Sequence record: OL631484.1
DNA from: Escherichia phage ECML-606-1
Reading direction: 5' to 3' (one strand)
Length of the DNA: 64,000 nt
The translations under genes were made by a program, and so were the position numbers. Positions within the stretch are counted from its first letter, which is position 1, and every line of letters starts with the position of its first letter. The notes under the pieces are model-generated. The model saw nothing but the letters and a program-made list of their open reading frames with translations. It was not told the DNA's origin and ran no database searches. Below are positions 1 to 64,000 of this stretch, piece by piece.

Positions 1-244
1 TCACATCTGGTTTCACTTCCTGCTTAATCTCCGGCACTGGCACCTTCGGAGTGTTTTCTTCCGGCTTCTTAGGCGCTTCCTCAGCGATAAAACCGGGAAT
101 GGTAAGGTAGCGTGCCACCTGCTCCTCAGTGAGGTCAGGGGACAGGTAACGGTACTCGCCTTCTGGCGCTTCCAGCTGAGTGAACGTCATCCCGTCAAGT
201 TTGCAGTCAGGGCCCATCTGGTGAATGTTAATTACTTTTGGCAT
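1..244 (-). CDS. hypothetical protein, 3' end truncated by window edge (gene downstream of capsid gene)
   Basis: ATG at 244-242 preceded by GAGGA; translation MPKVINIHQMGPDCKLDGMTF... runs off coordinate 1 without a stop; not in supplied ORF track. Confidence 0.4.
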   Translation of the reverse strand, partial: MPKVINIHQMGPDCKLDGMTFTQLEAPEGEYRYLSPDLTEEQVARYLTIPGFIAEEAPKKPEENTPKVPVPEIKQEVKPDV

Positions 245-257
245 GGTTGGAATCCTC

Positions 258-290
258 AATTTTCAGAAACAAAAGGGCCCCGTAGGGCCC
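258..290 (-). terminator. rho-independent terminator after capsid gene (GGGCCC-CGTA-GGGCCC hairpin + U-run on minus strand)
   Basis: GC hairpin 275-290 followed on minus strand by TTTTGTTT. Confidence 0.55.
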
Positions 291-307
291 TTCAAATCGC
301 CTACTGG

Positions 308-1840
308 TTATTCGCCAGTATGCGGACGCCATTTTGCCTGAGTAGGCAGAATGTTTTTGATGTAGCCATGGTGTTTCGGCTTGGTAATACGCAGATAACC
401 AAACAGGAACTGGAACCATGACATTACAGGCATCCCGCCTACACCGAATGGCAGAGGGATCTTGGTCATCGGTTGGAACTGACGCCAGCCGATTGCATCC
501 GCGCCAGCGCCAAGGTTCAGCATTGGTACACAGATGGTGCCCGGCAGAGTGCGGTTGTCGTCGTGGAACTTGGTCTTACCACCAGCGGAGCTAGAGGTAT
601 CAATTTTCACGTAACCGACCAGACGCATATCGCGCAGGGTGTCCAGATCATCAGCAGCTTTCGCCACGTCCTGACGACCACGATAGATGGCGAAGCCGCC
701 GCAATCAGTGGATGCCGGGTTGGTGATGGACAGCACGATTTCTTCGCCAGAGGCAACAGTAACCTGATCCACGATCACCGCTTCGGACAGGCCAGCGCCG
801 GAGGTGCTGATACCTGCGATAGCGTAGACGTACTTACCAGCACGTTTGCCAGTGAAGCGAGCCGCGCCGTTGGTAGCCGCTGCGCCAGTTGTCGCGCCCG
901 GTTTCAGTGCGGAGTTTTTCGCCGCCAGATCCGGGTTGGTCAGCTGGAACACATGCACCATCGGGTTGGTCTCGTCATGGATAAAGGTATCCATGTGAGT
1001 TTTCAGGATGCCAGTAGTCAGGCGGATCCCGTTAACATGACCACCGATAGTTGGTGTGTTCTGGCCTTCTGGCATCCAGCGGAATGCTGGATCTAAGCCC
1101 ATGTTCAGATCGTTCTGAACAGAGTTAGGCAGGAAGATATCGGTTGACTGGCCCCAGTTGCCGTAGGAGTTAACTTCTACGTTAATCTGAGACATCGGCT
1201 CAACGCTGTTCAGCGCGGTACCGTTCAGGTCAACGATGTGCTCCGGTGCCATTTTCCCCGCAGCCACTTCTTTGTCGATCTGGGTAAAGATACCGTCAAA
1301 CTGCGTACTAACAACGTCAGCGTTACCATGATAAAGCAGGTAGTTGGCGTCGGTCAGCAGTTGCAGTGCGCCGTTACGTTCTTCGACCGCAATCGGCTCA
1401 GCGATGTTTTTACCGATGTTCAGGACATAGCCGACCTGACGCAGAGACATCAGGAATTTGACCAGACCTACTTCACGGCTGTATTCGCCCTGTGCGGCAC
1501 GTACAACGCCCATCTGGGTGTTGGTAGAACCACCAAGGAAACCACCGACAGATGACTGGCGGCTGTATTCGTCAACGATGTTGATCGCGTTGGACTGCTG
1601 CAACATGTTGAACAGCGTAAAGTGCTTGTTCTCCTGAATCGTGGTCTTCATCGCAGTATCAAGAGACTGCACGCCTAACGCGCCGCCGCCCTGCAATTTG
1701 CTCACGTCAGTCTGATAGTCCGAAGCCTGAAGCGCTTTGGTCAGCTCCTCAAACTGGGCCATATTACCGCCCAGAGAGCCGCCAAGAGCAGCTGCGCCGC
1801 CCGGCAATGCGTTCTGGAACAGTTGGGCGATGTTTTGCAT
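308..1840 (-). CDS. major capsid protein (putative)
   Basis: 510-aa ORF, ATG at 1840 with GGAGA SD; last gene of portal-MuF-scaffold-capsid order; shares motif with upstream head protein. Confidence 0.55.
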   Translation of the reverse strand: MQNIAQLFQNALPGGAAALGGSLGGNMAQFEELTKALQASDYQTDVSKLQGGGALGVQSLDTAMKTTIQENKHFTLFNMLQQSNAINIVDEYSRQSSVGGFLGGSTNTQMGVVRAAQGEYSREVGLVKFLMSLRQVGYVLNIGKNIAEPIAVEERNGALQLLTDANYLLYHGNADVVSTQFDGIFTQIDKEVAAGKMAPEHIVDLNGTALNSVEPMSQINVEVNSYGNWGQSTDIFLPNSVQNDLNMGLDPAFRWMPEGQNTPTIGGHVNGIRLTTGILKTHMDTFIHDETNPMVHVFQLTNPDLAAKNSALKPGATTGAAATNGAARFTGKRAGKYVYAIAGISTSGAGLSEAVIVDQVTVASGEEIVLSITNPASTDCGGFAIYRGRQDVAKAADDLDTLRDMRLVGYVKIDTSSSAGGKTKFHDDNRTLPGTICVPMLNLGAGADAIGWRQFQPMTKIPLPFGVGGMPVMSWFQFLFGYLRITKPKHHGYIKNILPTQAKWRPHTGE

Positions 1841-1901
1841 CGTTTACTCTCCTGAGTAGTTAAAGTATTCCCGACCGTAGAGCGGCGGGAGTCGGGAAAA
1901 A

Positions 1902-2591
1902 TTACAGGCCAGTGCCCAGCACTTTCGCCAGAATCGCCGGATCAGGCTGATAACCGTTGCGCAGTGCGCAGTCGATCATGTTCAGCTGCACGCCAGTGAT
2001 CTTGCCTTCGTTGTATGCAACGTTGGACTTAATCATCAGGTCAGCGCCAGTGATCTGGGTATCTTCCGGCTGCTCAGTCGTTGCCTGAGTACCTGCCATG
2101 GATTTTGCCATCACGACAACCTGAGATTTACGCCCGGCACCCTGAGCGCCTGCATTAATCTGGTTCTGCTGCAATGATTTGATCAGCTCGCCCTGAGCCG
2201 CGATGGTGTTGCCCATGCGCTCCATCATCTGCATCATCAGCGGGAAACCAGTATTCAGCGCTTCGTTGGTGCTGTTTACGGATTTTTGCAGGGTTTCCAG
2301 CACTTCGGTGGCGTCGATCATCTGCTCACCATTTGCGCCTTCTACCGCAGGCAGAGATTTAGTCAGCTCGGTGTTTTCGCCCTGACCTTTGGTCTCGCCG
2401 TTCTCGTCTTTGTTTTCTTCGGTGTTTTCACCGGAACCAGCGCCAGCGCCTTCGCCGTTGTTGGCAGGGGATTCACCCGCAGCCGCCTGGATATTTTTGT
2501 CATCCTGAGCGGCTGGAATTGATTTCGCTAAAGTCTCTTTCTGCGAAGCATCGAGAGTCTGGAGCGTTTCCAGCAGATTTTTAAAGGACAT
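1902..2591 (-). CDS. scaffolding protein (putative)
   Basis: 229 aa, acidic low-complexity Glu/Gly/Asn-rich centre, located directly upstream of capsid gene. Confidence 0.45.
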   Translation of the reverse strand: MSFKNLLETLQTLDASQKETLAKSIPAAQDDKNIQAAAGESPANNGEGAGAGSGENTEENKDENGETKGQGENTELTKSLPAVEGANGEQMIDATEVLETLQKSVNSTNEALNTGFPLMMQMMERMGNTIAAQGELIKSLQQNQINAGAQGAGRKSQVVVMAKSMAGTQATTEQPEDTQITGADLMIKSNVAYNEGKITGVQLNMIDCALRNGYQPDPAILAKVLGTGL

Positions 2592-2594
2592 AAT

Positions 2595-3479
2595 TTAGCC
2601 TCTTTGTTGTAAGGAAATATCGCTCAGAAAGCGATGCACCCAAGCAGCCGCCTCGGATGGCGACATACTAAAGTTTGCGGCGCAGTATTGCGCCAGACCT
2701 TCTTCTGAGGTCAGGTAATCGGCGGTGATAGCACCGGAGATTAACGCGACGCTCAGCTGGTCACGGAACTCGTAATAGCTGATCGGCTGGTTGCCGCCCG
2801 TATCAAGCGACTGCACACCAAAGGCACCGCCACCAGTCAGCTGGCTCATATCGCTGCAATAAGACGCCTCCAGCGCCTTGCTCAGCACGATCCCGCCCAT
2901 GGATTTGGTCAGGGTGCCGATAGGAGACAGGGAGGCTGTGCGCAGATGTTGGTTAACTGGCGTCTGGGACAGGGCGATATTCGTCCAGCGGACTTTATCG
3001 ACCATTGTGACTTTTTGCTGGGTTTCCGGGTCTACCTGCACGCTTTTAGCGAGCACGGCACCACCGACAGAAGGGTACCAGCGCTGAGGCGGATTAAGCT
3101 GCGTCATTGATTCCCAGACCATGTTTGCATTCTCAGCCATCGGGCCAGTGCCCTCATACAGCTGCGCTTTTACAAACGTGGTGTTGCCATCGATCTTGAC
3201 ATCGACCGGGCGACCAATTTCGTAGCTTTTGGCTTCTTTGAGCGACATCCCCAGCTTTTGCCCGATAACGGTAAAGTGGTCAATGTCGATGTTACCGAAC
3301 TTTAAAAACAGGTCGGTACTCTCAGCGAGGGCCTTAGCCATGATCTTCTCATTCGTCTGGTCGAGCCCTTCATTGGACGCCTCCAGAAAGATAAAACGCT
3401 TCCCGCCCTCGGCTTTCGCGTGGGCTTTGAGCATCATATCCATACGGATAAGGTTGTCGGTATTCTCGGTGTCGATCAT
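2595..3479 (-). CDS. head-associated protein of unknown function
   Basis: 294 aa; C-terminal segment DMSQLTGGGAFGVQSLDTG echoes capsid residues 47-62; ATG at 3479. Confidence 0.4.
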   Translation of the reverse strand: MIDTENTDNLIRMDMMLKAHAKAEGGKRFIFLEASNEGLDQTNEKIMAKALAESTDLFLKFGNIDIDHFTVIGQKLGMSLKEAKSYEIGRPVDVKIDGNTTFVKAQLYEGTGPMAENANMVWESMTQLNPPQRWYPSVGGAVLAKSVQVDPETQQKVTMVDKVRWTNIALSQTPVNQHLRTASLSPIGTLTKSMGGIVLSKALEASYCSDMSQLTGGGAFGVQSLDTGGNQPISYYEFRDQLSVALISGAITADYLTSEEGLAQYCAANFSMSPSEAAAWVHRFLSDISLQQRG

Positions 3480-3532
3480 GGGGTTTGCCCTTTCAAAACA
3501 TGCTTAAATTCTGCCGTCACGACGCAAATACG

Positions 3533-4636
3533 TCATGCAAGGATTTTTTCGAGCAGCGCCGCAAAATCAGGATCGTCACCCGGTTGCGCTTTCGTGGTGG
3601 CCACCCAGCGCCCCCGGCAGTGTGGATGCGCCAGCCCGGCAGGAAGTTGCCAGAGCTCGTCCTCAGTCCGCTTCACCAGCTTCCCGGCGACGCGCTTATA
3701 TGGCGACGCTGAGCGCCCGATATTGTTTTTACCGGGCCAGATCATCGTCGCGGGATCTTTGTTGGGGTAATCAGCCGGAACCACCGTGGCGATCTTCCCG
3801 TGAATCTTTTTACAGAATGGGCAGGCGGTGCCGTACATTTCGACACGCTCCACTTTTGACATCGGCTCGCACGCGGCGATAAAGCCCTGTAGCTGGCACT
3901 CTCCAGCCTCTGTGACGGCGATTCGACGCCAGTCCCTGTTCAGCTGCGCGAAGTTGTCAAAAAGCTCCTGCTGGAGCGCCTGCTGCGTTCCCGGCTCCCC
4001 CAGCTGTTTGCGCTCCTCGCTGCGCATGATCACGCCCCGCATCATCTTCCGGGTGTTGTCCGCCAGATTGACCACGTTCTCAGCCGCGCGAGCGCTGGCA
4101 AAGTCCAGCGTGGTCTTTTCGATTTTGGTCAGCGGTACGCCCCCGGACTCCTCTTTGGTGTTGGGCAGAGCCATCAGCAGCTTGGCGGCGTCGTTAGCCG
4201 TCAGCTCTTTTTCCCAGTTAGCCTGGACTTTTCCCAGCAGCGTGGCTTTGGTCGCCAGCCAGTCGGCTTCTGCGATCAGGACATCCTTCGGCATGTAGGT
4301 TTGCACCGTCAGCTCGACGGCGAGAAAATGATCGTCCAGTGTCCACTGGTCGAACGGCAGCACGCGCAGGTACAGATCCACCAGCTCGCGCTCCTCCTCA
4401 GTCCAGACCTGCATCATGCCCACCTGCGGCTTTGGCTGCGGTTTTCCTGCCTTCTGGTTCTTCCCCAGCTCCCACGCCTCAATCGCCTTTCTGACGTTGC
4501 CCAGATGCAGCAGGCCGCGCTGGGTGAACAGCTCCACCAGCTTGCGGATAAGCGGGCTTTCGTGCGGACGCCAGATATCGCCATCTTCGCCACCGCGAAT
4601 GGCTTTGTGCATGGTCTCCAGCACTTCATTTGTCAC
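3533..4636 (-). CDS. head morphogenesis protein, Mu gpF / SPP1 gp7 family (putative)
   Basis: 367 aa with C-terminal AHPHCRGRW resembling the HPNCRC motif of MuF-family proteins; follows portal gene; GTG at 4636, alternative ATG at 4612. Confidence 0.6.
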   Translation of the reverse strand: MTNEVLETMHKAIRGGEDGDIWRPHESPLIRKLVELFTQRGLLHLGNVRKAIEAWELGKNQKAGKPQPKPQVGMMQVWTEEERELVDLYLRVLPFDQWTLDDHFLAVELTVQTYMPKDVLIAEADWLATKATLLGKVQANWEKELTANDAAKLLMALPNTKEESGGVPLTKIEKTTLDFASARAAENVVNLADNTRKMMRGVIMRSEERKQLGEPGTQQALQQELFDNFAQLNRDWRRIAVTEAGECQLQGFIAACEPMSKVERVEMYGTACPFCKKIHGKIATVVPADYPNKDPATMIWPGKNNIGRSASPYKRVAGKLVKRTEDELWQLPAGLAHPHCRGRWVATTKAQPGDDPDFAALLEKILA

Positions 4637-4898
4637 GTATGGCGTGAGCGATGTCAGATCGAGCGTAATGATGGCGTAGTCTCCTTAAATTAGGTGCCCC
4701 CCTTCTGGGAGGGGCGTGCAACCATTCGGCTACCCTTGCGGGCTGGTTGCTGCGTTCGCTGGCACAGTCACGCAGAGGCCCATCAGCCTCACCCTCAGTC
4801 AGCGTGAGGGAGGATTCCCCGGAGGCTCAACCTCCTCCAAGCCCCGGCGACTAGCGGGGAATGCACAGGTTTGCTTTCGCAATCGGAGCACCAAAAAC

Positions 4899-6653
4899 TT
4901 ACAGGTCGGGCAGACCAAACGATTTGTAGAGCCCTTCCTCGTCGAGGTTCTGCAATGTGTTATGCAGCTCATCGAATTTTTTCTTATTGTCGGCTTGCAG
5001 CTGCTCCTGCTCGGCCTGCTGCTGTGCAGCTGCGTCGGCGTCGTCAGGGTTGGCAGGATCAGCGCCCAGCTCCTCGCCCGGCTGCTGTAGCTCGGCCTGC
5101 TGCGCCATCTGCTCGGCCTGAATATCAGCGTTGACCTTAGCCATATAAGGCTGCATCGAAACGCTGTTAAGCGGGGAGTTGGCCCAGTCTTCTTTGATTT
5201 CTTCCCAGTTGCGAGCGCGGCGTGCTTCGTTGACGGTAAGGAGCGTTTTCTCCTCGTCCCACGCCTGCTTCGGATCCTTCTCATCCAGACCTGTCCAGCG
5301 GAACACGTACTTATCTGAGAAGTCGGAAATGATGTAATCGGTGAATAAGTCCTCAAAGTGCGACAGCAGCGGTCGCAGGCCCTTATCCTTCGAGTTGATC
5401 AGCTTCTCCTCCGTGTCACTGCCGGACAGCGAACTGGTACCAGCAGTGAAGGATTCGAAGTTGATCTCGTCCGGGGCGATGCCATAAATAGCGCAGATGA
5501 TCGCGGTTAAGAACGTCATCCATTTGGCAAACATGATCTCGTTAACGTCTACGCCAAAGTTTTCAAATTTCGCCGTGGATTCCGAAGTTTTGGAAACCAT
5601 GACGGGCAATGTCCATGCGTTATTGATGCCCTTCACCATGCTATTCCAGTACCGCTTAAAGGAGTTGAGATCCTCGGTAGAATAGTCGCCGGAGAGATGG
5701 AGCAGACCTTTCGGGATGGCGTTCGAGTCGAAATACTTCTGGTTGTACGTCATGGCGTTCAGGAAGCCCGTGACGGTGTTTACCAGCAGCTCAGTTTCGC
5801 TCATCCCGTAACCTCCGTTCAGCACATCGGTGCGGGTGTTGCGCGGAACATAGATCAGGTCGTTGTAGGTGTAAGCGGTGCGGATGTTCCCCTGCACCAC
5901 CTGTAAAGCAAAAATCTCATCATCGCCCTTGTAGCCGTCCTCAGTACAGAGGCGGATCGTGGCACCATCGACGGCATAAAGCCCGTCCATGCCTAGCGAG
6001 CGGTTTTTCTTGAATTCGGTCTCAATCGGCGCGGAGTCCATCACCAGCGAGTCGCGCACCAGCTTGCTCATGAAGCCTGAGAAGTTATCGCGCTTGAGGC
6101 GAGCACGCACGCGGGGGTTACTCTCCCAGCCGCAGTTTTGCATGAACATTTGCAGCGCGTTGATGGAGTCCTGCTCAGGCTTCGCCAGCCGCTGTGAGCC
6201 ATTCTGCTCTTTCAAGCGAATCTGGAAGCCGGGGCCCACGCCTTTCTCACTGGCGCGGCAGAAGCGTTTGATCTGGCGGATGCGGGTCATCACCACCGCC
6301 GACAGGATTGGCGTCTTGTCCACCATGTAGCGCATGGCATCAAAGCCAAAGTTTGTCGGACGCTCATACCAGTCTCCCAGAATCTGCACCTGACGGTCAT
6401 CCAGCCAGACAGACTGCATACCTTCTTTCTTGCCCTCGCGGACAGCCTGAGAAGGGTAATCGACCAGTGTATTTTTCTGGAGGGACTTGTAAAATTCCTG
6501 ATCAGCATATGACTGGGCAATATGCTGAATCAGCGGAGCCAGATCCGGCACGCTGGAAGGCATTGCAGCTTTCTGCGCTTGCGCCATCGCATCCTGCTGT
6601 TCGTCGGCAGGCGCGGCAGGGTTGTGCGCGGTTTGGATGGCGTTGTCAGACAT
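4899..6653 (-). CDS. portal protein (putative)
   Basis: about 585 aa between terminase and MuF-like gene; ATG at 6653 has AAAGG SD; longest ORF extends to TTG at 6710. Confidence 0.5.
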   Translation of the reverse strand: MSDNAIQTAHNPAAPADEQQDAMAQAQKAAMPSSVPDLAPLIQHIAQSYADQEFYKSLQKNTLVDYPSQAVREGKKEGMQSVWLDDRQVQILGDWYERPTNFGFDAMRYMVDKTPILSAVVMTRIRQIKRFCRASEKGVGPGFQIRLKEQNGSQRLAKPEQDSINALQMFMQNCGWESNPRVRARLKRDNFSGFMSKLVRDSLVMDSAPIETEFKKNRSLGMDGLYAVDGATIRLCTEDGYKGDDEIFALQVVQGNIRTAYTYNDLIYVPRNTRTDVLNGGYGMSETELLVNTVTGFLNAMTYNQKYFDSNAIPKGLLHLSGDYSTEDLNSFKRYWNSMVKGINNAWTLPVMVSKTSESTAKFENFGVDVNEIMFAKWMTFLTAIICAIYGIAPDEINFESFTAGTSSLSGSDTEEKLINSKDKGLRPLLSHFEDLFTDYIISDFSDKYVFRWTGLDEKDPKQAWDEEKTLLTVNEARRARNWEEIKEDWANSPLNSVSMQPYMAKVNADIQAEQMAQQAELQQPGEELGADPANPDDADAAAQQQAEQEQLQADNKKKFDELHNTLQNLDEEGLYKSFGLPDL

Positions 6654-6728
6654 ACGGTTAACCTTTGCAAAGTAGTTCGCAGAGAGTGACATCACGACAT
6701 CACGACGCAAAATAATTTAAATACCCTC

Positions 6729-6757
6729 TTGCTATCATCTTTTTTGCGTGCTTTAAT
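6729..6757 (+). promoter_or_regulatory. sigma70-like promoter TTGCTA-N17-TTTAAT driving the plus-strand tRNA island
   Basis: hexamers at 6729-6734 and 6752-6757 with 17-nt spacer. Confidence 0.4.
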
Positions 6758-7098
6758 CCATCCCGTAGCGCTGATTGGGATGTCTTTCGAAATTGCGTTT
6801 TCATTTTCTGTCAATGTCAGTTATGGGACGGAAGACATCAACCAATGAGCGCTTGGCTTTGACTACTCAATACGGATTTGTCGTTATTTCGCGTATACGG
6901 TTGTCAAGTGCTCAGCCATGTTCTAACCCGCGCAGTATTGCTAAAGCCCAAGTGGGGCCGTCTTCAATACTCGCGGCAGTGAACGGCGAATGGCAAGCTA
7001 CTGGCCTGACTTTCCTTCTTTCAAAGCAAAGATTGAAGTGGGCGGCGTCGGCTCATTGAAACAACGGCGCAATCGGGTGAAAATCCCGTTCAAATTCT

Positions 7099-7228
7099 AC
7101 CGATTAGTGACGATGAAAGGGGCCTTCGCGATCCCCAAGTAATTGGCAGGTTGCCTTAGGTCACAAGCCGCAGCGGAGATTGCAAGCGAAGCTGTAGGAT
7201 AGAGGTTCGACTCCTCTGATCGGTGCCA
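7099..7228 (+). ncRNA. atypically long tRNA-like element (about 130 nt)
   Basis: 7-bp acceptor pairing ACCGATT/GATCGGT, T-arm AGAGG-TTCGACT-CCTCT, discriminator and CCA at 7226-7228; about 55 nt too long for a tRNA. Confidence 0.3.
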
Positions 7229-7370
7229 TTTTTGCGGTTACACAAGTGTGCAGATAGCATGACGAGGAAAGGCGTTCCGTGCGACGCTGGAGGCGATGGT
7301 AGGGTAAGCACCCTCTCCTATGACTCACGACTCAACCTCTCCGGGTAACGACCGGAGCCGCAAAACAGAT

Positions 7371-7494
7371 TGAAGCGTAGCTCATTGGCAGAGCAGCACA
7401 CGGATGCGGATCCGCGCCAGCACAAGGCTCCTTCGGGGTGTGCCGCTGGCTCCAGAAGTGTATGTAACTGGTTCGATCCCAGTCGCTTCAACCA
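7371..7494 (+). ncRNA. atypically long tRNA-like element (about 124 nt)
   Basis: perfect acceptor stem TGAAGCG/CGCTTCA, canonical D-arm (GCTC-ATTGGCA-GAGC), T-arm ACTGG-TTCGATC-CCAGT and CCA; candidate anticodon stem halves GCACA/TGTGC separated by 38 nt. Confidence 0.35.
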
Positions 7495-7498
7495 TTTT

Positions 7499-7574
7499 GA
7501 TTCTGTAGCTACAGCGGTAGAGCGGCGCACTGTTAATGCGCGGGTCGCTGGTTCGAATCCAGCCAGAATCGCCA
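7499..7574 (+). tRNA. tRNA-Asn (anticodon GTT)
   Basis: hand-folded 76-nt cloverleaf: acceptor GATTCTG/CAGAATC, anticodon stem GCGCA/TGCGC with loop CTGTTAA, T-loop TTCGAAT, encoded CCA. Confidence 0.9.
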
Positions 7575-7740
7575 GAGTAATCATGGGTTGGTTACAAGCC
7601 TGTCAGAAGGCAATCCCGCCCCGGCTTCTCCTCAGGTCGCCGGGGCACCTTCCCAGAATTAAGGGCAGTCCCTTACTTCTGCGTCGGTAAGAGCGGAGAA
7701 TCAGGAAATTTCGACCGTAGTACCAAAACATTGCTTCCTT

Positions 7741-7766
7741 GCCGCCCCCGTGGGCGGCTTTTTTTT
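7741..7766 (+). terminator. rho-independent terminator after tRNA island
   Basis: GCCGCCCCCGTGGGCGGC hairpin followed by T8. Confidence 0.7.
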
Positions 7767-7783
7767 AGCCTGAGGAGTAACCC

Positions 7784-8299
7784 ATGAATATCTTTCGCCG
7801 CATCCTGAATAAAATCTTTGGCATCCCACCAGTGCCACCAGAGCCGAAGATCGAGCCGCCAAAGTTCGGCGGTGATTTCCCGCGCCCGGTCTCCGTCACC
7901 ATGAAGGCTACCCAGACCGTCAAGCAGGATCCGATGGCTGCGGCGGTCGCCCGTGCAAAAAGGGACGCGGAGAAAACTGCCGTAAAAGGCAACGTCAGCA
8001 GCGCGAGCAGCAGCTCAACACAGCGCCCATTTATATCCCTGTTAGATCCGACTCATCCGCTCTATCCTTTTAATGGCGTGCGGGATGATGATGCAGCCAC
8101 TCAGCACCGCGTACAGCATCAGGACGCGACGACGATCAGCGATACCACGCACCGACACGTCGCCAGCCATTCTGAGCCAGTGCGTAGCCATAGCTCGCAC
8201 AGCAGCAGCCATTCAAGCCCAAGCTATGACCATAGCCCCAGCCATGACAGCAGCCCATCCTATGACAGCTCACCGTCACACCACGACAGCAGCTGGTAA
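7784..8299 (+). CDS. hypothetical protein with Ser/His-rich repetitive C-terminus
   Basis: 171 aa, GAGGAG SD, C-terminal SPSYD/SPSHD repeats; only plus-strand gene inside the structural module. Confidence 0.5.
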   Translation: MNIFRRILNKIFGIPPVPPEPKIEPPKFGGDFPRPVSVTMKATQTVKQDPMAAAVARAKRDAEKTAVKGNVSSASSSSTQRPFISLLDPTHPLYPFNGVRDDDAATQHRVQHQDATTISDTTHRHVASHSEPVRSHSSHSSSHSSPSYDHSPSHDSSPSYDSSPSHHDSSW

Positions 8300-10915
8300 T
8301 TAATCGTCACCTTTCGAAATGAAGCCGGAGCAGCCAATATCCTCCGGCTTCACCTGCATCATGATCTCATGGCAGGATCTGGTCTCCGGGTCGTAGTTCA
8401 CACAGCGCCCGCAAACATCCCCGCGATACTTCACGTTGTTCACCTCATCCATGTAGCTCACCAGCGTCTGATCGACGCCGATATCCAGCGGGCTCAGTCG
8501 CTCGATCTTCACCTGCGGGGCATCCGGCAGAATAAACGTACTGGTGCCATGGGCGCGACTCCATGCGACATCGCACAGCAGGTTTGCGTAGGAGAAGTGG
8601 GGATCGATGCCGATTTTCTTCACGCTGCGCTTGTACTGGTTCGTTTCCTCGTCCTTCTCAGCCACCAGCGCCGTTTTGGTGAAGTGCGTGAACATTACCG
8701 GGGCCACGGCTTCCACGCGCGTGACGCCCTTCTCACGAATCTCCTGCACCAACCCCTGAGGGTCTGGGATGAGGCAGATTGGCTCGTCGGCAGTGAAGCG
8801 GGCCATTGAGACCTGCATACACTTATACTGGTCAATGCGGACGGTGTAGCGATCCTGTTCGTTCTCGTCGGTGCGCACATCGGACTTGTCCAGCTTCATG
8901 CTGTCATTCCACTGGATCATGCCATCCGCCACGGTGCCGAAGCTGTTACAGATGAATACCCGGCCTTTGTGACGGTTGGCGAAGCGCTTGGCGTCGTTGT
9001 AGTTCGGGTTGATTTCCACCACGCAGCAAGCCACGCCGTACTGGTTCATCAGCTCGCTACAGCGGGCAAACGGATCCTCGCTGTAAATCATTTCGATGTG
9101 GACAATTGCTTGGTGGCCGGAGGGCAGTCGCTCCTTGATAACCACCACGTTAAACTGGCCCATCTGGTCAATACCCATGTAGCAGTTATCCGCGCGGGAC
9201 TTCCACTGCACGCCAAAACGCAGGCCATGCTTAACGCAATTCGCCAGGTGTTCCAGCGTTACCGGAACCAGCGACGGATCGAGGAACGGCTTGCCCAGCT
9301 TACGGTTATAGAAGTTTTTCATATCCGTAGCGTTGTTGAAGGCGGAAATAATCTCGCCGGGGCTGATTGTCGGTGACAGGAACTGCGGGAAGTGCGCCGA
9401 CCGGATGCACATTTCCCCTTCCTCATTCTCCGGCGCATCCGGGATCCATTCCCCGCGCTGCGTGTCCTCAATCCATCCTCCGCAGCTGTAGCAGACATAT
9501 CGGTGGCGTCTGGTGTCCGGGTCGTACTTAATGCACTGCGGGAAATAGTCATCCAGCGGTTTCTTTTCGAGGCAGTGCGGGCATTCGGTATGGAAACGGT
9601 ACTGGGATCCCAGCTTGTACCAGTGGTGGATATCGGAGTCGGGCCAGTTGGCGGTGGAGCCCATCAGGCTGTAACGGATCGGGGATGCAGATAGACGCTC
9701 GCGCGTTTTCTCCATCTGCTCCAGTGACATTTCCTGCACCTCATCGAAGCTCAGGACATCCATCGGGATGGATTCGGTAGTCGCGCGGCCCGATGTCCAG
9801 CTGAATACAAACATCGCCTCACCGATGCGACGGGTACGCACGTTACCCTCACCTTTCTTGCGACCGCCGCCTTTCTCATCGTCCTGCACCATCAGCGCAT
9901 GTACCTCAGGTACGGTGCGCACAATCGGCATGAAGCGCTCGGAGGACTTGATCCCCGCCAGCGCGGCATCCGGCAAGAACATGCCGATAGTCATCGGCTG
10001 GAAGCGCAGGCCAAGGTAAATAACAGCGAGCATTTCCATGACGGTAAAGCCCACCTGCGCACACTTCATCAGCACCAGCGTTTTGCGGTATGCCTCCTCG
10101 ACGGTGCTGGGGATCTGGTCATAAATCCACGCCATCGCCGGGCGGTTGTCCAGCTTGAACGGGCGACCATCCACTTTGAGGCCCGTTTCGCCCAGCCGGA
10201 TGCACCACTCCAGAAAGGTCTCGTTTGGCTTGAGGATTTTCTGCGAGGCGGTCAGGACAAAGGTCGTATCGAGGAATTCAGCATCGTAGCGCTGGCGCTT
10301 CTCATCCCCGGTCGTGTTGTCCATTTTCTCCAGGAATGCCGCGTCGAGATTATGGCGGTTGGTCTCGGTCGGCACGCGGCGTCGGAACCAGTCAGGATCC
10401 AGCTCGGCCTCCATCCACAGGCGATAAAAGTCGTGATTCTTCCCGTAGGCACCGGACAGGAACCATGCACTGCCGTGGTACTCGCGCAGGCACTCAGCCA
10501 GCGTGTCACCCCAGATCTGCATGAAGTTGTAAATCTCGCGCACGTCATCAATGATCATCAGGCCATACTGCCCATTAACCTCTTTCAGGCTGTCAGCCGC
10601 GTAAAGGTCAATGTACTGGCCCGATAGCAGCGTGATGCGCCTGCTGGTTGAGCTCTTGATGAGGGGATCGATGGCCTGTACGATCCGCGTGCGAACCTCC
10701 ATAAGGTCTTTGTACGTAGCGCTCATCCACATCGCCGGGGCAGGGTTATTCATGATGCCCTGTTTCCCAGCCACCAGCGCCTCTATGCCAAGCGTTGTTT
10801 TTCCTGCCTTCTCGCCCATGGCAATAACGTTAAAACGCGCCGCACGGTCGATACAGACCTGCAACGCGTCATTGAGAATGGGCAGCTTAATTTTAACGGT
10901 CTTTTGGCGTGCCAT
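8300..10915 (-). CDS. terminase large subunit, lambda GpA-like, with N-terminal P-loop extension
   Basis: 871 aa; KCAQVGFT (res 284-291) resembles the gpA KSARVGYS P-loop; additional Walker A GEKAGKTT (34-41) and Walker B LMIIDDV (119-125); C-terminal Cys clusters; ATG at 10915 with AAGGA SD. Confidence 0.65.
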   Translation of the reverse strand: MARQKTVKIKLPILNDALQVCIDRAARFNVIAMGEKAGKTTLGIEALVAGKQGIMNNPAPAMWMSATYKDLMEVRTRIVQAIDPLIKSSTSRRITLLSGQYIDLYAADSLKEVNGQYGLMIIDDVREIYNFMQIWGDTLAECLREYHGSAWFLSGAYGKNHDFYRLWMEAELDPDWFRRRVPTETNRHNLDAAFLEKMDNTTGDEKRQRYDAEFLDTTFVLTASQKILKPNETFLEWCIRLGETGLKVDGRPFKLDNRPAMAWIYDQIPSTVEEAYRKTLVLMKCAQVGFTVMEMLAVIYLGLRFQPMTIGMFLPDAALAGIKSSERFMPIVRTVPEVHALMVQDDEKGGGRKKGEGNVRTRRIGEAMFVFSWTSGRATTESIPMDVLSFDEVQEMSLEQMEKTRERLSASPIRYSLMGSTANWPDSDIHHWYKLGSQYRFHTECPHCLEKKPLDDYFPQCIKYDPDTRRHRYVCYSCGGWIEDTQRGEWIPDAPENEEGEMCIRSAHFPQFLSPTISPGEIISAFNNATDMKNFYNRKLGKPFLDPSLVPVTLEHLANCVKHGLRFGVQWKSRADNCYMGIDQMGQFNVVVIKERLPSGHQAIVHIEMIYSEDPFARCSELMNQYGVACCVVEINPNYNDAKRFANRHKGRVFICNSFGTVADGMIQWNDSMKLDKSDVRTDENEQDRYTVRIDQYKCMQVSMARFTADEPICLIPDPQGLVQEIREKGVTRVEAVAPVMFTHFTKTALVAEKDEETNQYKRSVKKIGIDPHFSYANLLCDVAWSRAHGTSTFILPDAPQVKIERLSPLDIGVDQTLVSYMDEVNNVKYRGDVCGRCVNYDPETRSCHEIMMQVKPEDIGCSGFISKGDD

Positions 10916-10927
10916 TGTGAATCCTTT

Positions 10928-10950
10928 GGTAAAAGGGCCCCGAAGGGCCC
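10928..10950 (-). terminator. terminator between tail fibre and terminase genes (GGGCCC-CGAA-GGGCCC hairpin)
   Basis: GC hairpin 10935-10950 followed on minus strand by TTTTAC. Confidence 0.5.
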
Positions 10951-10960
10951 TGAATGGGGG

Positions 10961-13810
10961 TTATGCTTTGAGTCGGTCTACTTCATCCGCCAGCGTTTTG
11001 ACGGATTCGATCAGGTCTGCGATGAGCGCGTTTTGAGACACGTTCAGCACCCCGTTAACCTCATAGGTATAGATCGGGTCAATCTTCTGGAGCTCCTGCG
11101 CGATGTAGCCACGGTCATGGCGTCCGTCATGCTTCCAGTCGAATTCCCGCGCAACAATCTCACGGATGCGAGACAGTGCGCCCGGCTTGGCATCCTCCGC
11201 ATTATCTTTCAGCGCGATATCGGAGGCATTAAACTGAACTGTGCCCAAAGGCCCGGTAATATCACCGTTAGCTTGGAAAGCCCAGTCTTTATTTACCCCT
11301 CCTGAGTTTTGCTGGAGGGTGATTTGGTAAGCGAGAAGATCCGTACTGGCTCCTCGGACAGCGCCAGTCTGAACAAAGCCATTACACCATTGGTAGCTTG
11401 TCCATCCCGTCCAACCATTCGGGATGCTGCTCTTTCTGTTATTGAGCTCGACTCTGTTTTGCTCACCTGCTCGCACCCCACAACCACCACCCGCAGCGGT
11501 ATGCAGATCATTACAGGTGACGAGCGCGGAGATATCCAGCGCGTTTCCTGTCCATGGCTTGATGTTATTCGCCAGCAAATAACGTGGCACCGTCAAGTCA
11601 CCATTGGTATCAAAGATGAAGTTTTGGAAGGCCCCGGAAACCTCATTTTTTGCCTGAATGACAGCCATGCCCACGATAGATGATTCAGTGGTGGCATATC
11701 TTCCGCTGGCTACCAGCGAGGCCGAAAGTTTATCCGCGCCACCGATGGTATAGCGGGAATAGACCATCCCGCCCAGCACGCTCGTATTAGCACCCGGCGC
11801 GGTAGCATCACCAGAGATCACGCTGAAATTGGTGTTCGCTGACTGGAAGGCACCAGAGGCTCGGATGATCCAGATGCCCACAACCGAGTTCGGGCGCACC
11901 TCAGTACCACGTCCATACGCGGGGTTAGATCGGCTAGCATTAAATTTAAACCCGTTATAGGTTCCCGCTACAACTGGACCGGGTTGAATATTGTTAGGGA
12001 ATGAGTCCCCTTGATAAACGGCGCTTTGAGGGTCGTTAACCGCCGCGAATGCACCAGCACCTGAGTTGCCGATAAGACCCGTAATATTCGGCGCGGCGTT
12101 GTATTTAATCGCGCCTACGCCGCCGATCTCGCTAGTAAAATGACCACCACCATCACCACGCAGGAAGTTAGCCCCCGGAGTAAATCCATCAGCGTATGCG
12201 CCATTAAGATCAGGCACACGGAATTTCCCTGTACTTGATTGCTTAACATATGCGCCTCGGTTTTCACCTTTCCGCAGACCGTCAGCGCTACCGCTGTTTT
12301 GCCAAAGGGCTTCCGTTACCGTGACAACCCTGCCAGAATTCACCAAAGCATACAGATCTGCGGTTGCAGGATCTGTTTGGCTGCATTCCTGACCGTCGGC
12401 GGGGATATATCCAACGGGTAAGCTGGCACGCGATCCGTTCCACCATTCCACCGCGCCAACAAAGTTATTAAGCACGCCATTCATCGTTGGGCCAGAGCCG
12501 CCTGAGTTTGCTTTCAGCTGGCGCAGCGTAACTGCGTCATAATCTCCTGCTGCGTCGGCATTCAGCGTAAGCGGGCCTTGCAGACCTGTCAGCTGGGTGA
12601 TGTCACTATTAACACCAGACTGTGCCCCTTTTCTCCAGTCGGTGAATACGCTGCCATCATAGCTGCGCGAAGCAATACGCCCACTTTTAGCGATGTAAAC
12701 CTGAGTGACGCCACCAGATGCGCCGAACGGGAATACAGTCAGCTGACCGGGCTCATCAAACGGGAAGTTGTTGGCTGCAACAGCACCAGCAGCACTGGTC
12801 AGAGATACCACGCCATAATGCGCCGGGAGAATGCGGTCATTCAGGTTGATAACCGTTGAAATGCCATCCATCTGGGCGACGGCTTTCACTTCGGATGCCG
12901 CAGGCGGGTTATCGCTGGTATACATCCGGCGTGGTGCGCTCCAGTTGGTCGTCGTGCGCGTGATGCGATAAACCCACGTTGGCGTCGCGCCCTCAGACGC
13001 GAAGATGAAGACAGTCGATGTGCGATCCTCGTTGATGCCCTCACAGTGGATGCGCCACGCTGTAGCACCAGCGCCAGTGATGGTCGCCGGGAAGCCATTG
13101 GCAGTAATCGCATCGGCGGCCTTCACGCGCATAGTTTCACCTACGCGCCAAACGTGCGAGGTGATCGTGTCTCCGGTGGCAGCGAAGTCGAAGTAAGGCA
13201 GTTTGATGCCCATAAGTCCAGCATAACCCGCTGTGAGCACCGCCCCGTCGCGGGTGATGGTTGGACTGGCGATCTCCTGATCGGTCAGGGAGCGGGCGAT
13301 ATTCAGCGCTACGCCTCCGGTCGGCTGAGCACCGCTGCTGTGTGTCCAGTCGATTGTTGCACCGTTACCCGCGATCAGTAGGCCAGTCCATTTGCGCGGT
13401 GCAGTGCTCGGTGCGATGTTAAACCAGATCTCATAGGTGTCGGCTGCGACCTCCACCAGCTTACCGCCAAGGATGGTCGCTGAATTCGCGCCAAGATTGG
13501 TCTGAGCAGTAACGGTGATGCGTGCCGGATCACCGACAGTGGTCACAGAGCCGTCGCCTGTCTGCATGACAATGTTGGCGAAGCCAGTACCAGTCACCAC
13601 CATCAGCGTAATGGCAATTTTGCCCTGCGCGAGATTGGAGATCTTGCCCATCTTCTGCCAGCTATCTGACGTGATATCCCAGTCAGTGAGCATCACGGCA
13701 TTTTTATCCAGCATGGTCAGAGCATCGGTCAGCTTGCCCACATCAATTTTTAACGGGTTGGTCAGGTATGGGACAGGAAGCCCAAGCCGGGGAGTAGTTT
13801 TGTCCACCAT
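10961..13810 (-). CDS. tail fibre / tailspike protein with C-terminal intramolecular chaperone (peptidase S74-like) domain
   Basis: 949 aa; Gly/Thr/Ser/Asn-rich beta-type sequence; C-terminus NASDIALKDN...IAQELQKIDP matches the autoproteolytic chaperone signature of tail fibres. Confidence 0.65.
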   Translation of the reverse strand: MVDKTTPRLGLPVPYLTNPLKIDVGKLTDALTMLDKNAVMLTDWDITSDSWQKMGKISNLAQGKIAITLMVVTGTGFANIVMQTGDGSVTTVGDPARITVTAQTNLGANSATILGGKLVEVAADTYEIWFNIAPSTAPRKWTGLLIAGNGATIDWTHSSGAQPTGGVALNIARSLTDQEIASPTITRDGAVLTAGYAGLMGIKLPYFDFAATGDTITSHVWRVGETMRVKAADAITANGFPATITGAGATAWRIHCEGINEDRTSTVFIFASEGATPTWVYRITRTTTNWSAPRRMYTSDNPPAASEVKAVAQMDGISTVINLNDRILPAHYGVVSLTSAAGAVAANNFPFDEPGQLTVFPFGASGGVTQVYIAKSGRIASRSYDGSVFTDWRKGAQSGVNSDITQLTGLQGPLTLNADAAGDYDAVTLRQLKANSGGSGPTMNGVLNNFVGAVEWWNGSRASLPVGYIPADGQECSQTDPATADLYALVNSGRVVTVTEALWQNSGSADGLRKGENRGAYVKQSSTGKFRVPDLNGAYADGFTPGANFLRGDGGGHFTSEIGGVGAIKYNAAPNITGLIGNSGAGAFAAVNDPQSAVYQGDSFPNNIQPGPVVAGTYNGFKFNASRSNPAYGRGTEVRPNSVVGIWIIRASGAFQSANTNFSVISGDATAPGANTSVLGGMVYSRYTIGGADKLSASLVASGRYATTESSIVGMAVIQAKNEVSGAFQNFIFDTNGDLTVPRYLLANNIKPWTGNALDISALVTCNDLHTAAGGGCGVRAGEQNRVELNNRKSSIPNGWTGWTSYQWCNGFVQTGAVRGASTDLLAYQITLQQNSGGVNKDWAFQANGDITGPLGTVQFNASDIALKDNAEDAKPGALSRIREIVAREFDWKHDGRHDRGYIAQELQKIDPIYTYEVNGVLNVSQNALIADLIESVKTLADEVDRLKA

Positions 13811-13860
13811 TTCCGGGATCTCTCTTGTTCAGGAATAGCGGATATTCTGGAATCACTACG

Positions 13861-13890
13861 GGGAAATAAAAAGCCCGGACAGTACCGGGC
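13861..13890 (-). terminator. rho-independent terminator
   Basis: GCCCGG-ACAGTA-CCGGGC hairpin followed on minus strand by TTTTTATTT. Confidence 0.5.
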
Positions 13891-13898
13891 TGGAAGGT

Positions 13899-14153
13899 TT
13901 ACCACTTGAATTGTCGCTGATCGTCCTCGCAAAACTCGAACAGCTTATGCACGCCCCAGTAAACAGCCCCGGCGGCGACGACCACCATCACAAGGCCCAT
14001 CAGCATGGATCCGAATCCCAGAGCCGCGAGGCCAGAAGTGATGCCTGCTGCACTCAATCCTGAAACCTTCCCCAGAAGGCTGATCAGCAGGATAGGCGTT
14101 CCTGCCGCTGCTGCACCTGCTGTGACTTGTTTTGCCACTGTGTACCCGTTCAT
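13899..14153 (-). CDS. small membrane protein (two predicted TM helices; holin-like topology)
   Basis: 84 aa, two hydrophobic segments, charged C-terminus. Confidence 0.4.
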   Translation of the reverse strand: MNGYTVAKQVTAGAAAAGTPILLISLLGKVSGLSAAGITSGLAALGFGSMLMGLVMVVVAAGAVYWGVHKLFEFCEDDQRQFKW

Positions 14154-14581
14154 TACCGCCCCTTTTTATGTGTCGCTGAGCGGTGCTGTCCGCTGTAGCG
14201 ATGGTTTCCGTATGCCTGCTCGTCACGCCAGTTAATCTGCTGCTGACGCTTACCGGAATAAGCGGAGTAAGGCGGTTTTGGCTGGAGTTTAGCCATTACA
14301 TGCCAAACGTCATAGCAGGCATCATGGAAACGGCGATCCGTTGTCGAGTCCTTGAAATTGCTGTACATCATTTCCGCGACGTACTGCGCCAGCATGGATT
14401 GCAGCTCCTCGCGGTTGACGAACACTCGGAACTGGTAATCGCGGTGATCGTGCGTGACCACTTCTTTGGTCGGGAAGTATTTGTTCAGATGCTCTTTACG
14501 GCGAGCACGTACTTGGATCACTTCCGGGTCTTGTTTGTCTACGACAGCAGACAGGAAGCCATCAGATAAAATCAGCCACAT
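14153..14581 (-). CDS. hypothetical protein
   Basis: 142 aa; ATG at 14581 with GAGGA SD; promoter immediately upstream. Confidence 0.45.
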   Translation of the reverse strand: MWLILSDGFLSAVVDKQDPEVIQVRARRKEHLNKYFPTKEVVTHDHRDYQFRVFVNREELQSMLAQYVAEMMYSNFKDSTTDRRFHDACYDVWHVMAKLQPKPPYSAYSGKRQQQINWRDEQAYGNHRYSGQHRSATHKKGR

Positions 14582-14617
14582 GGCGTATTCCTCAGGTTGG
14601 ATTGGTTAACGGCTGAG

Positions 14618-14646
14618 ATAATACGTCATGCGTGCCGTATGGTCAA
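14618..14646 (-). promoter_or_regulatory. sigma70-like promoter TTGACC-N17-TATTAT with palindromic operator in spacer
   Basis: minus-strand hexamers; spacer contains ACGGCACGCATGACGT. Confidence 0.45.
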
Positions 14647-15507
14647 TCTTTTTTCTTACCTAAATACGCGTCAAGCACCATTTGGTCGGGCTTCATGTTC
14701 ATTAGCTCGCGCAGCTTGTTTTTTGGTACCAGCTGGACGGCCTGCGTTTCCCAGCCCATCGCTACCGGGGAACCACCGACGCGCTTCGCCAGATACATGC
14801 GAGAAACAGACGTGGTGCGCTCAAAGTCACCCAGCACGCCAGTGATCTCGATCTGTAGCCCGGACTCCTCCCATGTCTCTTTGATGGCGTTCTGCTGGAG
14901 CGTGAGCCCCGGCTCAGTGCCACCCTTCGGGAAAGTGTTCTGGTAGCCGCCGAAAGCGTTGGTCGGGCTGATAATCCACACGCGACCGTCAGGCTCCTCA
15001 ATGATGACGCCGGACGCTGGACGCTTCCCGGCTGGTACCATTAACGGCTGCTCGGTCATCTGTTTGGTGCCCTTCACAAAGGCCCAGCCCGCGTCGGTTT
15101 TCGGTGCGCCAGTCCACGGCGCGACCGGGACGCCATTCAGCTCCTGCGGTGCTGCACCATTAGGCGTGAAGGTGGCCACCTCGTTGCTCGCGGCCCACGT
15201 TGGCGCTTCGGTCGGTTTGCTCGGATGGTTAACCACGACGCGGTTGCCCTTCTCACCCAGTCGCGGATGGTGGACAATCTTCGTCGGTAGTCCTTTGCTG
15301 GCGGTAGTCCTGTGCGTGCCATACGGCGTCGTGGGCAGCGCTGGCTTGCGGTAATAGGCTTTCTTGGCCTGAGGCTTCGCAGGCGCTTTGGGGGCCGCAG
15401 GCGCATCAGGTTTGGCTGCTGCCTTCCCGTTGTCGTGCGGCTTCACCCATACGCCATCGCTCCGGCGATAGCCCTTCACCTGCGCTTTCAGGAAAAGTTT
15501 AGTCATT
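14643..15507 (-). CDS. Nudix hydrolase (putative)
   Basis: Nudix box GGTEPGLTLQQNAIKETWEESGL (REx2EExGU with R to K); Pro/Ala/Lys-rich N-terminal region; ATG at 15507. Confidence 0.55.
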
Positions 15508-15981
15508 GCCTTCCACTCCCAGCATCCATTGCGCCATGGATTCGACGCTGGACTGCACGCGGGCGGCGATTTCTGCATCCTTCCCGCCCTTGTCAAATGC
15601 CTGGTAAATACTGATCGCAAAGCGGGCCATCGCGTGCGCGACGATCAGCGCGGGATCCGTTTCATCCTTCGCCAGCCCCTTCACGTTCTGGATCCAGCGC
15701 GGCAGCGCGAAGTCATTCCAGCCCGGCAGCACGCTAAAGCCTGCGGTGTTACCCACAAAGATGTTAGCGGTGTTCAGCGCCTGCGCACGGTCGGCCTCCA
15801 GCGCTTCTTTCTCAGTCATCTGGTTGGCCTGCACCTTAGCGATGCGTCCCACGATGTCCTTGGCGAAGTTATTCAGGATGGTGCGTGCCACGTTGATATC
15901 GCCCAGATAAACGCTGCCATCAGCAGCGTTCAGACCTTCGATAAACCACGTTGGATCAGTATGTCGGTTCAATTCAGCCAC
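15499..15981 (-). CDS. hypothetical protein
   Basis: 160 aa; GTG at 15981 with AAGGGGGC SD; overlaps Nudix start by 9 nt. Confidence 0.4.
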   Translation of the reverse strand: MAELNRHTDPTWFIEGLNAADGSVYLGDINVARTILNNFAKDIVGRIAKVQANQMTEKEALEADRAQALNTANIFVGNTAGFSVLPGWNDFALPRWIQNVKGLAKDETDPALIVAHAMARFAISIYQAFDKGGKDAEIAARVQSSVESMAQWMLGVEGND

Positions 15982-15990
15982 AGAGCCCCC

Positions 15991-18900
15991 TTATACGCTC
16001 GGCAGGATGATACATTCCACAACGGTCATGCCGCTGCCGCCAAAGCCATCGGCGTCCTTAGTCCCCGATTCGTTCACCTTAGTGATGAGTAGGCGGGTAT
16101 TAGGTGGCAGGATAATTTCTTTTTCCCCGGTATGGTGCGAGATAGATCCACCACTCGGAAGCGAGCCAGCGCCCGCATAGATACCTTTTACGCCGGGGCC
16201 TGCTGTCATTTTGAGGTGAATATTACCACTCCACACGTCTGGACTGATAGACGTGGACATAATTGCAGGCTCCATGATGACCTTGCCGACCGACGCTTTC
16301 AGCTTGGAGAGATCACCGCTGCCCAGACTGAATTTGCGCCCGAACGTGGTACCCGGCGAAATTTCATGGCCCATACCAGACAGCGCCTGCGCTGCTGCTT
16401 TCGCTTCTGCGCTTGGGTTGCCCTTCCACAGTCCGCTGTTCATCTGCTTATAACTGCTACCAGTATACGCCTGCACGGCCTGCTTTTGTGTCATCGGCAG
16501 CTTTTCCCACACTTCCTGTGCTGCTTTGGCATAAGTGTTTGTGGTCAGCGTGCCAGCCTTGAAAGTGGTTTTAGTAATGCCAAGGTCTTCCGGCTCAACA
16601 ATCCCCGGATGGCCCAGCACCAGCAGGTTCCCGATCTTGTCTGCATCGTTACCGCTCCAGTTTTCCGGCTTGTATTCTTCGTGCATCGAATACAGCGGGT
16701 GATCGCCGCCGATACGGAACTGCTCGGCTTCATGCCCGGTAAGCTGGCTCTTAATCTCGTTAATCGCCTGCATCGCGTAGCCTTTGATGTGCTGCGATGG
16801 GTGATCGAGCACTGGCACCTGTCCGGTAACAGCTCCGGTGTCTTTGTCAAAGGTTGGCGCGGTCAGGCCGCGAATGGCTTCCGGGTCTCCGGTCAGCGCC
16901 GCAGAATAAATGGCCTGCGCCGCGTCGTGGTTCCCTTTGTTCAGGAACTCTTTGGAGGACGGGCCGGATTTGCCAACGCCAGACCAGTTGAGGAAGTCAG
17001 GCGGGGTACTGATTTTCTCCGGCTTGAATTTCTGCATTTTGATGATCTGCTCGGCTTCCGGGTACTTCTCAGCCAGATACTCTTTGCGCTTGATGAGCGT
17101 TTCCACCAGCTCTTTTTTGGCCTTCTCATCGCCCGGCCCATACTGGTTGACCATGTGCGCGATTTTGGCGTCGGAGATAGCCAGCACCTTGGAGACAGAC
17201 GCGGCGATATCGGCCTCAGTCATGCCACCGAAGACGGCGGCGCTGTTCGCGTTCATCTTCGGATCCATCAGTGACTCCAGCTCCTTAACTACCGGGCCAA
17301 ATTCTTTCTTCGCACCCTGCGCACGGAACATCAGCGAGCCGCCCGCATCGACGCGGTGAATGGTGCCGTCATCTTTCAGCTGCACGTTGTCTTTCGCCAG
17401 CCCCACGACATCCCAGTTACCCAGCCACGCATCAACGGCAAAGCCTTCCAGCATACCCTTGGCCTTCGCCAGCGCTGCATGGGTTTTGGCCTTCTTGATG
17501 TTCTCCCACTTCGAGGCAATAGCCATTTTCCCGTCCTTGGTGACGATCATGGCGTCCTGCGCGGACAGGCCAGCGGCGCTATACAGTTTCGCTGCCAGCA
17601 CCTCAGCCTTGGCGTGCTCCTCGTTATCCGGGAACTTCACATACCATTCCTGCCCATCGGCGTCCTTCATTTTCATGCCTTCATTCGAACCGCCTTGGTT
17701 GCCCCCGGTCACTGTCCACTCATCGACGCTGATCGGCTCTTTCTTCTTCCACTGGTACTTTTTGACCTCCATCGGGCCATCAGCGGCAAGGCCATTCTCT
17801 GCCGGGTTGCTGGTCGCGGCGGTAGCATTCATCAGCTGCGCGACGCCATTCATAGCATAGGTGCCATTCACCTCAGGGTTATAACCGGACTTAACCTTGA
17901 TCCCATTAGCCATCAGCATCATCGACGCATATTGCGCCAGCGCCTTTTTACCCGGCGCGGTCGGGCCATACTCCGTTGAGACCTTAATTTTCATCCCAAA
18001 CTCGCCATAAATCAGCATCGAACCATCGGCTTTCTGCATGATGACGCCTTTGGTGCCGCCGCCTTTGGTCAGCTTGGCTTTGAGGTTATCTACATATTTC
18101 ATGTAGTGATCCTGCTGCCAAGCGCTCAGGCCAAGCGCAGCGAAGTCAGGTGCTGGGATCTCGTCAGGATTGGCCCTAACCCAGCGCCCGTTTTTCAGGA
18201 TCAGCATCCCATTGGCACCCGGCTTCATGTCGCCTTCTTTCGGGCCATCGCCTTCTTTCTGGCCCTCGTCGGCTTTCTTAGCATCTTCTTCGGCTACGGT
18301 GTTTTTGATAGCCGTCAGGATCCCTTCGATAGCCACAGGAGTAAAGTCGTTGATGATAAGCACGCTCTTAATGGTGCTGACCGCATCCACTTTGTCCGGG
18401 TTGGCGTCGTAGTATTCCTTGCACGCCACCGACGCCTTGACGACCTTTTGCAGCCCGGTTTTGGTCTCCGCGATGCTCTTGATGTCGTCCAGCAGTTTCA
18501 GGTCGATATTACCCAGCTCCGGCGCGGCAGGTTCAGGCGCAGGCGCAGGCTCCTCAGCTCCGGTGATCTGATCCTGTACAAAGGTCATGGTGCTGATCGC
18601 GTAATCCGTCATGCTCATCTTGACCACATCGGTGCCCTGATTCGCCATCAGCGCATACGCGGACTCTTTGACGCTGTTCAGCACGGCCTCTTTCATTTCC
18701 GGCGAGTCGGTGTACTTCGCCAGCATCGCCATCGCTGCCAGACCATCCAGCGCATCTGCATCCGCCATGCTATCGCCCTTGTAACTGGCTTTCGGGATCC
18801 CCTGCGGGACGCCGTGCATGTTGATGCTGTCTTTCAGTATGGACTGGAGGACAGGGATATGGGCCACGTTATCGCCTGCGGCCTTCACGATGTCCTGATA

Positions 18901-21900
18901 GGTGGCAGGGTTGTCGCCTTTCTTCGCCACGTAATCCTGTACAGCCATCAGCGTTTCGAGGTTGTCTTTGGCGTTGTTGAAGACCAGCCCAAGGTCATAC
19001 ATGTTTTTCGGCTTGCCCGGCGCAGCGGTCAGCTTGTCCAGCACCTCAGCCATGTACTCCTTGTACTTGGTACCGTTGATCGTGGTGCTCGGCGTCACGT
19101 TCTGCTCATATTTCATAGCCTCAATGAGCAGCTTTTTGCTGTTCTCATCCTTCGCCAGTGTTGCAGCGATGGCGTAGCCCTGAAAATCAGTTGCCTCGGT
19201 CGAGTAGAAACCAACGTCCGGCTTAATCGGCAGGTTGAGCGGCTTGCCATGCTTTTTGAAGTAAGCCTGACCGATTTCAGACGCAGCGTAGACGTGCCCG
19301 CTGTTCATTTTCAGGATATTGTCGATAACAGTCGTGTACGCGCCCTTATCGCCATGGTTATCCTTGATGAATTCCAGACCGATGCTGGTCGCATCATCGC
19401 CGTTCGCGCCAGCGAGGGCCTGTTTGAGCGCCACAATCTCGCTGCCCGCGCTGCCATTGGCTGAGGTCTCAGGCATATCCTGCTGTAAGATCCAGTGCCC
19501 ATTATGGAAGACCAGAATACCGCCTTTACCCTGCTTGGTATCACCTTCTTTCGGGCCATCCTCTACCAGCCACTTATTGACCTCCTGCTGGTACAGTTTA
19601 ACCTGCACAGCAGCTGGCTCTGAAAGGTGAAGCTCGCTCAGCTCATTAAAGTGCTTGGCGATCACATCAGGATCTGATTCTTTGCCTTTGTGAACTTCTT
19701 CGGCAATGACGTTATAGAGGGTCTGCACTTTCGTGCCATAGGTTTTCACCGTGTCGCTGGTTGGTGATACCAGCGGTTTTTCTGGCTCAGTCCCGTAAGT
19801 CTCACTCCACCACTTACCATAGGCTTTCTTGCCAGCGATAAAGAACTCATTCGCCAGCTCGTTAAACCCATTGTCCTTCATGGCCTCAGCCAGCACCACC
19901 AGCTGCGGCGCATCATGCCCATTCGCCGTCATCCAGTCGCCAGCAATCGCGTCGGCCTGTTTTTCGTCCTTGGCATCTGTCAGCGCATCAAAGGCGCTTT
20001 CCCACATGGCGTAATCATTCAGGATCGCTTTCTTCTCCTGCTTACGCTCATGTTTGGTGGCAATCTGCTCGGATTTCGCCGCAGCCTGAGACTTCTCGGC
20101 CCATGAATCGTACAGCTTCCCGACGCTGGACTCGGAGAAGGCCAGATCGCTACCGTAATAGGTAGACGCCTGCTCAATGAATGCCTCGCCTTTTGTCTTC
20201 GCCCACTCGTTGAACTCAGCCACATCGGCAAAATCCGGCAGCTGCGGCTCAGGGGTTGGCGCACGCTCCTGCTTGATCTGCGGTGGCGTCGGCAGGGATT
20301 TCACGGAGATATCGCCCAGCTCTTTCTTGGCGGCGGTCACGGCTTCGATGATCCACGCGGACAGATCAACCTTCTGGAAGGCATCAATCAGGTTCTGGTC
20401 ATCACGGATCACTGTCACCATGTCGTTGATGTTGTCCACAGCCAGCGCCCAGTTACCCGCGTTGAGGTCATTCTGGATGTCCTCACAGATGCCGTCGATA
20501 AACGCATCACCAGTCTGCGGAGGATTGGAGAAAGTCTTCACTCCCTCAGGCTTAGGCGCAGCAGCAAGGCCCAGAGACTCCGCCAGATTGACCGCAGGCT
20601 CTTTGCCAGCCATTACCTGCTGGTAAACCTCATTCTGCGTGTTGGAGAAGCCGGAGATATGGCCCCAGTCGCCCTTCTCGTTAACCCACATACCAGATCC
20701 CGGATTCTTCGGATCCGCGACGATGACTGCGCTGGTATTGGTCGGGTAAACGCCTGCGTCTGGAGTCGTGGACAGCACGCCATTCCACATGTTCTTGATG
20801 ACGTTTTGCTGCTTCTGGGTCAGGTGATTCGGCTTGCCCAGCTCCACCAGCTCGGTCGGGTACTCGCTATGGTGATAGTCGGAAATGTAGCCCAGATTGT
20901 CCGGGGTTTTGGTGTTGCCACCAAAGCCGATCAGTTTCAGGTACTGTCCCGCTTGGAACGGCTTAGCCAGCGGCTCACCCTTCTTGCTTATAGGCCATGC
21001 GGTCGCGTGCCCCATCAGCACTTTCAGGTACGGCTTACCGTCCTTGTCGTAGGTCTGGATGATTGAGCCTGCGGGCAGGTTCGGCATATCGGAGATCGAC
21101 AGCTTCTGGCCCTTTTTGAACTCACCAGCGACAGGCTGATCCTTGAGCGGCTCGCCAGTCTCCTGATTGTGCCAGCGACCGTCTTTGAAAACCTGCATCC
21201 CGTTTTTGCCCATGCGGGTATCACCTTCCTGCGGGCCTTCCTCAGCCCGGACGGTTTTCTGCTGCTCAACCTCTGCGCTGGCCTTCTGATCCTTTTCTGC
21301 CTGGCTAAACTGGCCCAGCATTGGATGCACGGCGTCTTTGCCGATAACCACTTTGATATCCGGGTAGCCCAGCGCTGCCAGCGCGTTATTCGCAGCCTTG
21401 GCGACTTTGAGCCCGTAGGTGTTTTTTCCGTATGTCATCGCCAGAATGCCGTTGATGTTGCCTACTTCGCCAGCGGCCTTGATAGCGGCGATCTGCGCGT
21501 TGTAGCTCTTGGCATTCTTAATGTTCTCCGCGACGGCGAACTGGCTCCAGTCGATAGCGTCCATGGCCTTCTTCGACACGGATGCTTTCGGGGCTGGCTT
21601 GCCTTCGGCGGTGTCCGGCTGCGCCGGGGAGGTAGCGATGATTTCAACCGCGCTCAATGGGCTCGGCTCCTCGGACTGCACCAGCGGCTTATTCGGATTC
21701 TCACCCGTCAGCAGCGCCAGCTTTTGCCCGTAGAGGTTCAGCAGCTTTTTGCTGTTCGGGGTGATGCCCTTCCAGCTTTTCGCCTTGCTCTTGATAGCTT
21801 CCAGCTCCGCCAGACTGGTGGCGTCGATGACCTTCTGAGCCTGCGCCTCATACGCGGTGCGCACGCCAGTGGAGTTTTTGCCGGATTCAAATTTAGGCAT

Positions 21901-22764
21901 GACGATTTCGCCTGGCTTCGGTGCTTCGGCAGCAGGTGTTGAGGCTTTCTGGACTTCTTCTTTAGCTGCGTTTTTTTTCTCAGGTGAAGGAGACGGCCCA
22001 TCTTTTGGCATAATAAGGCTTAGTTTTTTTGCTCCACCCGGTTCAGTTTTAAAGTATCCAAACTGCGTACCGTAATTCTCAATCGCGTGCAGCTGGTGCT
22101 GTTTTAAATCACCAATCTCAATAGTGATGACGTTATTTTTTACTTTGTATGCTTCAATCGGTGGCAGACCTAGGTAACTCTCAATTCCAGAAACAATGGC
22201 TTGTTGTTTGGCTGTCAAATTACCTGTAGCTGGTTTTGTTGCTGCCTTTGCCTCTTGCGCTACGGCTTCAATGGCCTGCTCAGCCATCTGATCGACGGTC
22301 TCAGGCTCTCTCTCGTATGTGGCGATGGCAGGGTGCTCACCCGCTTTCTGGCCCGCGCTGACCTTCTCCTGCGAGCCCATTTGCTCCAGCAGATAGTTGG
22401 CAATCGCCACCAGCTTTTTACCGTGGGTGTTCACGCCATAGGATGATCCCAGAATCGCCGCGATATCGCCGTTGGCAGCGTGCTGCAACAGGTTCGGGAC
22501 GTGTTTCTGGTTGAAATGCTTAATGTCTTTGTTGGTCGCCTCTTTCTCAGCAGGATAGAGCAGCTGGCTCGACTCCTCCTTAGGCATGGCGTAAGGCTTA
22601 TGGCCTTTGCCACCAGCTTTAGGGTGCGCGGCTTTCGGGGCGTTCTTGACGCCCTTCATGTCCGGCGTGGTTTTCTTCCAGCGCCCATTGATCAGAGCAT
22701 AGCCCGCTTGGTGGGCGAATTTTTGATTAAGTGCTTTTGCGAGGACAAGCATGGTGGCCACCAT
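15991..22764 (-). CDS. giant virion-associated protein with C-terminal ADP-ribosyltransferase-like domain
   Basis: 2257 aa; C-terminus has TFGRKF, IMSTSIS (STS) and GEKEIILPP (ExE); recurring internal motifs EGDTKxGxxGxxVFxNGRW and ILGSSYGVNTHG / ILAMTYGKNTYG. Confidence 0.65.
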   Translation of the reverse strand: MVATMLVLAKALNQKFAHQAGYALINGRWKKTTPDMKGVKNAPKAAHPKAGGKGHKPYAMPKEESSQLLYPAEKEATNKDIKHFNQKHVPNLLQHAANGDIAAILGSSYGVNTHGKKLVAIANYLLEQMGSQEKVSAGQKAGEHPAIATYEREPETVDQMAEQAIEAVAQEAKAATKPATGNLTAKQQAIVSGIESYLGLPPIEAYKVKNNVITIEIGDLKQHQLHAIENYGTQFGYFKTEPGGAKKLSLIMPKDGPSPSPEKKNAAKEEVQKASTPAAEAPKPGEIVMPKFESGKNSTGVRTAYEAQAQKVIDATSLAELEAIKSKAKSWKGITPNSKKLLNLYGQKLALLTGENPNKPLVQSEEPSPLSAVEIIATSPAQPDTAEGKPAPKASVSKKAMDAIDWSQFAVAENIKNAKSYNAQIAAIKAAGEVGNINGILAMTYGKNTYGLKVAKAANNALAALGYPDIKVVIGKDAVHPMLGQFSQAEKDQKASAEVEQQKTVRAEEGPQEGDTRMGKNGMQVFKDGRWHNQETGEPLKDQPVAGEFKKGQKLSISDMPNLPAGSIIQTYDKDGKPYLKVLMGHATAWPISKKGEPLAKPFQAGQYLKLIGFGGNTKTPDNLGYISDYHHSEYPTELVELGKPNHLTQKQQNVIKNMWNGVLSTTPDAGVYPTNTSAVIVADPKNPGSGMWVNEKGDWGHISGFSNTQNEVYQQVMAGKEPAVNLAESLGLAAAPKPEGVKTFSNPPQTGDAFIDGICEDIQNDLNAGNWALAVDNINDMVTVIRDDQNLIDAFQKVDLSAWIIEAVTAAKKELGDISVKSLPTPPQIKQERAPTPEPQLPDFADVAEFNEWAKTKGEAFIEQASTYYGSDLAFSESSVGKLYDSWAEKSQAAAKSEQIATKHERKQEKKAILNDYAMWESAFDALTDAKDEKQADAIAGDWMTANGHDAPQLVVLAEAMKDNGFNELANEFFIAGKKAYGKWWSETYGTEPEKPLVSPTSDTVKTYGTKVQTLYNVIAEEVHKGKESDPDVIAKHFNELSELHLSEPAAVQVKLYQQEVNKWLVEDGPKEGDTKQGKGGILVFHNGHWILQQDMPETSANGSAGSEIVALKQALAGANGDDATSIGLEFIKDNHGDKGAYTTVIDNILKMNSGHVYAASEIGQAYFKKHGKPLNLPIKPDVGFYSTEATDFQGYAIAATLAKDENSKKLLIEAMKYEQNVTPSTTINGTKYKEYMAEVLDKLTAAPGKPKNMYDLGLVFNNAKDNLETLMAVQDYVAKKGDNPATYQDIVKAAGDNVAHIPVLQSILKDSINMHGVPQGIPKASYKGDSMADADALDGLAAMAMLAKYTDSPEMKEAVLNSVKESAYALMANQGTDVVKMSMTDYAISTMTFVQDQITGAEEPAPAPEPAAPELGNIDLKLLDDIKSIAETKTGLQKVVKASVACKEYYDANPDKVDAVSTIKSVLIINDFTPVAIEGILTAIKNTVAEEDAKKADEGQKEGDGPKEGDMKPGANGMLILKNGRWVRANPDEIPAPDFAALGLSAWQQDHYMKYVDNLKAKLTKGGGTKGVIMQKADGSMLIYGEFGMKIKVSTEYGPTAPGKKALAQYASMMLMANGIKVKSGYNPEVNGTYAMNGVAQLMNATAATSNPAENGLAADGPMEVKKYQWKKKEPISVDEWTVTGGNQGGSNEGMKMKDADGQEWYVKFPDNEEHAKAEVLAAKLYSAAGLSAQDAMIVTKDGKMAIASKWENIKKAKTHAALAKAKGMLEGFAVDAWLGNWDVVGLAKDNVQLKDDGTIHRVDAGGSLMFRAQGAKKEFGPVVKELESLMDPKMNANSAAVFGGMTEADIAASVSKVLAISDAKIAHMVNQYGPGDEKAKKELVETLIKRKEYLAEKYPEAEQIIKMQKFKPEKISTPPDFLNWSGVGKSGPSSKEFLNKGNHDAAQAIYSAALTGDPEAIRGLTAPTFDKDTGAVTGQVPVLDHPSQHIKGYAMQAINEIKSQLTGHEAEQFRIGGDHPLYSMHEEYKPENWSGNDADKIGNLLVLGHPGIVEPEDLGITKTTFKAGTLTTNTYAKAAQEVWEKLPMTQKQAVQAYTGSSYKQMNSGLWKGNPSAEAKAAAQALSGMGHEISPGTTFGRKFSLGSGDLSKLKASVGKVIMEPAIMSTSISPDVWSGNIHLKMTAGPGVKGIYAGAGSLPSGGSISHHTGEKEIILPPNTRLLITKVNESGTKDADGFGGSGMTVVECIILPSV

Positions 22765-22796
22765 TCAACGAATAATGGCCCAGTGTGGCATCACGA

Positions 22797-23042
22797 CTAA
22801 TTAACGTCTTTCACCTTCCTACCGAAGCGCTCCACGCACGCGAGAAACGCCTCCTGTTTCGTGTGGCAATACTCCGACAGCATCGTGGAGTGTTTGCCGT
22901 CATGAAACTGGATCTCCCACTTCGCGGATCCGGTCTTTGGCGGGCCGGGCCAGTCAGCGGCGGCGTCGTATACCGCCTGCTGCTCCGGTGTCATCTGGAA
23001 ACTCAACGGCCTGCTGCCTTCTTGAGCTCCATGACGATGCAA
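22797..23042 (-). CDS. hypothetical protein
   Basis: small ORF in minus-strand gene chain; start uncertain. Confidence 0.3.
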   Translation of the reverse strand: MHRHGAQEGSRPLSFQMTPEQQAVYDAAADWPGPPKTGSAKWEIQFHDGKHSTMLSEYCHTKQEAFLACVERFGRKVKDVN

Positions 23043-23443
23043 TGAAGCGTGTCCAGCTGTTCATCGGTCGCATGACTCAGCAGCTGGCTCAGGCCAAATC
23101 CACCGCTCATTTCATTCTGGATAACGCTGCGCATCGCTGCCTTGCGCTGCTCGTAGGCAAAGTCAGCCTCGTCACGGTAAACGTCAAGCGCCGGATATCC
23201 ACTGGTCTGCGGGACGTGGTTACGATTCCCCCAGTCCTTAATGGCAATGCGCTCCTGCCAGCATTCCGGCACGCTATTGCTCTCTTTGGCGCGGTCAATG
23301 TCTGATTGCCGGGCGACGTAAAGCCATTTGGTTCCTTTGCGGACAACAATCATGATCCCGCGTGGAGGGCTGCGCCTATCGCGCGGGCCAATAAACAGGG
23401 TGTCGCCAGATTTCAGGGCTTTCAGGTCGGTTTCTTTCAGCAT
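23003..23443 (-). CDS. hypothetical protein
   Basis: 146 aa; ATG at 23443 with AAGGA SD. Confidence 0.45.
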   Translation of the reverse strand: MLKETDLKALKSGDTLFIGPRDRRSPPRGIMIVVRKGTKWLYVARQSDIDRAKESNSVPECWQERIAIKDWGNRNHVPQTSGYPALDVYRDEADFAYEQRKAAMRSVIQNEMSGGFGLSQLLSHATDEQLDTLHCIVMELKKAAGR

Positions 23444-23453
23444 GGGGGAATCC

Positions 23454-23786
23454 TTAAATTTTGATTAAATGGGCTTTGTGAATACGCACGGTGCCGTAAC
23501 TGTAGCGGCCTTTCTTGCGGATATTCAGCTCGTAATACTGCCGGAAGTCGATCCCCGGCTCATTCCAGTTAAGAGTCACGAAAATGCCATGGACGTGCAG
23601 GACATCCAGCGGGCGATCATTGCCACGGATAAATACGCGGTCGCCTGGCTTGAGCTCCTGCTTGGTGGATTGCATCACCTCCAGCGCAAGATCAGCGTCT
23701 ACCTCAGTCGCATGGTAGCCAGCCTGCCACGTATACCAGCCATTCGCGCCAGCTGCGCGGATATGGTTTTTAATTGAGTTGATCAT
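23454..23786 (-). CDS. hypothetical protein
   Basis: ATG at 23786 with AAGGA SD (track ORF extends to 23882). Confidence 0.4.
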   Translation of the reverse strand: MINSIKNHIRAAGANGWYTWQAGYHATEVDADLALEVMQSTKQELKPGDRVFIRGNDRPLDVLHVHGIFVTLNWNEPGIDFRQYYELNIRKKGRYSYGTVRIHKAHLIKI

Positions 23787-23826
23787 GGGTTGGTTCCTTA
23801 AATGCCGCATCCCTGCGGTGTGGTTA

Positions 23827-24432
23827 TTATGCTGCGATACCGCGCTGCCCGGTGCCGATTGCCAGACGAGCCTTGCGGTCATAGTGCCCGATCAGGCCCA
23901 TGGTGATCAGGATGCCAGCCGCCAGCGAAATAACGACGAGCAGAATGACCAGCTGCGCCTGCTTACTGTCTTTGCTGTCTCCGCCCTTGAATAGCTTGCT
24001 CACGCTATCCCACGCGCCGGACACTCCACCATTAGCCGCGTTGTAGATGTTGTGGGCGCTGGCGAATGTGTTCCATGCTGCTGCCCCCATGTTGGCCCAG
24101 TTGCGTTCCCGGTATGCCACGATCCAGCTATGTACAGTGATCAGCAGCCCTGTACCGATAGCCGGGATAATGATGCCCAGATACCAGAGGCTGATTGCCG
24201 CCTGCGCATATTTCTCGTCGAGGTGCCCGGTAAGGTACGCCGCGTATACTTCAATGAAGATAATCACGCTGGAAAAGCCGATTGCGGCCTGAATAGCTCC
24301 GCACCAGACCAGCACCCGGATCCAGCCGCCAAGGCGTTTGGACTCGGCCCACATCGTCCCGCAGGTCTTGCAGTTGAACCAGCTGATCAGCAGGTTGAGG
24401 GCCAGAATTCCCCACAGCATTAACATTCCCAT
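23827..24432 (-). CDS. multi-pass inner membrane protein
   Basis: about 200 aa with at least 5 hydrophobic helices; ATG at 24432 with AAGGA SD. Confidence 0.45.
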   Translation of the reverse strand: MGMLMLWGILALNLLISWFNCKTCGTMWAESKRLGGWIRVLVWCGAIQAAIGFSSVIIFIEVYAAYLTGHLDEKYAQAAISLWYLGIIIPAIGTGLLITVHSWIVAYRERNWANMGAAAWNTFASAHNIYNAANGGVSGAWDSVSKLFKGGDSKDSKQAQLVILLVVISLAAGILITMGLIGHYDRKARLAIGTGQRGIAA

Positions 24433-24475
24433 TTTGTTTCCTTTGAAAAGTGCCGGGAGCCGCCCGGCGCGGTTG

Positions 24476-24694
24476 TTATTTATCTTTCTCGCGGTTGTAG
24501 CGCTCATGGGTTAGCAGATCCCATGTATCGCCATTATCCCGGCTCAGCAAACGCCAGCGGATGCCGACCTTTAACGAGATACCACCGCTGCGCTTGAGGT
24601 GGGTTATTGCTGCCTCTCCGCGCTGCCACATTTCCAGAATCTGCCCGGCTTTTATCAGCGCCTGAGCGGGAATTCCTTTCATTGCCTTGAACAT
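24476..24694 (-). CDS. hypothetical protein
   Basis: 72 aa; ATG directly after hairpin/U-run carrying GGUGAGG SD. Confidence 0.4.
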   Translation of the reverse strand: MFKAMKGIPAQALIKAGQILEMWQRGEAAITHLKRSGGISLKVGIRWRLLSRDNGDTWDLLTHERYNREKDK

Positions 24695-24723
24695 AAAAAA
24701 GCCTCACCTTGGGTTGGTGAGGC
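24695..24723 (-). terminator. hairpin plus U-run whose 3' arm carries the SD of the next gene
   Basis: GCCUCACC-loop-GGUGAGGC then U6 then ATG at 24694. Confidence 0.45.
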
Positions 24724-24724
24724 T

Positions 24725-24753
24725 ATATTATTACGTCATGGGTGACGTGTCAA
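24725..24753 (-). promoter_or_regulatory. sigma70-like promoter TTGACA-N17-TAATAT with perfect palindrome ACGTCATGGGTGACGT in spacer
   Basis: minus-strand hexamers; palindrome at 24733-24748. Confidence 0.5.
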
Positions 24754-25115
24754 CGGGTCGGCACCACTTCTACACCACCGTTGTAGTAGTCGCAGCGCAC
24801 CCACATCTGAACATCCGGCCTGAACCGCGTCGGGCGCTGGGTTCGCCATCCCTGCCACGCCCCTGACTCACCTTTTGCGTAAATTTCCAGCTGCCCTACT
24901 TCAACCGTTGGCAGGTCACAGGCACGCATCCAGCGATAGTGTGGTTTGGTGCGACGAAGTGCCGGGCCGACCGCAGTATGCCAGTGGCGCAGCTGTGCCT
25001 CTGTCAGATGCTCAGGCCAGCGTGGCAAATCGGAATTCAGATGCTGAGGGTCAATCTGGAACAGGTACGCGTTATACGCTGCCTCGCCCAGAGTCATCGC
25101 TTTAGCTCGGCTCAT
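24750..25115 (-). CDS. hypothetical protein
   Basis: ATG at 25115 (MSRAKAMTLGE...); track ORF extends to 25160. Confidence 0.4.
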   Translation of the reverse strand: MSRAKAMTLGEAAYNAYLFQIDPQHLNSDLPRWPEHLTEAQLRHWHTAVGPALRRTKPHYRWMRACDLPTVEVGQLEIYAKGESGAWQGWRTQRPTRFRPDVQMWVRCDYYNGGVEVVPTR

Positions 25116-25116
25116 A

Positions 25117-25425
25117 TCAGTACGTCCTGAATCCGTTGCAGTTGCGCAGGAAGTCCACAAAGTCGGCCTTAAACTCTTTGGCCCGGTCGGCTTCGGAACT
25201 AAACCAGCCCGGCGTCGGCTCCCACGCTTCGATGATGTCAGCCATCTTGCCAGCAGTGCGCGGAGAGACCACCCACGGGTCAGTCGTTTTACGCTGCTCT
25301 ACCTGCGGCAGCTTCGCCATGCCCGGCAGAAATACCAGCGTCCACCATGTCCCGTTTGCGATTCCATAGCCCGGCAGACGGTTCGGGTCGCCTTTACGGC
25401 GGCGATCTTCAATCTCGATACTCAT
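25117..25425 (-). CDS. hypothetical protein
   Basis: 102 aa; ATG at 25425. Confidence 0.4.
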   Translation of the reverse strand: MSIEIEDRRRKGDPNRLPGYGIANGTWWTLVFLPGMAKLPQVEQRKTTDPWVVSPRTAGKMADIIEAWEPTPGWFSSEADRAKEFKADFVDFLRNCNGFRTY

Positions 25426-25688
25426 ACAGATTTATCCCCCGTGTAATCAGCCACTACCTTCCCGTTGTTGTCGAAATACTTGATCTGATACATCGGGTGG
25501 CAATTGTGTTTGTGCTTCCCATATTTCAGCTGGTTGGCAAATACCACATCCAGATTCGCGCTGCCGTTCACCCCGGCGATGGTACCGATATCGCCCTGCA
25601 CCTCAACCATCATCCCCAGCTTGGCAAACGTGATCCCACGAGTGCGGGCCATGCCTTCTTCGAACTGCTTCGCCTTATTCACCATCAT
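25422..25688 (-). CDS. hypothetical protein
   Basis: ATG at 25688; overlaps neighbours by a few nt. Confidence 0.35.
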   Translation of the reverse strand: MMVNKAKQFEEGMARTRGITFAKLGMMVEVQGDIGTIAGVNGSANLDVVFANQLKYGKHKHNCHPMYQIKYFDNNGKVVADYTGDKSV

Positions 25689-26127
25689 CCTGCTCCTTTG
25701 CTGGTTCGCGCAGGGCACGGGCGTAATGCTCCGCGCGGGCGCAGATGTTGTTCATGCTGCTGCGCTCTTTGTCGAGCCAGTCAGCCTTGAATGCCGCCTT
25801 TTCTCCATCAGGCAGGACGCTCAGGGCTTTCTCATATGCCCGGCGCTCAGCCATGCTACCGATCAGGAATGACTCGAATACCTCAGCCAGCGCCTCTTTG
25901 TCGCACTGTTCAAAGGATTCTCCGACCGTTTTACCGAAGGTATTCTGGAAAAACTCCTCGGTGCCGCCAAACAGGAACAGCGGGACTTTGCGCGGCTCAG
26001 TCTCGGCATCGAGCTCAGTCGCGCCATATTGACCGCCCATGATGCCCACGGCGATAGCCGCAAGCTCATGCGTCGGCGCTTTAAAGGTGATTTTGTCTGA
26101 CGGGTTGATCAGCTCCCAGAGGATCAT
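25675..26127 (-). CDS. hypothetical protein
   Basis: ATG at 26127 with GAGGAG SD, ATGA overlap with upstream gene. Confidence 0.4.
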   Translation of the reverse strand: MILWELINPSDKITFKAPTHELAAIAVGIMGGQYGATELDAETEPRKVPLFLFGGTEEFFQNTFGKTVGESFEQCDKEALAEVFESFLIGSMAERRAYEKALSVLPDGEKAAFKADWLDKERSSMNNICARAEHYARALREPAKEQDDGE

Positions 26128-26420
26128 GATGCTGACTCCTCTTTTGGTTTGCCTTCGAATTTCTTGCCGCAGAATGGGCAATAATTCATCGTCATAAACG
26201 AACTGCCATCAGTGCAGCGCTGGGCCAGCGAGCCATCTTTCTTGCGCTTGAGAAAGCGGAAGGTGTAAGGCACGGTGACGCTGGAGTGGTCGCCCTCAGC
26301 CAGGACAAACACGCTGTTTGTCCAGTTGGCTTCTTCGATCTCTCCAATTTGATCGCCAAAGCGCTTGGTCAGGTGCTCTTTGAACTGAGCTCCCAGCTTT
26401 TTGAAACAATCACAGGCCAT
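26124..26420 (-). CDS. small zinc-ribbon protein
   Basis: 98 aa with CDCF...CPFCGKKF Cys pairs; ATG at 26420. Confidence 0.4.
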   Translation of the reverse strand: MACDCFKKLGAQFKEHLTKRFGDQIGEIEEANWTNSVFVLAEGDHSSVTVPYTFRFLKRKKDGSLAQRCTDGSSFMTMNYCPFCGKKFEGKPKEESAS

Positions 26421-26496
26421 CAGGAATCCTTTTAGGGTTGGTTAAATAACCCGTAACGCACCGCGCTACGGGGCTTTATTGCTTGATGCGTGGTTG

Positions 26497-26524
26497 ATGA
26501 TACGTTATGCGTGACGTAATGCAA
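26497..26524 (-). promoter_or_regulatory. sigma70-like promoter TTGCAT-N16-TATCAT with operator-like palindrome ACGTTATGCGTGACGT
   Basis: minus-strand hexamers; palindrome at 26502-26517. Confidence 0.45.
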
Positions 26525-26556
26525 GTATTATTTACGCCACTGCTGACGCATGGAGT

Positions 26557-26577
26557 AAAAAAGGCCCCGTAGGGCCT
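26557..26577 (-). terminator. rho-independent terminator (GGCCC-CGTA-GGGCC hairpin + U-run)
   Basis: hairpin 26561-26577 followed on minus strand by U6. Confidence 0.55.
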
Positions 26578-26664
26578 TCGCTTATTTACTGTAAACGGGG
26601 CTCAGACCATGATCTGAGTGCCCGTGTCCTGCTCCCCCGGTCGGGGCATTCCATACCGGGGCTT

Positions 26665-28080
26665 TCACTTTGGGGCAGTGGTAGGCTTCGGCTCGACCGA
26701 CGCTGGTTTGCCTGGCTGATTGCGGATCGTGGTAGCCAGCGCTCCCGGTCGCGTCGCAAAGTAGGTGTAACGCCATTTCCCGGTCTGGGTCTCCCAGTAT
26801 TTCACGCGCCAGCCTGAATCCTGATCTTCCCACGCCTCAGAGTAATACGCGGGCTTAGAATCGTTATCAGCATTGCGCTGCGCGATAGCTGCGGCCTCTC
26901 CGGTCGGCTTCCAGCCGTGCAGGTTGATCTCCTCACCTCCACGGTTCTGGATATGGCGCTGGTATTCAGCGCGAAGGGTGTCCTCAATTCTCGCCAGCTC
27001 AGCGGTTGCCTTACGGCCTGCTGCCGTACAGTAGAAGTGTGTCAGCTGCTCGAAGCGGTCAAAGCCGTTGGTCATGTTCAGGAACACTTTGGCCTTGCGG
27101 TCATACATCAGCTGGAGGTGTGGCTCCATCCATCCCTGCGTCGGGCGCTCTTTCATGTGAATGTGATACTCAGCCGTTTCTGTCCGGTCGTGCGGGATCA
27201 CATCCAGACGGTACAGATAGCCATGACGCCAGCAGCGCTTGTCTGTACGCAGGGTGCCATCGCTCAGCTCCTCCTCCGCGAGCTCCAGACGTTTCTCGCT
27301 GCCCGGCTTCACATCGGACAGGCCCAGCGAAACACGGCGGTGGACTTCCGCGATCATGCGCTGCGTCGTGTAATGGGGTTGCAGGGTGATGACCAGACCG
27401 CTGATTTTGGCACGCAGCGGGGCCAGCGGGTGCAAGCGCTTCACCACGTCCTCAATGGTTTCATCGCGCTGCTGCAAATGCAGCTGCCCGGACTCCAGCG
27501 GCTCGTAATCATCAGGGGCGGCGTGATCCAGTGTCAGCGCATCGACGGTCTTACCCTGCACCATACGCATACCACGGCCCAGCTGCGGGGCATGTACTAC
27601 CTGACTAACAGCCTCTTTCTGCTGCTCGGTCAGCTCAGGCTCCTCTACCGCGCGGGCCATCAGCTTTTGCAGGTCTGGGGTTGGGTTGGCTGGCGCTTCC
27701 AGCACTTCCTGAGGCACGACTGGACGCGTGCCACGGCCTGCTAATTGTACCCAAGGCTCACCGCCAGAAGGGAATCGGTCATTCAGATTGAGCACGTACT
27801 CAGCGTGGGCGAAGGCATCAGCCAGAGTCATCACCGGATCGATGTGAATGGTCTTGCCGTCATAAATCAGGTCAATGGGTTGGTTTGCAGCGACGGCACG
27901 GCCTACGGCGTTCAGGAGCGCTTCACCTTCTGCGGCGTGGAGTTGAGGCACTTCTTGCTGCTGGGCTTTTACCATTTCCAGACAGGACATAAACGACTCA
28001 GCTTTTGCCTCAGTAAACTTCTCATTGTGCAGGGCGTTAAATACAGCAACAGCGCGGGCAATAACGGATAATTTCGACAT
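26665..28080 (-). CDS. hypothetical protein (471 aa)
   Basis: long ORF, ATG at 28080; no motif recognised. Confidence 0.5.
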   Translation of the reverse strand: MSKLSVIARAVAVFNALHNEKFTEAKAESFMSCLEMVKAQQQEVPQLHAAEGEALLNAVGRAVAANQPIDLIYDGKTIHIDPVMTLADAFAHAEYVLNLNDRFPSGGEPWVQLAGRGTRPVVPQEVLEAPANPTPDLQKLMARAVEEPELTEQQKEAVSQVVHAPQLGRGMRMVQGKTVDALTLDHAAPDDYEPLESGQLHLQQRDETIEDVVKRLHPLAPLRAKISGLVITLQPHYTTQRMIAEVHRRVSLGLSDVKPGSEKRLELAEEELSDGTLRTDKRCWRHGYLYRLDVIPHDRTETAEYHIHMKERPTQGWMEPHLQLMYDRKAKVFLNMTNGFDRFEQLTHFYCTAAGRKATAELARIEDTLRAEYQRHIQNRGGEEINLHGWKPTGEAAAIAQRNADNDSKPAYYSEAWEDQDSGWRVKYWETQTGKWRYTYFATRPGALATTIRNQPGKPASVEPKPTTAPK

Positions 28081-28099
28081 TAAAGCATCCTTTGTTCAA

Positions 28100-28501
28100 T
28101 TAATTTTCTTGAAACAGCTTGTTGATTTCCAGCATTGCGGTACGGATAAAATCGCAATGCGCTTTATTTCTTACCAGACTGACGTTATTTTGACGCTCTA
28201 ACTTTTTGGCTACCTCCATCACTAATTTCAGGCTTTCAACGTTTGCGTTAATCTCGCATTCACGTTCTGCGGTGATCTCTGCCCACTTCTGGCCTACCGG
28301 GCGAACATGACGGCGCTCATAACGGTTTCCGCCCTCATACTCCCCGTTATGTTTGTAAAACTTCACGCCAGCCACGACGAACGTGTTTTTATAGACACGA
28401 TCAACGTTTATTTTGCGGTACACGTTGAATGTGTGTGAGCCGGGAACATCCACGCGCTCAGTAATTAAAACAACATCACCTTTCTTAACATTCTCGAACA
28501 T
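28100..28501 (-). CDS. hypothetical protein
   Basis: 133 aa; ATG at 28501 immediately after hairpin/U-run carrying GGAGGA. Confidence 0.45.
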   Translation of the reverse strand: MFENVKKGDVVLITERVDVPGSHTFNVYRKINVDRVYKNTFVVAGVKFYKHNGEYEGGNRYERRHVRPVGQKWAEITAERECEINANVESLKLVMEVAKKLERQNNVSLVRNKAHCDFIRTAMLEINKLFQEN

Positions 28502-28531
28502 AAAAAAAGTCCTCCGCTTGTGGGGAGGACT
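28502..28531 (-). terminator. hairpin plus U-run carrying SD of downstream gene
   Basis: AGUCCUCC-loop-GGAGGACU then U7 then ATG. Confidence 0.45.
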
Positions 28532-28558
28532 TTAGCGCGTTATCTTTTTTGACGCAAG

Positions 28559-28587
28559 AATTATTTACGGCATACGTGACGCATCAA
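28559..28587 (-). promoter_or_regulatory. sigma70-like promoter TTGATG-N17-ATAATT with CGTCACGTATGCCG element in spacer
   Basis: minus-strand hexamers; overlaps stop codon of methyltransferase gene. Confidence 0.35.
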
Positions 28588-30095
28588 AAGGCATCGTCAT
28601 CTTCATCAGGATCCGGCAGGTGCCGATCCTCGGTCTCCTCCGGGAATTCCTCTCCGGTGTAGAAGTGGACGGCCTTACGCCCGGTCAGGTTCTGCCAGCG
28701 ACGAATCGCCACATCAGCAAAGCCCAGATCGAGCTCCATCACGCGTGCGCATACGCCCATTCGCTCGGCGGCCACCAGTGAAGTACCAGAGCCGGAGAAG
28801 GGATCCACCATGATGTCATTCAGGCGCACGGTGTTCTTCATCATGCGCTCCCACAGCTCCACGGGCTTCTGCGTCGGGTGCAGGTCGCTGCGGTCAGGAC
28901 GCGGCACGCTGACCACGCTGCCCAGCATTGACTCCACCTTGGCGTCGCCTTCCACCCGCATGATGAGATCGCCGTACTGGAAATACCAGTTACCCTCGGC
29001 ATCCTGTTTGAATGGGCTTGAGTCGCCAAACTCCGCGACGGTCGTTTGCTTCCTGCCACCGTGCCAGCGGTGCTTGGCACCCTTGCGCCAGCCGTACAGG
29101 ATTGGTTCATGGATGCTTTGGAAGTCAGCCATGCCCAGTGTCATGCTGTTCTTCTTCCAGATGACATTCTGGGAGAAGTGGAAACCGACCTTTTCAAACG
29201 CCCAGCGCAGGCCATGGGCCATCTTGTCGGAGTGGCTGATATAGGTCACGCCGCCCGGCTGCATCGCGTCATAGGCGCAGCTCAGGACATTGACGAGGAA
29301 CTGATTAAAGTCCTCCTCGTTTTTCCAGTCGTTAGCGATCCCGCCAGTGCGCGAGCGCTCGCCTCCGATGGCCTTATCCATGCGCTTATTCTTCTTGCCC
29401 ACATCGACGTTATACGGGGGATCGGTCAGCATCATGTTGGCCTTCTCGCCCTGCATCAGCGCCAGCCAGCTTTCCGGCTGCTCAGCATCGCCAACATACA
29501 GGCGATGAGCGCCCAGCACCCACAAGTCGCCCGGACGGCTCTTTGGCTCGTCAGGAAGCGGTGGCGCATCATCGGGATCGCTGTCACCTCCTCCTCCCTC
29601 CATCGGCGGCAGCTTCATGATCTCGTCCAGCTGCTCAGGGTCGAAGCCGATAACATCCAGATCGTAGTCCAGATCAGCCAGGGCATTCATTTCGATGCGC
29701 AGCATGTCCATGTTCCACTCGGACGCCCGGCCCAGCTGGTTATCCGCGATGATGTACGCGCGGCGCTTAGCCTCATCCCAGCCAGTGCAGTCCAGCGTCG
29801 GCACCATGCCAATAGGGATCGGTGTGCCATCCGGGAAAGCAATTTGCTTGCCCTCGCTGTACAGCTTCATCGCTGCCAGCTGGCGTCCATGGCCTGCCAC
29901 AATCCCTTGCTCATCGACGAGGATGGCGTTAGTCCACCCGAATTCAAGCATTGACGCGGCGACCTTCTGGACGTGCGCCGGGCTATGGTCGTTTGAGTTG
30001 TTCACGTAGGGGATGAGGCTATCAACCGGGCGCAGCCGGATCATCGGGGGGATCACGTCCAGCCCCAACATCTTGTTAAAATCTTTATCAGCCAC
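28584..30095 (-). CDS. DNA methyltransferase with N-terminal ParB-like nuclease domain
   Basis: ParB/Srx-like VAGHGRQLAA; methyltransferase motif IV LTDPPYNV before motif I VDPFSGSGTS (beta-class N6A/N4C order). Confidence 0.7.
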   Translation of the reverse strand: MADKDFNKMLGLDVIPPMIRLRPVDSLIPYVNNSNDHSPAHVQKVAASMLEFGWTNAILVDEQGIVAGHGRQLAAMKLYSEGKQIAFPDGTPIPIGMVPTLDCTGWDEAKRRAYIIADNQLGRASEWNMDMLRIEMNALADLDYDLDVIGFDPEQLDEIMKLPPMEGGGGDSDPDDAPPLPDEPKSRPGDLWVLGAHRLYVGDAEQPESWLALMQGEKANMMLTDPPYNVDVGKKNKRMDKAIGGERSRTGGIANDWKNEEDFNQFLVNVLSCAYDAMQPGGVTYISHSDKMAHGLRWAFEKVGFHFSQNVIWKKNSMTLGMADFQSIHEPILYGWRKGAKHRWHGGRKQTTVAEFGDSSPFKQDAEGNWYFQYGDLIMRVEGDAKVESMLGSVVSVPRPDRSDLHPTQKPVELWERMMKNTVRLNDIMVDPFSGSGTSLVAAERMGVCARVMELDLGFADVAIRRWQNLTGRKAVHFYTGEEFPEETEDRHLPDPDEDDDAF

Positions 30096-30630
30096 GTTCG
30101 ATCACCACTCTAATGTTGGTTTCATTGCCATTGCCCTTATCCAGCCCCCACGCCTTACGCTCCCCGTTCTGGGTATTGGTCAGCGTTTCGGAGGTGATTT
30201 TGGCGAGTTTAGCCAGATCAAAGTTTTTGTCTTTGATGGCCTGATAGGCGAGGGTGCGCGGGTAGTCCCATTCCTTCTGGTGCTTCTCCAGCAGGTTGGC
30301 GCGAGCCAGCGCAGCGAACTCGGCGGTAATCTCATCCGCCAGCGCGTTGAGCTCGTCCTCAGTGACTACGCCCAGTTTGGCCCGGCGCTTCTTGAACTCC
30401 TCCAGCGCCTCTTTGCTCATCCCGCTCAGGTTGGGATCCTGCTTGCACCAGCCCTCCACGCGGACTTTGCCAGAAATGGTGTCAGGCGCTACGTTAAATT
30501 CCTTGGCGAGAAGCGACGGCGTGGCTTCCGGGTCACTCTCGTAACGGATCCGCAGTGCCGTCCATGCCTCTGCCGACAGCTTGACGCGAGGCTTACGCCC
30601 CGTGGCTTTTGTCTTGCGTGGCGTCACCAT
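30088..30630 (-). CDS. putative DNA-binding protein (HTH-like)
   Basis: 180 aa, basic N-terminus, LAKEFNVAPDTIS helix-turn-helix-like segment. Confidence 0.35.
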   Translation of the reverse strand: MVTPRKTKATGRKPRVKLSAEAWTALRIRYESDPEATPSLLAKEFNVAPDTISGKVRVEGWCKQDPNLSGMSKEALEEFKKRRAKLGVVTEDELNALADEITAEFAALARANLLEKHQKEWDYPRTLAYQAIKDKNFDLAKLAKITSETLTNTQNGERKAWGLDKGNGNETNIRVVIERG

Positions 30631-30789
30631 GATTTCCTCCTTTAGCGCCGTCCTTGGCGCGGGTGTTAATGACTGGTTTCCTGACGTTTCTTTTCCTCTG
30701 CGGTGCAGAGGTCAAGCAGCGTCTGCGAGTGGGCAGCGAAAGACTGCGCCAGCGTTGAGAGGCTGTTTCTCAGGTTGTGCATGTTGCGA

Positions 30790-31194
30790 TCATCGGCCTG
30801 CACGGCTACATGCGTCAGATGAGCAGCGGTGTTTGCACTGTCCTTTGCCAGCTCCAGCAGGCTTGGGATCGGTGTGAACATCGAACAATTCAGCATCGAG
30901 GTTTCGGACATTTGGGGTCTCCTTGCGGACGAATAACTGGTGGAATCGTGCGGGCTGCAACAGGAGTGTGCCGCCTCGCGGTGCGGTAACGAGGTATTGC
31001 CCGGCCTGCGGGCGCATCAGGGTGGCCCACTCAGGATTCACTACCAGCGGCGCGATATCCTCATGGAACACGATGACCATGCCTGCGGTCGGGTGCAATT
31101 TCATATCCCGGATGCGGTGCGCTGTCACCATGGGCAGCTGGTACGGCACGCGGGGGCGATAATGGCTCAGGCCAAACGGGCTATTCTTCTGCAT
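30790..31194 (-). CDS. hypothetical protein
   Basis: 134 aa, ATG at 31194; overlaps a second small ORF (30666-30911), only one may be real. Confidence 0.3.
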   Translation of the reverse strand: MQKNSPFGLSHYRPRVPYQLPMVTAHRIRDMKLHPTAGMVIVFHEDIAPLVVNPEWATLMRPQAGQYLVTAPRGGTLLLQPARFHQLFVRKETPNVRNLDAELFDVHTDPKPAGAGKGQCKHRCSSDACSRAGR

Positions 31195-31582
31195 GACTTC
31201 CTACCCATCCAAACGGGGTTTTCACATAGCCAGCCGCAATCATGGAGGCGTCTGACAGCTCTTTGAGGCGGGCGTACAGCTCCGGCGCTTTCCCATCCGC
31301 GTTTCGCTTTCCGCGCTCGTACAGCAGGCAGAGATCTTCCCACTCATCCAGATAAGGCGCGATGCGCGGGCAGTTGGCTTTCATCTGCGGGAAGTAACCG
31401 CGCAGCTCAGGCACGGCTTTGATGAGGCGATAGCAGCGACCGAAGTCACTGGCATCATGCGGGATGTCGCCACCTTTCAGCGGGCGCAGGGCGGCTTTCA
31501 GCATGGTTTTCGATGATGCCCCGGTGTCGCTGCTCAGCGACCACTCCAGCATTTTAAACATCATATCGACGGGCATGGTCAT
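31181..31582 (-). CDS. hypothetical protein
   Basis: 133 aa ORF in gene chain. Confidence 0.4.
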   Translation of the reverse strand: MTMPVDMMFKMLEWSLSSDTGASSKTMLKAALRPLKGGDIPHDASDFGRCYRLIKAVPELRGYFPQMKANCPRIAPYLDEWEDLCLLYERGKRNADGKAPELYARLKELSDASMIAAGYVKTPFGWVGSHAEE

Positions 31583-31878
31583 GCGCCGGGCCCTCCAGCA
31601 ACGTGACGCGCCGGGCCATCCTCAGGCCATCCGCCATCAACGGGCGCTGGAATGGCTTTCGGGTATTGTACGGTGTCATTGTCATCGCGCAGGCAGGAGA
31701 TCGCCCGGTTGTTCGCTGTCCAGCAGGTTACGCCCAGCTCGCTGTCATGGATTCTGGTAATGACACTGGAGAGCACCTTTACGTTTGCGCGGGTACTATC
31801 CTCGGCAGGGTTCTGATCGTAGCAGGAGGCGACCAGAAACGGCACCAGCGCGGCGATCAGCAGTTTGGCCTTCATCAT
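31579..31878 (-). CDS. putative lipoprotein
   Basis: signal peptide MMKAKLLIAALVPFLVASC with lipobox-like LVASC. Confidence 0.5.
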   Translation of the reverse strand: MMKAKLLIAALVPFLVASCYDQNPAEDSTRANVKVLSSVITRIHDSELGVTCWTANNRAISCLRDDNDTVQYPKAIPAPVDGGWPEDGPARHVAGGPGA

Positions 31879-31950
31879 TGGGTTGTCCTTGTTAAAAAGC
31901 GCTCAGAGAGCGTCTGAGCGCGTTATGGTTGATTCTATTCTTTTTTGCGA

Positions 31951-32823
31951 CTACTCGCCAGAGCTAGGGCAGACGTGAACCGAATCACTGGCGTAGCACA
32001 GCAGGCATTTCGGGCAGTGCATCACATGGGATGTCTTATGGCTAACCAATGGCACCGCGCAGGTGTGAGGTGTCCCTGCTTGGTAAACAGCTCCACAGTG
32101 CTTGCAGCTTTCTGTGTGAACTGATCCCTGCCAGTGTTGCAGGTTGTTGTTTGGGTTCCACGGGCTCTTTGGATCCTTCCAGTCGAATGGCGTAACGAAC
32201 TCGCCGGGGCGCAGCTCAACAGCGTTTTTCGGTGCCTGATTTCCCCAGCTATCCCATCCCGGATAAGCGTCGCGCGCGAACAGCTCAATGCGCGGCACAT
32301 CGCCGTATAGCTCCTCGATGCGGTGGAAAATCTCTTTCGGCTTCTGGGAGTGCTCGCCCAGACAGGAGAAGATGATCTGGCGCACGCCGTTACTGACGCG
32401 CTCCAGACCTTTCCCGCGCACGGCGATCAGGCAGTCCTCGGAGTTGGCCCGGCTGTAGTTGCCACCGTTGATTTTTACCTCGGAATTCAGGAAGTCCAGC
32501 ATGTCCTCCCAGTCGAAGAATTCCGACTTGTCCAGCTTGCGGTTGAAGCGCTCCCCAGCGTTCTTGTTGAACTTCACCCACGTAAAGCCCTTCATGGTGC
32601 GCACATCGAAGCCCCACGCCTCAGCCAGCGCGATAGCCTCCTGCGCGTGGGTGGAGGTGTACCACATAATCAGCACAGCATCGTCATCAGCCAGCGACCA
32701 GACCGGGAGGCGCTTGATGTCCTCTTTCTTCATGGTCAGGTAGTGGTTTTCAGCGGCACCGTTGCTGATTGTGTTGTCGTAGTGCCATGGCGGATCAGCC
32801 AGGATAACTTTGTACTTAGCCAT
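31951..32823 (-). CDS. MT-A70-like adenine methyltransferase
   Basis: N-terminal ILADPPWHY (DPPW) motif; Cys-rich C-terminus. Confidence 0.6.
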   Translation of the reverse strand: MAKYKVILADPPWHYDNTISNGAAENHYLTMKKEDIKRLPVWSLADDDAVLIMWYTSTHAQEAIALAEAWGFDVRTMKGFTWVKFNKNAGERFNRKLDKSEFFDWEDMLDFLNSEVKINGGNYSRANSEDCLIAVRGKGLERVSNGVRQIIFSCLGEHSQKPKEIFHRIEELYGDVPRIELFARDAYPGWDSWGNQAPKNAVELRPGEFVTPFDWKDPKSPWNPNNNLQHWQGSVHTESCKHCGAVYQAGTPHTCAVPLVSHKTSHVMHCPKCLLCYASDSVHVCPSSGE

Positions 32824-33379
32824 GAGGCTTCTCCTGATTGGTGGCGTCCAGCGCGATTTCCAGCGCTGCCATTGTTTCTTGCTTGGTCATATCCCCACGC
32901 TTCCCGGTGAAGACGGCAAGCACGTTATGCGCAGCCTCGCGCAGGTTATCGACGTATGTCACCAGCGAGCCCCCCTCAGGGATGCCGCACTCCTCGACCA
33001 GCTGATAATAAATATCACCAGCGGCGCGGTAAGCTGTTTGCCCGGTGCCCGGATTAATCAGCAGCTCCTCACGCAGAGCATCGCGCTCGCGGTTGGTTCT
33101 GCCCAGCACGGCGATCAGGCGGGCCAGCTCTTTATCCTTCTCGGACAGCTTCACTTCCTGCTGTTCCAGCAGCGTGGTCAGCTCAGCGTTGGCGTCGCGC
33201 TGGCTGTCCACTTCGCCGGGGCTCATTCTGCCCAGCTGGGAGAGCAGGCCAGCGACCTCGCCACGGGTGAGCACCAAACAGTTAACATTGGCGTTATGCA
33301 GTCGCACCAGTGATTTGAACTGCTGGAGCAGGGTTTTGTAATCGCCTGCTGGTTCAGGGTTAAATTCGACGATAGCCAT
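32816..33379 (-). CDS. hypothetical protein
   Basis: 187 aa, coiled-coil-like middle. Confidence 0.4.
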   Translation of the reverse strand: MAIVEFNPEPAGDYKTLLQQFKSLVRLHNANVNCLVLTRGEVAGLLSQLGRMSPGEVDSQRDANAELTTLLEQQEVKLSEKDKELARLIAVLGRTNRERDALREELLINPGTGQTAYRAAGDIYYQLVEECGIPEGGSLVTYVDNLREAAHNVLAVFTGKRGDMTKQETMAALEIALDATNQEKPHG

Positions 33380-33381
33380 GG

Positions 33382-33858
33382 TTAATCCTTGAAAAAAGTT
33401 ACCCAGTGGGTGTTGGCCCGGATGCCGGACGGATGACCAAAGGCGGGCTTCATTTCCGCCAGTTTAAGCAGCTCGCGGGTTGGCACATGCAGCTCATTCC
33501 ACTTGAAGATCAGCGTGCCGTGTGGCTTGAGCACGCGCCATGCCTCAGCGAATCCGGCGCGGATGTCCTCGCGCCATGTCTTTTTGTTCAGGATGCCGTA
33601 CTTCTTGCCCTGCCAGCCATTAGGGCCGCACTTGAGCAGATGAGGCGGGTCGAACACGATGAGGCTAAACGTGGCGTCGGCAAACGGCAGCGCCCGGAAG
33701 TCAGCCACGATGTCGGGATGGATTTTCAGCTCCCGGTCATCGCATAAGATATGCTCCTCGTCCCTGATATCCATGAAGACGACGCGAGGATCCTCCCGGT
33801 CGAACCAAAACATGCGCGAACCGCAGCACATGTCGAGAATGGGTTTGTTAGTGGTCAT
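33382..33858 (-). CDS. putative SAM-dependent DNA methyltransferase
   Basis: ILDMCCGSRMF (motif I-like) and LIVFDPPHLL (DPPH). Confidence 0.5.
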   Translation of the reverse strand: MTTNKPILDMCCGSRMFWFDREDPRVVFMDIRDEEHILCDDRELKIHPDIVADFRALPFADATFSLIVFDPPHLLKCGPNGWQGKKYGILNKKTWREDIRAGFAEAWRVLKPHGTLIFKWNELHVPTRELLKLAEMKPAFGHPSGIRANTHWVTFFKD

Positions 33859-34091
33859 GCGGCCTTCTTTTTGGTTTTGTGGTACACGGCCCAGCTCAGG
33901 GCGTTCAGCTTATCCATCCCTTTGCGGTCATACATGAAGATGGTCGGTACGCCGCGCTCAGTCAGGCGTCCATCCTCGTTGCGCGGGTTGGCGTGCTCCT
34001 CTTTGACCTGCCGCTCCAGCTCGGCAAGGTCATCGAAAGAGTGCTGGGCCAGCAAGTGCGCTTTCCAGCCGTAATTACGAATTTTCGCCAT
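33855..34091 (-). CDS. hypothetical protein
   Basis: 78 aa ORF, ATGA-type coupling. Confidence 0.35.
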   Translation of the reverse strand: MAKIRNYGWKAHLLAQHSFDDLAELERQVKEEHANPRNEDGRLTERGVPTIFMYDRKGMDKLNALSWAVYHKTKKKAA

Positions 34092-34509
34092 CTTCCGGCT
34101 CCACGTACTTGAATACGCGATAGCGAAGCATATTCACGCCATCAGCTTGGAAGCGGCTGGACTGAGAGCCCAGATATGGATCCACGTACCAGCCCGGTTC
34201 CTGACAGTTGTCCAGCAGCCATTGCTCCAGCTGCTCACGGTTCAGATAGCCATCCGGCTCAGCAACGCGACGATCCTCGCATACGCGATGCTTCCCAACG
34301 TGGGCCAGCCCGCGAACGGTAAAGGTGCAGTCGATACGGGCCTGCCCGCTAATCGCGCGGGTGAAGTCTTCCAGCGACAGCTCCACTTCTAAAAACTGCC
34401 CTTTGCTCGCATCATCAATCATCGTGATGGTCATGCACTCTTTGCCGTCGCCGCGCGAAGGGCGTCCCATGGTAATTTTGCCTTTATGCTTCACGTTCTC
34501 TCTCCTCAT
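34075..34509 (-). CDS. hypothetical protein
   Basis: 144 aa ORF in gene chain. Confidence 0.4.
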   Translation of the reverse strand: MRRENVKHKGKITMGRPSRGDGKECMTITMIDDASKGQFLEVELSLEDFTRAISGQARIDCTFTVRGLAHVGKHRVCEDRRVAEPDGYLNREQLEQWLLDNCQEPGWYVDPYLGSQSSRFQADGVNMLRYRVFKYVEPEDGENS

Positions 34510-34975
34510 GCGCTACGCCGGAATCGCGCAGCAGCTCGGTCGCATCATCGACAGTGGTCACGATCACCCATGAATCGGGGTTCATCATGTCTTCCATCGT
34601 GCGCCCGTTGGTTGCCAGCTTGCGGGCCAGCTTCTTCTCCATCTGGTGATTCTCGTCCTCGATCACCTTGATGAAAGACTCAGGGAAAAAGCTGGTCGCC
34701 ATCTGCTCCAGCGTCTTGCGCAGGCGCGGGGATTCAACAGAGCGCAGGCGGTAGCGGGCGCAGCCATTCAGCGCTTGGCGCACGCTGCGCTTGTCATACT
34801 TGGCGGCGGCACGGCACAGGTTGAGGATGTCCAGCGTGTCCGGGAACTCAGCATACTGGCTGAGGCGGATCATCTGCTGGACGGGGCTCAGTTTCATGGG
34901 TCGGTTATCCTTGCGTTGGTTATTCTTCGAGTACAGCAGCCAGCTTCTTCCTGGCATCTTTGAGTTGTTGCGCAT
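34484..34975 (-). CDS. hypothetical protein
   Basis: 163 aa ORF; start may be internal. Confidence 0.35.
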   Translation of the reverse strand: MRNNSKMPGRSWLLYSKNNQRKDNRPMKLSPVQQMIRLSQYAEFPDTLDILNLCRAAAKYDKRSVRQALNGCARYRLRSVESPRLRKTLEQMATSFFPESFIKVIEDENHQMEKKLARKLATNGRTMEDMMNPDSWVIVTTVDDATELLRDSGVAHEEREREA

Positions 34976-35144
34976 ACATCCAGTCAGTGCCCCCGTACTC
35001 GCGGCGAATGGTGATATCTACAGTCCGCCCATCGTCGAGGCGGCGGCGCAGGTAATACCCGCCATACGGGAAATGCTCATCGGCTGGAATGGGCATATTG
35101 GTGATTTTCTTAGCCATAGCGGGCCTCTCTCTCTTTGGTGGCAA
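34920..35144 (-). CDS. hypothetical protein
   Basis: 74 aa ORF. Confidence 0.3.
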   Translation of the reverse strand: MPPKRERPAMAKKITNMPIPADEHFPYGGYYLRRRLDDGRTVDITIRREYGGTDWMYAQQLKDARKKLAAVLEE

Positions 35145-35367
35145 AGTGCAGTTTCATTACACGTTCGTGTAACTCCATTCTGGCATCACGGCCTCGCTTT
35201 TTCTCGATGGCATCAAGCAGCGCGTAACGGTCTGCCTTGCTAGGCAGGTTCAGCACGTACCGGGCTTCACATTCCAGTAACCACTCGCGGGAATCGCTTG
35301 GCACCTGCCGACCGTCCACCAGCTCCACCAGTGGGGCCTTCCAGCTGCACGCGTTTCTCGTTTCCAT
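35110..35367 (-). CDS. hypothetical protein
   Basis: 85 aa; AAGGAG SD before ATG 35367; promoter upstream. Confidence 0.45.
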   Translation of the reverse strand: METRNACSWKAPLVELVDGRQVPSDSREWLLECEARYVLNLPSKADRYALLDAIEKKRGRDARMELHERVMKLHFATKEREARYG

Positions 35368-35397
35368 GGCTCGCTCCTTACGTCATTGACGCCGTTG

Positions 35398-35425
35398 ATA
35401 ATACATCATTTATGATGCGACGCAA
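35398..35425 (-). promoter_or_regulatory. sigma70-like promoter TTGCGT-N16-TATTAT with CATCAT-AA-ATGATG palindrome in spacer
   Basis: minus-strand hexamers; ACGTCA-TTGACG element in 5' UTR. Confidence 0.45.
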
Positions 35426-35468
35426 ACAAAAAAGGCCCGCGTTAGCGAGCCTTATCAAGATCTGGAAG

Positions 35469-35939
35469 TTATCGGATGGTGTGGAATGTTGCGCCAGATT
35501 CATTCATCACAAAAACTTCATCACCCGGATAGAGCAGCTGATACATCGTGCCGGACAGCCACTTATTGTCAGCGTGATGCGGGCGGTCAGGGCTTTCGGT
35601 GTTAGAAAGCAAGATCCCGATACAATTGGCGAGGCACTGGAACGGACGGCGTGCGGTGTAATGCTCCTCAGGGCAATCAGGCTGTGTACACTCGGCGTCT
35701 TTCCAAGTCTGGCAGAAATATTCCAGGTAATCGTAAGCCGGGCAATCAGTCCATTTTTCAGCTGGTGGCATGAATCTTGTGCCTGTCACGGCTTCCTCGT
35801 TTTTGTCTGCGGCTTCGCGGTTGTAGCATTCAAGAAGCATTTCCATGCACTGCTCGAACTGCGCAGAGTCTGGCAAGGCAATGCCGATGATATCAGTAGG
35901 GAAGCTGATAAAGTTTTGGATCTTGGTCTTGTAAATCAT
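35469..35939 (-). CDS. hypothetical protein (Cys-rich)
   Basis: 156 aa. Confidence 0.4.
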   Translation of the reverse strand: MIYKTKIQNFISFPTDIIGIALPDSAQFEQCMEMLLECYNREAADKNEEAVTGTRFMPPAEKWTDCPAYDYLEYFCQTWKDAECTQPDCPEEHYTARRPFQCLANCIGILLSNTESPDRPHHADNKWLSGTMYQLLYPGDEVFVMNESGATFHTIR

Positions 35940-36005
35940 GGTAAGTCTCCTGAGTCGTATCGAAGTCGATTAAAGCCGCATCGCTGCGGCATCAGGAGAA
36001 TACTG

Positions 36006-36251
36006 TCACGACGCGGACTTAATCAGCCCCACTTTGGAATCAGCGCCGATCATCAGATCGTGACTACCGCAGAGAATGCGGTCGTGGTTCACAATCCCGA
36101 TAGCCCGGCAAAGCAGCTGGCGTCTACGGGCCCGATTGATGCGCTTAGGGAAGTTCAGGGGAATGACGCTTATTTGCCCATCGTAGAATGCTGCTTCGGC
36201 CTCCTCGTCCAGCAGTGCGATATGAGCGGTAATTACTCTCAGCAGGTTCAT
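36006..36251 (-). CDS. hypothetical protein
   Basis: 81 aa ORF. Confidence 0.3.
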   Translation of the reverse strand: MNLLRVITAHIALLDEEAEAAFYDGQISVIPLNFPKRINRARRRQLLCRAIGIVNHDRILCGSHDLMIGADSKVGLIKSAS

Positions 36252-36556
36252 TTCGGTCTCCTTGCTAACCAGAGAAGCTCAGCCGCCAGACACAGAATGT
36301 CAGCCGTAGACTCAGGCATCTTGAGGCAGGGCTGCATTGGCACCTTGCGCGTCCAGATGTCATGGGGCTGCGTAGCCCAGCGCTGAATGGAGTTAAACGG
36401 GACGCCAGTCATTTCGCTGATAGCCTCAACGTCATGCCCGGCCTGAAACAGCTTGCGGCAGATAGCGATGACCGCAGACGGGTACTGGTCATGCCGGACG
36501 GCACGCCCTCCGGTCAGCTCCGCGATCCGCTTGTAGAGTGGGGTGCGGCGTTTCAT
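36248..36556 (-). CDS. hypothetical protein, possible HTH
   Basis: 102 aa; EAISEMTGVPFNSIQRW helix-turn-helix-like. Confidence 0.35.
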   Translation of the reverse strand: MKRRTPLYKRIAELTGGRAVRHDQYPSAVIAICRKLFQAGHDVEAISEMTGVPFNSIQRWATQPHDIWTRKVPMQPCLKMPESTADILCLAAELLWLARRPK

Positions 36557-36837
36557 TCGCCTGCACCTTTGACAACCTCGCGCAACAGCGGGACAAGCGT
36601 CTTGAGACCGCCCTGCTCGACAATCTTTTTCAGATGGTCGTTATCGAGCCCCTCGCAGATTTTAAGGGCCAGATACTGCCGCTCAGCGATGAATGTCACC
36701 ACTTCTTCGGTAACAGGTTGGTCTGGGCCACCTTTAAGCACCATGGGTTGATTCCTTGCGTAATAGCCGGACGTAATAGACCAGCCATGATTTCGGGGTG
36801 ATGGTGCCGGGCAACATAGCCGGAAGTTGGGCCACAT
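36553..36837 (-). CDS. hypothetical protein
   Basis: 94 aa ORF. Confidence 0.35.
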   Translation of the reverse strand: MWPNFRLCCPAPSPRNHGWSITSGYYARNQPMVLKGGPDQPVTEEVVTFIAERQYLALKICEGLDNDHLKKIVEQGGLKTLVPLLREVVKGAGE

Positions 36838-36970
36838 GCTTATCCAGCACCTCAGTGATTATGGCGTCCCGCGAAGCGGCGGGATCAGCCTCAATGCGTT
36901 GCAGCATTTCAGCCCGGCATAACCGGGCGCGTTGCCGCAGCGCATTTTTCAGCTCCTGCGGCAGTGCCAT
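36734..36970 (-). CDS. hypothetical protein
   Basis: 78 aa ORF overlapping neighbour. Confidence 0.25.
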   Translation of the reverse strand: MALPQELKNALRQRARLCRAEMLQRIEADPAASRDAIITEVLDKHVAQLPAMLPGTITPKSWLVYYVRLLRKESTHGA

Positions 36971-37518
36971 TAGCCAGCCGCGGCCTGCTCGTCACCATTA
37001 AGCGGGTGCCCAGCATCAGGCTCAGCGGTCGCGCCAGCTCCTACCAGCTCGTTTTCCGGCCCAGCCACTTCCGGCTTTGGGGTGGCAACATCTGCCGGGT
37101 TAGCCTGCCAGCGACGATAGAGATCCATCGCTTTGGCCTGCTCCTCAGCACGGCGCTGGAAATTCTCACCAAACTCACGCGGATAGAACCAGACATCATC
37201 GATCAGGTTGCCGATGCCCAGAATCTGATTGCCCTGAATGGCGATACGGCACGCCTGACCATTCAGGGCTTCCCACGTAGCCACTCCAACGGTGCTCAGC
37301 ACGCGACCGATGTACGCGATACCGAAAGCGGTCTGCTGGTCTTCCTGCTCCATTGACTGAGGATCGACGTGCAGGATGTAGCCGCCAAAGTTAACGCCCA
37401 GATGCTGCGCTTTCAGCTGGATTGAGGAATTGATGGTTGCGCCATCCCATCCCAGCTGGGTGTTAGCAATACGCGCATTGAGCACCTCAACCGGGCGCTG
37501 TTCAGTGGTTTGTTCCAT
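36970..37518 (-). CDS. hypothetical protein
   Basis: 182 aa ORF. Confidence 0.4.
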   Translation of the reverse strand: MEQTTEQRPVEVLNARIANTQLGWDGATINSSIQLKAQHLGVNFGGYILHVDPQSMEQEDQQTAFGIAYIGRVLSTVGVATWEALNGQACRIAIQGNQILGIGNLIDDVWFYPREFGENFQRRAEEQAKAMDLYRRWQANPADVATPKPEVAGPENELVGAGATAEPDAGHPLNGDEQAAAG

Positions 37519-37527
37519 GGTGAATCC

Positions 37528-37893
37528 TTATCGGGTTTGTTTTGAATGGTCGAGCTCGGCGAGTGCCTGCTCCATGTTGTTTACGACTGTCACGAAACGC
37601 GGGTTAGCGCTTGGATCGCGAGCAAGGTCTGCGGTGTGTTTCAGCAGAGCGCGGGCAGCATTCACCGTCTTGGTGATAGCTGGCAGCGTGCCGATAGACA
37701 GCATCTGCATGAAGTAGAACTCCCCCGGCATGATGGTTGACAGCATTTCGCCGCTACCTGCCGGATCCCTGCGGCCTTCCTCCTTGCGCTGGTAATTGCG
37801 AAGGGTATGGCCCAGCAGGTCAGCCATTGCCTGCTGCGTCATGCCTGCGGCAATGCGGGCCTCACGTACTTCTGCCCCGGTGATTTTAATCAT
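37528..37893 (-). CDS. XRE-family HTH transcriptional regulator
   Basis: AEVREARIAAGMTQQAMADLLGHTLRNYQRKEEG helix-turn-helix; perfect palindrome just upstream. Confidence 0.6.
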   Translation of the reverse strand: MIKITGAEVREARIAAGMTQQAMADLLGHTLRNYQRKEEGRRDPAGSGEMLSTIMPGEFYFMQMLSIGTLPAITKTVNAARALLKHTADLARDPSANPRFVTVVNNMEQALAELDHSKQTR

Positions 37894-37933
37894 TGGTGTT
37901 TCCTGCTTAGTTCAAAGGTACGGCAAGTGTAAC

Positions 37934-37949
37934 ACGTCATTATTGACGT
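37934..37949. promoter_or_regulatory. perfect palindromic operator candidate ACGTCATTATTGACGT
   Basis: 16-bp inverted repeat 45 nt upstream of the XRE regulator start codon. Confidence 0.5.
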
Positions 37950-38410
37950 AAGCCAGCATTCTGATAACTGGCATATCTGGCGTCGGTCGCCATTTCATCC
38001 AGCATCGCCCTCAGGCCGCTGACGCCGTGGCGCATGATCCCGAAGTGCAGGGCGGCGTGCAGAAACGCATCGGCGTTGTTGTCCCCCTGCTTGTTGATGC
38101 GCGGGATGATGGTTTTGCTGGTGGCTAATCCGGTATCAACCGGGATGATGACCTGACCTGCCAGCTGAGGGGCACGCTCGCCGGGAAGCATATCGCGCAG
38201 CCAGCGCTTACACATGATGGACTGCTCCAGTGCTTTCTCAGCCGTGCGGTGCTCGCTGACGGTGGCGGCGTGGCACAGTGCCCCGTTAACCATGCCGGAC
38301 AGGATGACGCGACGGCCTTTGGTCGCCACAATCAGATCCGCGTAGCCTTCGGCCTTGGCCTGCTTCACGCACGCGGCGAGGTGATGTTTGCTTGGTGCGC
38401 TCTTAGCCAT
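37940..38410 (-). CDS. hypothetical protein
   Basis: 156 aa ORF. Confidence 0.4.
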   Translation of the reverse strand: MAKSAPSKHHLAACVKQAKAEGYADLIVATKGRRVILSGMVNGALCHAATVSEHRTAEKALEQSIMCKRWLRDMLPGERAPQLAGQVIIPVDTGLATSKTIIPRINKQGDNNADAFLHAALHFGIMRHGVSGLRAMLDEMATDARYASYQNAGLRQ

Positions 38411-38696
38411 TTGCTTTCTTCCCTTTCATCAGGATGGTAGCGGCCTGAAAAGCAGAGGTGCAGTCTTTGACTGGCTCCAGATATGCGTCGGCTTTAGCCT
38501 GGTCATATTCATCAAACACCTTATCGCGCAGCGCGGTGCCTTCATCGGTATCAGGGAAGCAGATGCCCAGATCCATTTCGGCCTCCTCAAACTGGAGGAT
38601 AAGCGACAGCTTAGGCTGGTCTGACTGGTCATCAACGGACTTCTTAACGAGCAGCTGGCGACCGTGCGCCTCGAATACTTTTGCAAAACGTTCCAT
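38403..38696 (-). CDS. hypothetical protein (acidic)
   Basis: 97 aa ORF. Confidence 0.4.
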   Translation of the reverse strand: MERFAKVFEAHGRQLLVKKSVDDQSDQPKLSLILQFEEAEMDLGICFPDTDEGTALRDKVFDEYDQAKADAYLEPVKDCTSAFQAATILMKGKKANG

Positions 38697-38720
38697 GGGA
38701 TGATCCTTGCGTTAGATGGA

Positions 38721-38748
38721 ATAAAGGCCCCGATAGTGGGGCCTTTTG
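38721..38748. terminator. bidirectional hairpin terminator downstream of YadA-like gene
   Basis: AGGCCCC-GATAGT-GGGGCCT flanked by A/T runs. Confidence 0.5.
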
Positions 38749-38771
38749 ATTGTAGCGCGATTCTTTACGTC

Positions 38772-40067
38772 TTACCAGCCGTAAGACACGCCAGCGCCGA
38801 TCACAAAGTTATGCTGGGTGTCGTTGGACACGGACGCCTTCACAACGGTGTTCTGAGAGGCGCGGGCAGAGAAGCCCACAGCCAGCGCAGACTCACCATC
38901 AGTGTTACCAGCACCAGCGCCGATAGCAAAGGTCTGGTGCTCCAGTACCTGCGGGATGTTAGCCATGGCGGCGACGCCTGCGATACCAGCCGACGCACGT
39001 TTGCGGTTGTCATCGATCTGTTTGTTCAGGTCGGCAAACTTGCTATTGGTCTGCGATTCCAGCCCCTGAATGCGCTGCTCATGGTTGGCAATATCGGCGG
39101 TGTTCTGGGCTACGCGCTTATTGGTCGCATCCAGAGCCTGACGGTTCGCCTCAGAGTGGGCATATGCCGAATCAGCGCGAGACTGCGCATACGCGCCAGT
39201 GTCCTGCGCCTGCTTCACGCCAGCGCTCAGCGTGGTGAACTGGCTTGAGCGGGTGGAGGTCTCAGCCGCCAGAGCAGCATCCTGACGCTTCTGATCATCG
39301 CTAAACACGCTGGTGGTCACACGGTCGTTAACCTGAGCCTGCAAATCAGCATCAGCGGCTTTGCGGTCGTTGGTTTCGTTGGTGATAGCCACGCCGTTAT
39401 TCACCACGCCAGCCAGTGCCGCATCGGATTTGGTGTTGCTTTCGGTGATCGCGGTGTCTTGACGGGCCTGATCCGCTACAAAGTCAGTCGCATTGACTTT
39501 GGTCGCCAGACCAGCATCCAGCTCCGGCTTGGTGGCAAAGGTTCCAGCCTTAGTTTGCAGGTCGATGATGGCAGAGCCATTGGTGGCTACGCCTGCCAGT
39601 GCGGCATCCGCTTTATCACTATTCGTGGAGATCAGCGCATCCTGATCGTTGTCGCGGACTGCCTGCGCAGCCTTATCGGCATCATACGCGGTCTGGTCAA
39701 CCTTATCAGCCAGGCCATTCAGTGCCGCCTGCGCATCGGTCTTGGCAGAGCCAGCCATATCCAGCGCGGAGCTCGCTTCCTGCTGCGCGGCATCCGCTTT
39801 CTGGTCAACGGCGATCACACCCAGCTTGGTGCTTTGCAGGTCGGCATCCACACTGGTGATGCGGTCGCCCAGTTGAGTATCGCGGGTCTCAGAGTCCAGT
39901 TTGTTCTGGGTGATTTGGTTCTGGTGATCGTTGATCAGGTCGCTGGTTACATTTGCGCGGGCGTCCTGAATGCGGTCGTATGCAGACGGGGACGGCGCAG
40001 CGATTGCAACAGAAGCGGTGGAGGTCAGTGCCAGTGCCAGTGCGATTTTGGTCAGTTTCATCATCAT
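38772..40067 (-). CDS. YadA/Eib-like trimeric autotransporter adhesin
   Basis: signal peptide MKLTKIALALALTSTASVAIA, coiled-coil stalk, C-terminal anchor ...GIAGVAAMANIPQ...FVIGAGVSYGW; start among ATGs 40061-40067. Confidence 0.65.
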   Translation of the reverse strand: MMMKLTKIALALALTSTASVAIAAPSPSAYDRIQDARANVTSDLINDHQNQITQNKLDSETRDTQLGDRITSVDADLQSTKLGVIAVDQKADAAQQEASSALDMAGSAKTDAQAALNGLADKVDQTAYDADKAAQAVRDNDQDALISTNSDKADAALAGVATNGSAIIDLQTKAGTFATKPELDAGLATKVNATDFVADQARQDTAITESNTKSDAALAGVVNNGVAITNETNDRKAADADLQAQVNDRVTTSVFSDDQKRQDAALAAETSTRSSQFTTLSAGVKQAQDTGAYAQSRADSAYAHSEANRQALDATNKRVAQNTADIANHEQRIQGLESQTNSKFADLNKQIDDNRKRASAGIAGVAAMANIPQVLEHQTFAIGAGAGNTDGESALAVGFSARASQNTVVKASVSNDTQHNFVIGAGVSYGW

Positions 40068-40115
40068 TATCTCGTTAAGTACCATTTAAAGGGGTTTTGT
40101 GTTGGAACGAGGCTA

Positions 40116-40144
40116 ACTATACGGCACAGGTGACGCGTCCGCAA
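40116..40144 (-). promoter_or_regulatory. sigma70-like promoter TTGCGG-N17-TATAGT with operator-like palindrome in spacer
   Basis: minus-strand hexamers; spacer contains ACGGCACAGGTGACGC. Confidence 0.45.
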
Positions 40145-40244
40145 TAGCGCAATAATAAATATTTCGTATTATTTGGCTGGAATGATTCAGGGGACTGATT
40201 GGAAAGGATATTTATTTTAGCCCCCGTGGGCTGGGGGCTAAATA

Positions 40245-40505
40245 TTAGCGCGGGATGAATGGCTTCTGGGTAAAGACCTCAGCCTGCGGGAAGTCAAAAG
40301 AGACATCCGGTGCCATTGCCTGAGAAGGCAGTGACTTGATGTGCTGGGATCCATCAGGCAGGAATACGCCAGCAAGGTAACGCGGCACCTGAATGACGTT
40401 TGCAGCCAGTGCATAGCCCGGTGGTGCTGCGGGATTAACGGTATCGTCGATTGTAGCCATGGGTAAAAGCCCTCGTTGTGTCTGAGGGCTCCAGTATGCC
40501 GTCAC
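40245..40505 (-). CDS. hypothetical protein
   Basis: 86 aa ORF. Confidence 0.3.
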   Translation of the reverse strand: MTAYWSPQTQRGLLPMATIDDTVNPAAPPGYALAANVIQVPRYLAGVFLPDGSQHIKSLPSQAMAPDVSFDFPQAEVFTQKPFIPR

Positions 40506-40720
40506 TACCTCCGGCGATTAATCTCATGGTACAGCGCAGCCATGAAAATACCGATGGCGACGGGCCAGCACAGCATGACCATAACCAGCGTCTGGGGCGG
40601 CATGTTCTTGCCACCGATCCCCATCCTGCCTGAGATAAAGTCAATCAGGATGACTGCCGCACCGATCAGCAGTGCGACAGCGCCGTAAAATTGCAGCTTC
40701 TCCAGCCAGAAGTCACTCAT
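40505..40720 (-). CDS. small membrane protein
   Basis: 71 aa with two hydrophobic helices. Confidence 0.4.
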   Translation of the reverse strand: MSDFWLEKLQFYGAVALLIGAAVILIDFISGRMGIGGKNMPPQTLVMVMLCWPVAIGIFMAALYHEINRRR

Positions 40721-40914
40721 TGGCCCGGCTCCTCATACCAGCAAGATAGCGCGATGTATGCAGTGACAGGCCAGAGCGCAGCCTGCACCAGCAGATAGCC
40801 CAGCGCCTTACGCTTGGGGTGCATACGCGGCACCCATTTGCGCAGGCCCAGCAGCAGCACCACTAAAAAGCCAGCCCAGTACAGGGCCAGCGATAAGATG
40901 ATTTCAGTCTGCAT
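40717..40914 (-). CDS. small membrane protein
   Basis: 65 aa with two hydrophobic helices; ATGA overlap. Confidence 0.4.
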   Translation of the reverse strand: MQTEIILSLALYWAGFLVVLLLGLRKWVPRMHPKRKALGYLLVQAALWPVTAYIALSCWYEEPGQ

Positions 40915-41191
40915 TGTGCAATGCCTTCCCGATCCGCTCGATGCCTTTCAGCGCCTGCTCCAGATTGTCAAAGCCTGCGGACTTCACCATCTGGTCGATG
41001 CGCTCAACGGCGTCTGTCATCTGGTTGCCCATGTCCAGCAGCAGGATAACCAGCTCAGGCCGGACGATATCGACAAATTGCCGCACCGCAGCACGCCCGG
41101 CTAACGTGTCCTGCCAGTCGCCGTGGATGGATGACAGCACGGTGGCCGCCACGCGCATCTTCACCTCATGCTCCGGCGTGATGTCGGTCAT
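40904..41191 (-). CDS. hypothetical protein
   Basis: start at internal ATG 41191 (MTDITPEHEV...) overlapping upstream stop. Confidence 0.35.
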   Translation of the reverse strand: MTDITPEHEVKMRVAATVLSSIHGDWQDTLAGRAAVRQFVDIVRPELVILLLDMGNQMTDAVERIDQMVKSAGFDNLEQALKGIERIGKALHNAD

Positions 41192-41709
41192 CGGCGCACG
41201 GGGTTCAGCTTTGTGAATCGGTCGCGCGGCTTCGCGTTGTCCACGATGTCCAAAACCTTTTGCGCGGCCCGCTTGACTGGATCCCCGCCCTCTCCCCGTT
41301 CTCTGAATTGTTCGCAAAGCAGCTCCTCCATGTGTTTCATAAGCAGATCACGCTGGGCTTCCAGCAGGTCGATTTTGTCTTGTTGTTTTTGGTGGCGCTG
41401 GTACGAGTGCCAGTTACCGCCTTGGCGCATACTCAGCTGGATATCGCGCACCTCATCCGGCGTCAGCACAGTCAGCGGCTGAGCCGGGGTGAGGATCATG
41501 CAGTTGTTTTCCCAGTCATTGCCGCGCATCAGGGCCTGCGCGGTGACGTGAGGAATGACGCCAGCAGTGCTATCGCGCGGGATGACAGGGATGATCAGGC
41601 GCTCAGCCGGGTTAGGGCTGCGGGCATTGTCCGCCAGTGCTTCGAGGGCTTTGGCGGCGGTAATCGGTTCAAGCGGTCGGGCCATACCAGTGCTCCATGT
41701 GTTGCTCAT
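41188..41709 (-). CDS. hypothetical protein
   Basis: ATG at 41709 with GAGGA SD. Confidence 0.4.
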   Translation of the reverse strand: MSNTWSTGMARPLEPITAAKALEALADNARSPNPAERLIIPVIPRDSTAGVIPHVTAQALMRGNDWENNCMILTPAQPLTVLTPDEVRDIQLSMRQGGNWHSYQRHQKQQDKIDLLEAQRDLLMKHMEELLCEQFRERGEGGDPVKRAAQKVLDIVDNAKPRDRFTKLNPVRR

Positions 41710-42061
41710 ATGTTTTCTCATCCTCATCCCAGATCGGGGTGATGGTGAGGCCATTATCTTTTGCGTAGGCCAGCGCCTCATCCTTGGCGTCTCGGCTGAA
41801 TACCCGATCCCCAACAGCAAGGCGGGAAGCCACGCGCGAAACAAAAGCGTGCTGCTTCCATTCGCAGGCGAGCTCAGTGACATTTTTCAGCTCATCCAGC
41901 AGGGACTTGATGCGCTCGGCGTTCCATTCCTCATCGGTCTGGTCGTACAGCTTGCACGCGCCCATGTAGTCGCCGGGGCTGTTTTTCTTGTGCTCGATGA
42001 TCTCCACGGCGAGGTCATACATGCGCTGCTTGTCAGCCTGGCTGATTCTGCTCATCGGCAT
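41669..42061 (-). CDS. hypothetical protein
   Basis: 130 aa ORF. Confidence 0.4.
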   Translation of the reverse strand: MPMSRISQADKQRMYDLAVEIIEHKKNSPGDYMGACKLYDQTDEEWNAERIKSLLDELKNVTELACEWKQHAFVSRVASRLAVGDRVFSRDAKDEALAYAKDNGLTITPIWDEDEKTYEQHMEHWYGPTA

Positions 42062-42533
42062 AGCTCCAGTAAGTTACGGTATTCGAGTCGATGCTGCGAT
42101 CCTCCAGCTGGATGCCGACGCCAGAAAGCGCGGTCTCTACTGATTTACCAACGCCCAGATATTTATCGGTCTCGTCCCATACGTGAACCTGACGATTCTC
42201 TACCGGGCGCGTTACCGGGAACTTGGCGCGGTGCAGCTGGTGCCGGGTGTATTTCGGATTGCCTTTGTCGATGGTGACAAGGTTGCCATGCTGGTTTGTG
42301 ACATACAGGCCCATAGGCAGGAAAACGCGTTTAAACAGGTCGTGCCATTTACCTTCGGTAATGGTCGGACGCCCGCCTTTGAGGTGCGTCGGGCCGCAGG
42401 CGCTGCACAGCTTCATGCCTTCGCGCTCCGGCGCATAGCTCCAGTCAAACGAGCTCGGCGCGTGGTAGAACATGCCGACGCCATAGGCGGTATTATCAAC
42501 GCAGCCGCAGCGCTCACATTGGAAGATGCTCAC
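42033..42533 (-). CDS. hypothetical protein with N-terminal zinc ribbon
   Basis: CERCGC...CSACG Cys pairs. Confidence 0.4.
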   Translation of the reverse strand: MSIFQCERCGCVDNTAYGVGMFYHAPSSFDWSYAPEREGMKLCSACGPTHLKGGRPTITEGKWHDLFKRVFLPMGLYVTNQHGNLVTIDKGNPKYTRHQLHRAKFPVTRPVENRQVHVWDETDKYLGVGKSVETALSGVGIQLEDRSIDSNTVTYWSYADEQNQPG

Positions 42534-42814
42534 AGTGATTTCTCCAGCTTAGCCCCCTGACGGCGCTCCCACTTCCCGCGTTTCAGTTTGGAAATAGCGG
42601 AACAGGCTTCCAGCGTGCCGCTGCGAAACGGACAGTCTTTGCTATCACGGAACTTGTTAAACTCGCGCTCCATGATGCGACGGCAGGCTTTTCCGCGTGG
42701 CTCGAAGTCCTTCGCGGTGTAACGCTGATCGGCGTCGATAGGGCATTTGTTGGAACAAACAGCCTGGATAAAGTAGCTCATCACCAGCTGCTTGAGATTT
42801 GATGCTTTACTCAT
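42530..42814 (-). CDS. hypothetical Cys-containing protein
   Basis: 94 aa ORF. Confidence 0.35.
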   Translation of the reverse strand: MSKASNLKQLVMSYFIQAVCSNKCPIDADQRYTAKDFEPRGKACRRIMEREFNKFRDSKDCPFRSGTLEACSAISKLKRGKWERRQGAKLEKSL

Positions 42815-43053
42815 CAGTAAGCTCCCAGAATCAAAATCGGTCGCAGCTTCGCCAGCACGGCAAAGCCGATAATAAAATAAGCCAGCAGCCAGCGGACATC
42901 AGCCCAGCTGATTGTATGCCGCCCGGCGACGTGCCAGCGGTGAGCCTGCCAGACAGGCAGCGCCACAAAGCAGATGATCAGCGCCAGCATGACGCTTTGG
43001 CCTGTCATTCCGGCATCTGCACAGTGACGAGGTGAGTCACCTCTTTCATGCAC
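42814..43053 (-). CDS. small membrane protein
   Basis: 79 aa, two hydrophobic helices. Confidence 0.4.
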   Translation of the reverse strand: MHERGDSPRHCADAGMTGQSVMLALIICFVALPVWQAHRWHVAGRHTISWADVRWLLAYFIIGFAVLAKLRPILILGAY

Positions 43054-43238
43054 TGCGAGCAGTAGACGGCCTTGCCACCAGACACTCGATCCCCGGTCTC
43101 ACCGCTGTCATAGGTGCCATCCCAGTCGAAAATATGGGTGTACTTGATAACGGACTTAACCACTACGCCAAACTTGCCTCCGCAGTGCGGGCAGCGATCA
43201 GGATTTGCCACGGCGTTCCTCCTCCAGAATTTCCTCAA
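43005..43238 (-). CDS. small zinc-ribbon protein
   Basis: CPHCGG...CSQC motif. Confidence 0.4.
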   Translation of the reverse strand: MRKFWRRNAVANPDRCPHCGGKFGVVVKSVIKYTHIFDWDGTYDSGETGDRVSGGKAVYCSQCMKEVTHLVTVQMPE

Positions 43239-43569
43239 TGATGCGCCCGGCTACCCAGTTGCTCAGGGTGCTGCGCGACGGCAGGCGCTTATAGCGGCCT
43301 TTGCGCCCATTGCGTTGCCCGCGCTGAGCATTCCAGCGGCGCAGGGTTGGCGCGTTGATTTTGGGCGGCAGCTTGGGCTGCTCGTCCTGCTTCATGAAGG
43401 CGTGCAGGTACAGGGCACAGCTGGCTTCGATGAAGTCAGTGGGCAGCACGTTGAGCCCGGTTTCGTTGTTCAGCACCTTGCGCACCAGCTCCGGTGGCAT
43501 GTTGGCGATGCGTGCCGCCAGCTCCGGGCGGTGCTCATTGAGCCACGCGGTCAGGATTGCGCGGCTCAT
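43198..43569 (-). CDS. hypothetical basic protein
   Basis: 123 aa, Arg/Lys-rich C-terminus. Confidence 0.4.
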   Translation of the reverse strand: MSRAILTAWLNEHRPELAARIANMPPELVRKVLNNETGLNVLPTDFIEASCALYLHAFMKQDEQPKLPPKINAPTLRRWNAQRGQRNGRKGRYKRLPSRSTLSNWVAGRIIEEILEEERRGKS

Positions 43570-44036
43570 GCTGGTCTGTCCAGTGTGTCGATGACTTTGC
43601 TCATGGCCTGCTCCAGCGAACGGAACGGAGGAACATCACCGATCCGGTGCTCCGGCAGGCTGATAAACCAGCCATCGCAGGCGTTATAAATCAGGCCGAT
43701 CAGCAGCTCACCGCGATAGACCTCAACGCGCAGCTCATCCACGCGCCGGAACGTGCAGCGCGGGAAACTCACCAGCGCAGGATTGTGCTGCGGCTCGACG
43801 AACAGCGGAATGTTGCGGCCTTGGTCAGCAGTCGGGAAACCGCGCAGATAAAGCCCGGTCGCCTGCATGTTAGTGATCTCGCAGGTCTCGGTGAAGGCGA
43901 TAGGCTGCGATGCCTCAGACAGCTTTTTGCAGCGGTCGAACAGCTCAGCCCATGCGTCGGACATTGGCACGCCGTCCTCTTGCATCAGTGCGGCAAGCCG
44001 CTCATGAATGGCGATGCCTTTCTCTAAATCGGTCAT
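43566..44036 (-). CDS. hypothetical protein
   Basis: ATG at 44036 (MTDLEKGIAIHERL...) with AAGGA SD; track ORF extends upstream. Confidence 0.4.
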   Translation of the reverse strand: MTDLEKGIAIHERLAALMQEDGVPMSDAWAELFDRCKKLSEASQPIAFTETCEITNMQATGLYLRGFPTADQGRNIPLFVEPQHNPALVSFPRCTFRRVDELRVEVYRGELLIGLIYNACDGWFISLPEHRIGDVPPFRSLEQAMSKVIDTLDRPA

Positions 44037-44121
44037 CGTGGGAATCCTTGGGTAACGTGCCGGGCGGTGTGCCAGGCCTTGATGAGACAATAGCTGATTG
44101 TTTACGTCATGTAAAGCGTAA

Positions 44122-44565
44122 TTATGCGCGGTACAAAACAGCCTGGTATTTCGTGAATTCTTTGTGACCGGGCTCGCAACAATCGCAGCTGGTGATCTGG
44201 TCGGTGTACAGGTGTCCGCAGCCGTGGCACTCCCAGAGCTCGGCAGTCTTGGCATTGGTGCCACCCTCGCGCAGCCACAGTGGCACCGCGCAGATCCGGC
44301 TGTGAAGCTCGACAGCCTCCTCACAGCACACGTTGTGCGCCATCGCCTCATTGCGCATGTCTTCCTCGGAACCAACGCAGCTCTCGGAGTAGTAAACCTT
44401 TCCGGTGTCCACGAACATCAGGCCCCACGTAAACGGCTCAGGCTTGTCAGCAGCAGTGCAGCGAGCCGCAAGCGCCTCGGCTTCCTCGGCAATGCGCTCG
44501 GCGTTGAGCAGGTGCTCGGACTTCTCGCGGGGTTTCAGCAGCTCCTCAGCGGCGGTATTTTTCAT
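44122..44565 (-). CDS. hypothetical Cys-rich protein
   Basis: ATG at 44565 in ATGA overlap with upstream gene; many Cys/His. Confidence 0.4.
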   Translation of the reverse strand: MKNTAAEELLKPREKSEHLLNAERIAEEAEALAARCTAADKPEPFTWGLMFVDTGKVYYSESCVGSEEDMRNEAMAHNVCCEEAVELHSRICAVPLWLREGGTNAKTAELWECHGCGHLYTDQITSCDCCEPGHKEFTKYQAVLYRA

Positions 44566-45845
44566 TTGGCAGTCCTCAGTTGGTTGATGACCTCCAGCAC
44601 ATCCTCCAGCGCGATGTGGGAAGTGGTGTACTTCTGCGGCAGCGCCTTGAGGTTGGAGATCAGGCGGTTCACTTCCACCACGTCCGACTCCGGCGCGAGG
44701 CGGCACATCACCTCAGGCAGCTTGCAGTTGATCGGCTCGCCTGCGAACAGCGGCAGGACGTACAGCCCGCCAGTCTCGTTGCAGTGCTTCACCGCGTCTT
44801 CTTCGCTCCACAGGAGATAGGTCTGATATCCGTGAACATCCACCCAGAAGCGCGGGCGCGGGCGCAGGGCTTCGGCAATGGCGCGGATCAGGCAAATGGC
44901 GTTGTCCTCGGTCGTGTCGCCCATCAGGTTCTGGATGGCTTCGTGAACATCGGCGCGGTCGCTGATCCCCTTGTAGTCCTGCCAGCTCAGGCCAGTGTTG
45001 ATGGGTGGCTGCTGAGTCCGGCGCTCGATTCCATCCAGCGCGATACGCATCGCTTGGATTGCCGCTTGCCCGTCTGGCAGCGTGCCATAGCGCTCGAAAC
45101 AGTCCAGGTGATTTCGCATGAATTGCGGCGTCAGGGTTTTGTAGGCGTACTCCAGCGGGCCAGTGATACCAGCGGGAAGTGGCTCAGGTGCCTTCTTGGG
45201 CTGATTGTAGGCGTAGTGCTTGAGCAGCCCGATGGTTGTGGTGGCAGCGTGAGCAGGGTGATTAATCGCCCCCAGAGCAGCGCCCAGCAATCCACGCGGG
45301 ATAACAATCGGGTCGTTGTCATCCTCCAGAGACTGCACAGCAGAGGCGATCACCTTCTCGTCAGCCGCAGACTCAGGGCGCGATGTCTTCCAGCCGTGAT
45401 AGTGCATAAACGCGGCATAGGCCATCACATCGCGCGGGTCGCCTTTGTCGATGTGGTGCATCAGCCCGGCGCGGCAATCGTCCTCCCAGTCGTGGCGCAT
45501 CCAGCCTACCGGGTCGGCCTTGCGCTTGTTCTGCGCGGAGAGCAGCTTATTGCCCAGCGCCTGCGCAGTATCGACGATCAGATACTGCGTCGAGCGGGCC
45601 AGCCCATCCGGCAGTTTGACGGTGAAGTGCTCCATGCCATCCGGCCCCATAGCGGGCTCGGCTTTGCGGTTGGCATCGCGCAGCTGGTCAATCAGCACGC
45701 GGATAAGTCCGCCGTAGTTCGGGGCCAGCTTGAGCATTTCCTCGTCCAGCTCAAATCCCGGCCCGCTCAGGCTGTCCCCTTCGGCTTCAGCGCTAATTGC
45801 TTTCTCGTACAGGTCAGCCAGTTGTTGTTCGGTGTAGGTGCTCAT
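44562..45845 (-). CDS. hypothetical protein (427 aa)
   Basis: long ORF, no motif recognised. Confidence 0.5.
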   Translation of the reverse strand: MSTYTEQQLADLYEKAISAEAEGDSLSGPGFELDEEMLKLAPNYGGLIRVLIDQLRDANRKAEPAMGPDGMEHFTVKLPDGLARSTQYLIVDTAQALGNKLLSAQNKRKADPVGWMRHDWEDDCRAGLMHHIDKGDPRDVMAYAAFMHYHGWKTSRPESAADEKVIASAVQSLEDDNDPIVIPRGLLGAALGAINHPAHAATTTIGLLKHYAYNQPKKAPEPLPAGITGPLEYAYKTLTPQFMRNHLDCFERYGTLPDGQAAIQAMRIALDGIERRTQQPPINTGLSWQDYKGISDRADVHEAIQNLMGDTTEDNAICLIRAIAEALRPRPRFWVDVHGYQTYLLWSEEDAVKHCNETGGLYVLPLFAGEPINCKLPEVMCRLAPESDVVEVNRLISNLKALPQKYTTSHIALEDVLEVINQLRTAK

Positions 45846-46147
45846 TCGGTTCGATCCTTTGTCAGTTTGAGGATAATCAGCCCGGTGTCAGTCAGCTTGA
45901 TGCGGTAGAACTTCGTTGCCTCCTGCCCCCGGTCGATGTTGAAAGCAATCAGGCCCAGACGGAACAGCACCGGGATGCTTGGCGCGTTGAATGGCGTCGT
46001 GGTGCGGAACCATTGCCCACGGCGCACGCCGATATCAGGGCGATTCTCGATCCCCTTCTTGCCATCACCGCGCAGGCTGTAGCTGGTACCGGACGCGATA
46101 CGGCGCAGGGTGTAAACCTGCGCCATGGTCAGCTTAGGGGCTTTCAT
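45842..46147 (-). CDS. hypothetical protein
   Basis: 101 aa, ATGA overlap. Confidence 0.4.
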   Translation of the reverse strand: MKAPKLTMAQVYTLRRIASGTSYSLRGDGKKGIENRPDIGVRRGQWFRTTTPFNAPSIPVLFRLGLIAFNIDRGQEATKFYRIKLTDTGLIILKLTKDRTE

Positions 46148-47760
46148 CAGCTGCGCTCGGTAGCGATGAGGTGAGAGCGCACCAGCGCACGGACAGCCGC
46201 CAGTACAGGAACAGGCGGGCGGTTCAGCTTATCGCTGCAAAGGTCATCAATCGCGCCGATGATAGCCCGGTCGGCGTTGCGCTCGGTCAGCAGGGTTTGC
46301 AGCTGCTTATCATGCTGGAATTGCGCGACGCTCAGGCCCTTGATGTAGTGGTAAATGGCTGCGACCGCATCAGAGTAATGCTCGCTATCACGCTCCAGCT
46401 CAAAGTTATCAGCCATTGCGATGATGGCATTGCGCGGGCCATTGAATTCAGCTTTCAGGTGCTCAGCCAGCACATCCCACGGCACATTGGCATAAGGCTC
46501 GGCGTCTGTAGCCGGGATCTCGCGACCTACCAGCTGGCAGGCGAGGTCATGCAGGATCATCGCACCGCCGCGATAGCGGGTGATGGTGTTCACGTAGTCC
46601 CGGACGCCGATCAGCAGCTCAGGGAATGACGGCAGCATGTCAGGTGTTGACGGCGTAATCATGCAGAGCGCCATCACTTCGCGTTTGAATGGGTCAAGTG
46701 TGGTCTGCGATGACCGGACGCTGGTCAGGTCATTAGCCAGCTTGGTGACGAGGGCCGGAAGCTCTTTCGGCTCAGCGGTCACGCCCAGCACGCGCTGAAT
46801 GTCTTTGAGGTAGCGGTACGCCTCGTCACGGTCGCCGCGAGTGGTAGCCAGCGCCTGATCAGCCTTAGCAAGCTGGCCTGCGGTCTCTTTGTTGGCTTCG
46901 CGGGACTGTTTCAGGTTCTCGAACAGCTCCGCCGCGATGGCAGGCAGGTCGCCGTATTCGTAGTCCGGGTCAACCTCCAGAGCGGTGCGGATGTCGTGGA
47001 GGATGGTTTTATAGTCAGCCAGATCGACGGTCGCATTTGCCAGCGCGTTGGTGCGCTCGGTCAGCAGGTCGGCATTCTCTTTGAAGTTGCGGACGTATAC
47101 CAGCAGGCCGCTTGGTGCAGCATGAGGAGCGCCAGTAATACTGCGCAGCTCGTTGATGATTTTGGCGTGCTCGCTGGCAATCTTGGCGCTTTCGTCAGCC
47201 TTGACCTTAACCGCCATAGCGACAGCCACCGGGCCGCTGCTGGTCGGGATCATGAATTGCTCGCGCAGCTGGCTGATTGCTTCGCTGTGCTCATTCAGGC
47301 TGCGATCCGCCTGGCTGAATTTGTCCCACATCTGGTCATACTCACCCATAACCTTTTCCGCGATCAGCTCAGGGTCGGAAGACTTGACGCCGAACTTGAG
47401 CCCGATGGTTTTGAGTGCGCGGCGCAGCGAATCGCAGGTATCGCGGAGGTCTTTCTCGCGGTCGGTCATTTCAGCAGGCGCTACGGCTTCGCTGAATGTT
47501 TGCAGCTTGAGCGTTGCCCCCTTGATAAACAGGTCTTCGGTGTCGATGTGGGCGCTCATGTTGAGCAGGGCGCAGACGCGGCGTGCAATGGTCTCCTCAG
47601 CGGGAGCAGCACCACCGTTCTCGGTGATGAGGAGGATCTGCTCAATGGTGTCGCCACCGTAGGCTTTGTGAGGGATGCGCATTGTAATATCCCAAGTACC
47701 GCCAATGTCACGGGCTTCGAACGTTGGCAGCGCCGGGTTAGGCTTGCTGACTGTAGTCAT
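46147..47760 (-). CDS. hypothetical protein (537 aa, coiled-coil-rich)
   Basis: long ORF; AAGGAG SD before ATG 47760. Confidence 0.5.
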   Translation of the reverse strand: MTTVSKPNPALPTFEARDIGGTWDITMRIPHKAYGGDTIEQILLITENGGAAPAEETIARRVCALLNMSAHIDTEDLFIKGATLKLQTFSEAVAPAEMTDREKDLRDTCDSLRRALKTIGLKFGVKSSDPELIAEKVMGEYDQMWDKFSQADRSLNEHSEAISQLREQFMIPTSSGPVAVAMAVKVKADESAKIASEHAKIINELRSITGAPHAAPSGLLVYVRNFKENADLLTERTNALANATVDLADYKTILHDIRTALEVDPDYEYGDLPAIAAELFENLKQSREANKETAGQLAKADQALATTRGDRDEAYRYLKDIQRVLGVTAEPKELPALVTKLANDLTSVRSSQTTLDPFKREVMALCMITPSTPDMLPSFPELLIGVRDYVNTITRYRGGAMILHDLACQLVGREIPATDAEPYANVPWDVLAEHLKAEFNGPRNAIIAMADNFELERDSEHYSDAVAAIYHYIKGLSVAQFQHDKQLQTLLTERNADRAIIGAIDDLCSDKLNRPPVPVLAAVRALVRSHLIATERS

Positions 47761-47786
47761 GATGGGCTCCTTTTGAATGAGCCCCC

Positions 47787-47815
47787 ACGATACAGCGTCT
47801 TATGGTCATTCGCAA
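47787..47815 (-). promoter_or_regulatory. sigma70-like promoter candidate TTGCGA-N17-TATCGT
   Basis: minus-strand hexamers; ACGTCATTATTG half-site upstream. Confidence 0.3.
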
Positions 47816-47843
47816 CGCATTTTTGCGGCAATAATGACGTAAA

Positions 47844-48185
47844 TCACTTCGGTAGCTCGGTGGCCACAATCTCAGCCGGGAAGTCAGGGGAGGGGTGCGG
47901 ATTCACCACGCAGCGGATCCCCATATTGACCGGGGCTGCTGATTTGGCACGGTTTCGGGGCTTGCCCATGATACCGCAGCAGCAGAGCACGCTGGCGTCG
48001 CGTCCATATGCCACAGCGCCGCAGTGGGTGCAGCGGTAGTTCCGGTCTTTGCCCTCTCCCTCAGAGCTCACGATACGCCCAAAACACTTCTTGCAGATGT
48101 GGGGCTCAAGCGCCCACAGGTCTGAGGTCTTTTTTTTATGTTGCGAGTCTGTCATTGGCTCGCTGTTTTTGGGTGATGCGCACAT
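47844..48185 (-). CDS. zinc-finger protein
   Basis: CKKCFG...CTHCG plus CCCG motifs. Confidence 0.4.
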   Translation of the reverse strand: MCASPKNSEPMTDSQHKKKTSDLWALEPHICKKCFGRIVSSEGEGKDRNYRCTHCGAVAYGRDASVLCCCGIMGKPRNRAKSAAPVNMGIRCVVNPHPSPDFPAEIVATELPK

Positions 48186-48730
48186 TAAAACAATTCTCCT
48201 TGCACTGGAACGACTCCGTAGCCATCTGGTCTGACCACTCGAAGCCCAAAATATACCTGCCGCGTGTTGTCCCGTAGTGCCCCGATAATCAGCTCATCGA
48301 CTGACACAGCGCGTTGCTTACGAACCGTCACCACGTTCCCCCCGGTCATGACCGTAACGGCATGAGGCACCAGAGGTGGATGGTTGAGGGGCTTGCGACC
48401 ACGGGCATTCTTGCCGATGACGCATTCCCTCTCACGGTTCCAGCAGCTAACGCAGATGTCGTGCCCGATGAGCCTGAGGCCAGTACGTTGACAGCGTGAA
48501 CAGATGGGGATTCCGCACAGTGAAGACTGAGCAATATCACCCTCTCCGGCGTGATGGGCACCGATGGGGCATGATTTGCACAGCTGGGAGCATTCAGGAG
48601 ACTTGTTGTTATTGGTTTGAGACCAAAGGGCGGCACAGGACGAGACCTGCAAGGAGGCGCTGCGTCTGGTGCAATGAAACATCGGTTTACCGGGTAGTTC
48701 CGGCACTGTGAAGTATTCGATTGGCTCCAT
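48185..48730 (-). CDS. Cys-rich hypothetical protein
   Basis: 181 aa with multiple CxxC pairs. Confidence 0.4.
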   Translation of the reverse strand: MEPIEYFTVPELPGKPMFHCTRRSASLQVSSCAALWSQTNNNKSPECSQLCKSCPIGAHHAGEGDIAQSSLCGIPICSRCQRTGLRLIGHDICVSCWNRERECVIGKNARGRKPLNHPPLVPHAVTVMTGGNVVTVRKQRAVSVDELIIGALRDNTRQVYFGLRVVRPDGYGVVPVQGELF

Positions 48731-48805
48731 GAGAAAAATCTCACCCGTTCGGCTTAGTCGAGCAGAGTATAACGCTTTTTTGCGGCGACTCCAGTAAATC
48801 GCTAA

Positions 48806-49173
48806 CCGTTCCAGCGTTCCGGGGCTGCGGAACGGTCTGCGGAACGGTTTTTACCCCCTAAAATGGCACCACAAATAATAAATAATAATAATAATATCAA
48901 TAGATTAGTAAGTAGTAGTAGTAAGTAGTATATGTCACCGTTCCACCGTTCCGCACTTTGCGGTGTCATATACATAGCGCAAGGAAATTTCGATTATTAT
49001 GTAATGTATCTATTACTATCATATTCATTACACTGTATGTCTGTTTCTTTATTCCTATATATCTCTCGCGCCAAAATAGCGGAACGGTGGAACGGTGGCG
49101 CTTTTCTTATGTTTATCAAACAGATAACCGTTCCGCTACCCGTTCCGCAGTGTTCCACCGTTCCACGGAACGG
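48806..49173. repeat. array of at least 11 GGAACGG/CCGTTCC heptamer iterons in both orientations
   Basis: copies at 48806, 48829, 48841, 48938, 48946, 49081, 49089, 49128, 49140, 49158, 49167. Confidence 0.8.
48875..48930. repeat. trinucleotide microsatellites (AAT)n and (AGT)n
   Basis: AATAATAAATAATAATAATAAT and AGTAAGTAGTAGTAGTAAGTAGTA. Confidence 0.8.
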
Positions 49174-49236
49174 CTGAGAATGGACAAAAAAAAGCCAGCT
49201 ATGCGCTGGCTTATTTATTACGGTGTAATTAATTCA

Positions 49237-49662
49237 TTAGAAATATCCATCAGCATCAGGGCGGACGGCAAGGCGGATTTTTTCGAGGGCGTCGGTAGCG
49301 ATGTGTAACTGATTAATTACGTCATCACGAATCTCTTTCACCTTACCCGGCTGCACATCATCCATCATGCTGAACATGGCGAAAGCGCCGCGCACAAATT
49401 TATCGGTGTAGCCCTTCTCGTCTTTATCCAGCGGAATGGATTTATTGAGCGCCGTCACGGTGCGCTCGAAGTCCTCATAAATATCAGCGCGTGGCGTTTC
49501 AGGTGCCGGAATGGGGCGGGAGCTCGTCACCAGTTTGCCGCCAATGATCTCGGCGTCGCCATTAATCCACTGGTGAACCTGCGGGGCGTGGACGCCCATA
49601 GCGGTGGCGAAAGCGGTTTTATTGCCCGCGTAATACAGCTCAATATAGGTGACTAATTTCAT
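49237..49662 (-). CDS. HTH DNA-binding protein (Cro/CI-type)
   Basis: TAFATAMGVHAPQVHQWINGD helix-turn-helix; ATG 49662 with GAGGA SD (track ORF starts at TTG 49701); iteron array lies directly downstream. Confidence 0.55.
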   Translation of the reverse strand: MKLVTYIELYYAGNKTAFATAMGVHAPQVHQWINGDAEIIGGKLVTSSRPIPAPETPRADIYEDFERTVTALNKSIPLDKDEKGYTDKFVRGAFAMFSMMDDVQPGKVKEIRDDVINQLHIATDALEKIRLAVRPDADGYF

Positions 49663-49664
49663 CA

Positions 49665-49865
49665 CTATTTCCTCAGAATAAACGCCCGGAACACGGGCCA
49701 AAACAGAATGTCGTACATCAGCCAGAACACCAGCAGAGCGCAGGCCAGATACCAGAGATCGCGGTTGCCAGCCGCGTCATAAATCATGTAGCCGGGGAAG
49801 GCGAGCAGGCAGAAACAAATCAGCACGCTCAGCAGCTCACAGGCGCGGTTGATTGCCTTAATCAC
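49665..49865 (-). CDS. small membrane protein
   Basis: 66 aa, two hydrophobic helices. Confidence 0.4.
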   Translation of the reverse strand: MIKAINRACELLSVLICFCLLAFPGYMIYDAAGNRDLWYLACALLVFWLMYDILFWPVFRAFILRK

Positions 49866-50262
49866 CGTATCGCCCCCCGTTATACGTTGCGCCTTTCGGC
49901 AGGACGGTGCAGGGCTCGGTCTTGTAACTCTGCGTGCTGCGGTCGTAATGCGGAATGCTGGCGGTCAGCTTGGCGCACTCGCGCTCGGCGTCGGCGGGAT
50001 CCGTGAACACTGCCAGCAGGGTATCGCAGGCATCATCGTTGCCGTAGTCCGTGTGGAAATACAGCGCGGTGGCCGGAATGACTTCTGCCATGATTGCCGG
50101 GCGTGCAGCCGCCAGAAGGCGCAGGCAATCGGGGCAGGTCACTTCACCTTCTTCCACCTCATGCTTGGCGCGGAATGACTTCCAGCCGCACAGGGTCACA
50201 GTGGTGCCCATTCCCTCGGTGTAGAGGTGATTGAGGTCGTTGGTCATCTGGATGACTTTCAT
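49858..50262 (-). CDS. hypothetical protein
   Basis: 134 aa. Confidence 0.4.
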   Translation of the reverse strand: MKVIQMTNDLNHLYTEGMGTTVTLCGWKSFRAKHEVEEGEVTCPDCLRLLAAARPAIMAEVIPATALYFHTDYGNDDACDTLLAVFTDPADAERECAKLTASIPHYDRSTQSYKTEPCTVLPKGATYNGGRYGD

Positions 50263-50266
50263 GATT

Positions 50267-50545
50267 TCATTCCCACGATTTTGACTTGCGCTCTACTTCA
50301 TCAAACAGGGCGTTAGCCTCTGCTTCCTTACGGGCTTTCGCCATTTTAAGCTGGTCATTCAGCCCGGCAGACGCGCCATAACACCAGCCGGAGATAATGG
50401 CGCACACCACGCCAGCGAACGGGGCCAGCGGATAATCTTCGCCACCCAGACCACGCGCAGAGAGCCACATTGAGGCCAGCATAAGCACGGCAAACAGAGC
50501 AGTCACAAAGCGCAGGCAGTTACGAACTTCACGAATTCTTTCCAC
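50267..50545 (-). CDS. small membrane protein
   Basis: 92 aa with hydrophobic helices. Confidence 0.4.
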   Translation of the reverse strand: MERIREVRNCLRFVTALFAVLMLASMWLSARGLGGEDYPLAPFAGVVCAIISGWCYGASAGLNDQLKMAKARKEAEANALFDEVERKSKSWE

Positions 50546-50546
50546 G

Positions 50547-51167
50547 TTATTCTCCTTTATAAAACTCGTTAATCACATCAATTTTGCAGTGCTGCTCTAC
50601 CTCGCGCAGCTGCTGCTTGTAGCGTGCAGGCATCCCGTCTTTCATGCGGTGCCATTTCAGATCGGTGAGGAGGCTATACCACTGCCCGCCACACTCGACG
50701 AATTGCCCGGCATCGCACGCATAGCGGGTGCCTTCGATCAGGTAATACTGCGGCGTTTTCTCGCCTTTCGCCGGGTCGCCCAGCTTGGTGGCCCGTGCAG
50801 GCGATTTGCCGTAGCCTACCGCCGCAATGCAGCGTCGGGTCAGGTGCTCAGCGGCAGGATACCAGTACCCGTCATCGTGCAGTTTCAGCGGGTGCGCCTG
50901 CGGGTCATCCGGGATCAGGAAGGCATCACCGTGATAGTTGTACATCGTGCCGAAAACGGCAGGCTTGGTCGGCTCACGGTCGGCAATGAAGCGCTTAACC
51001 TTGAAGCCTTCCATCACGTCAGGCGTAACACCGTGGCGTGCGCAGATGTCAGCCAGTGCGGCCTCAGCCTCAGCGCGGAATGATTCAAACGCGGCATCCG
51101 GCAGGCGTACCATTGTCCAGTCGATAGCCTCAGCAGCCGGGCCAGTGAGCATGGTGTATTTGGACAT
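50547..51167 (-). CDS. hypothetical protein
   Basis: 206 aa. Confidence 0.45.
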   Translation of the reverse strand: MSKYTMLTGPAAEAIDWTMVRLPDAAFESFRAEAEAALADICARHGVTPDVMEGFKVKRFIADREPTKPAVFGTMYNYHGDAFLIPDDPQAHPLKLHDDGYWYPAAEHLTRRCIAAVGYGKSPARATKLGDPAKGEKTPQYYLIEGTRYACDAGQFVECGGQWYSLLTDLKWHRMKDGMPARYKQQLREVEQHCKIDVINEFYKGE

Positions 51168-51169
51168 AA

Positions 51170-51448
51170 TTAAAATCCTCCTGGTGCATTAGCAACGCGT
51201 TTCAGATGGTCGCGGTATTGCGCTTTGGTTTCGGTCATCAGCTCAGCCGGAACCTTACGGATCAGGGTGAATTGCTCGCCTGCGAGGTTGTAGCAGATGA
51301 AGCCGATCCCGTGGGAGCCGTCGCCAAACTGGCGACCGGACACGCGAACATTGATAGTCCCAGAGCCTTTCCCATTGGTGGCTTGCGCCACCGCTTTTTT
51401 GAGGATATCAGCGAAGGCTTTCGCCTCCGCACCTGATAAAGTTTTCAT
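51170..51448 (-). CDS. hypothetical protein
   Basis: 92 aa. Confidence 0.4.
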   Translation of the reverse strand: MKTLSGAEAKAFADILKKAVAQATNGKGSGTINVRVSGRQFGDGSHGIGFICYNLAGEQFTLIRKVPAELMTETKAQYRDHLKRVANAPGGF

Positions 51449-51909
51449 TAGCGATCCCCTTCGTGGGTTGCATCTTCAATTTCACGGAGGCTTTTGCCTT
51501 CCGCCATCGCTTTGGCCTGCCAGTAGTCGAGGCACCCCATACGCGCTTCCATTTCGTCCTGGTGCGCCTGATCCATCCAGCCTGCATTCTCCAGATGACG
51601 CTCATATGCCGCGTCCGGGTCGCCGTGGTCAGCGAACTGCTCATACAGGTGGTCTTCGGTCTCTTTCTTCCACTCGGTAAAAGAGGCCAGCGCGGCGTTG
51701 AGCATTACCGGAGAGTTGGAGAAGAACAGCGCCTTTTTCTCGGTGCGCTCAGCGCTGCCAGTCAGGGCCCAGCGAAGTACAACCACTTTGCCTTCACCGC
51801 CGATTTCGACGCTCAGGTTATGAGCCGGGGAAACCATGATCAGCTCGGTTAACAGCAGCTCAAATTCGGCCTTGGTCATGCGCGGTGCAGTGCGTTTTAT
51901 GTTGGTCAT
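51448..51909 (-). CDS. hypothetical protein
   Basis: 153 aa; promoter/operator just upstream. Confidence 0.45.
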   Translation of the reverse strand: MTNIKRTAPRMTKAEFELLLTELIMVSPAHNLSVEIGGEGKVVVLRWALTGSAERTEKKALFFSNSPVMLNAALASFTEWKKETEDHLYEQFADHGDPDAAYERHLENAGWMDQAHQDEMEARMGCLDYWQAKAMAEGKSLREIEDATHEGDR

Positions 51910-51943
51910 TTCGTTTATCTCGTTACCTTGGGTTGGTGAGATA

Positions 51944-51972
51944 AATATACGTCATGGGTGACGGGTGCGCAA
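51944..51972 (-). promoter_or_regulatory. sigma70-like promoter TTGCGC-N17-TATATT with palindrome ACGTCATGGGTGACGG in spacer
   Basis: minus-strand hexamers; palindrome 51949-51964. Confidence 0.45.
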
Positions 51973-52038
51973 GGAGAAAATTACACAATAACGAAAATAT
52001 TATTGTTTGTTTGGCCCCATGGTTAGGGGCCGGAGAGA

Positions 52039-52377
52039 TTAGTTACAGCGGACGGTGCCAAACGAATCGCGTCGGCAGGTGCTGCCATCGCTTCCCCGCG
52101 TCGTGCCGAAGCTGTCAGTGCGCCAGCTGTTTCCGTGGTTGTCACGGGTGGTGCCGAAGCTGTCCGTGCGGTACACGGAGCCATCGCTGCCGCGCGTGGT
52201 GCCAAACGAATCGGTGCGCCAGCTATTGCCATGGTTATCGCGCGTTGTCCCAAAGGAATCCGTGCGGTAGGTGGTGCCGTCATCACAGCGCGTGGTGCCG
52301 AAGGAGTCAGAGCGGCAGGTCAGCGCGGAGGCGTTAAAGCTGGCGGCGAGCGCCAGCAGGAGGATCAGTTTTTTCAT
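52039..52377 (-). CDS. secreted tandem-repeat protein
   Basis: signal peptide MKKLILLLALAASFNASA, then six 16-aa repeats of RTDSFGTTR(D/G)NHGNSW type with Cys at both ends. Confidence 0.6.
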   Translation of the reverse strand: MKKLILLLALAASFNASALTCRSDSFGTTRCDDGTTYRTDSFGTTRDNHGNSWRTDSFGTTRGSDGSVYRTDSFGTTRDNHGNSWRTDSFGTTRGSDGSTCRRDSFGTVRCN

Positions 52378-52784
52378 GCTTCGTTTACCTTTGCTACGTA
52401 AATTTCGTACCGTTCCGGGTCAAGCCCGTTAACGACCTTCATGGCGAGATCATGGCGACTGCTCCAGCCGATAGCGTTCCAGCTGTTACGCTTCTGCACC
52501 GTTTCCAGATGTGTCGCGTATTCATCCTGGTATTGCTCAGCTGTCATGGCGCAGATGCGCTCTATTTCGGCGTTGCCCAAGCTGTTTTGCTGCTCAGGAT
52601 GCGCCTTGCAGTGCTTAGCCCACGCGTAATTCGATTTAGCGGCCTTCACGTACTGGTCGCGGACGATCTCCCAGTGCTTAGCCTTGCCGCGAACCACGAC
52701 AACAAATTTATAGTCGCGGTGAGTGGTGCGGGTAACAAGCAGACCATCAGGTGTGGTCGCGGTCAGTTTGCGTTTAGCTGGCAT
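52374..52784 (-). CDS. hypothetical protein
   Basis: 136 aa; ATG at 52784. Confidence 0.45.
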   Translation of the reverse strand: MPAKRKLTATTPDGLLVTRTTHRDYKFVVVVRGKAKHWEIVRDQYVKAAKSNYAWAKHCKAHPEQQNSLGNAEIERICAMTAEQYQDEYATHLETVQKRNSWNAIGWSSRHDLAMKVVNGLDPERYEIYVAKVNEA

Positions 52785-52857
52785 AATTAAGCCCCCATAG
52801 CTCTTTCGGAAACAGCCTAGCGGTTAAGCTGGGCCATAATATCGGGTTGATGAAATG

Positions 52858-52885
52858 ATTGTACGTCACTAGTGACGTAATGCAA
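52858..52885 (-). promoter_or_regulatory. sigma70-like promoter TTGCAT-N16-TACAAT with perfect palindrome ACGTCACTAGTGACGT in spacer
   Basis: minus-strand hexamers; palindrome 52863-52878. Confidence 0.5.
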
Positions 52886-52896
52886 TACCCGGACAT

Positions 52897-52926
52897 AAAA
52901 AAAGCCCCGATTAGTGGGGCTTTTTA
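52897..52926. terminator. bidirectional rho-independent terminator
   Basis: AGCCCCGATTAGTGGGGCT hairpin flanked by A7 and T5. Confidence 0.6.
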
Positions 52927-53445
52927 CTATTCTGCTTTCAGATGTTCAATCTGCCGTTTCAACGCGGCGATCTCCCAGTCCTTTTCCTCAATCGCCCGGT
53001 TTTTATCGGTCAGGGCCTGACGACACATATCATTCAGTTTCAGGACATCCTGCCGGACGCCTTCGATTCTGGCGTCGCGCTCGGCTACCTTGCAGCGTTC
53101 GAGGTGCAAAGCCTCGCAAGTTTTGCTGTGAGCATCAATCTCAGCTTTATAGGCCAGCTTAGTGGTCTGGTGATCTTCCTCAGATTTGGTCAGAGCCAGC
53201 CGCAGACGCATCAATTCCAGCGCGTCATTACCGCCGAAACTAAACGGATCCTGATAGGTGCGCTGCGTGCGGCGATACTCGCGCTGCTCAGGCTGAGCCT
53301 TTGCGCCGGGCACGTTGATAGTGCGCAGGTCGATCCCGGCCTGATTGGCATAAGCCACGGCACGACCGAAAGCCGTTGCGGCTTCCTCTTTGTTCGTGGT
53401 GCCGTAGGCCAGTGCCAGCAGCTTTTCAATTTTCGCCCTACTCAT
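52927..53445 (-). CDS. hypothetical coiled-coil protein
   Basis: 172 aa; GAGGAAG SD. Confidence 0.45.
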   Translation of the reverse strand: MSRAKIEKLLALAYGTTNKEEAATAFGRAVAYANQAGIDLRTINVPGAKAQPEQREYRRTQRTYQDPFSFGGNDALELMRLRLALTKSEEDHQTTKLAYKAEIDAHSKTCEALHLERCKVAERDARIEGVRQDVLKLNDMCRQALTDKNRAIEEKDWEIAALKRQIEHLKAE

Positions 53446-53484
53446 AAAAACTTCCTCAGGTTGTATCTTGGGTTGTTGCGCCGG

Positions 53485-53503
53485 ATTATAATCAAAAAAG
53501 AGG
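53485..53503 (+). promoter_or_regulatory. promoter-like element TTATAATCAAAAAAGAGG (first copy)
   Basis: TATAAT -10-like hexamer plus A-tract and SD; near-identical copy at 53738-53756. Confidence 0.35.
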
Positions 53504-53516
53504 AGATTGGAAGCAT

Positions 53517-53744
53517 ATGAAAAAACATTATTCCGAAATAAACCCCCATGAGGAGGACTTTCTTTATCGTCGCCTCGCTGCTGTCTGCCCGGTCACACAG
53601 AACGGCAGAAACATGGATATCGCTCTCCAGTGTGACGGCGACACGCAGAGCGTTACCAGCGTCGCCTATGGTTATGGCCCGGTGATTGGAAAATGGGACA
53701 CGCCAGAACTCAGCGACGGACGGGTGAAGATTCCGCGCTCATAA
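53517..53744 (+). CDS. hypothetical protein
   Basis: 75 aa; GAGGAG SD. Confidence 0.45.
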   Translation: MKKHYSEINPHEEDFLYRRLAAVCPVTQNGRNMDIALQCDGDTQSVTSVAYGYGPVIGKWDTPELSDGRVKIPRS

Positions 53745-53812
53745 TCAAAAAAGAGGTTGCGCCACGTATGCCGTAAGGCTATTATTCAGCCATCTACTAA
53801 GAGGGACGGAAT

Positions 53813-54154
53813 ATGAAAAAGGTACTCATCGCGGCGCTGCTGGTTTCAGCCAGCGCGGCAGCAACAGAAACACCCGCAATGTCGTTTATCTGCCCGATGA
53901 GCGACGGCTCTCAGATGGTGATGCGCGTCTATGGCAATGACACCATTGACCTCTTTGAGGAGGGCACCGAACCGGGCGACCGTAAGATGCTGGTTAAGGT
54001 CAGCGAAACGCCTCAGGATGTGATGCTGCAAGTGTTTGACCGCAGCTCTCACCAGCTGGTTGGTACCGTCGCGGTTATCAATGGCAAAACCTCCCTGCTG
54101 GCTAACGACGCGGACGGCGATTGCAACATTACTCAGCGCCGGGGCTCACAATGA
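53813..54154 (+). CDS. secreted/periplasmic small protein
   Basis: signal peptide MKKVLIAALLVSASAAA; two Cys. Confidence 0.5.
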   Translation: MKKVLIAALLVSASAAATETPAMSFICPMSDGSQMVMRVYGNDTIDLFEEGTEPGDRKMLVKVSETPQDVMLQVFDRSSHQLVGTVAVINGKTSLLANDADGDCNITQRRGSQ

Positions 54155-54522
54155 AAACTGTAGCAGCCATTGCGCTGATCATGCTCTCCGGCGCTGTGCA
54201 GGCCAAAAGCACCGCAGGCGAGCAGCATTACCCGAAGGGGATCTACCATTGCGTTGATGAAAAAGCGGGTAACTACCTGCTGCAAATCGGCCCCGGCAAC
54301 GTGGCGGCGATGGTTGACGCTGAGGATATTGGCGAGCTCAGGCTGGCGTACATTACCGCCCGCGACAAGATCAATAACTTCACGGCTACAATGAACGTTG
54401 AAGGCGATTACATTGGCAAAGTCACCGTAACACCGACGACCGCGCTGATTTCTTTCCCTGATAACACCGTGGCGAAGTGCGATAATAAGCGCCCGGTAAA
54501 CGCTGAGGAGTACCCGGAATGA
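54151..54522 (+). CDS. secreted/periplasmic small protein
   Basis: ATG 54151 in ATGA overlap; signal peptide MKTVAAIALIMLSGAVQA; two Cys. Confidence 0.5.
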   Translation: MKTVAAIALIMLSGAVQAKSTAGEQHYPKGIYHCVDEKAGNYLLQIGPGNVAAMVDAEDIGELRLAYITARDKINNFTATMNVEGDYIGKVTVTPTTALISFPDNTVAKCDNKRPVNAEEYPE

Positions 54523-54701
54523 GAGTATTGGTAACGCACGATCACCCTAACCCGGCATCAGCTGCGTCGCATTGCTGGACGCTGGTAAACGGTGGATGGC
54601 AGGCTCGCACCGTGCAGCGCGACGGTAAACATTTCGTTGAAGTGGGAGCATGGGTTGGCTATGCAAAAAACGCCCCGGCAGCAGGCCGTGGAAATAGCTG
54701 A
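54519..54701 (+). CDS. hypothetical protein
   Basis: 60 aa, ATGA overlap; conflicts in part with next ORF. Confidence 0.3.
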   Translation: MRVLVTHDHPNPASAASHCWTLVNGGWQARTVQRDGKHFVEVGAWVGYAKNAPAAGRGNS

Positions 54702-54933
54702 GCAGGCATATGAGGCGCTGTTAGCCTCCCGGCGCGGTGAAACTCATCCACGGTTAATAAATTACATGGAGCGCAGCATTAGCGAGCGCCTGCAACGTGC
54801 GCAGGCATACGCTGAGGCGAAAGCTCTCGAACCGCAGCGCGAAGCTGTTAAACCTACCGCCAGCAGTGAGCCGCTTGGCCCGGTCGATGAAACGATCCAC
54901 CATGGCCCCGGCTGGTCTCGCAGGAGTGACTAA
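54661..54933 (+). CDS. hypothetical protein
   Basis: internal ATG of track ORF 54592-54933. Confidence 0.3.
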   Translation: MQKTPRQQAVEIAEQAYEALLASRRGETHPRLINYMERSISERLQRAQAYAEAKALEPQREAVKPTASSEPLGPVDETIHHGPGWSRRSD

Positions 54934-55142
54934 TGACTGAAAAAGTAGCTGGAATGACCGCTGAGGAGATCGTGCGTTTCCTCAAAGAGTCCATCGAGAA
55001 ACGTTGCGGCGAACTGCCGTCATGTTCGGAAGTGGTCTGGGACTGCGATAACTTCCTGATCAATTCGCATCAGGTTGTTGGCGATATCTGCGAGAAGTTT
55101 GGCCTGTACTCCAAGCCAGACGAGGACTGGAAAGACGAATAA
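54933..55142 (+). CDS. hypothetical acidic protein
   Basis: 69 aa, ATGA overlap. Confidence 0.4.
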   Translation: MTEKVAGMTAEEIVRFLKESIEKRCGELPSCSEVVWDCDNFLINSHQVVGDICEKFGLYSKPDEDWKDE

Positions 55143-55498
55143 TGGCAATGCGCGTCACTGAACCAAACACCAACGGGCGCGGAGGTAAACGCGCTCAGTA
55201 TAACAAGCTGGAATCGCGGCAGCGTGCCATTGAGAATGGCGATAACACTTACTGGTCGCCGTACCCGTGCAAGCGGGCTGGTCATATTGGCCTGCGTCGC
55301 ACCAGCAGCGGAAAATGTATCGAATGTGAGCGGATGCGCAGCACTGAGCGCAAGAAGAAGCGCCACGATGATTTCAGAGCCAGCATCACCCCAGCACCGC
55401 GCAGCCTTGGCGCTTATGCCCTTATGCGCGGTACCGACTTAACCCCGAACACCAAAAAAATGGAGCCGCAATGTCAGCCAAAGACGAAAAACAAGTGA
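55142..55498 (+). CDS. hypothetical basic protein
   Basis: 118 aa; CKRAG...CIEC Cys pairs. Confidence 0.4.
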   Translation: MAMRVTEPNTNGRGGKRAQYNKLESRQRAIENGDNTYWSPYPCKRAGHIGLRRTSSGKCIECERMRSTERKKKRHDDFRASITPAPRSLGAYALMRGTDLTPNTKKMEPQCQPKTKNK

Positions 55499-55758
55499 TT
55501 ACCCAAGGGGCCGAAGGCCAGATCAATCCGGTCTCCGGTCAGCGGGTTAAATTATTCGTTGATGGTCAGGAGGTGCAGCCGATTGACGCCGACAGCCTGA
55601 GCGTCGAGGTGCCTGCCAAAGAGACCAAACCGACCGATCCGCAGCCGGGCGAGACCAAAAGTAAGCACTTTATCCGCCTGTTCCGTGGCGCGTTCTTCGG
55701 GCCAAACGCCATGCGTAACCACTCCGGCCTTAAATTGAAGAAAGGGAAGCGCAAATGA
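55471..55758 (+). CDS. hypothetical protein
   Basis: 95 aa. Confidence 0.35.
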   Translation: MSAKDEKQVITQGAEGQINPVSGQRVKLFVDGQEVQPIDADSLSVEVPAKETKPTDPQPGETKSKHFIRLFRGAFFGPNAMRNHSGLKLKKGKRK

Positions 55759-56033
55759 GCGACAAATGCAAAGTCATCGGCAATAAACTGACGCCGTGTA
55801 AGCACCTGCAATCTGCTATCCAGCCCGGAAACCCCAGCTCGATTTCTCGCGGTATTTATATTCCTTCACGGGTGAATCTTACTACCGGGGAGCCGGGAAC
55901 TGACATTGTGCAAATCCATTCCGGCGATCATTCCGTGCGCGGTGTAGCCGCTAATTTTTGCCCATTCTGCGGCACGGCGATCAATACATGGGATGCGCCT
56001 GAAAGCGCTGTAAAGGTCAACCATGAAAATTGA
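55755..56033 (+). CDS. small zinc-ribbon protein
   Basis: CK...CKH and CPFCG motifs. Confidence 0.4.
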   Translation: MSDKCKVIGNKLTPCKHLQSAIQPGNPSSISRGIYIPSRVNLTTGEPGTDIVQIHSGDHSVRGVAANFCPFCGTAINTWDAPESAVKVNHEN

Positions 56034-56580
56034 AGACACCCAGACGCGCACCATCAAGATCTGGGATCTGCCGGAATACTTCGACATCATCCTGGTGAAT
56101 ATCAGCAACACTTATCCCGGTGCCGGGCGTCTGACGCTTACCGCCGACAGCGACAGCTGGAGCCACTACTGGAGTGCTATGGGTGAGGATCGCCCGCTGG
56201 AGCAATTCCTGCTGGACACCAACGTGGATTACATCGTCATGAAGCTGGGGAACGGCATCAGCAGCACGCTGGATGAGCGCGACGATGAGCAGTGCGCCAA
56301 AGCCATCCAGCGCGCGATCCTCAAAGCTCGTCGGCGTGGAGACATCACGGCGGCAGAAGCGCATCAGGCTTACTTCGACATCGAAGGTTGCGAGAATATT
56401 TATAACCGCTGGGTGTATACCGATGATTTTTATGCCTGCGGTCGCGTTGACGATGACGATATCAAATGGCCTGAGCCACCATCTAACCCGGCATATGAGC
56501 GTCTGGAGTATGCCGTCACCAAAATGCGCGAAGCGCTTACCCAGTTGAAGGAGAAAACCGATGCCACTGCCACCGTTTAA
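56023..56580 (+). CDS. hypothetical acidic protein
   Basis: 185 aa. Confidence 0.45.
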   Translation: MKIEDTQTRTIKIWDLPEYFDIILVNISNTYPGAGRLTLTADSDSWSHYWSAMGEDRPLEQFLLDTNVDYIVMKLGNGISSTLDERDDEQCAKAIQRAILKARRRGDITAAEAHQAYFDIEGCENIYNRWVYTDDFYACGRVDDDDIKWPEPPSNPAYERLEYAVTKMREALTQLKEKTDATATV

Positions 56581-56980
56581 TGACACATTCCCTCGCGTAT
56601 CAGTTGAGGTCAGAGAACTGAATCAGCTGCGGGCCATCAGGGACGCCGCCATGCAGCTGCTGCGCTGCAAAGGTCGCTACCACTCCGAACTCAATTACAA
56701 AGCGCTGGCTGAGGCGCTGGGCGTTACCTCAATCCCTGACGTTAGCCCGTGGCATGACCGAAATAAAATTCAGCCGCTCCTCCCGGAATCGCAGGTGGCC
56801 GGAGATAATATTTTTGAGCACGTTGCGGTACTGACTCGCTGGGAAGGTGATCAGCATCCTTGCGTCGGCTACTACATCGGCAATAACCAATTCCAGCACG
56901 CTGACGGCACAATGGAAGGTCGGATCGGTTGGGGCGGTAAAAAGTATCGCTGCATCGAATGGATGGAGTTGCCAGTATGA
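56561..56980 (+). CDS. hypothetical protein
   Basis: 139 aa. Confidence 0.45.
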   Translation: MPLPPFNDTFPRVSVEVRELNQLRAIRDAAMQLLRCKGRYHSELNYKALAEALGVTSIPDVSPWHDRNKIQPLLPESQVAGDNIFEHVAVLTRWEGDQHPCVGYYIGNNQFQHADGTMEGRIGWGGKKYRCIEWMELPV

Positions 56981-57216
56981 CCGCGCGTGCGTACATGGGG
57001 CCAAAGCGCCGGGATCAGTTTATCGATCCGCTGCCGGGCGCAATCATGAAGGCACGCCAGATGAACATGGACGATCCGAACCACGCGCATTTCTGCGTCG
57101 TGCAGTGTCATGGGGAGGTGCAGGTGCTCCGGCATATCGACAGCAGCTGGCGAGTGCTTTACAGCACGCGGCATGACGAGGAAAAGAAGACGTTTCTCCG
57201 GCAAAAGTACCATTAA
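56977..57216 (+). CDS. hypothetical protein
   Basis: ATG 56977 in ATGA overlap (track ORF from 56959). Confidence 0.35.
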   Translation: MTARAYMGPKRRDQFIDPLPGAIMKARQMNMDDPNHAHFCVVQCHGEVQVLRHIDSSWRVLYSTRHDEEKKTFLRQKYH

Positions 57217-57246
57217 AAATAAAGCCCCTTACGGGGCTTTTTTTAT
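57217..57246. terminator. bidirectional terminator at convergence of plus-strand operon and primase gene
   Basis: AAAGCCCC-TTAC-GGGGCTTT hairpin flanked by A-run and T8. Confidence 0.65.
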
Positions 57247-60128
57247 AGCGGTAAATCTTCCTGAATCGCGCCTACATCGAGGCATTCATGGATTGGAATG
57301 GCTACGCACGCCTTGGCACCGTCGCCGCGCACTACGCGCCGTTTAGTGCGCTCAGCGCCGGGGATTCGCATCAGCTGGCCCGGCAAGTTGGTAGAGAATG
57401 ACTGCTCAGCGATCATCTTTTTAAGCTGACCGGGCATACTGACAAGCACCAGCACGCGCCCGTCAAACTCATCGTATTTCATGCCCAGATAGCTCAGCGC
57501 CGTGATGGCGTCATTCATCTGGATGCTGCCCGGAATATCCAGCTTGGCGTTATGCTTCCCGGCATAGACGCGAGCCAGCAGGTCACGCACGGAATACTCA
57601 ATCGTGTTGTATTTAACGAGACTTGAGAGCAGGAAGGATAGCGCCTGCTGGGCATCATCATCTTCTTTCTCCGGCAGGGAATCCGACCAGTCGAATTGTT
57701 CCAGGTATGCCAGAGCCACTTCCTCAGACGGCGCGACATCATGATCCAGCATGTAGTCACCCGCCATAAGAGTACCCAGCTGGTCAGTGTTACGCTGCGA
57801 GCCAAAGGCTTTCAGGCCGATGCGCCGGAACACGTTCACAGCTTTCAGGATCTCAGGCATCAGCATGACGCTGCGTGATACCCAGCGATCAGAGAATGAT
57901 TCATCCTCAAGCTGGAGGCGCATTTCGTACTCGGTATCAAGCCAGACTTGCTTTGCTGCTGCGTCGGTTGGGTCGGAGGCGTTGAGCTCCAGCAGGGTAA
58001 AGCGGTCGCTATCGGCTTTCTTGTCGATTTGCGGGTTGATGGAGCCGAACATAAACATGCTGCTGATTAGATAGCTTTGCTCGTCACCTGAGGCTGAGCC
58101 TTTCGCAGTTTTAGCGCGGGACAGGCTGGACGCCTGCCGGGCCATCGTCATGACCGCAGCCATGCTTTCCTTGCTCTTACGGTCGTTACTTTCCGCCTCA
58201 TCCATCCCTACTGGCTGCGACTTATTACGCAGCGTCTGACGGATCCCCGCCTCTGACGAGTTACCCTGGAAATACAGCATCGAATCGCCAAGAATCCCGG
58301 CGTAATGGTTGAGCACGGTGGATTTACCGGAGCCTGCTGGCCCTGTGATCCAGATGTGCGGACGCCACGGGAGGATCCCGCAGATAGGCGCGAGGAATGT
58401 CCAGCCACAAAGCAGGTTGGCGAACTGCGGACGCCGCCAGCGCAGGCGGTTGGCAATATTCCGCACTTCCCGCGCCTGCACATCCGTTAAGGCCGTCATA
58501 ATCTTCACCAGTGGCTTGGTGATGGTGTAGACGTAATTGCCGGGGATGAAGCGCAGCGGGTGATCTTTTCCGTTGTAAATCGCCCCGGTGCCATAATGGA
58601 AAATCAGCGCGTCACCATCACGCCACGCGCCCGGCGCTCGCACCTTGGCCTCGTCGAACGGGCCAACGATGTGGGAGATTTTGATCAGGTCGTTTTGCGC
58701 GGTGGCAATCTCGAACTGATCTTTAGAATTGAGGTAATGATCATCCCACCACTCCTTTGGAGCCAGCATATAGAGGTTGCTGGCCTGCATCTGGTTGGTT
58801 TTCAGGTTCACGACTTCTTTCATCGCGTTGACGTAGAAGAAGTAATGGAGGCTGCGGTGCCCCAGAAAACGGAAATGCGGGTTATTGGAGTAAATAGCCC
58901 GGTCAATGCTGGCATTCTGGTTCATTTTCTCAGTGTCGAGAGCCTTGGCCCATGGGGCTGGCTCCTCTCCTGAGGCGTCGGCTGGCTCCTCGTCTTCATC
59001 GTCATCCAGAGGGCTTGGCAGCACTGGCGGAGGAGGATTAAGCACGATATCAAACTGAGCAGCTACCACGTCCAGACCTTCACGGCAGTGCAGATCGTTG
59101 AAGTCGGTAGGCTCGCCTTCCAGTGACGCGAACTGCGGGAAGATAGCCTGACCGCCCAGAATCTCAGCAGCCTCTTTCCCCTTTTTACGCCCGGCGTTGT
59201 TAGGAACGGATTTAACAAAGGTGAACTGGTCATTGTCGCCGCCGATCAGGAAGCGGGGATTTTTCCCAGACTTTTTCAGCTTCTCTTTGAGGGCCTTGGC
59301 GACGTTGACAAGGTTCCCGGCATCCAGACAGACGATAACGGCGTGCCCGGTCGCTTCATGGATAGAGGCCCCGGTGGCGTAGCCCTCGCACAGGATGAAA
59401 ACCATGCGGTCATTGATGGTCTTCGGCTTGCCGATCATGTGATAGCGGCCCATCTTCGCGCCGCCCGGTAAAAATAGCTTGTTGGTCGCGTCCTCAGGCA
59501 CCGATGAAGGCGGTACGATGGCTTGCAGTGACCAGATTTTTTTCGGGTTGAACACATCCACCAGCGGCATCAGCAGCGCGGTATCTGTCAGCTTTTTCCA
59601 ATATCCTCGGTCTTCTTTCTCTACCGGAGGCACCCAGACCGACCACGGGCCAACGCGGAGCCCGTAGGCTTTAACCTGCTTGGCTTTCAGATAGTCATGG
59701 TCTGCTGGCACATCTTCACTGGCAGCATCCCAGATATTCGTTGCGATGACGGATTTCTTTTCTTCCTTCTCGGCACGCTCTTTCTGGCGCAACGCATCAC
59801 GCGCAGCGCACTCAGCTTTAAACTTAGCCTTTTCCTCAGCCGACAGCGGGGCAAAGTTGCCTTCCATCTGCCATTTAATGCCTTCGGGAGAAGTTTTGCG
59901 GTGATCGCCAAAGACACCAGCCGGGCGATCATCGTAATAGAATTTGAACCATCCGGGCTCGCCATGGTTGGCATCCTCAGGACGGAAGCGATCAGGCGGT
60001 GAGCCTGCGAGAGAAGGTAAAATTTCGCCGTGGTATTCAATACCAGCATCGAACATAGCAGCGCGAAAGGCTTCGGTAGCGTCTGCTAGTGTTGGTCTTT
60101 CTGAATAGTTATTAGATTCGTTAGCCAC
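57243..60128 (-). CDS. DNA primase-helicase (TOPRIM + P-loop NTPase)
   Basis: 961 aa; TOPRIM-like ILCEGYATG and FLIGGDNDQ; Walker A ITGPAGSGKST; GTG start at 60128 with AAGGA SD. Confidence 0.6.
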   Translation of the reverse strand: MANESNNYSERPTLADATEAFRAAMFDAGIEYHGEILPSLAGSPPDRFRPEDANHGEPGWFKFYYDDRPAGVFGDHRKTSPEGIKWQMEGNFAPLSAEEKAKFKAECAARDALRQKERAEKEEKKSVIATNIWDAASEDVPADHDYLKAKQVKAYGLRVGPWSVWVPPVEKEDRGYWKKLTDTALLMPLVDVFNPKKIWSLQAIVPPSSVPEDATNKLFLPGGAKMGRYHMIGKPKTINDRMVFILCEGYATGASIHEATGHAVIVCLDAGNLVNVAKALKEKLKKSGKNPRFLIGGDNDQFTFVKSVPNNAGRKKGKEAAEILGGQAIFPQFASLEGEPTDFNDLHCREGLDVVAAQFDIVLNPPPPVLPSPLDDDEDEEPADASGEEPAPWAKALDTEKMNQNASIDRAIYSNNPHFRFLGHRSLHYFFYVNAMKEVVNLKTNQMQASNLYMLAPKEWWDDHYLNSKDQFEIATAQNDLIKISHIVGPFDEAKVRAPGAWRDGDALIFHYGTGAIYNGKDHPLRFIPGNYVYTITKPLVKIMTALTDVQAREVRNIANRLRWRRPQFANLLCGWTFLAPICGILPWRPHIWITGPAGSGKSTVLNHYAGILGDSMLYFQGNSSEAGIRQTLRNKSQPVGMDEAESNDRKSKESMAAVMTMARQASSLSRAKTAKGSASGDEQSYLISSMFMFGSINPQIDKKADSDRFTLLELNASDPTDAAAKQVWLDTEYEMRLQLEDESFSDRWVSRSVMLMPEILKAVNVFRRIGLKAFGSQRNTDQLGTLMAGDYMLDHDVAPSEEVALAYLEQFDWSDSLPEKEDDDAQQALSFLLSSLVKYNTIEYSVRDLLARVYAGKHNAKLDIPGSIQMNDAITALSYLGMKYDEFDGRVLVLVSMPGQLKKMIAEQSFSTNLPGQLMRIPGAERTKRRVVRGDGAKACVAIPIHECLDVGAIQEDLPL

Positions 60129-60296
60129 GTCTGTTCCTTAACAAATATCTAACATGAGCCCGCTCCGTTGTTTTAAGGATGCCGGGAGAAGGGTAAAGGA
60201 ACGGAAACCCCGCTACCCGGTAGCTAATCGGGCAGTCTCCCGGCATTTGTCATGACGACGCGTGCTAATTTAAGCCGCTTCGCTCAGACTGTCTAA

Positions 60297-60746
60297 TCAT
60301 TTTTGCACTTTTTTCTTATTGACGAACCACTCTTTAACGACTAACTCAGCCTCCTCCGGGCTGTTAGCGAAGCCTGCGATTCCCCCGGCTGCATTCACTC
60401 GGTCAATGGTTTCCTGCTGCTCCTGAGTGCGCTTGCCGCCCTCTGATCGCTTGGCATCAAAGACGCTGTAAACCGCGATTTTGCTCCCCACCATTTCCGG
60501 CGTGATTTCTACAGTGATATACCCGTTGAGGTCAAGCGTGCCCGTAACGGATTCGCCTGAGGTTGTGGAGAAGCCCAGCGCGATGCTGCGAGGCTGTTTG
60601 ATTAGCATCCCCTGCGGCGTCTTCGTGCAGCCGCGAGGGCCCAGCGAGGAGAGCCATGCACGCCCGGTGTTGATGCGGAAGAAGCGCCCGCCAAGTTTCG
60701 ACAGCTTGGCCCAGATCTGTTTTTGCGTTTCGTTTTCTAATGCCAT
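60297..60746 (-). CDS. VRR-NUC domain nuclease (putative)
   Basis: GTLDLNGYI ... VFDAKRSEGGKRTQEQQETIDRVNAAGGIAGF fits the PD-(D/E)XK VRR-NUC pattern. Confidence 0.5.
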   Translation of the reverse strand: MALENETQKQIWAKLSKLGGRFFRINTGRAWLSSLGPRGCTKTPQGMLIKQPRSIALGFSTTSGESVTGTLDLNGYITVEITPEMVGSKIAVYSVFDAKRSEGGKRTQEQQETIDRVNAAGGIAGFANSPEEAELVVKEWFVNKKKVQK

Positions 60747-60812
60747 TGGATTGTCCTCTTGTAAAAAAGCGCCGGGGTCGGCGCTTTGGAGTTTTATGCT
60801 GTGAAGGTCAGA

Positions 60813-61334
60813 TTAGAACGGGATATCATCATCGAAGTCCATCGGTGGCTCAGAGCCTTGTCCGCCTTGTTGCTGGTTTTGTGGTGGACGCTGCTGCTGG
60901 CGTGGCTGCTGATTGCCCTTAGGCTGCTGAGGCTGGCCCCAGCCCCCTTGTTGCTGGCCTCCGCCTTGGCCTTGTCCGCCCTGCTGGCCTTTGCTGTTCG
61001 GGCCCTTCTCACCAAACTGGAAGGTATTAGCAAGGATCTCGGTCGTGTATTTCTTCACGCCGTCCTGCTCCCACTCGCGCGTCTGGAGTTTTCCATGCAC
61101 TAAGATCTCATCGCCTTTGCGCATGTACTCGCCAACTACCTCAGCGGCTTTGTTCCATAATACAACGCGGTGCCACTCAGTTTTTTCTTTCTGTTCGCCC
61201 GTGTTCTTGTCGCGCCAGCGCTCGGAAGTCGCCACGCTCAGGGTACAGGTGGCAGCGCCGCCTGCGGTGTAACGTACCTCAGGATCCGCACCTAAGCGGC
61301 CCTGAACAATAACCATGTTAATTGATGCGCCCAT
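60813..61334 (-). CDS. ssb: single-stranded DNA-binding protein
   Basis: OB-fold N-terminus ([17 protein letters not shown]), Gly/Gln-rich linker, acidic tail DFDDDIPF. Confidence 0.85.
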
Positions 61335-61347
61335 TTATCGTTCCTCG

Positions 61348-63078
61348 TTAGAAATATTGCGGCTCGTCGCCGTTTTGTTGCGGTTTGAAATAATCCAGCA
61401 CGCTGGCACCATTTTTGATAGCTGAATAGACAACGCGCATGGCGCTGATATCGTCCATAGTGAAGTTGCCGACCGGGATCCCCATGTGGGCTTCCAGCTG
61501 CTCCTCGTTGACGCCAAAGGCTGCAAACGCGGTAATAAGGCGCTCGCAGCGGTCTTTGAGCATCTGCTGCTCCTGCTCGATCTGGAGATAAACTTTCTTC
61601 ATGCGGGCTTCCAGCATACGGTGAGCCCACTGCGGCTTATAGCCACGCTCAGCAGCCAGCGCCAGCAGCTCGTCAAGTGTTTCAGCTCGCGCGGTCTCTT
61701 TGCGCTTCTGCGCGGACACGCGACGGGCTTCCTCCTTGGCGGCTTCCTTCTGGCGCTTCTTCATCATTTCCGGCGTCAGCTCCAGCATGTTCTCGTCGGA
61801 GTGATCCAGCTTGAGGGCGACCGCACGCTCAATCTCCGCGCCGCAGTCCGGGCAGACCATATCGACGCCGGACGCCGGGTTATTGAGGCGGTGGATGCGC
61901 CCGGCTTCTTTGCCCTCGCCGCGATAGAAGACATAGAAGCATTTACCGCACTGCACCAGCGCACTGCTCGCGGTGCTTTTCTTCTCGGTAAAGTCCATAT
62001 CGCTGTCCAGCGACCATTCCCTTTCCATTTCTGCCGGGCCGTGCTCGAAGATCATCCCGGCATGGTCGAGGACGTAGCAGCATTCTTTGCCCGGTGCCGG
62101 GCGCAGGCCGCGTCCGATAACCTGCAAATAGCTGGAGAGGGACATGGAGAGGCGCAGGAGGATAATCACCTCGATCTCCGGCACATCCACGCCCTCGATC
62201 AGGATGCCGACGAAAGCGACCATCAGCAGCTCGCGCCGGGCCAGTCTGCCTAGCACGTCAGCGCGGCGCTCGTCGTCATCCTCACCGCAGAGCACTTCTG
62301 CCGGAATGCCTGCCCGGCTGAATTCATCCGCTACGTGAGTGGCGTGCGCGATGGTGACGCACCATGCGATCCCCGGCTTGCCATAGCACTTCGCCCGGTA
62401 CTGCTTAACGGCGTCGCCGTTGAGCGCTGGCGTGTCCATGGCCTCCTCAACCTGCTGCTGGTTGTAGTCGCCCATCTTCGTGGTGAACTGCGAGGTATTG
62501 ACGCGGGTCTCACCGACGAAATAGCGCGGACGTACCAGGAATCCGCGACGAATCAGCTCACCAATAGAGATAACCTGAATCAGGCGATCAAAGTGCCCGC
62601 CATACTCGCGGCCCAGCGGCTTGTTATCCAGACGGCAAGGGGAGCCAGTAACGCCCAGCACTTTGGCGTTAGGCCAGTGGGACAGAATTTTATGGTAGGT
62701 CGCTGCCGCCGACAGATGCGATTCGTCGATAACGATGATGTCAGGCGTGAAGGGGCATTTTTTGAGGCGGCGAGCCAGCGACTGAATAGACGCCACCTGC
62801 ACCAGATGATGATACTGCTCACGGTTCCCAGCCATGATAATGCCGTGGGGAATACCGAAAGCGGACATTTTAGCCGACGCCTGCTTAATCAACAGATCGC
62901 GGTGCGCCAGCACCAGCACGCGTCGGCCTTTTAATGCCGCGTTTTTGGCTATCTCGCAGAAAACTACAGTCTTACCTGCACCTGTAGCCATGACCAAAAG
63001 CACACCGCGAACCTCGCGGAAGGCGACGCGTGTCGCGCTGACAGCATCGCCCTGATAATCACGCAGCTCAAACGCCAT
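61348..63078 (-). CDS. DEAH-box (SF2) helicase
   Basis: Walker A LVMATGAGKT, motif II VIDESH, C-terminal zinc-ribbon CGKC...CPDCG. Confidence 0.7.
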   Translation of the reverse strand: MAFELRDYQGDAVSATRVAFREVRGVLLVMATGAGKTVVFCEIAKNAALKGRRVLVLAHRDLLIKQASAKMSAFGIPHGIIMAGNREQYHHLVQVASIQSLARRLKKCPFTPDIIVIDESHLSAAATYHKILSHWPNAKVLGVTGSPCRLDNKPLGREYGGHFDRLIQVISIGELIRRGFLVRPRYFVGETRVNTSQFTTKMGDYNQQQVEEAMDTPALNGDAVKQYRAKCYGKPGIAWCVTIAHATHVADEFSRAGIPAEVLCGEDDDERRADVLGRLARRELLMVAFVGILIEGVDVPEIEVIILLRLSMSLSSYLQVIGRGLRPAPGKECCYVLDHAGMIFEHGPAEMEREWSLDSDMDFTEKKSTASSALVQCGKCFYVFYRGEGKEAGRIHRLNNPASGVDMVCPDCGAEIERAVALKLDHSDENMLELTPEMMKKRQKEAAKEEARRVSAQKRKETARAETLDELLALAAERGYKPQWAHRMLEARMKKVYLQIEQEQQMLKDRCERLITAFAAFGVNEEQLEAHMGIPVGNFTMDDISAMRVVYSAIKNGASVLDYFKPQQNGDEPQYF

Positions 63079-63132
63079 TTCTCTCTCCGTGAACGTGTGC
63101 GGAATAAAGGTTGAAGGGGCCGCACCCGTAAA

Positions 63133-63486
63133 TTATTTGGCTTTCTTTTCTTCTCGCTCTTGGCGCAGGAATTCCCCGCGCTGTTCGTCGGTCATGCTTT
63201 CCAGCATATCCCGGCGCTCCTGCTGAGCGGCTTCTACTTTTACCAGCTCGTCGATAAAGAGATCAACGACCATGATGGATTTGGGGATGCGCTCGAACCA
63301 GCGATCCGGTGTTGAGCGGCTAACGCCAGCTCGACGGCAGAGCTCAGCAATAGAGATACCGCAGGCATCAGCACGTTTGCGGATGTCTTTAATCCTCAGG
63401 TCGAAGTCCTCAGAAAACGAGCGTTCGAACTCAGGCGCTTTAACTGGGGGCTTAATGCCTTTTCGTGGTGCCATTTTACACTCCAT
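63133..63486 (-). CDS. HTH DNA-binding protein
   Basis: ISIAELCRRAGVSRSTPDRWF helix-turn-helix. Confidence 0.5.
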   Translation of the reverse strand: MECKMAPRKGIKPPVKAPEFERSFSEDFDLRIKDIRKRADACGISIAELCRRAGVSRSTPDRWFERIPKSIMVVDLFIDELVKVEAAQQERRDMLESMTDEQRGEFLRQEREEKKAK

Positions 63487-63602
63487 TTATAAATCGCCTC
63501 GATGTTATCTAATTTGCAGCGATTACGCCACAGGATTATCACTTGCAGCGTCCAAAATTTGCGTATAGAATCGCCGTCACACCCCAAACGATGGACGCTA
63601 AC

Positions 63603-64000
63603 ATGAAAACTATCGGATATTCAGAGCACCCGTTAGGCTTCGTTGATATTGATAACGACGCCTATCACGCAGGGCCGGGGGTCAGTAAATCACACCTTGA
63701 CCTGATTCGTCGTAAGTCACCGAAACATTACTGGCACCGTTACCTTAACCCAGAGCGCGAGCCTGAGGAGAAGACCGTACCCATGATCGTTGGGCAGGCA
63801 ACGCACTTTGCGATCCTCCAGCCTGAGCTCTTTGAGTCTCGCGTGGTCAAAGGGCTGGAACATGCCCGCCGTTCAAACGCAGAGAAGCAGGCATGGTCTG
63901 AGTTTGAGGCCGCTAACAAAGGCAATTACATCGTAAGCGCCGACATGTACGACCGGATCCGCTATATCCGCGACGCCGTTTGGTCAGAGCCTGAGTGCGC
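63603..64000 (+). CDS. PD-(D/E)XK-type exonuclease, RecE/exonuclease VIII-like (partial, runs off window end)
   Basis: ATG 63603; N-terminus ...DNDAYHAGPGVSKSHLDLIRRKSPKHYWHRY resembles PDDEXK exonuclease-8-like proteins; no stop before 64000. Confidence 0.45.
   Translation, partial: MKTIGYSEHPLGFVDIDNDAYHAGPGVSKSHLDLIRRKSPKHYWHRYLNPEREPEEKTVPMIVGQATHFAILQPELFESRVVKGLEHARRSNAEKQAWSEFEAANKGNYIVSADMYDRIRYIRDAVWSEPEC

Follow-up and report, generated by a model that had tools for sequence, protein, structure and literature searches.

A giant protein of Escherichia phage ECML-606-1 with a CtkA-like kinase fold and a predicted C3/VIP2/Alt-class ADP-ribosyltransferase as a probable injected effector

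We analyzed a 64,000-nucleotide stretch of Escherichia phage ECML-606-1 (OL631484.1), hereafter the window, and found that a giant protein encoded on its minus strand is likely to be a packaged and injected polyvalent effector with two enzymes, a kinase and an ADP-ribosyltransferase (ART), which works with a co-encoded Nudix hydrolase. Observed here were the identities of the domains, their intact and conserved catalytic residues, an exchange of ART versions and the linkage of kinase, ART and Nudix.

The giant ORF, which a preliminary description of the window had claimed while omitting the strand, is indeed real and uninterrupted, with 2257 codons from the first ATG at 22764 (15991..22764, minus strand, as for all features below). 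Translation probably starts at the second ATG (22752), for a protein of 2253 aa, in line with the GenBank annotation and with the homologues, whose sequences begin with MLVLAKAL. Enterobacter phage phiT5282EW matches the window at 99% identity, and phiT5282EW_00045 matches the giant protein at 99%. The phage carrying the gene is a myovirus of about 95 kb. Downstream of the giant gene lie those for the tail fibre, terminase, portal, protease and capsid, and in four genera it is found shortly before the genes for tail fibre, terminase and portal. The preliminary description placed it in the structural module, but it does not lie within a run of head or tail genes, and methyltransferase and small early-type genes adjoin it. 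The block holding the gene is flanked by terminator-like hairpins predicted by a consensus scan: one, with a T-run, closes the block before the tail-fibre gene (13872..13891), and the other lies upstream of the block (24700..24724) and overlaps a promoter-like site (24753-24725).

The C-terminal ~180 residues are, as judged from profiles, invariant catalytic residues and a predicted fold, an R-S-E ART of the C3/VIP2/Alt class (aa 2080-2257, 15994..16527), in agreement with the preliminary description. The motifs quoted there, AYTGSSYKQMNSGLWKG (aa 2099-2115), TFGRKF (aa 2140-2145), IMSTSIS (aa 2168-2174) and GEKEIILPPNTRL (aa 2213-2225), are all present, and they are not due to chance, since their columns are conserved across dozens of homologues and the ART region scores above the curated Pfam threshold (PF03496, 41.3 bits; gathering cut-off 23.4). 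At the profile level, the domain also matched the Alt-like PHROG 802 (E 3.8e-7). The predicted catalytic residues are R2143 (16336-16338), S2170-T-S2172 (16249-16257) and E2214-K-E2216 (16117-16125), and R2143, S2170/T2171 and E2214/E2216 do not vary across 22 aligned family sequences, diverged versions among them. Furthermore, the structural comparison with ART folds that had been suggested at the outset, performed with an AF2 model containing the domain (pLDDT 89.9), returned Plx2A, VIP2, Certhrax, CDTa, C3bot, SpvB and iota-Ia (E 1e-8 to 5e-10). An E-x-E motif predicts an arginine acceptor, as in iota, C2, VIP2 and SpvB, and arginine specificity is likewise predicted for the phage ART. The domain is preceded by a conserved linker domain (aa 1915-2075, 16540..17022) bearing the motifs PPDFLNWSG...GPSS and HPSQH (16789-16803), which has near-invariant columns in alignment A2 and is well folded in the predicted model.

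Besides the strand, the preliminary description had overlooked a kinase domain, the swapping of ART versions and a linked Nudix gene, and its reading was to that extent incomplete. The CtkA-like protein-kinase-fold domain (aa 1668-1906, 17047..17763), delineated by alignment A1, a predicted model and Foldseek, is the most conserved segment of the protein and is covered in 86 of 90 homologues, and no Pfam or NCBIfam model covers these residues. Its AF2 model (pLDDT 94.9, pTM 0.92) best matched CtkA in a Foldseek search of the PDB (E 1.8e-7, TMq 0.67), with eukaryotic-type kinases and HipA next, and a profile search of PDB sequences also ranked CtkA at the top, at a marginal E of 0.021. K1710 (17635-17637), E1721 (17602-17604), N1783-x-D1785 (17410-17418), D1792-N1793 (17386-17391) and D1806-x-G-G (17338-17349) are invariant in alignment A1; the catalytic set is intact, as expected of an active kinase, a catalytic role that is suggested by fold-level similarity at 13-15% identity. 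The domain recurs in no fewer than 4,793 sequence clusters. Nearly always an R-S-E ART accompanies it in the same protein, in one of three versions that replace one another, and it is tied to a Nudix hydrolase through either fusion or a conserved neighboring gene.

The N-terminal part of the protein opens with a conserved module (aa 1-160, 22285..22764), covered in 66-79 of 90 non-close homologues and found in about 150 of 233 family proteins, which is a candidate encapsidation or delivery region. Its signature GYALINGRWKK (aa 21-31, 22672-22704) is a half-copy of the EGDTK...NGRW motif, and adds a fourth occurrence to the three copies reported previously, which we located as GPQEGDTRMGKNGMQVFKDGRWH (aa 510-532, 21169..21237; conserved in homologues), GPKEGDTKQGKGGILVFHNGHWI (aa 1070-1092, 19489..19557) and GPKEGDMKPGANGMLILKNGRWV (aa 1507-1529, 18178..18246) and which punctuate the protein. 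The two ILGSSYGVNTHG-like repeats noticed earlier were also recovered, as GxNTYGKK helical modules at aa 88-146 (22327..22503) and aa 424-482 (21319..21495) that share 37% identity (E 5e-5). The middle region (aa 881-1480, 18325..20124) is variable, being common to only 7-20 of 90 homologues, and a family search with it gave no match, while a conserved pre-kinase module occupies aa 1530-1667 (17764..18177). Altogether, about 1,600 residues of the protein are Ala/Lys/Glu-rich and carry no enzymatic signature.

Tightly coupled to the 3' end of the giant gene is a 160-aa ORF (15499..15981), kept in four related phages, whose end is overlapped by the start of the gene for a 287-aa Nudix hydrolase (14643..15506; PF00293, E 2.6e-12), and this gene order of giant, small ORF and Nudix is conserved. 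The N-terminus of the Nudix protein carries a GY..DGxWVK signature, as does that of the giant protein, a sharing seen in four phages (two observed against 0.005 expected). In addition, P0090 and P0094 have a Nudix module fused with kinase and ART in a single chain, and the Nudix protein encoded here matches it at 51-52% identity; both also contain the second GxNTYGKK module.

The homologues of the giant protein span about 1,250 to 2,930 aa, and include proteins of lytic phages of soil Pseudomonas, Gordonia and Mycobacterium as well as related proteins on plasmids. Those in Yersinia, Pseudomonas and Aeromonas phages already carry an ART annotation in GenBank, one member of the family being named 'ADP-ribosyltransferase toxin', and ART-PolyVal, InPase, LPD1, LPD38 and Mu F domains occur in relatives that have the N-terminal or the kinase module in common with it. 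The suggestion of an undescribed system is not sustained, since the giant protein is a member of a class known before, the large polyvalent effector proteins defined by Iyer, Burroughs, Anand, de Souza and Aravind in 2017 (PMC5512222), and head-packaged Alt/VIP2 ARTs have also been published (PMC9503650).

In the pathway that we consider likely, the giant protein would be made together with the adjacent 160-aa protein and the Nudix hydrolase, packed into the head of the ~95-kb myovirus, and ejected into the cell along with the DNA. Before phage gene expression, the kinase (with ATP) and the ART (with NAD+) would then attach covalent modifications to host proteins, so as to seize host functions or disarm defenses, and the Nudix enzyme may process ADP-ribose- or NAD-derived nucleotides. 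The N-terminal region, probably needed for capsid incorporation, precedes variable helical cassettes split by the recurring 23-residue motif, followed by the CtkA-like kinase, the conserved linker domain and the presumably arginine-specific (E-x-E) C3/VIP2/Alt-class ART. For ECML-606-1 itself, we infer packaging and ejection, as well as enzymatic activity, arginine specificity and targets. Virion association is plausible, since the homologue gp129 of Yersinia phage fHe-Yen8-01 (54% identity, 95% coverage) is annotated as 'phage particle associated protein', and other proteins with the kinase domain are annotated as HK97 portal or are Mu F fusions (P0098 and P0099); in the giant protein itself, a domain search yielded neither a Mu F nor a portal or peptidase domain. 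The setting of the gene is also the context described for head-packaged Alt/VIP2 ARTs and Nudix proteins beside terminase and portal genes in myoviruses (Iyer et al. 2022, PMC9503650).

Several features count against packaging, as a ~240-kDa protein must unfold or extend to exit via the tail, and the methyltransferase and early-type neighbors, together with the hairpins that set the gene off from the tail-fibre and terminase genes, would suit an unpackaged enzyme that acts only in the producing cell, like T4 ModA/ModB, and remodels transcription, translation or defense in middle or late infection. The particle-associated label itself, a database annotation, is not strictly virion-specific, because the same Yersinia record places it on the large terminase, methyltransferases and a DNA-binding protein, which are clearly non-structural in part. 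However, gp129 and the homologues of both downstream partners, gp130 (160-aa ORF) and gp131 (Nudix), bear this label while most neighboring small proteins do not, and the recurrence of the kinase module with portal and Mu F head proteins and the position kept upstream of terminase and portal in four genera further make such an unpackaged enzyme rather unlikely.

The very large size and the long non-enzymatic portion could instead indicate a mainly structural virion component with enzymes as add-ons, such as a tape measure, an internal core or a T7 gp15/gp16-like ejection conduit, and T7 gp16 and N4 vRNAP are precedents for ejected core proteins that bear enzymatic domains. This is quite improbable, since the tape-measure role is taken by a separate 926-aa transglycosylase-domain protein, encoded after the sheath and tube genes, whose length agrees with a tail of 142 nm in the relative Mecenats66, and since conservation is lowest in the non-enzymatic middle and the members vary in length, unlike a dimension-setting protein. 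We regard as more improbable still a toxin for other targets, either a eukaryote-directed virulence factor or a polymorphic toxin in bacterial or phage competition. In favor of it, every one of the nearest solved structures is a toxin of eukaryotic cells, with animal cells as the target of C3, VIP2, SpvB and CtkA; the exchange of three versions of the C-terminal ART recalls polymorphic toxins, and the GenBank name cited above points the same way. However, no secretion signal, receptor-binding domain or immunity gene was recognizable, an animal target is implausible for the lytic phages of soil bacteria listed above, and the likeness to toxins mirrors which ARTs were crystallized.

The injected two-enzyme effector that we favor resembles known systems in several respects. 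The C3/VIP2/iota-Ia/SpvB/Plx2A exotoxins (PF03496) have the same fold and the same order of motifs (Y-x-x-x-N helix, Arg, S-T-S, E-x-E), but the sequence identity is 15-24%, the phage protein has no secretion or cell-binding component, and the phage context suggests bacterial rather than eukaryotic targets. CtkA (JHP0940), the best structural match, is a Helicobacter pylori Ser/Thr kinase encoded on the ICE Hptfs3, whose type IV secretion system exports it (PMC7366825), a parallel to the proposed delivery of the phage kinase by a mobile element. It is, however, a stand-alone protein of 325 aa that is reported to act on human cells, whereas the phage domain, at 13-15% identity, forms part of a giant protein together with an ART. 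The Mu F/SPP1 gp7-type head proteins with C-terminal toxins (MuF polymorphic toxins) follow the same logic of a head-associated N-terminus with exchangeable C-terminal enzymatic cargo; P0098 and P0099, distant family members, join Mu F to the same kinase, while the giant protein lacks Mu F. T4 Alt is a head-packaged, injected ART of a myovirus, as the giant protein would be, and the R-S-E with E-x-E, the Alt-like PHROG 802 match and the proposed role in the first minute after injection are common ground. The giant protein is indeed far larger than Alt, as originally stated (more than three times), differs in its additional kinase and genomic context, and shows no BLAST-level similarity to T4-type Alt. 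The polyvalent kinase (PMC5512222), from Verrucomicrobia/Bacteroidetes phages, keeps His...Asp and has lost the C-lobe, whereas the kinase described here is CtkA-like, has no invariant His and retains the helical C-terminal subdomain. Otherwise, the polyvalent proteins of that study are equally very large polypeptides with several effector domains, phage-encoded beside virion genes and predicted to enter the host with the DNA, and their ART-PolyVal, InPase, LPD1 and LPD38 domains are those carried by homologues of the giant protein.

The giant gene of Escherichia phage ECML-606-1, at 15991-22764, proved, in agreement with the preliminary description, to be one open frame of 2257 codons without interruption. 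It lies on the minus strand; a plus-strand reading was rejected because of stops throughout. The true start is likely the second ATG, at 22752, which would give a protein of 2253 aa, since GenBank annotates that ATG and the homologues begin with MLVLAKAL. All of the motifs reported earlier were recovered from the translation, namely AYTGSSYKQMNSGLWKG (aa 2099-2115), TFGRKF (aa 2140-2145), IMSTSIS (aa 2168-2174) and GEKEIILPPNTRL (aa 2213-2225), together with the three copies of EGDTK...NGRW (aa 510-532, 1070-1092 and 1507-1529) and the two ILGSSYGVNTHG-like modules (aa 88-146 and 424-482; 37% identity, E 5e-5, by direct pairwise comparison). A BLAST comparison of the giant protein with itself did not report these internal repeats, which were confirmed by regular expression, conservation in homologues and the direct pairwise comparison. 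In full, the EGDTK...NGRW "punctuation" motif is a 23-residue element, GP(K/Q)EGDxKxGxxGxL(V/I)(F/L)xNG(R/H)W, and its positions fall at the borders between conserved and variable blocks. Outside the C-terminal domain, no match was obtained with Pfam (whole protein and six overlapping pieces, E<=5), NCBIfam or PHROGs. Recent acquisition of the gene was rejected, since the GC content is even (0.53-0.60) across the gene and its surroundings and the composition gives no sign of it.

We then investigated the C-terminus, for which a C3/VIP2-class ADP-ribosyltransferase (ART) had been proposed; the Pfam profile, the invariant R-S-E set and the predicted fold all support this assignment. Thus PF03496 (ADPrib_exo_Tox) scored 41.3 bits on aa 2080-2233, above its cut-off of 23.4 (E 1.3e-10, profile positions 6-179 of 196), and the R-S-E residues are present in order as R2143, S2170-T2171-S2172 and E2214-K-E2216, with R2143, S2170, T2171, E2214 and E2216 identical in all 22 aligned C-termini, a diverse sample of the family. 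A model of aa 1915-2257 built with AlphaFold2 (pLDDT 89.9) matched the ART toxin structures of Plx2A, VIP2, Certhrax, CDTa, a Listeria ART toxin, C3bot, SpvB and iota-Ia with E-values of 5e-10 to 1e-8, the TMt of this predicted, not solved, structure being 0.69 for Plx2A and 0.73 for the Listeria ART (8za7_B). In R-S-E ARTs, an E-x-E motif, in contrast to Q-x-E, points to arginine as acceptor, and from its motif the giant protein is expected to modify arginine.

The preliminary description had missed a predicted kinase domain, and the most conserved stretch of the giant protein is aa 1681-1920, not the ART, with 84-86 of the 90 non-close homologues aligning over it. The kinase segment is represented by no model in Pfam, NCBIfam or PHROGs, and a phmmer search with it against the PDB sequences returned no match; only the family profile gave the Helicobacter pylori kinase CtkA, as the top but marginal hit (E 0.021). 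Across 34 sequences, G1692, K1710, E1721, N1783, D1785, N1793, D1806 and G1808 are invariant. The AlphaFold2 model (pLDDT 94.9, pTM 0.92) adopts a bilobal kinase fold, and its best Foldseek match was again CtkA (E 1.8e-7, TMq 0.67, probability 1.0), with eukaryotic-type kinases, HipA and LepB ranking next; at E<=1e-3, 179 additional PDB chains were matched, most of them protein kinases and HipA. By their position in the model, the invariant residues can be putatively assigned to a Lys-Glu pair that binds ATP, a catalytic Asp/Asn loop and an Asp that binds metal, and we therefore predict that the domain is catalytically active. CtkA itself is a Ser/Thr kinase whose gene resides on a conjugative element and which is exported via the type IV secretion system of that element (PMC7366825). 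When 1.84 billion cluster representatives were scanned exhaustively with HMMER, 4,793 clusters were found to contain the kinase domain at E<=1e-3, and 3,850 at E<=1e-10; among the best 150 matches listed, the carriers are mostly 700-7,000 aa long, and some contain two to five copies. In a viral structure library, the phage proteins that contain the domain bear the annotations ADP-ribosyltransferase (one of them from a mycobacteriophage), Nudix hydrolase and HK97 portal.

Between the kinase and the ART lies a conserved linker (16540-17022, minus strand; aa 1915-2075), which is well folded in the model and nearly invariant at F1924, W1927, N1942, N1945 and H1988-P-S-Q-H1992...Y1996. It gave no family match, and it may provide a third active site or have a regulatory role.

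To describe the architecture of the family, we took a census of 233 proteins, composed of 99 whole-protein matches and the 150 best kinase matches with overlaps counted once. The kinase and a C-terminal R-S-E ART occur together in about 200 of these proteins, tandem kinases without an ART in about 30, and the N-terminal module in about 150. The ART itself exists in three diverged versions: type A with GE(K/D)E(I/L)ILPP, which is the version of the giant protein and the only one detected by Pfam, type B with GEGEGLLPP, and type C with GEKE(V/I)TTLP. Because the middle of the protein is variable (aa 881-1480 in the giant protein), the lengths range from about 1,250 to 2,930 aa; ART-PolyVal (PF18760), WGR and a second ART are among the insertions found in relatives. 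Furthermore, relatives with the N-terminal or kinase modules carry InPase, LPD1 or LPD38, or are fusions with Mu F: the homologues P0019, P0092 and P0097 carry PF18760, PF18823, PF18796 and PF18857, and two others, P0098 and P0099, carry PF04233. ART-PolyVal, InPase, LPD1, LPD38 and Mu F are domains that characterise polyvalent proteins (Iyer et al. 2017, PMC5512222). Although PF18760, PF18823, PF18796 and PF18857 were not found by Pfam in the giant protein itself, it is connected through its homologues to the architecture network of recognised polyvalent proteins. Like members of this class, which have at least two effector domains in one large polypeptide, it combines a kinase fold with an ART in a 2253-aa phage protein, and its gene is located near virion and late genes, a synteny held in four genera. 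A few homologues are plasmid-borne, which agrees with membership in the polyvalent class.

The genomic setting was examined by comparison with Enterobacter phage phiT5282EW (PQ352032, 95.5 kb), which is 99% identical to the window and whose genes are all annotated as hypothetical; phiT5282H of some papers is a different phage. Other relatives are phages of about 86-95 kb infecting Yersinia, Pseudomonas, Morganella and Aeromonas, of which the published Mecenats66 is a myovirus with a contractile tail of 142 nm (Mecenats66 paper). On the minus strand, a ParB-methyltransferase fusion and small genes are followed by the giant ORF, a 160-aa ORF (15499..15981) and a Nudix hydrolase gene (14643..15506), and then by two small ORFs and the genes of the tail fibre, the large terminase, the portal, the prohead protease and the major capsid protein, so that the giant gene lies upstream of these virion genes on the same strand. 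A tape-measure role was rejected, since that protein is a separate 926-aa, transglycosylase-bearing product encoded behind the sheath and tube genes, with gp017 as its Yersinia phage equivalent. A consensus-level scan placed terminator-like hairpins on both sides of the giant-gene block (24724-24700 and 13891-13872) and found promoter-like sites to be rarer than in shuffled sequences.

Several neighbouring features were also recorded. The ORF at 28584-30095 (minus) encodes a ParB N-terminal domain fused to a DNA methyltransferase; since its homologue in Yersinia phage fHe-Yen8-01 and a second methyltransferase there are both labelled "particle associated", co-packaging of these proteins as anti-restriction enzymes is suggested. 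The 471-aa ORF after it (26665-28080, minus) has no PHROG or Pfam match and, by gene position alone, appears to correspond to the "particle associated" gp119 of the Yersinia phage. Two genes upstream of the giant gene, the ORF at 23003-23443 (minus) shows a weak match to PF24203 (ProQ C-terminal-like; 25.8 bits, below the 27-bit cut-off). Directly 3' of the Nudix gene in four of four related phages is a 142-aa ORF (14153-14581, minus) that begins with MWLILSDGFLSAVV and has no family match, and the last gene before the hairpin at 13891-13872 encodes an 84-aa product (13899-14153, minus) with two hydrophobic Gly/Ala-rich segments, judged by eye to be likely a small membrane protein. The large terminase (8300-10915, minus) is unusually long at 871 aa, with an N-terminal extension, and is reported to belong to a distinct clade with an unusual variant of headful packaging (Mecenats66 paper). 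The gap that separates the terminase gene from the portal gene contains a tRNA-Asn(GTT) gene at 7499-7574, on the plus strand and opposite to all of its neighbours. In addition, the close relatives P0012, P0013, P0021, P0023 and P0042 are on contigs of about 100 kb in Salmonella enterica and E. coli isolate assemblies, a hint that cultured isolates may maintain these phages as episomes or phage-plasmids or in a carrier state.

The Nudix protein, encoded two genes downstream of the giant gene, is 287 aa long (PF00293, E 2.6e-12) and shares 51-52% identity with the Nudix modules fused to kinase and ART in the homologues P0090 and P0094 (E 1e-69 and 4e-63). The order of giant gene, ORF of about 160 aa and Nudix gene, overlapping or almost abutting one another, is kept in fHe-Yen8-01, Dolphis and Mecenats66. 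From the Nudix fusions, the conserved gene order and the structure-library annotations, we therefore propose that kinase, ART and Nudix form a recurrent functional trio. Since homologues of the 160-aa ORF occur within this phage group only and it gave no domain match, a role in immunity or as a chaperone is a guess.

The giant and Nudix proteins also have in common an element related to the punctuation motif at the extreme N-terminus, GYALINGRWKK in the former and KGYRRSDGVWVK in the latter, described by the pattern G-Y-x3-5-(D/N)-G-x-(W/Y)-(V/K)-K (22672-22704 and 15443-15475, respectively, both minus). This pairing is kept in four of four phages, and the strict pattern occurs in the window only at these two N-termini, as against 0.005 occurrences in shuffled sequences. 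The element might thus serve as a common signal, possibly for encapsidation, and the internal punctuation copies may be the joints of fused cassettes.

We next considered whether the giant protein is carried in the virion. Its homologue gp129 of fHe-Yen8-01, 54% identical across 95% of the length, is recorded in GenBank as "ADP-ribosyltransferase toxin" and bears the note "phage particle associated protein"; the Yersinia counterparts of the 160-aa ORF and of the Nudix protein are labelled in the same way, most small neighbours being unlabelled. Elsewhere, portal and Mu F head proteins occur as fusions with the kinase module, and the context of the giant gene matches that of the head-packaged ARTs and Nudix proteins of myoviruses (Iyer et al. 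2022, PMC9503650). The gp129 label, the kinase fusions and the gene context make a virion location plausible. The same label is also attached to terminase, DNA-binding and methyltransferase proteins in the fHe-Yen8-01 record, and our literature search found no publication behind it; that the giant protein is instead a non-packaged intracellular modifier like T4 ModA/ModB seems to us rather improbable. A mainly structural role is unlikely given that the non-enzymatic part varies greatly in both sequence and length. Similarly, the toxin folds matched by the ART might suggest a toxin directed at eukaryotes, which is unlikely because the family is spread among lytic phages whose hosts are soil bacteria and because the giant protein has no secretion or binding modules.

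Finally, we compared the giant protein with known systems. The earlier claim of an undescribed system was not borne out, since the ART is already annotated in the homologues from Dolphis, Jeremy, ST4 and fHe-Yen8-01 and large multi-domain injected effectors are a published concept (PMC5512222, PMC9503650). Literature searches on the phage names, on CtkA with phage, and on ART-kinase-Nudix in virions retrieved no description of this family. The kinase of Iyer et al. 2017 is a truncated His-Asp kinase, whereas that of the giant protein is CtkA-like and has no family model; in further contrast to the published polyvalent picture, the family exchanges three ART versions behind a constant kinase-linker unit and has a Nudix enzyme linked to it, by fusion or by gene neighbourhood. 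Mu F polymorphic toxins require an N-terminal PF04233, which was not detected in the giant protein (whole and in pieces, E<=5). As for T4 Alt, the Alt-like PHROG 802 matches the giant protein at aa 2076-2182 only (E 3.8e-7), and tblastn with the giant protein gave no match to T4-type phages at E 1e-5. Alt is packaged in the head through an N-terminal targeting sequence and modifies Arg265 of the RNA polymerase alpha subunit.

Injected phage enzymes act ahead of any phage gene being read, and to our knowledge almost none have been studied except T4 Alt and N4 vRNAP. The kinase-linker-ART unit and the Nudix enzyme could represent a distinct and as yet uncharacterised "first-strike" cassette of three enzymes that is very widespread in phages and plasmids, being present in at least 4,793 clusters. 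The N-terminal GY..(D/N)GxW(V/K)K hairpin of the giant and Nudix proteins would then be a capsid-targeting signal, the internal hairpin copies would be the places where packaged effectors, separate in the past, had fused into one protein, the kinase and ART would together hit one host target, or immune signalling based on NAD+/ADP-ribose, and the swaps of ART version would track an arms race with host defences. Taken as a whole, with the capsid signal, fusion joints and joint target included, we put this reading forward tentatively, as a possibility with the balance somewhat against it.

The family offers a tractable case of putatively injected enzymes in phages of Enterobacter, Yersinia and Salmonella, with two predicted enzymes that have clear catalytic residues, a linked Nudix partner and natural ART-swapped variants. 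Since giant proteins of phages and plasmids contain the kinase domain by the thousands and no family model covers it, naming and characterising it would help annotation widely. In relation to the known systems, the concept of the packaged, host-modifying polyvalent effector and the ART annotation in relatives are already established, the giant protein corrects the published generalisation that R-S-E ARTs are absent from polyvalent proteins, and the CtkA-like kinase, the exchange of ARTs and the Nudix link set it apart from the published picture.

Follow-up and report, generated by a model that had tools for sequence, protein, structure and literature searches.

In insertion sequences (IS) that use fold-back inhibition, the ribosome-binding site (RBS) is buried only in RNA that reads through from outside, and the element's own transcript starts inside or beyond the 5′ arm of the fold. 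On riboswitch and attenuator platforms, one hairpin can block both transcription and translation. In the retroregulation of lambda int by sib, the completeness of a regulatory hairpin depends on the promoter that is used. Several passages in the literature bear on such arrangements. IS 5′ terminators are described in a paper (PMC2965389), in passages that cite the Tn10 and IS200 papers; a 2026 preprint reports widespread coupling of promoters to terminators in bacteria; and polymerase that stays on the DNA after intrinsic termination can reinitiate (PMC6978380).

The modules described here, sites A and B, lie in a 64,000-nt stretch of Escherichia phage ECML-606-1 (OL631484.1; hereafter, the window), and each packs a promoter, a terminator and an RBS into about 60 bases. 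Their closest functional analogue appears to be the protection of transposase genes from outside transcription: as in IS10/Tn10, IS50 and IS200, a potentially harmful gene would be shielded from upstream read-through by a terminator and an RBS-burying fold. In contrast to the IS elements, however, the phage cassettes would use one hairpin for both jobs, with the predicted promoter start hosted in it as well. They are also found between genes, at several places in each genome, and are associated with repressor operators; there is no sequence relationship. With canonical intrinsic terminators they share a GC-rich stem of 7–8 bp, a loop and a U6–7 tract downstream of a co-directional gene, but the 3′ arm is the Shine-Dalgarno (SD) sequence of the next gene, the U-tract is the SD–AUG spacer, the loops are long and C/A-rich, and a −10 hexamer abuts the 5′ arm. 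The likeness to riboswitches and attenuators is that the 3′ arm of a terminator also sequesters the SD, whereas the cassettes have no aptamer, leader peptide, antiterminator helix or Rfam match, and their choice between open and closed would depend on where the RNA starts, not on a ligand. In the sib case the difference is made at the 3′ end, through RNase III decay; in the phage cassette it would be made at the 5′ end, through termination and SD masking. Finally, termination and initiation sites are closely juxtaposed, as in promoter–terminator coupling, with the promoter upstream of the terminator and the predicted start inside the terminator hairpin. The parts are ordinary. What is unusual is their fusion into one conserved, compact cassette in which the start would fall inside the terminator hairpin.

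Anatomy and rarity of the two modules

Enterobacter phage phiT5282EW (PQ352032.1, 95.5 kb, circular) shares 96% identity with positions 22000–31000 of the window; the genes under the matched region of its record are annotated as "hypothetical protein" throughout. A search for plasmid relatives of the same region gave no match at the megablast level. Almost all genes near sites A and B are on the minus strand, and the intergenic regions are short. (Coordinates of the two sites and their paralogs are read on the minus strand, from high to low.)

Site A has the sequence TTGACA(24753–24748)-CGTCACCCATGACGTAA-TAATAT(24730–24725)-A-GCCTCACC(24723–24716)-AACCCAA-GGTGAGGC(24708–24701)-T6(24700–24695)-ATG(24694). 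The −35 hexamer overlaps the TGA stop (24750–24752) of a co-directional upstream gene of 121 aa, and the promoter spacer contains a palindromic operator, CGTCACCCATGACGTA (24732–24747). In a promoter scan, the pair had 10 of 12 consensus matches and a 17-nt spacer. The −10 hexamer ends 1 nt before a GC-rich stem of 8 bp (6 GC) that closes a 7-nt loop (hairpin 24701–24723, loop 24715–24709). The 3′ arm holds the SD, GGTGAGG, and the T6 run would be both terminator tail and SD-to-AUG spacer. The hairpin folds at −16.5 kcal/mol (z −5.8), and none of 200 shuffles was as good. Its downstream gene (24476–24694) specifies a protein of 72 aa that has a ParE-like toxin domain (Pfam PF24732, E 1.8e-16) and an N-terminus conserved among homologs starting at M1.

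Site B reads GTCCTCC(28530–28524)-CCACAAGC-GGAGGAC(28515–28509)-T7(28508–28502)-ATG(28501). Here, the stem has 7 bp (5 GC; 10 bp with A-U extensions) and the loop 8 nt (hairpin 28509–28530, loop 28523–28516), the SD in the 3′ arm is GGAGGA, and the ATG directly follows the U7 run. Folding energies are −15.3 to −18.4 kcal/mol (z −3.3 to −3.8), again with no equal among 200 shuffles. The downstream gene (28100–28501) encodes a 133-aa protein without known family, and the upstream neighbor is a co-directional N6/N4 DNA methylase gene with its stop at 28584–28586. There are two candidate promoters. The outer one, TTGATG...AATAAT (28560–28587), carries an operator at 28566–28581, overlaps the methylase stop and is located about 25 nt upstream of the stem. 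The inner promoter-like pair, TTGCGT(28557–28552)-17-TAAAGT(28534–28529), abuts the stem, with the hexamer overlapping the stem base, although TAAAGT could simply be an A-tract that pairs with the U-run. The preliminary description had placed both modules immediately behind operator-promoters; both do have one upstream, but at site B the stem is abutted by the second, inner pair.

How unusual are these modules? Both hairpins were scored as terminator-like in a consensus scan and in a separate hairpin scan. A hairpin of −10 kcal/mol or below, followed by at least six T residues and an ATG, occurs twice in the window against an expectation of 0.01, and none of 300 dinucleotide shuffles reached two. 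The SDs are found 7–9 nt before the ATG, within the 3′ arms, at both sites and likewise in all orthologs. Thus the succession of hairpin, U6 or U7 and start codon that had been pointed out previously, with the SD in the 3′ arm, is borne out by the sequence itself, the scans, the folding and the shuffles.

The suggestion that the hairpins stop read-through from upstream genes is plausible, since each has the full anatomy of an intrinsic terminator (a GC-rich stem-loop and then a U-run, downstream of a co-directional gene) and the upstream stop codons are 26 nt (site A) and 53 nt (site B) away from the stems. Terminators within a few bp of a stop codon are suppressed, according to passages of one study (PMC4824070), and by comparison these distances would be sufficient for terminator action. 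A bidirectional terminator was rejected, since ATATTATTAC, rather than a T-run, comes after the stem on the plus strand. The window phage has many further terminators between co-directional genes, and these look different. The gap between U-run and start codon is bimodal, being 0 nt in the modules and 13–27 nt in the ordinary terminators, which have their SD outside the stem and an abutting TAnnnT in one of the 10 listed (a count that leaves out one antisense non-gene hit). The module loops (7–13 nt, C/A-rich and conserved) are unusual for terminators.

Conservation and the register of hexamer and stem

Relatives were obtained from public assemblies by protein searches and subsequent contig look-ups (L026–L030 and L034–L037). 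Since they were found through their proteins, without reference to the leader, they constitute an unbiased test of the leaders. A more distant comparison is provided by Yersinia phage fHe-Yen8-01 (92.5 kb, a sewage myovirus), in which both downstream genes are present by tblastn, with proteins 54% and 35% identical. (This myovirus is the only classified member of what appears to be a family of ~92–96 kb phages.) Every recovered relative has a module at the orthologous position: L026, L028, L029, L030, L034 and fHe-Yen8-01 for site A, with downstream proteins 54–89% identical, and L004, L026, L034–L037 and fHe-Yen8-01 for site B.

The site A orthologs retain a −35 hexamer of the form TTGAC[AT] or TTGCTA (TTGACA, TTGACT or TTGCTA), the operator, a TAnnnT hexamer (TAGAAT, TACAAT, TATACT or TATAAT), 0–1 base, a stem of 6–8 bp with AACCCA in the loop, the pairing arm, and then a U-run and ATG, the run being T6–7 in seven of eight relatives. 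It is the loop, not the arms, that is the conserved part of this module. The arms change in a compensated manner in L029 (GCCTTACC/GGTAAGGC) and L030 (GCCTCACT/AGTGAGGC), and the stem of the Yersinia phage (GCCCTT/AAGGGC) is wholly different yet still pairs. A MAFFT alignment that included the Yersinia rows put the stems one column off, and the formal pair count was for this reason made on the five closer sequences. In that small sample (5 distinct sequences), 97.5% of cells are paired and two pairs are changed on both sides, compared to 29–52% paired with one arm slid, while 41 of 500 shuffles do as well.

At site B, the pair TTGCRT-N17-TA[AGT]AGT is invariant in eight orthologs, including the Yersinia phage (TTGCAT-17-TATAGT). 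These orthologs also retain the stem pairing, T7–8 and the ATG, with a G-U wobble in four lineages (GTCCTCC/GGAGGGC) and an 8-bp stem in the Yersinia phage. The inner pair is better conserved than the outer promoter, the −10 of which is degenerate in L034 and L037, yet it has only 7 of 12 consensus matches. An A-rich, non-coding 16-mer upstream of the stem, TTGCRTCAAAAAAGAT, is likewise invariant in eight orthologs, including the Yersinia phage.

The near-identical metagenomic genome L002 is a variant of site A. Its U6 is replaced by TATATT and the palindrome is extended into the −10, so that the stem reaches 15 bp and −23.5 kcal/mol; the predicted local RNA stays the same. The U-run is thus dispensable in at least one relative.

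Additional modules consisting of a hairpin, T7–8 and ATG are found in the Yersinia phage, which has its own version of the operator (CGTC-N6-GACG). One is at 60242. Another precedes gene 132 (TAGACA-18-TATAAT, then CCTCAG-AGTTAACCCAACC-CTGAGGA-T7-ATG) and has a loop identical to that of Yersinia site A. A third, module C, is located before the lysis genes at 30154 and has an ortholog at position 4135 of the phiT5282EW record, outside the window; it is preceded by TCGTGATG[AC]AAAACT, a recurrent motif unlike the operator promoters. The z-scores of these three are between −4.3 and −5.8. Wider scans added little. The ParE-like alignment found no match in metagenome contigs and genome contigs, a DNA-pattern scan of IMG/VR had no match beyond two near-identical contigs, and the methylase alignment retrieved one 51%-identical contig in which the downstream region is arranged differently. 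A literature search on fHe-Yen8-01 or phiT5282EW returned nothing.

In every module, a −10-like hexamer (TAnnnT or related) abuts the 5′ arm, ending 0–2 nt before the stem or 1–2 nt inside it. With the hexamer, the six bases that follow and the next base separated by hyphens, site A reads TAATAT-AGCCTC-A in the window, TAGAAT-AGCCTC-A in L028 and L034, TACAAT-GGCCTT-A in L029, TATACT-GGCCTC-A in L030 and TATAAT-GCCCTT-A in the Yersinia phage. The corresponding strings are TATAAT-CCTCAG-A for Yersinia gene 132, TATAGT-CCTCTC-A for Yersinia site B and AAAACT-GCCCTC-A for module C; site B of the window has TAAAGT-CCTCCC-CA. The seventh base after the hexamer is thus an A at site A (six lineages), Yersinia gene 132, Yersinia site B and module C. 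For sigma-70 polymerase, the usual start is about 7 nt downstream of the −10 hexamer. Given this rule and a hexamer that abuts the 5′ arm, the start is predicted at the arm's end or on the first base of the loop, and RNA made locally should lack the hairpin. At site A the predicted start is A24718, within the 5′ arm, and this position is an A in all orthologs. RNA beginning there (ACCAACCCAAGGUGAGGCUUUUUUAUG) folds at only −2.6 kcal/mol (z +0.3). For the inner pair of site B, the predicted start is C28522 or A28521, and RNA from there folds at −4.8 kcal/mol (z −1.0).

This register bears on another part of the preliminary description, in which the hairpins were to act as translational gates for locally initiated transcripts. 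At site A that proposal runs into the geometry, since a single nucleotide separates the −10 from the stem, which places the predicted start inside the 5′ arm. Because the predicted local RNA is unstructured, and the register is the same in all orthologs and in the other modules, a gate would act on read-through RNA rather than on local RNA. The same register is also found where there is no U-run but the SD is in a hairpin: at 51945–51914, at 22780–22756 and in the L026 ortholog of site 14622.

Operator promoters and other leaders in the window

The operator CGTCACCCATGACGTA, allowing up to 3 mismatches, occurs at seven places in the window (14622, 24732, 26501, 28566, 40120, 51948 and 52862), against 0.37 expected by chance. 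All seven are located between a TTGnnn −35 and a TAnnnT-like −10, with spacers of 16–18 nt. The spacer of a sigma-70 promoter is the usual place for a repressor site. Among 30 neighboring proteins, Pfam yielded no candidate for a repressor or antiterminator, and the genes adjoining the perfectly palindromic operator at 52862–52879 had no Pfam matches. Both operons that flank site A have the same operator, and the need for insulation between them is for this reason not obvious.

The operator promoters do not all have the same leader. A paralog of site A is the cassette at 51914–51963, with an exact operator, TATATT and a hairpin (51945–51914) that lacks a U-run. The top of this hairpin is shared with site A (ACC-AACCCAA-GGT) and the lower stem differs; it folds at −8.5 kcal/mol (z −4.1). 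The region ~51907–51963 duplicates the operator, promoter and leader of site A, with an exact 16-mer in addition to the exact operator. A recurrent leader motif had also been proposed. It stands for the copy at 51925–51940 in this duplicated cassette, but the 8-mer ACCCAAGG as such is weakly enriched (5 occurrences, with 1.43 expected), and genes often contain related C/A-rich strings. The motif is better viewed as a C/A-rich leader beside the SD, clearest in the duplicated cassette.

At 14591–14637, an operator promoter is followed by a weak CTCAG/CTGAG hairpin (14617–14591) that holds the SD, has no U-run and folds no better than shuffles (z −0.7). Its ortholog in L026 has a hairpin with z −2.5, also without a U-run, and that in the Yersinia phage is a full module of hairpin, U7 and ATG (z −5.0). 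The hairpin downstream of operator 40120 (40064–40119) was no better than shuffles. A general pairing between discriminator and SD at every operator promoter was considered, and it holds only in part, since the 14622 and 40120 sites do not fold better than shuffles. The leaders at operator sites 26501 and 52862 are long and of another type; the former site (26501–26516) has a leader hairpin at 26472–26450. A search of Rfam gave no family match for the leaders at the gathering score or at E<=1, its sole match being a tRNA.

A hairpin also accompanies a promoter of another type. At 22756–22796, ahead of a gene for a 2253-aa protein, the sequence TCGTGATGCCACACT is followed by a hairpin (22780–22756) with the SD GGTGG in its 3′ arm and no U-run (−15.4 kcal/mol, z −2.8). 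The motif YCGTGATG-N-nAnnnT occurs four times in the window, against 0.21 expected, and in both phages it also precedes virion and lysis genes. This appears to be a second class of promoter, probably late. The genome size, the dispersed operators and the ~2250-aa protein raised the suspicion of kinship with phage P1, which was rejected on comparison of proteins and promoters. The large virion protein and its neighbor have no similarity to P1 DarB and Ulx, and the late promoters of the annotated P1 record differ in sequence and spacing from those of the window. The P1 Lpa-box arrangement (AAGTGACTT, 4 nt, TANNAT and no −35) does not describe the window promoters, which have −35 hexamers.

A model of the cassette and its alternatives

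What, then, might the cassette do? The reading preferred here, with confidence a little above even, is that promoter, intrinsic terminator and RBS overlap in such a way that passage through the cassette and translation are reserved for RNA from its own promoter. The sequence itself shows the anatomy, its conservation and a register of hexamer and stem that stays constant; the start sites, the termination and the SD masking are predicted from them. Transcription arriving from the upstream operon would be ended by the hairpin and U-run, and any RNA that still read through would have its SD locked in the stem. Polymerase at the cassette promoter, on the other hand, would start where the 5′ arm meets the loop, on the last bases of the one or the first of the other. 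The local mRNA would begin with the C/A-rich loop and, lacking the 5′ arm, could form no hairpin, so that there would be no termination; it would present a free SD, then a U-rich spacer and the AUG. The downstream gene (at site A, that of the ParE-like toxin-domain protein) would in this way depend on its own repressor-controlled promoter alone. Such dual use would impose a fixed geometry, with the SD at the end of the 3′ arm and a U6–8 tract that is both terminator tail and SD–AUG spacer, which would be why the ATG directly follows the U-run. Similarly, the loops would be long, C/A-rich and conserved because the local mRNA would have them as its 5′ leader. Together with L002, the hairpins that hold an SD but have no U-run suggest that masking of the SD in read-through RNA is the more general function, termination having been added at some sites, and this points to SD masking as the function under selection.

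Among locally made RNAs, a complete hairpin would be expected only from the outer operator promoter of site B, judging from the positions of the promoters. The whole hairpin in that RNA is not explained by the own-promoter model.

The simplest alternative is that the modules are simply intrinsic terminators that genome compaction has pushed up against the next gene, in which case the overlap with SD and promoter would be incidental, without a translational role, and the position of the start would be meaningless. The canonical anatomy, the short intergenic regions and the many other terminators between co-directional genes all fit this reading. However, it does not account for a register of hexamer, stem, U-run and ATG that is kept across divergent relatives and in non-orthologous modules, for SD-holding hairpins that persist where the U-run is absent or lost, or for conserved, C/A-rich loops of unusual length; moreover, a gene with a buried SD behind a terminator would be silent unless transcription started inside the hairpin. 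On these grounds it is considered unlikely, though it deserves more weight than the other alternatives. The inverted repeats might instead act as DNA, either as sites for a dimeric regulator or as cruciforms, since they overlap promoters and L002 has extended its palindrome into the −10. Yet complementarity survives the differences in arm sequence among sites and orthologs, with a G-U wobble that makes sense only in RNA, and it is the loop that is conserved, which leaves this explanation with hardly any credence.

In the remaining alternatives, the local RNA would include the hairpin. In line with the gate of the preliminary description, the module could be a promoter-proximal attenuator, in which local RNA stops, or stays translationally closed, unless the hairpin is opened by a ribosome or by a phage factor such as an antiterminator or an RNA-binding protein. 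The outer promoter of site B (28587–28560) would indeed make such an RNA, with a start at ~28553 and a ~45-nt leader that has the full hairpin, and the leader hairpin of operator promoter 26501–26516 is also in its favor. At site A and four other modules, however, the −10 is too close to the stem for transcription to start ahead of it. Leaders of 0–25 nt are too short for an alternative antiterminator pairing, Rfam offers no match, and in two relatives the inner pair of site B is kept whereas the outer −10 is not. An attenuator is consequently rated as improbable. Alternatively, the outer promoter and terminator of site B could produce a regulatory RNA of ~50 nt (GCGUCAAAAAAGAUAACGCGC...hairpin-U7), with the invariant A-rich 16-mer as its core. 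Small RNAs of the Hfq type are laid out as promoter, A-rich stretch, terminator hairpin and U-tail. The layout of site B resembles this, and the 16-mer is invariant despite being non-coding and next to a diverged operator. On the other hand, this stretch also supplies the −35 and spacer for the inner promoter-like pair, two relatives have a degenerate outer −10, Rfam has no match, and the idea is inapplicable to site A. A short RNA of this kind appears very improbable.

A broader version of the own-promoter model can be offered only tentatively, as can the notion, held jointly with it, that three different types of promoter have converged on the same register. The cassette may be a portable "reset" element used across one family of ~92–96 kb phages: polymerase from upstream would terminate, and fresh initiation in the loop would occur only when the operator is free, so that each cassette gene would be insulated both transcriptionally and translationally and be controlled individually. 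The upstream mRNA would be left with a protective 3′ stem. It is a matter of speculation whether a polymerase terminated at the cassette could re-initiate at the embedded promoter, possibly by sliding back ~40 bp.

If the start sites are as predicted, this would be a very compact natural answer to a general problem, that of making a gene (here one with a toxin domain) obey its own promoter alone where genes are densely packed and mostly run in one direction. The terminator, the initial transcribed region and the RBS, which are usually treated separately, would be joined, and synthetic biology would have a ready-made insulator part. Annotation pipelines in which a promoter followed by a terminator is taken for an attenuator or a small RNA gene would have reason for caution. 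The design would also extend the IS type of protection from outside transcription to the architecture of phage operons.

Two promoter-like motifs

Seven putative palindromic operators with the consensus CGTCACCCATGACGTA are dispersed over the window (14622-14637, 24732-24747, 26501-26516, 28566-28581, 40120-40135, 51948-51963 and 52862-52879), each occupying the spacer between the -35 and -10 hexamers of a sigma-70-type promoter. At orthologous places, Yersinia phage fHe-Yen8-01, a relative, carries a version of the operator of its own, CGTC-N6-GACG. A second promoter-like motif, YCGTGATG-N-nAnnnT, occurs four times, against 0.21 expected, on the minus strand at 2102-2116, 6683-6697, 22782-22796 and 35177-35191. 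It has virion and lysis genes downstream and is kept in Enterobacter phage phiT5282EW, the relatives' contigs L026 and L034 and the Yersinia phage. Its TG-n-hexamer resembles an extended -10, and the motif is a candidate late promoter class.

Genes and proteins in the window

The gene that follows the site A hairpin (24476-24694) encodes a 72-aa protein with a ParE-like toxin domain; homologs of this protein are scattered over 68 phage records, predominantly from Klebsiella and Escherichia phages. No recognisable antitoxin was found adjoining it; the ORF that comes after it (23827-24432) has an apparently hydrophobic N-terminus, as judged by eye. A 146-aa protein (23003-23443) matches the phage ProQ C-terminal-like domain, PF24203, below threshold (25.8 bits vs a cut-off of 27). 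Terminator hairpins with U-tails are binding targets of ProQ-type proteins, so it is conceivable that this ProQ-like candidate is linked to the terminator-hairpin modules.

Behind the operator at 40120 sits the gene for a 437-aa protein (38772-40085) with a YadA-like membrane anchor domain of the kind found in trimeric autotransporter adhesins; such a protein is unusual cargo for a phage. For the giant ORF of 2253 aa (15991-22752), the annotation in the Yersinia phage is particle-associated ADP-ribosyltransferase toxin. Although nearly the same length as P1 DarB, the protein shows no similarity to it. A plus-strand tRNA gene (7499-7571; Rfam, 61.5 bits) has a counterpart annotated as tRNA-Asn in the phiT5282EW record.

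Conservation and apparent turnover of the promoter cassettes

Near site B, the cassette downstream of the methylase gene, the non-coding 16-mer TTGCRTCAAAAAAGAT (28542-28557) is unchanged in eight orthologs, that of the Yersinia phage (35-72% diverged) included, unlike the adjoining operator, which is altered among them. A sequence akin to the 16-mer, CAAAAAAGAATAGAAT, precedes the terminator at 31899-31921.

At site A, the contig L002 (IMG/VR UViG 3300011855_000001) has TATATT in place of the U6 (about 1470-1503, orthologous to 24692-24730 in the window), and because of this replacement the terminator has become a perfect 15-bp palindrome that extends into the -10 (-23.5 kcal/mol). This looks like the template-switch type of palindrome correction.

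The region 26421-26560 carries an operator promoter and a leader hairpin (26472-26450, then UUAUUUAACC), both of which are missing from the relatives L034 and L036, where there is only a terminator and a Shine-Dalgarno sequence. Gain and loss of promoter cassettes apparently involve the whole unit. In L004 and L010, the methylase gene and the site B cassette are separated by an additional gene, and the breakpoint is immediately upstream of the operator.

Follow-up and report, generated by a model that had tools for sequence, protein, structure and literature searches.

Dyad-symmetric operators of ~16-21 bp which lie between or over the -35 and -10 hexamers of a sigma-70 promoter are found in phage P22 (Arc/Pant) and in the lambdoid cI-Cro systems, where they are bound by a small, dimeric, autoregulated phage repressor. 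In other phages one type of site is scattered through a large genome, at or just after early promoters, and serves the maintenance of lysogeny: P1 C1 has many operators around a 94-kb genome, the repressor of phiC31 acts at conserved inverted repeats and gp71 of mycobacteriophage L5 at stoperators, with the sites of P1 C1 and L5 being asymmetric. Small XRE-type HTH dimers are also known from restriction-modification systems, whose C proteins bind palindromic boxes of the GACT-N3-AGTC type in their own promoter and regulate one operon, first as activator and then as repressor. [quoted passage not shown]

We analysed a stretch of 64,000 nucleotides (hereafter the window) from Escherichia phage ECML-606-1 (OL631484.1), in which a 16-nt inverted repeat recurs in minus-strand promoters. 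As in P22 and the lambdoid phages, the repeat occupies the core of sigma-70-type promoters, the small dimeric autoregulated repressor being here proposed from sequence only. Unlike in those phages, one operator type covers about ten promoters across 38 kb and not one immunity region, an integrase or lysogeny module was not found, and the XRE family concerned is uncharacterised and has a novel C-terminal half. The scattering of one site type through a large genome recalls P1 C1, phiC31 and L5, from which the lineage of ECML-606-1, phiT5282EW and fHe-Yen8-01 differs in that no integrase was found in it and no copies were found in E. coli genomes or PLSDB; the window's site is moreover a dyad, unlike the asymmetric sites of P1 C1 and L5. 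The boxes of the C proteins are dissimilar in sequence, and the window system is regulon-wide. The reading which we favour, with a probability of roughly 0.55, is that the dyad is the operator of a phage-encoded, presumably dimeric HTH repressor, most likely the XRE protein encoded at 37528-37893, in about ten promoters.

The phage, the window and relatives

Over window 23000-27000, the stretch which was compared, the DNA was ~94% identical to that of Enterobacter phage phiT5282EW, a 95.5-kb record whose annotation is nearly all hypothetical. Relatives by MCP included Yersinia phage fHe-Yen8-01 (80%), Pseudomonas phages Dolphis and Jeremy (about 65%), Aeromonas phage ST4 and Bordetella phage PHB04 (genus Phabquatrovirus). 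Dolphis, Jeremy, Touem01 and Mecenats66 make up the Pseudomonas and Morganella relatives. ECML-606-1, phiT5282EW and fHe-Yen8-01, together with metagenomic relatives, are an uncharacterised group of ~95-kb myoviruses; a literature search returned nothing on fHe-Yen8-01, ECML-606 or phiT5282EW, or on transcription in Phabquatrovirus. No integrase was found in phiT5282EW or fHe-Yen8-01, one being present in ST4 and PHB04, and there were no copies of the phage in 5,426 complete E. coli genomes or in PLSDB plasmids. The close relatives sampled (lineage 1) were phiT5282EW, two IMG/VR genomes and four Logan/NCBI contigs. Lineage 3, which was reached via an exhaustive profile search and contig look-up, consists of the 86-kb IMG/VR contig L012 and the Logan contig L258 (59% GC), and its IMG/VR record is IMGVR_UViG_3300045988_078232; queries for more lineage-3 sequence with DUF7696, the ParB-methyltransferase and a 158-aa methyltransferase yielded nothing but widespread unrelated phages.

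Part of the structural and packaging module occupies window 1-13.8 kb (capsid, protease, portal, TerL and tail fibre). A 38-kb minus-strand block contains mostly unknown small genes, methyltransferases, an adhesin-like gene and a gene encoding 2257 aa, a plus-strand block lies at 53.5-57.2 kb, and a replication module with primase, SSB and helicase is also in the window, as are an iteron-rich ori-like region and a ParE-like toxin gene. Pfam and PHROG scans found no RNA polymerase, sigma factor or annotated activator among the window proteins, most of which are unannotated.

Several intergenic features were seen apart from the repeat. The 506-nt intergenic stretch 48731-49236 contains at least 14 copies of GGAACGG/CCGTTCC in both orientations, flanking an AT-rich core with TACTACTACT and ATTATTATT runs, and is likely to be an iteron-type replication origin; the analogous region in lineage 3 (L258 2659-3184) has GTTAC/GTAAC repeats. 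A tRNA-Asn (GTT) at 7499-7574 (plus strand), the sole match in an Rfam search, lies in the 1-kb portal/terminase gap on the strand opposite to nearly all genes. The GC-rich intergenic region 4637-4898 (262 nt), between the portal gene 4899-6710 and gene 3533-4636, has many short complementary runs and gave no Rfam match.

The repeat and the promoters which carry it

Allowing up to 2 mismatches, ACGTCANNNNTGACGT had 15 matches in the window, compared to 1.94 ± 1.50 (maximum 6) in 100 dinucleotide shuffles, and 11 of the 15 are intergenic, though intergenic DNA makes up only ~8% of the window. This bears out the preliminary description, in which an operator-like repeat, ACGTCA-N4-TGACGT, had been proposed for minus-strand promoters. 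All 11 intergenic copies point the same way as the minus-strand gene that follows. Perfect copies number three (24733, 37934 and 52863), and the four coding matches (4623, 17600, 41546 and 47192) are at chance level. A stricter pattern, CGTC-N6-GACG followed by TAnnnT within 4 nt, gave 4 matches vs 0.1 expected. The centres of CGTC and GACG are 10 bp apart, which places the half-sites one helical turn apart. The earlier coordinates were correct except for those of one copy, where 28566-28581 should read 28567-28582 (an offset of 1 nt), and to the earlier list we added copies at 26534, 35380, 37934 and, as a weak one, 47825.

The usual layout consists of a terminator hairpin, TTGnnn, 1-2 nt, the 16-mer, the -10, a short A/C-rich leader and the gene. 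Most copies lie at about -27 to -12, with others at +2..+17, and the predicted transcription starts include those near 24718, 14611, 51937 and 52851. A position between the -35 and -10 hexamers, as first described, was confirmed at 10 intergenic copies; the exception is the copy at 35380, which is without its own -10 and belongs to the promoter at 35403. At 6 of the 11 sites the repeat and the -10 share one T, which ends the former and opens the latter, and at 4 the -10 starts 2-3 nt further on. Spacers measure 15-17 nt depending on the choice of hexamers, so that the 16-17 nt reported before holds under one assignment and widens to 15-17 nt under another. The -35 hexamers had been called near-consensus, which is right for 24733 (TTGACA) and 14623 (TTGACC) and too generous for the rest, which mostly have TTG alone (TTGCAT, TTGCGG etc., 3/6). 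Scores for the -35 were 6/6, 5/6 and 4/6 at three sites and 3/6 (TTG only) at the others, and for the -10 they were 5/6 at eight sites and 4/6 at two (37934 and 47825).

In our sequence scan we judged the repeat-bearing promoters to have -35 and -10 elements of the sigma-70 type with suitable spacing. Sigma-70-like matches overall were not in excess over shuffled sequence; the two matches at 10 of 12 positions within window 1-60000 (14646..14618 and 24753..24725) both contain the repeat. No comparable promoter family was revealed when ST4 and PHB04 were scanned for sigma-70 promoters, nor was CGTC-N6-GACG with TAnnnT enriched there. An exact-palindrome enumeration (5-mer arms, spacers 0-10) was too strict to detect the motif in relatives, although an unrelated element in PHB04 came to light. 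PHB04 has a hairpin or palindrome, TGTCGTGACACGACA, upstream of gp005, the portal gene and gp049, 9-14 nt from their starts (record 4727, 39185 and 49327), which appears to be a translational-operator-like element separate from the window's repeat.

The individual copies, which we call operators in keeping with the favoured reading, are all on the minus strand. The first gene behind the best promoter, TTGACA (24753..24748)-17-TAATAT (24730..24725), is a ParE-like gene at 24476-24694; the operator, ACGTCACCCATGACGT at 24733..24748, has perfect arms and is identical in phiT5282EW and an IMG/VR relative. This promoter is predicted to drive the ParE-like gene and the operon down through the 2257-aa gene. 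The ParE-like toxin domain (PF24732, E = 1.8e-16) is encoded on the minus strand and the next gene overlaps by 32 nt; the two may form a toxin-antitoxin pair in an apparently virulent phage. In fHe-Yen8-01 the homologue of the 2257-aa gene (15991-22764, minus strand) bears the annotation particle-associated ADP-ribosyltransferase toxin, and the one in ST4 is labelled ADP-ribosyltransferase.

At 52863..52878 the operator ACGTCACTAGTGACGT is a perfect 16-bp palindrome in TTGCAT-16-TACAAT, behind a terminator hairpin and upstream of 52374-52784. The nearby divergent region 53446-53516, between 52927-53445 (minus strand) and 53517-53744 (plus strand), has a shared ATTATAAT without an operator, and its promoters are probably of an unregulated, perhaps immediate-early, class. 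The operator at 51949..51964, CCGTCACCCATGACGT, lies in TTGCGC-17-TATATT or, as assigned by the scan, TGCGCA-16-TATATT, upstream of an 8-gene unit (51909..49237). Its counterpart in phiT5282EW, ACGTCAGCTATGTCGT, is kept though the flanks are about 85% identical, and orthologous sites are present in the Yersinia phage (49773) and in lineage 3 (L012 3694 and L258 356). The copy at 47825..47840, ACGTCATTATTGCCGC, upstream of 46147-47760, is weak and doubtful; its position 6 varies in relatives, and there is a possible lineage-3 counterpart at L258 4084.

The operator at 40121..40136, GCGTCACCTGTGCCGT, sits in TTGCGG-17-TATAGT upstream of the adhesin/YadA-anchor-like gene 38772-40085, and the earlier inclusion of the YadA-like gene among those controlled through the repeat agrees with this placement. 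In relatives GCGTCA-CCTG-TGCCGT becomes GCGTCA-TGCG-TGCCGT, the arms being kept in a 79%-identical stretch with indels, and the Yersinia phage has an orthologous site at 60587. At 37934..37949 the operator ACGTCAATAATGACGT, with perfect arms, overlaps the stop codon of 37940-38410, is followed by TGnTACACT (an extended -10) and stands directly upstream of the XRE HTH gene 37528-37893. The relatives L254 and L255 have two operators at this gene, the first within the spacer and the second over +1, where it lies between -10 and SD, and L256 has two degenerate CGGC-type copies in the same arrangement.

The operator at 35380..35395, ACGGCGTCAATGACGT, belongs with the DUF7696-operon promoter; it follows the -10 (TATTAT) at a distance of 2 nt, extends over +1 and adjoins the SD. 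It was kept in all lineage-1 relatives sampled, and its lineage-3 counterpart, ACGTCGTTTCTGACGC, is at the equivalent position (L258 11613). Besides this operator at +1, the spacer of the same promoter (35403-35418, minus strand) holds a second palindrome, GCATCATAAATGATGT, in which G3 and C14, invariant elsewhere, are symmetrically changed to A and T, and lineage 3 has yet another palindrome, GCGCAAATTTGCGG, at the position equivalent to 35403; a second regulator may act on the DUF7696-operon promoter.

The operator GCGTCACGTATGCCGT (28567..28582) follows the ParB-methyltransferase gene and precedes 28100-28501; its Yersinia orthologue, GCGTCTAATTAGACGT, is at 72291. The adjoining region 28506-28566 (minus strand) contains TTGCGTCAAAAAAGATAACGCG, which is conserved in the Yersinia phage as TTGCATCAAAAAAGATAAGGCG and may be a second promoter (TTGCGT-17-TAAAGT); after it comes a strong hairpin, AAAGTCCTCC-N8-GGAGGACTTT, with a T-run and ATG, which would sequester the SD even in promoter-initiated RNA. 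Tandem operators with centres 32 bp apart occur at 26502..26549 (GCGTCAGCAGTGGCGT at 26534-26549 and ACGTCACGCATAACGT at 26502-26517), behind a terminator and upstream of 26124-26420. The last operator, ACGGCACGCATGACGT at 14623..14638, lies in TTGACC (14646..14641)-17-TATTAT (14623..14618) upstream of 14153-14581 and has a Yersinia orthologue at 85562.

Hairpins were also seen between the -10 and the start codon. The 6-9 nt which follow the -10, up to the predicted +1, form the 5' arm, and the Shine-Dalgarno forms the 3' arm, often with a T-run and ATG next to it. These occur at window 24700-24724 (minus strand), after the -10 at 14623 and 51949, and in Yersinia L005 (record 76887, 85562 and 49773). 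One example, AGCCTCACC-aaccca-AGGTGAGGCT-TTTTTATG, has a stability of -16 kcal/mol, and an A/C-rich motif, AACCCAACC, is common to the loops. RNA initiated at the promoter would begin without the first 6 nt, and taking these away makes the hairpins collapse (-16.0 to -2.6, -10.5 to -0.9 and -11.2 to -3.8). This suggests a combined terminator and SD mask which acts only on read-through RNA; RNA initiated at the promoter would lack the 5' arm and would be neither terminated nor translationally masked. A classical arrangement which these hairpins echo is that of T4 lysozyme (gene e).

Conservation of the sites and candidate binders

Among close relatives (~94% identical overall) the arms of the repeat are kept but both the flanks and the central 4 nt vary, as at 40121, 51949 and 37934. 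In fHe-Yen8-01 (47% GC) 6 promoters at orthologous positions carry ACGTC[T/G][A/G]AT[A/C][C/T]GACGT before homologous genes, and the form of the site in lineage 3 is GCGTCG-N4-CGACG(T/C); with a window consensus of (A/G)CGTCA-N4-TG(A/C)CGT, the CGTC-N6-GACG core is common to the three lineages and the inner bases differ. Over 36 distinct sites G3, C5 and C14 were invariant, C2, G12 and G15 were found in at least 90% and T16 was nearly invariant.

We treated these 36 sites as a 6-bp stem and found an arm covariation of 0.174, compared to 0.167 ± 0.020 in column shuffles (179 of 500 shuffles at or above the observed value). Pair 4/13 was unpaired in 16 of the 36 sites, and no compensatory changes keeping the arms paired were found among them. 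The arms degenerate independently and so behave as symmetric protein half-sites, not as a base-paired hairpin. It is very improbable that the repeat acts without a trans-acting partner, as a relic of promoter-cassette duplication or as a DNA or RNA hairpin (a cruciform, or a processing or termination signal in read-through RNA). The promoters are indeed alike beyond the repeat (TTGC -35, A/C-rich leader) and the repeat could form a 6-bp stem; however, the arms are kept where centre and flanks diverge, orthologous sites occur in three lineages of 47-59% GC, and the site, being upstream of the predicted start, is absent from promoter-initiated RNA. The data support a conserved dyad-symmetric site within a family of sigma-70-type promoters that would be bound by a protein.

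HTH signals were found in only three ORFs (37528-37893, 49237-49701 and 63133-63486), those named in the preliminary description, and in Pfam and PHROG scans no other DNA-binding candidate could be recognised. About 90 window proteins were scanned, and a clear DNA-binding domain was seen in the XRE protein alone. This 121-aa XRE-family protein (37528..37893, minus strand) has its HTH in residues 1-45 and a helical C-terminal half. It matched Pfam HTH_3 (PF01381) marginally, with 23.4 bits vs a cut-off of 23, and HTH_31 with 23.6, below the cut-off of 27, while its PHROG match was phrog_955 ('HTH DNA binding protein'). The nearest hits in a PDB sequence search were generic XRE regulators (E about 0.05), and the AlphaFold model was of low confidence (pLDDT 70.6, pTM 0.42).

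In all three lineages the XRE gene is behind an operator-bearing promoter, its own or that of its operon: in the Yersinia phage and lineage 3 it has no promoter of its own and its operon is headed by an operator promoter (Yersinia 60587, L258 9013). Only these three full-length XRE lineages emerged when 1.8 billion representatives were searched exhaustively with a profile, and no XRE homologue was found in ST4 or PHB04, both of which are also without the motif. The N-terminal 66 residues are the same in the window and phiT5282EW, the C-terminal half having diverged. The recognition helix HTLRNYQRKE was invariant in 7 of 8 lineage-1 homologues (58-100% identical overall), with L31M in P0003. 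In the Yersinia phage the helix reads YTLRAYQRKE and helix 2 changes from TQQA to KPKQ, and in lineage 3 the recognition helix is HSLRAYQRKE and helix 2 STSE; the recognition-helix substitutions are H29Y/N33A for the Yersinia type and T30S/N33A for lineage 3. These changes in the recognition helix between lineages parallel the inner base changes of the operator; the covariation covers three lineages, which is too few for statistics, and every other phage protein differs between them too. We regard the XRE protein as the leading candidate for the binder, at about even odds.

A different phage protein could bind the operator instead, namely 63133-63486, 49237-49701 or a small protein without a recognisable domain, most window proteins having no Pfam or PHROG annotation. 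We hold this to be unlikely. Although the window and phiT5282EW have the same operators, their versions of 49237-49701 share only 31% identity in the HTH, and this is evidence against it as the binder. The protein 63133-63486 has weak HTH signals and is 99% conserved in phiT5282EW, but its recognition helix is nearly unchanged in the Yersinia phage and it is present in the motif-less ST4 and PHB04. No operator was seen at the promoter of either gene.

A host (Enterobacterales) transcription factor exploited by the phage would account for the confinement of the motif to phages of E. coli, Enterobacter and Yersinia and its absence from the Aeromonas and Bordetella relatives. This seems to us a far-fetched reading, given that the inner half-site bases vary by phage lineage, in step with the phage-encoded HTH, and that CRP/FNR sites have the opposite arm orientation (TGA-N6-TCA); we also know of no E. 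coli regulator with a CGTCA-N4-TGACG consensus. Resemblances to CRP/FNR-type sites and to MetJ met-boxes were dropped on spacing, orientation or sequence.

Proposed mode of action and scope of the regulon

A phage-encoded repressor or activator had originally been suggested, of which the repressor is favoured by conserved copies over +1 (35380, L258 11613 and the second operator in L254 and L255). Function in either place, the spacer or +1, is characteristic of steric repression and hard to fit to an activator or an RNA polymerase recognition element. Features of XRE/Cro-CI-type regulators which are seen in the sequence are the (marginal) HTH_3 domain, the dyad over the core promoter or +1 and the operator at the regulator's own promoter.

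Under repression by the XRE protein, the operator would be embedded in about ten host sigma-70-type promoters which head the units of the 38-kb accessory region (window 14.6-52.9 kb), whose genes are neither structural nor concerned with replication. A dimer bound at -27 to -12 would cover the first base of the -10 and either keep RNA polymerase out or block the open complex, and one bound over +1 would act as a roadblock. The XRE gene is predicted to be transcribed from an operator-bearing promoter and the repressor would thus be negatively autoregulated; as it accumulates, the whole set of promoters would be turned down together. We infer protein binding, dimerisation, repression, the identity of the binder and the timing of the regulon alike from nucleotide and protein sequence.

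The site could alternatively be bound by an activator, or by a factor which appropriates RNA polymerase in the manner of P1 Lpa, and mark a middle or late promoter class. The P1 precedent is close in several respects, being a class of promoters with a -10 and an inverted repeat just upstream, in ~11 copies in a ~94-kb genome (PMC10695390). The dyad of the window is centred at about -20 and adjoins a good -10, and since most -35 hexamers score only 3/6 (TTGCnn) the promoters may need activation. The register to the -10 is fixed at most sites, and at the 6 of 11 where the repeat ends on the first T of the -10 this could reflect a contact with RNA polymerase and not simple occlusion. Some of the downstream genes are also virion-associated in fHe-Yen8-01 (the adhesin/RBP and the 2257-aa protein). 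We nevertheless think activation rather improbable. At P1 Lpa promoters the -35 is replaced, the genes are late and structural and the effect is activating, whereas here most sites have a TTG-type -35 at a spacing of 15-17 nt and some conserved copies lie over +1. The structural module is without sites (window 1-13.8 kb; phiT5282EW 1.7-41 kb), and no late-promoter activator or sigma factor is annotated among the window proteins.

Two specific types of activated promoter fit the sites poorly. A P1 Lpa-type late promoter is at odds with the TTG -35 at 15-17 nt at most sites and with the lack of sites in the head, tail and packaging module, and a MerR-type spacer-binding activator was ruled out because the spacers are 15-17 bp and never 19-20 bp.

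From 52.9 to 14.6 kb, the units headed by a site comprise small unknown genes, the XRE gene, the adhesin/YadA-anchor gene, the DUF7696-methyltransferase unit, the unit after the ParB-methyltransferase, the genes from the ParE-like gene through the 2257-aa gene and a 2-gene unit before the tail fibre gene. No sites were found in the structural module, the plus-strand block or the replication module. The 'early/middle' timing attributed to this regulon is suggested by its gene content.

The favoured reading, a phage-encoded repressor acting at the dyad, brings no new principle: classical phage systems include both operators within the promoter and single repressors that serve many dispersed sites. 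It would give this unstudied group of ~95-kb myoviruses, in which most genes are without known function, its first regulatory map, as it defines about ten transcription units, names a testable candidate regulator and its sites, and offers three natural operator/HTH variants for studies of specificity. More tentatively, and as a possibility which we would not yet call probable, these apparently virulent, integrase-less myoviruses may run their whole accessory region via one autoregulated XRE repressor with an operator in every promoter of the region. There would be at least three natural specificities, with the inner half-sites CAC, TAA and G-N4-C corresponding to HTLRN, YTLRA and HSLRA, and terminator/anti-SD hairpins with the 5' arm between the -10 and +1 would let only promoter-initiated RNA escape termination and be translated. 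If true, this would amount to a compact 'insulated cassette' architecture and to ready-made orthogonal repressor/promoter pairs.
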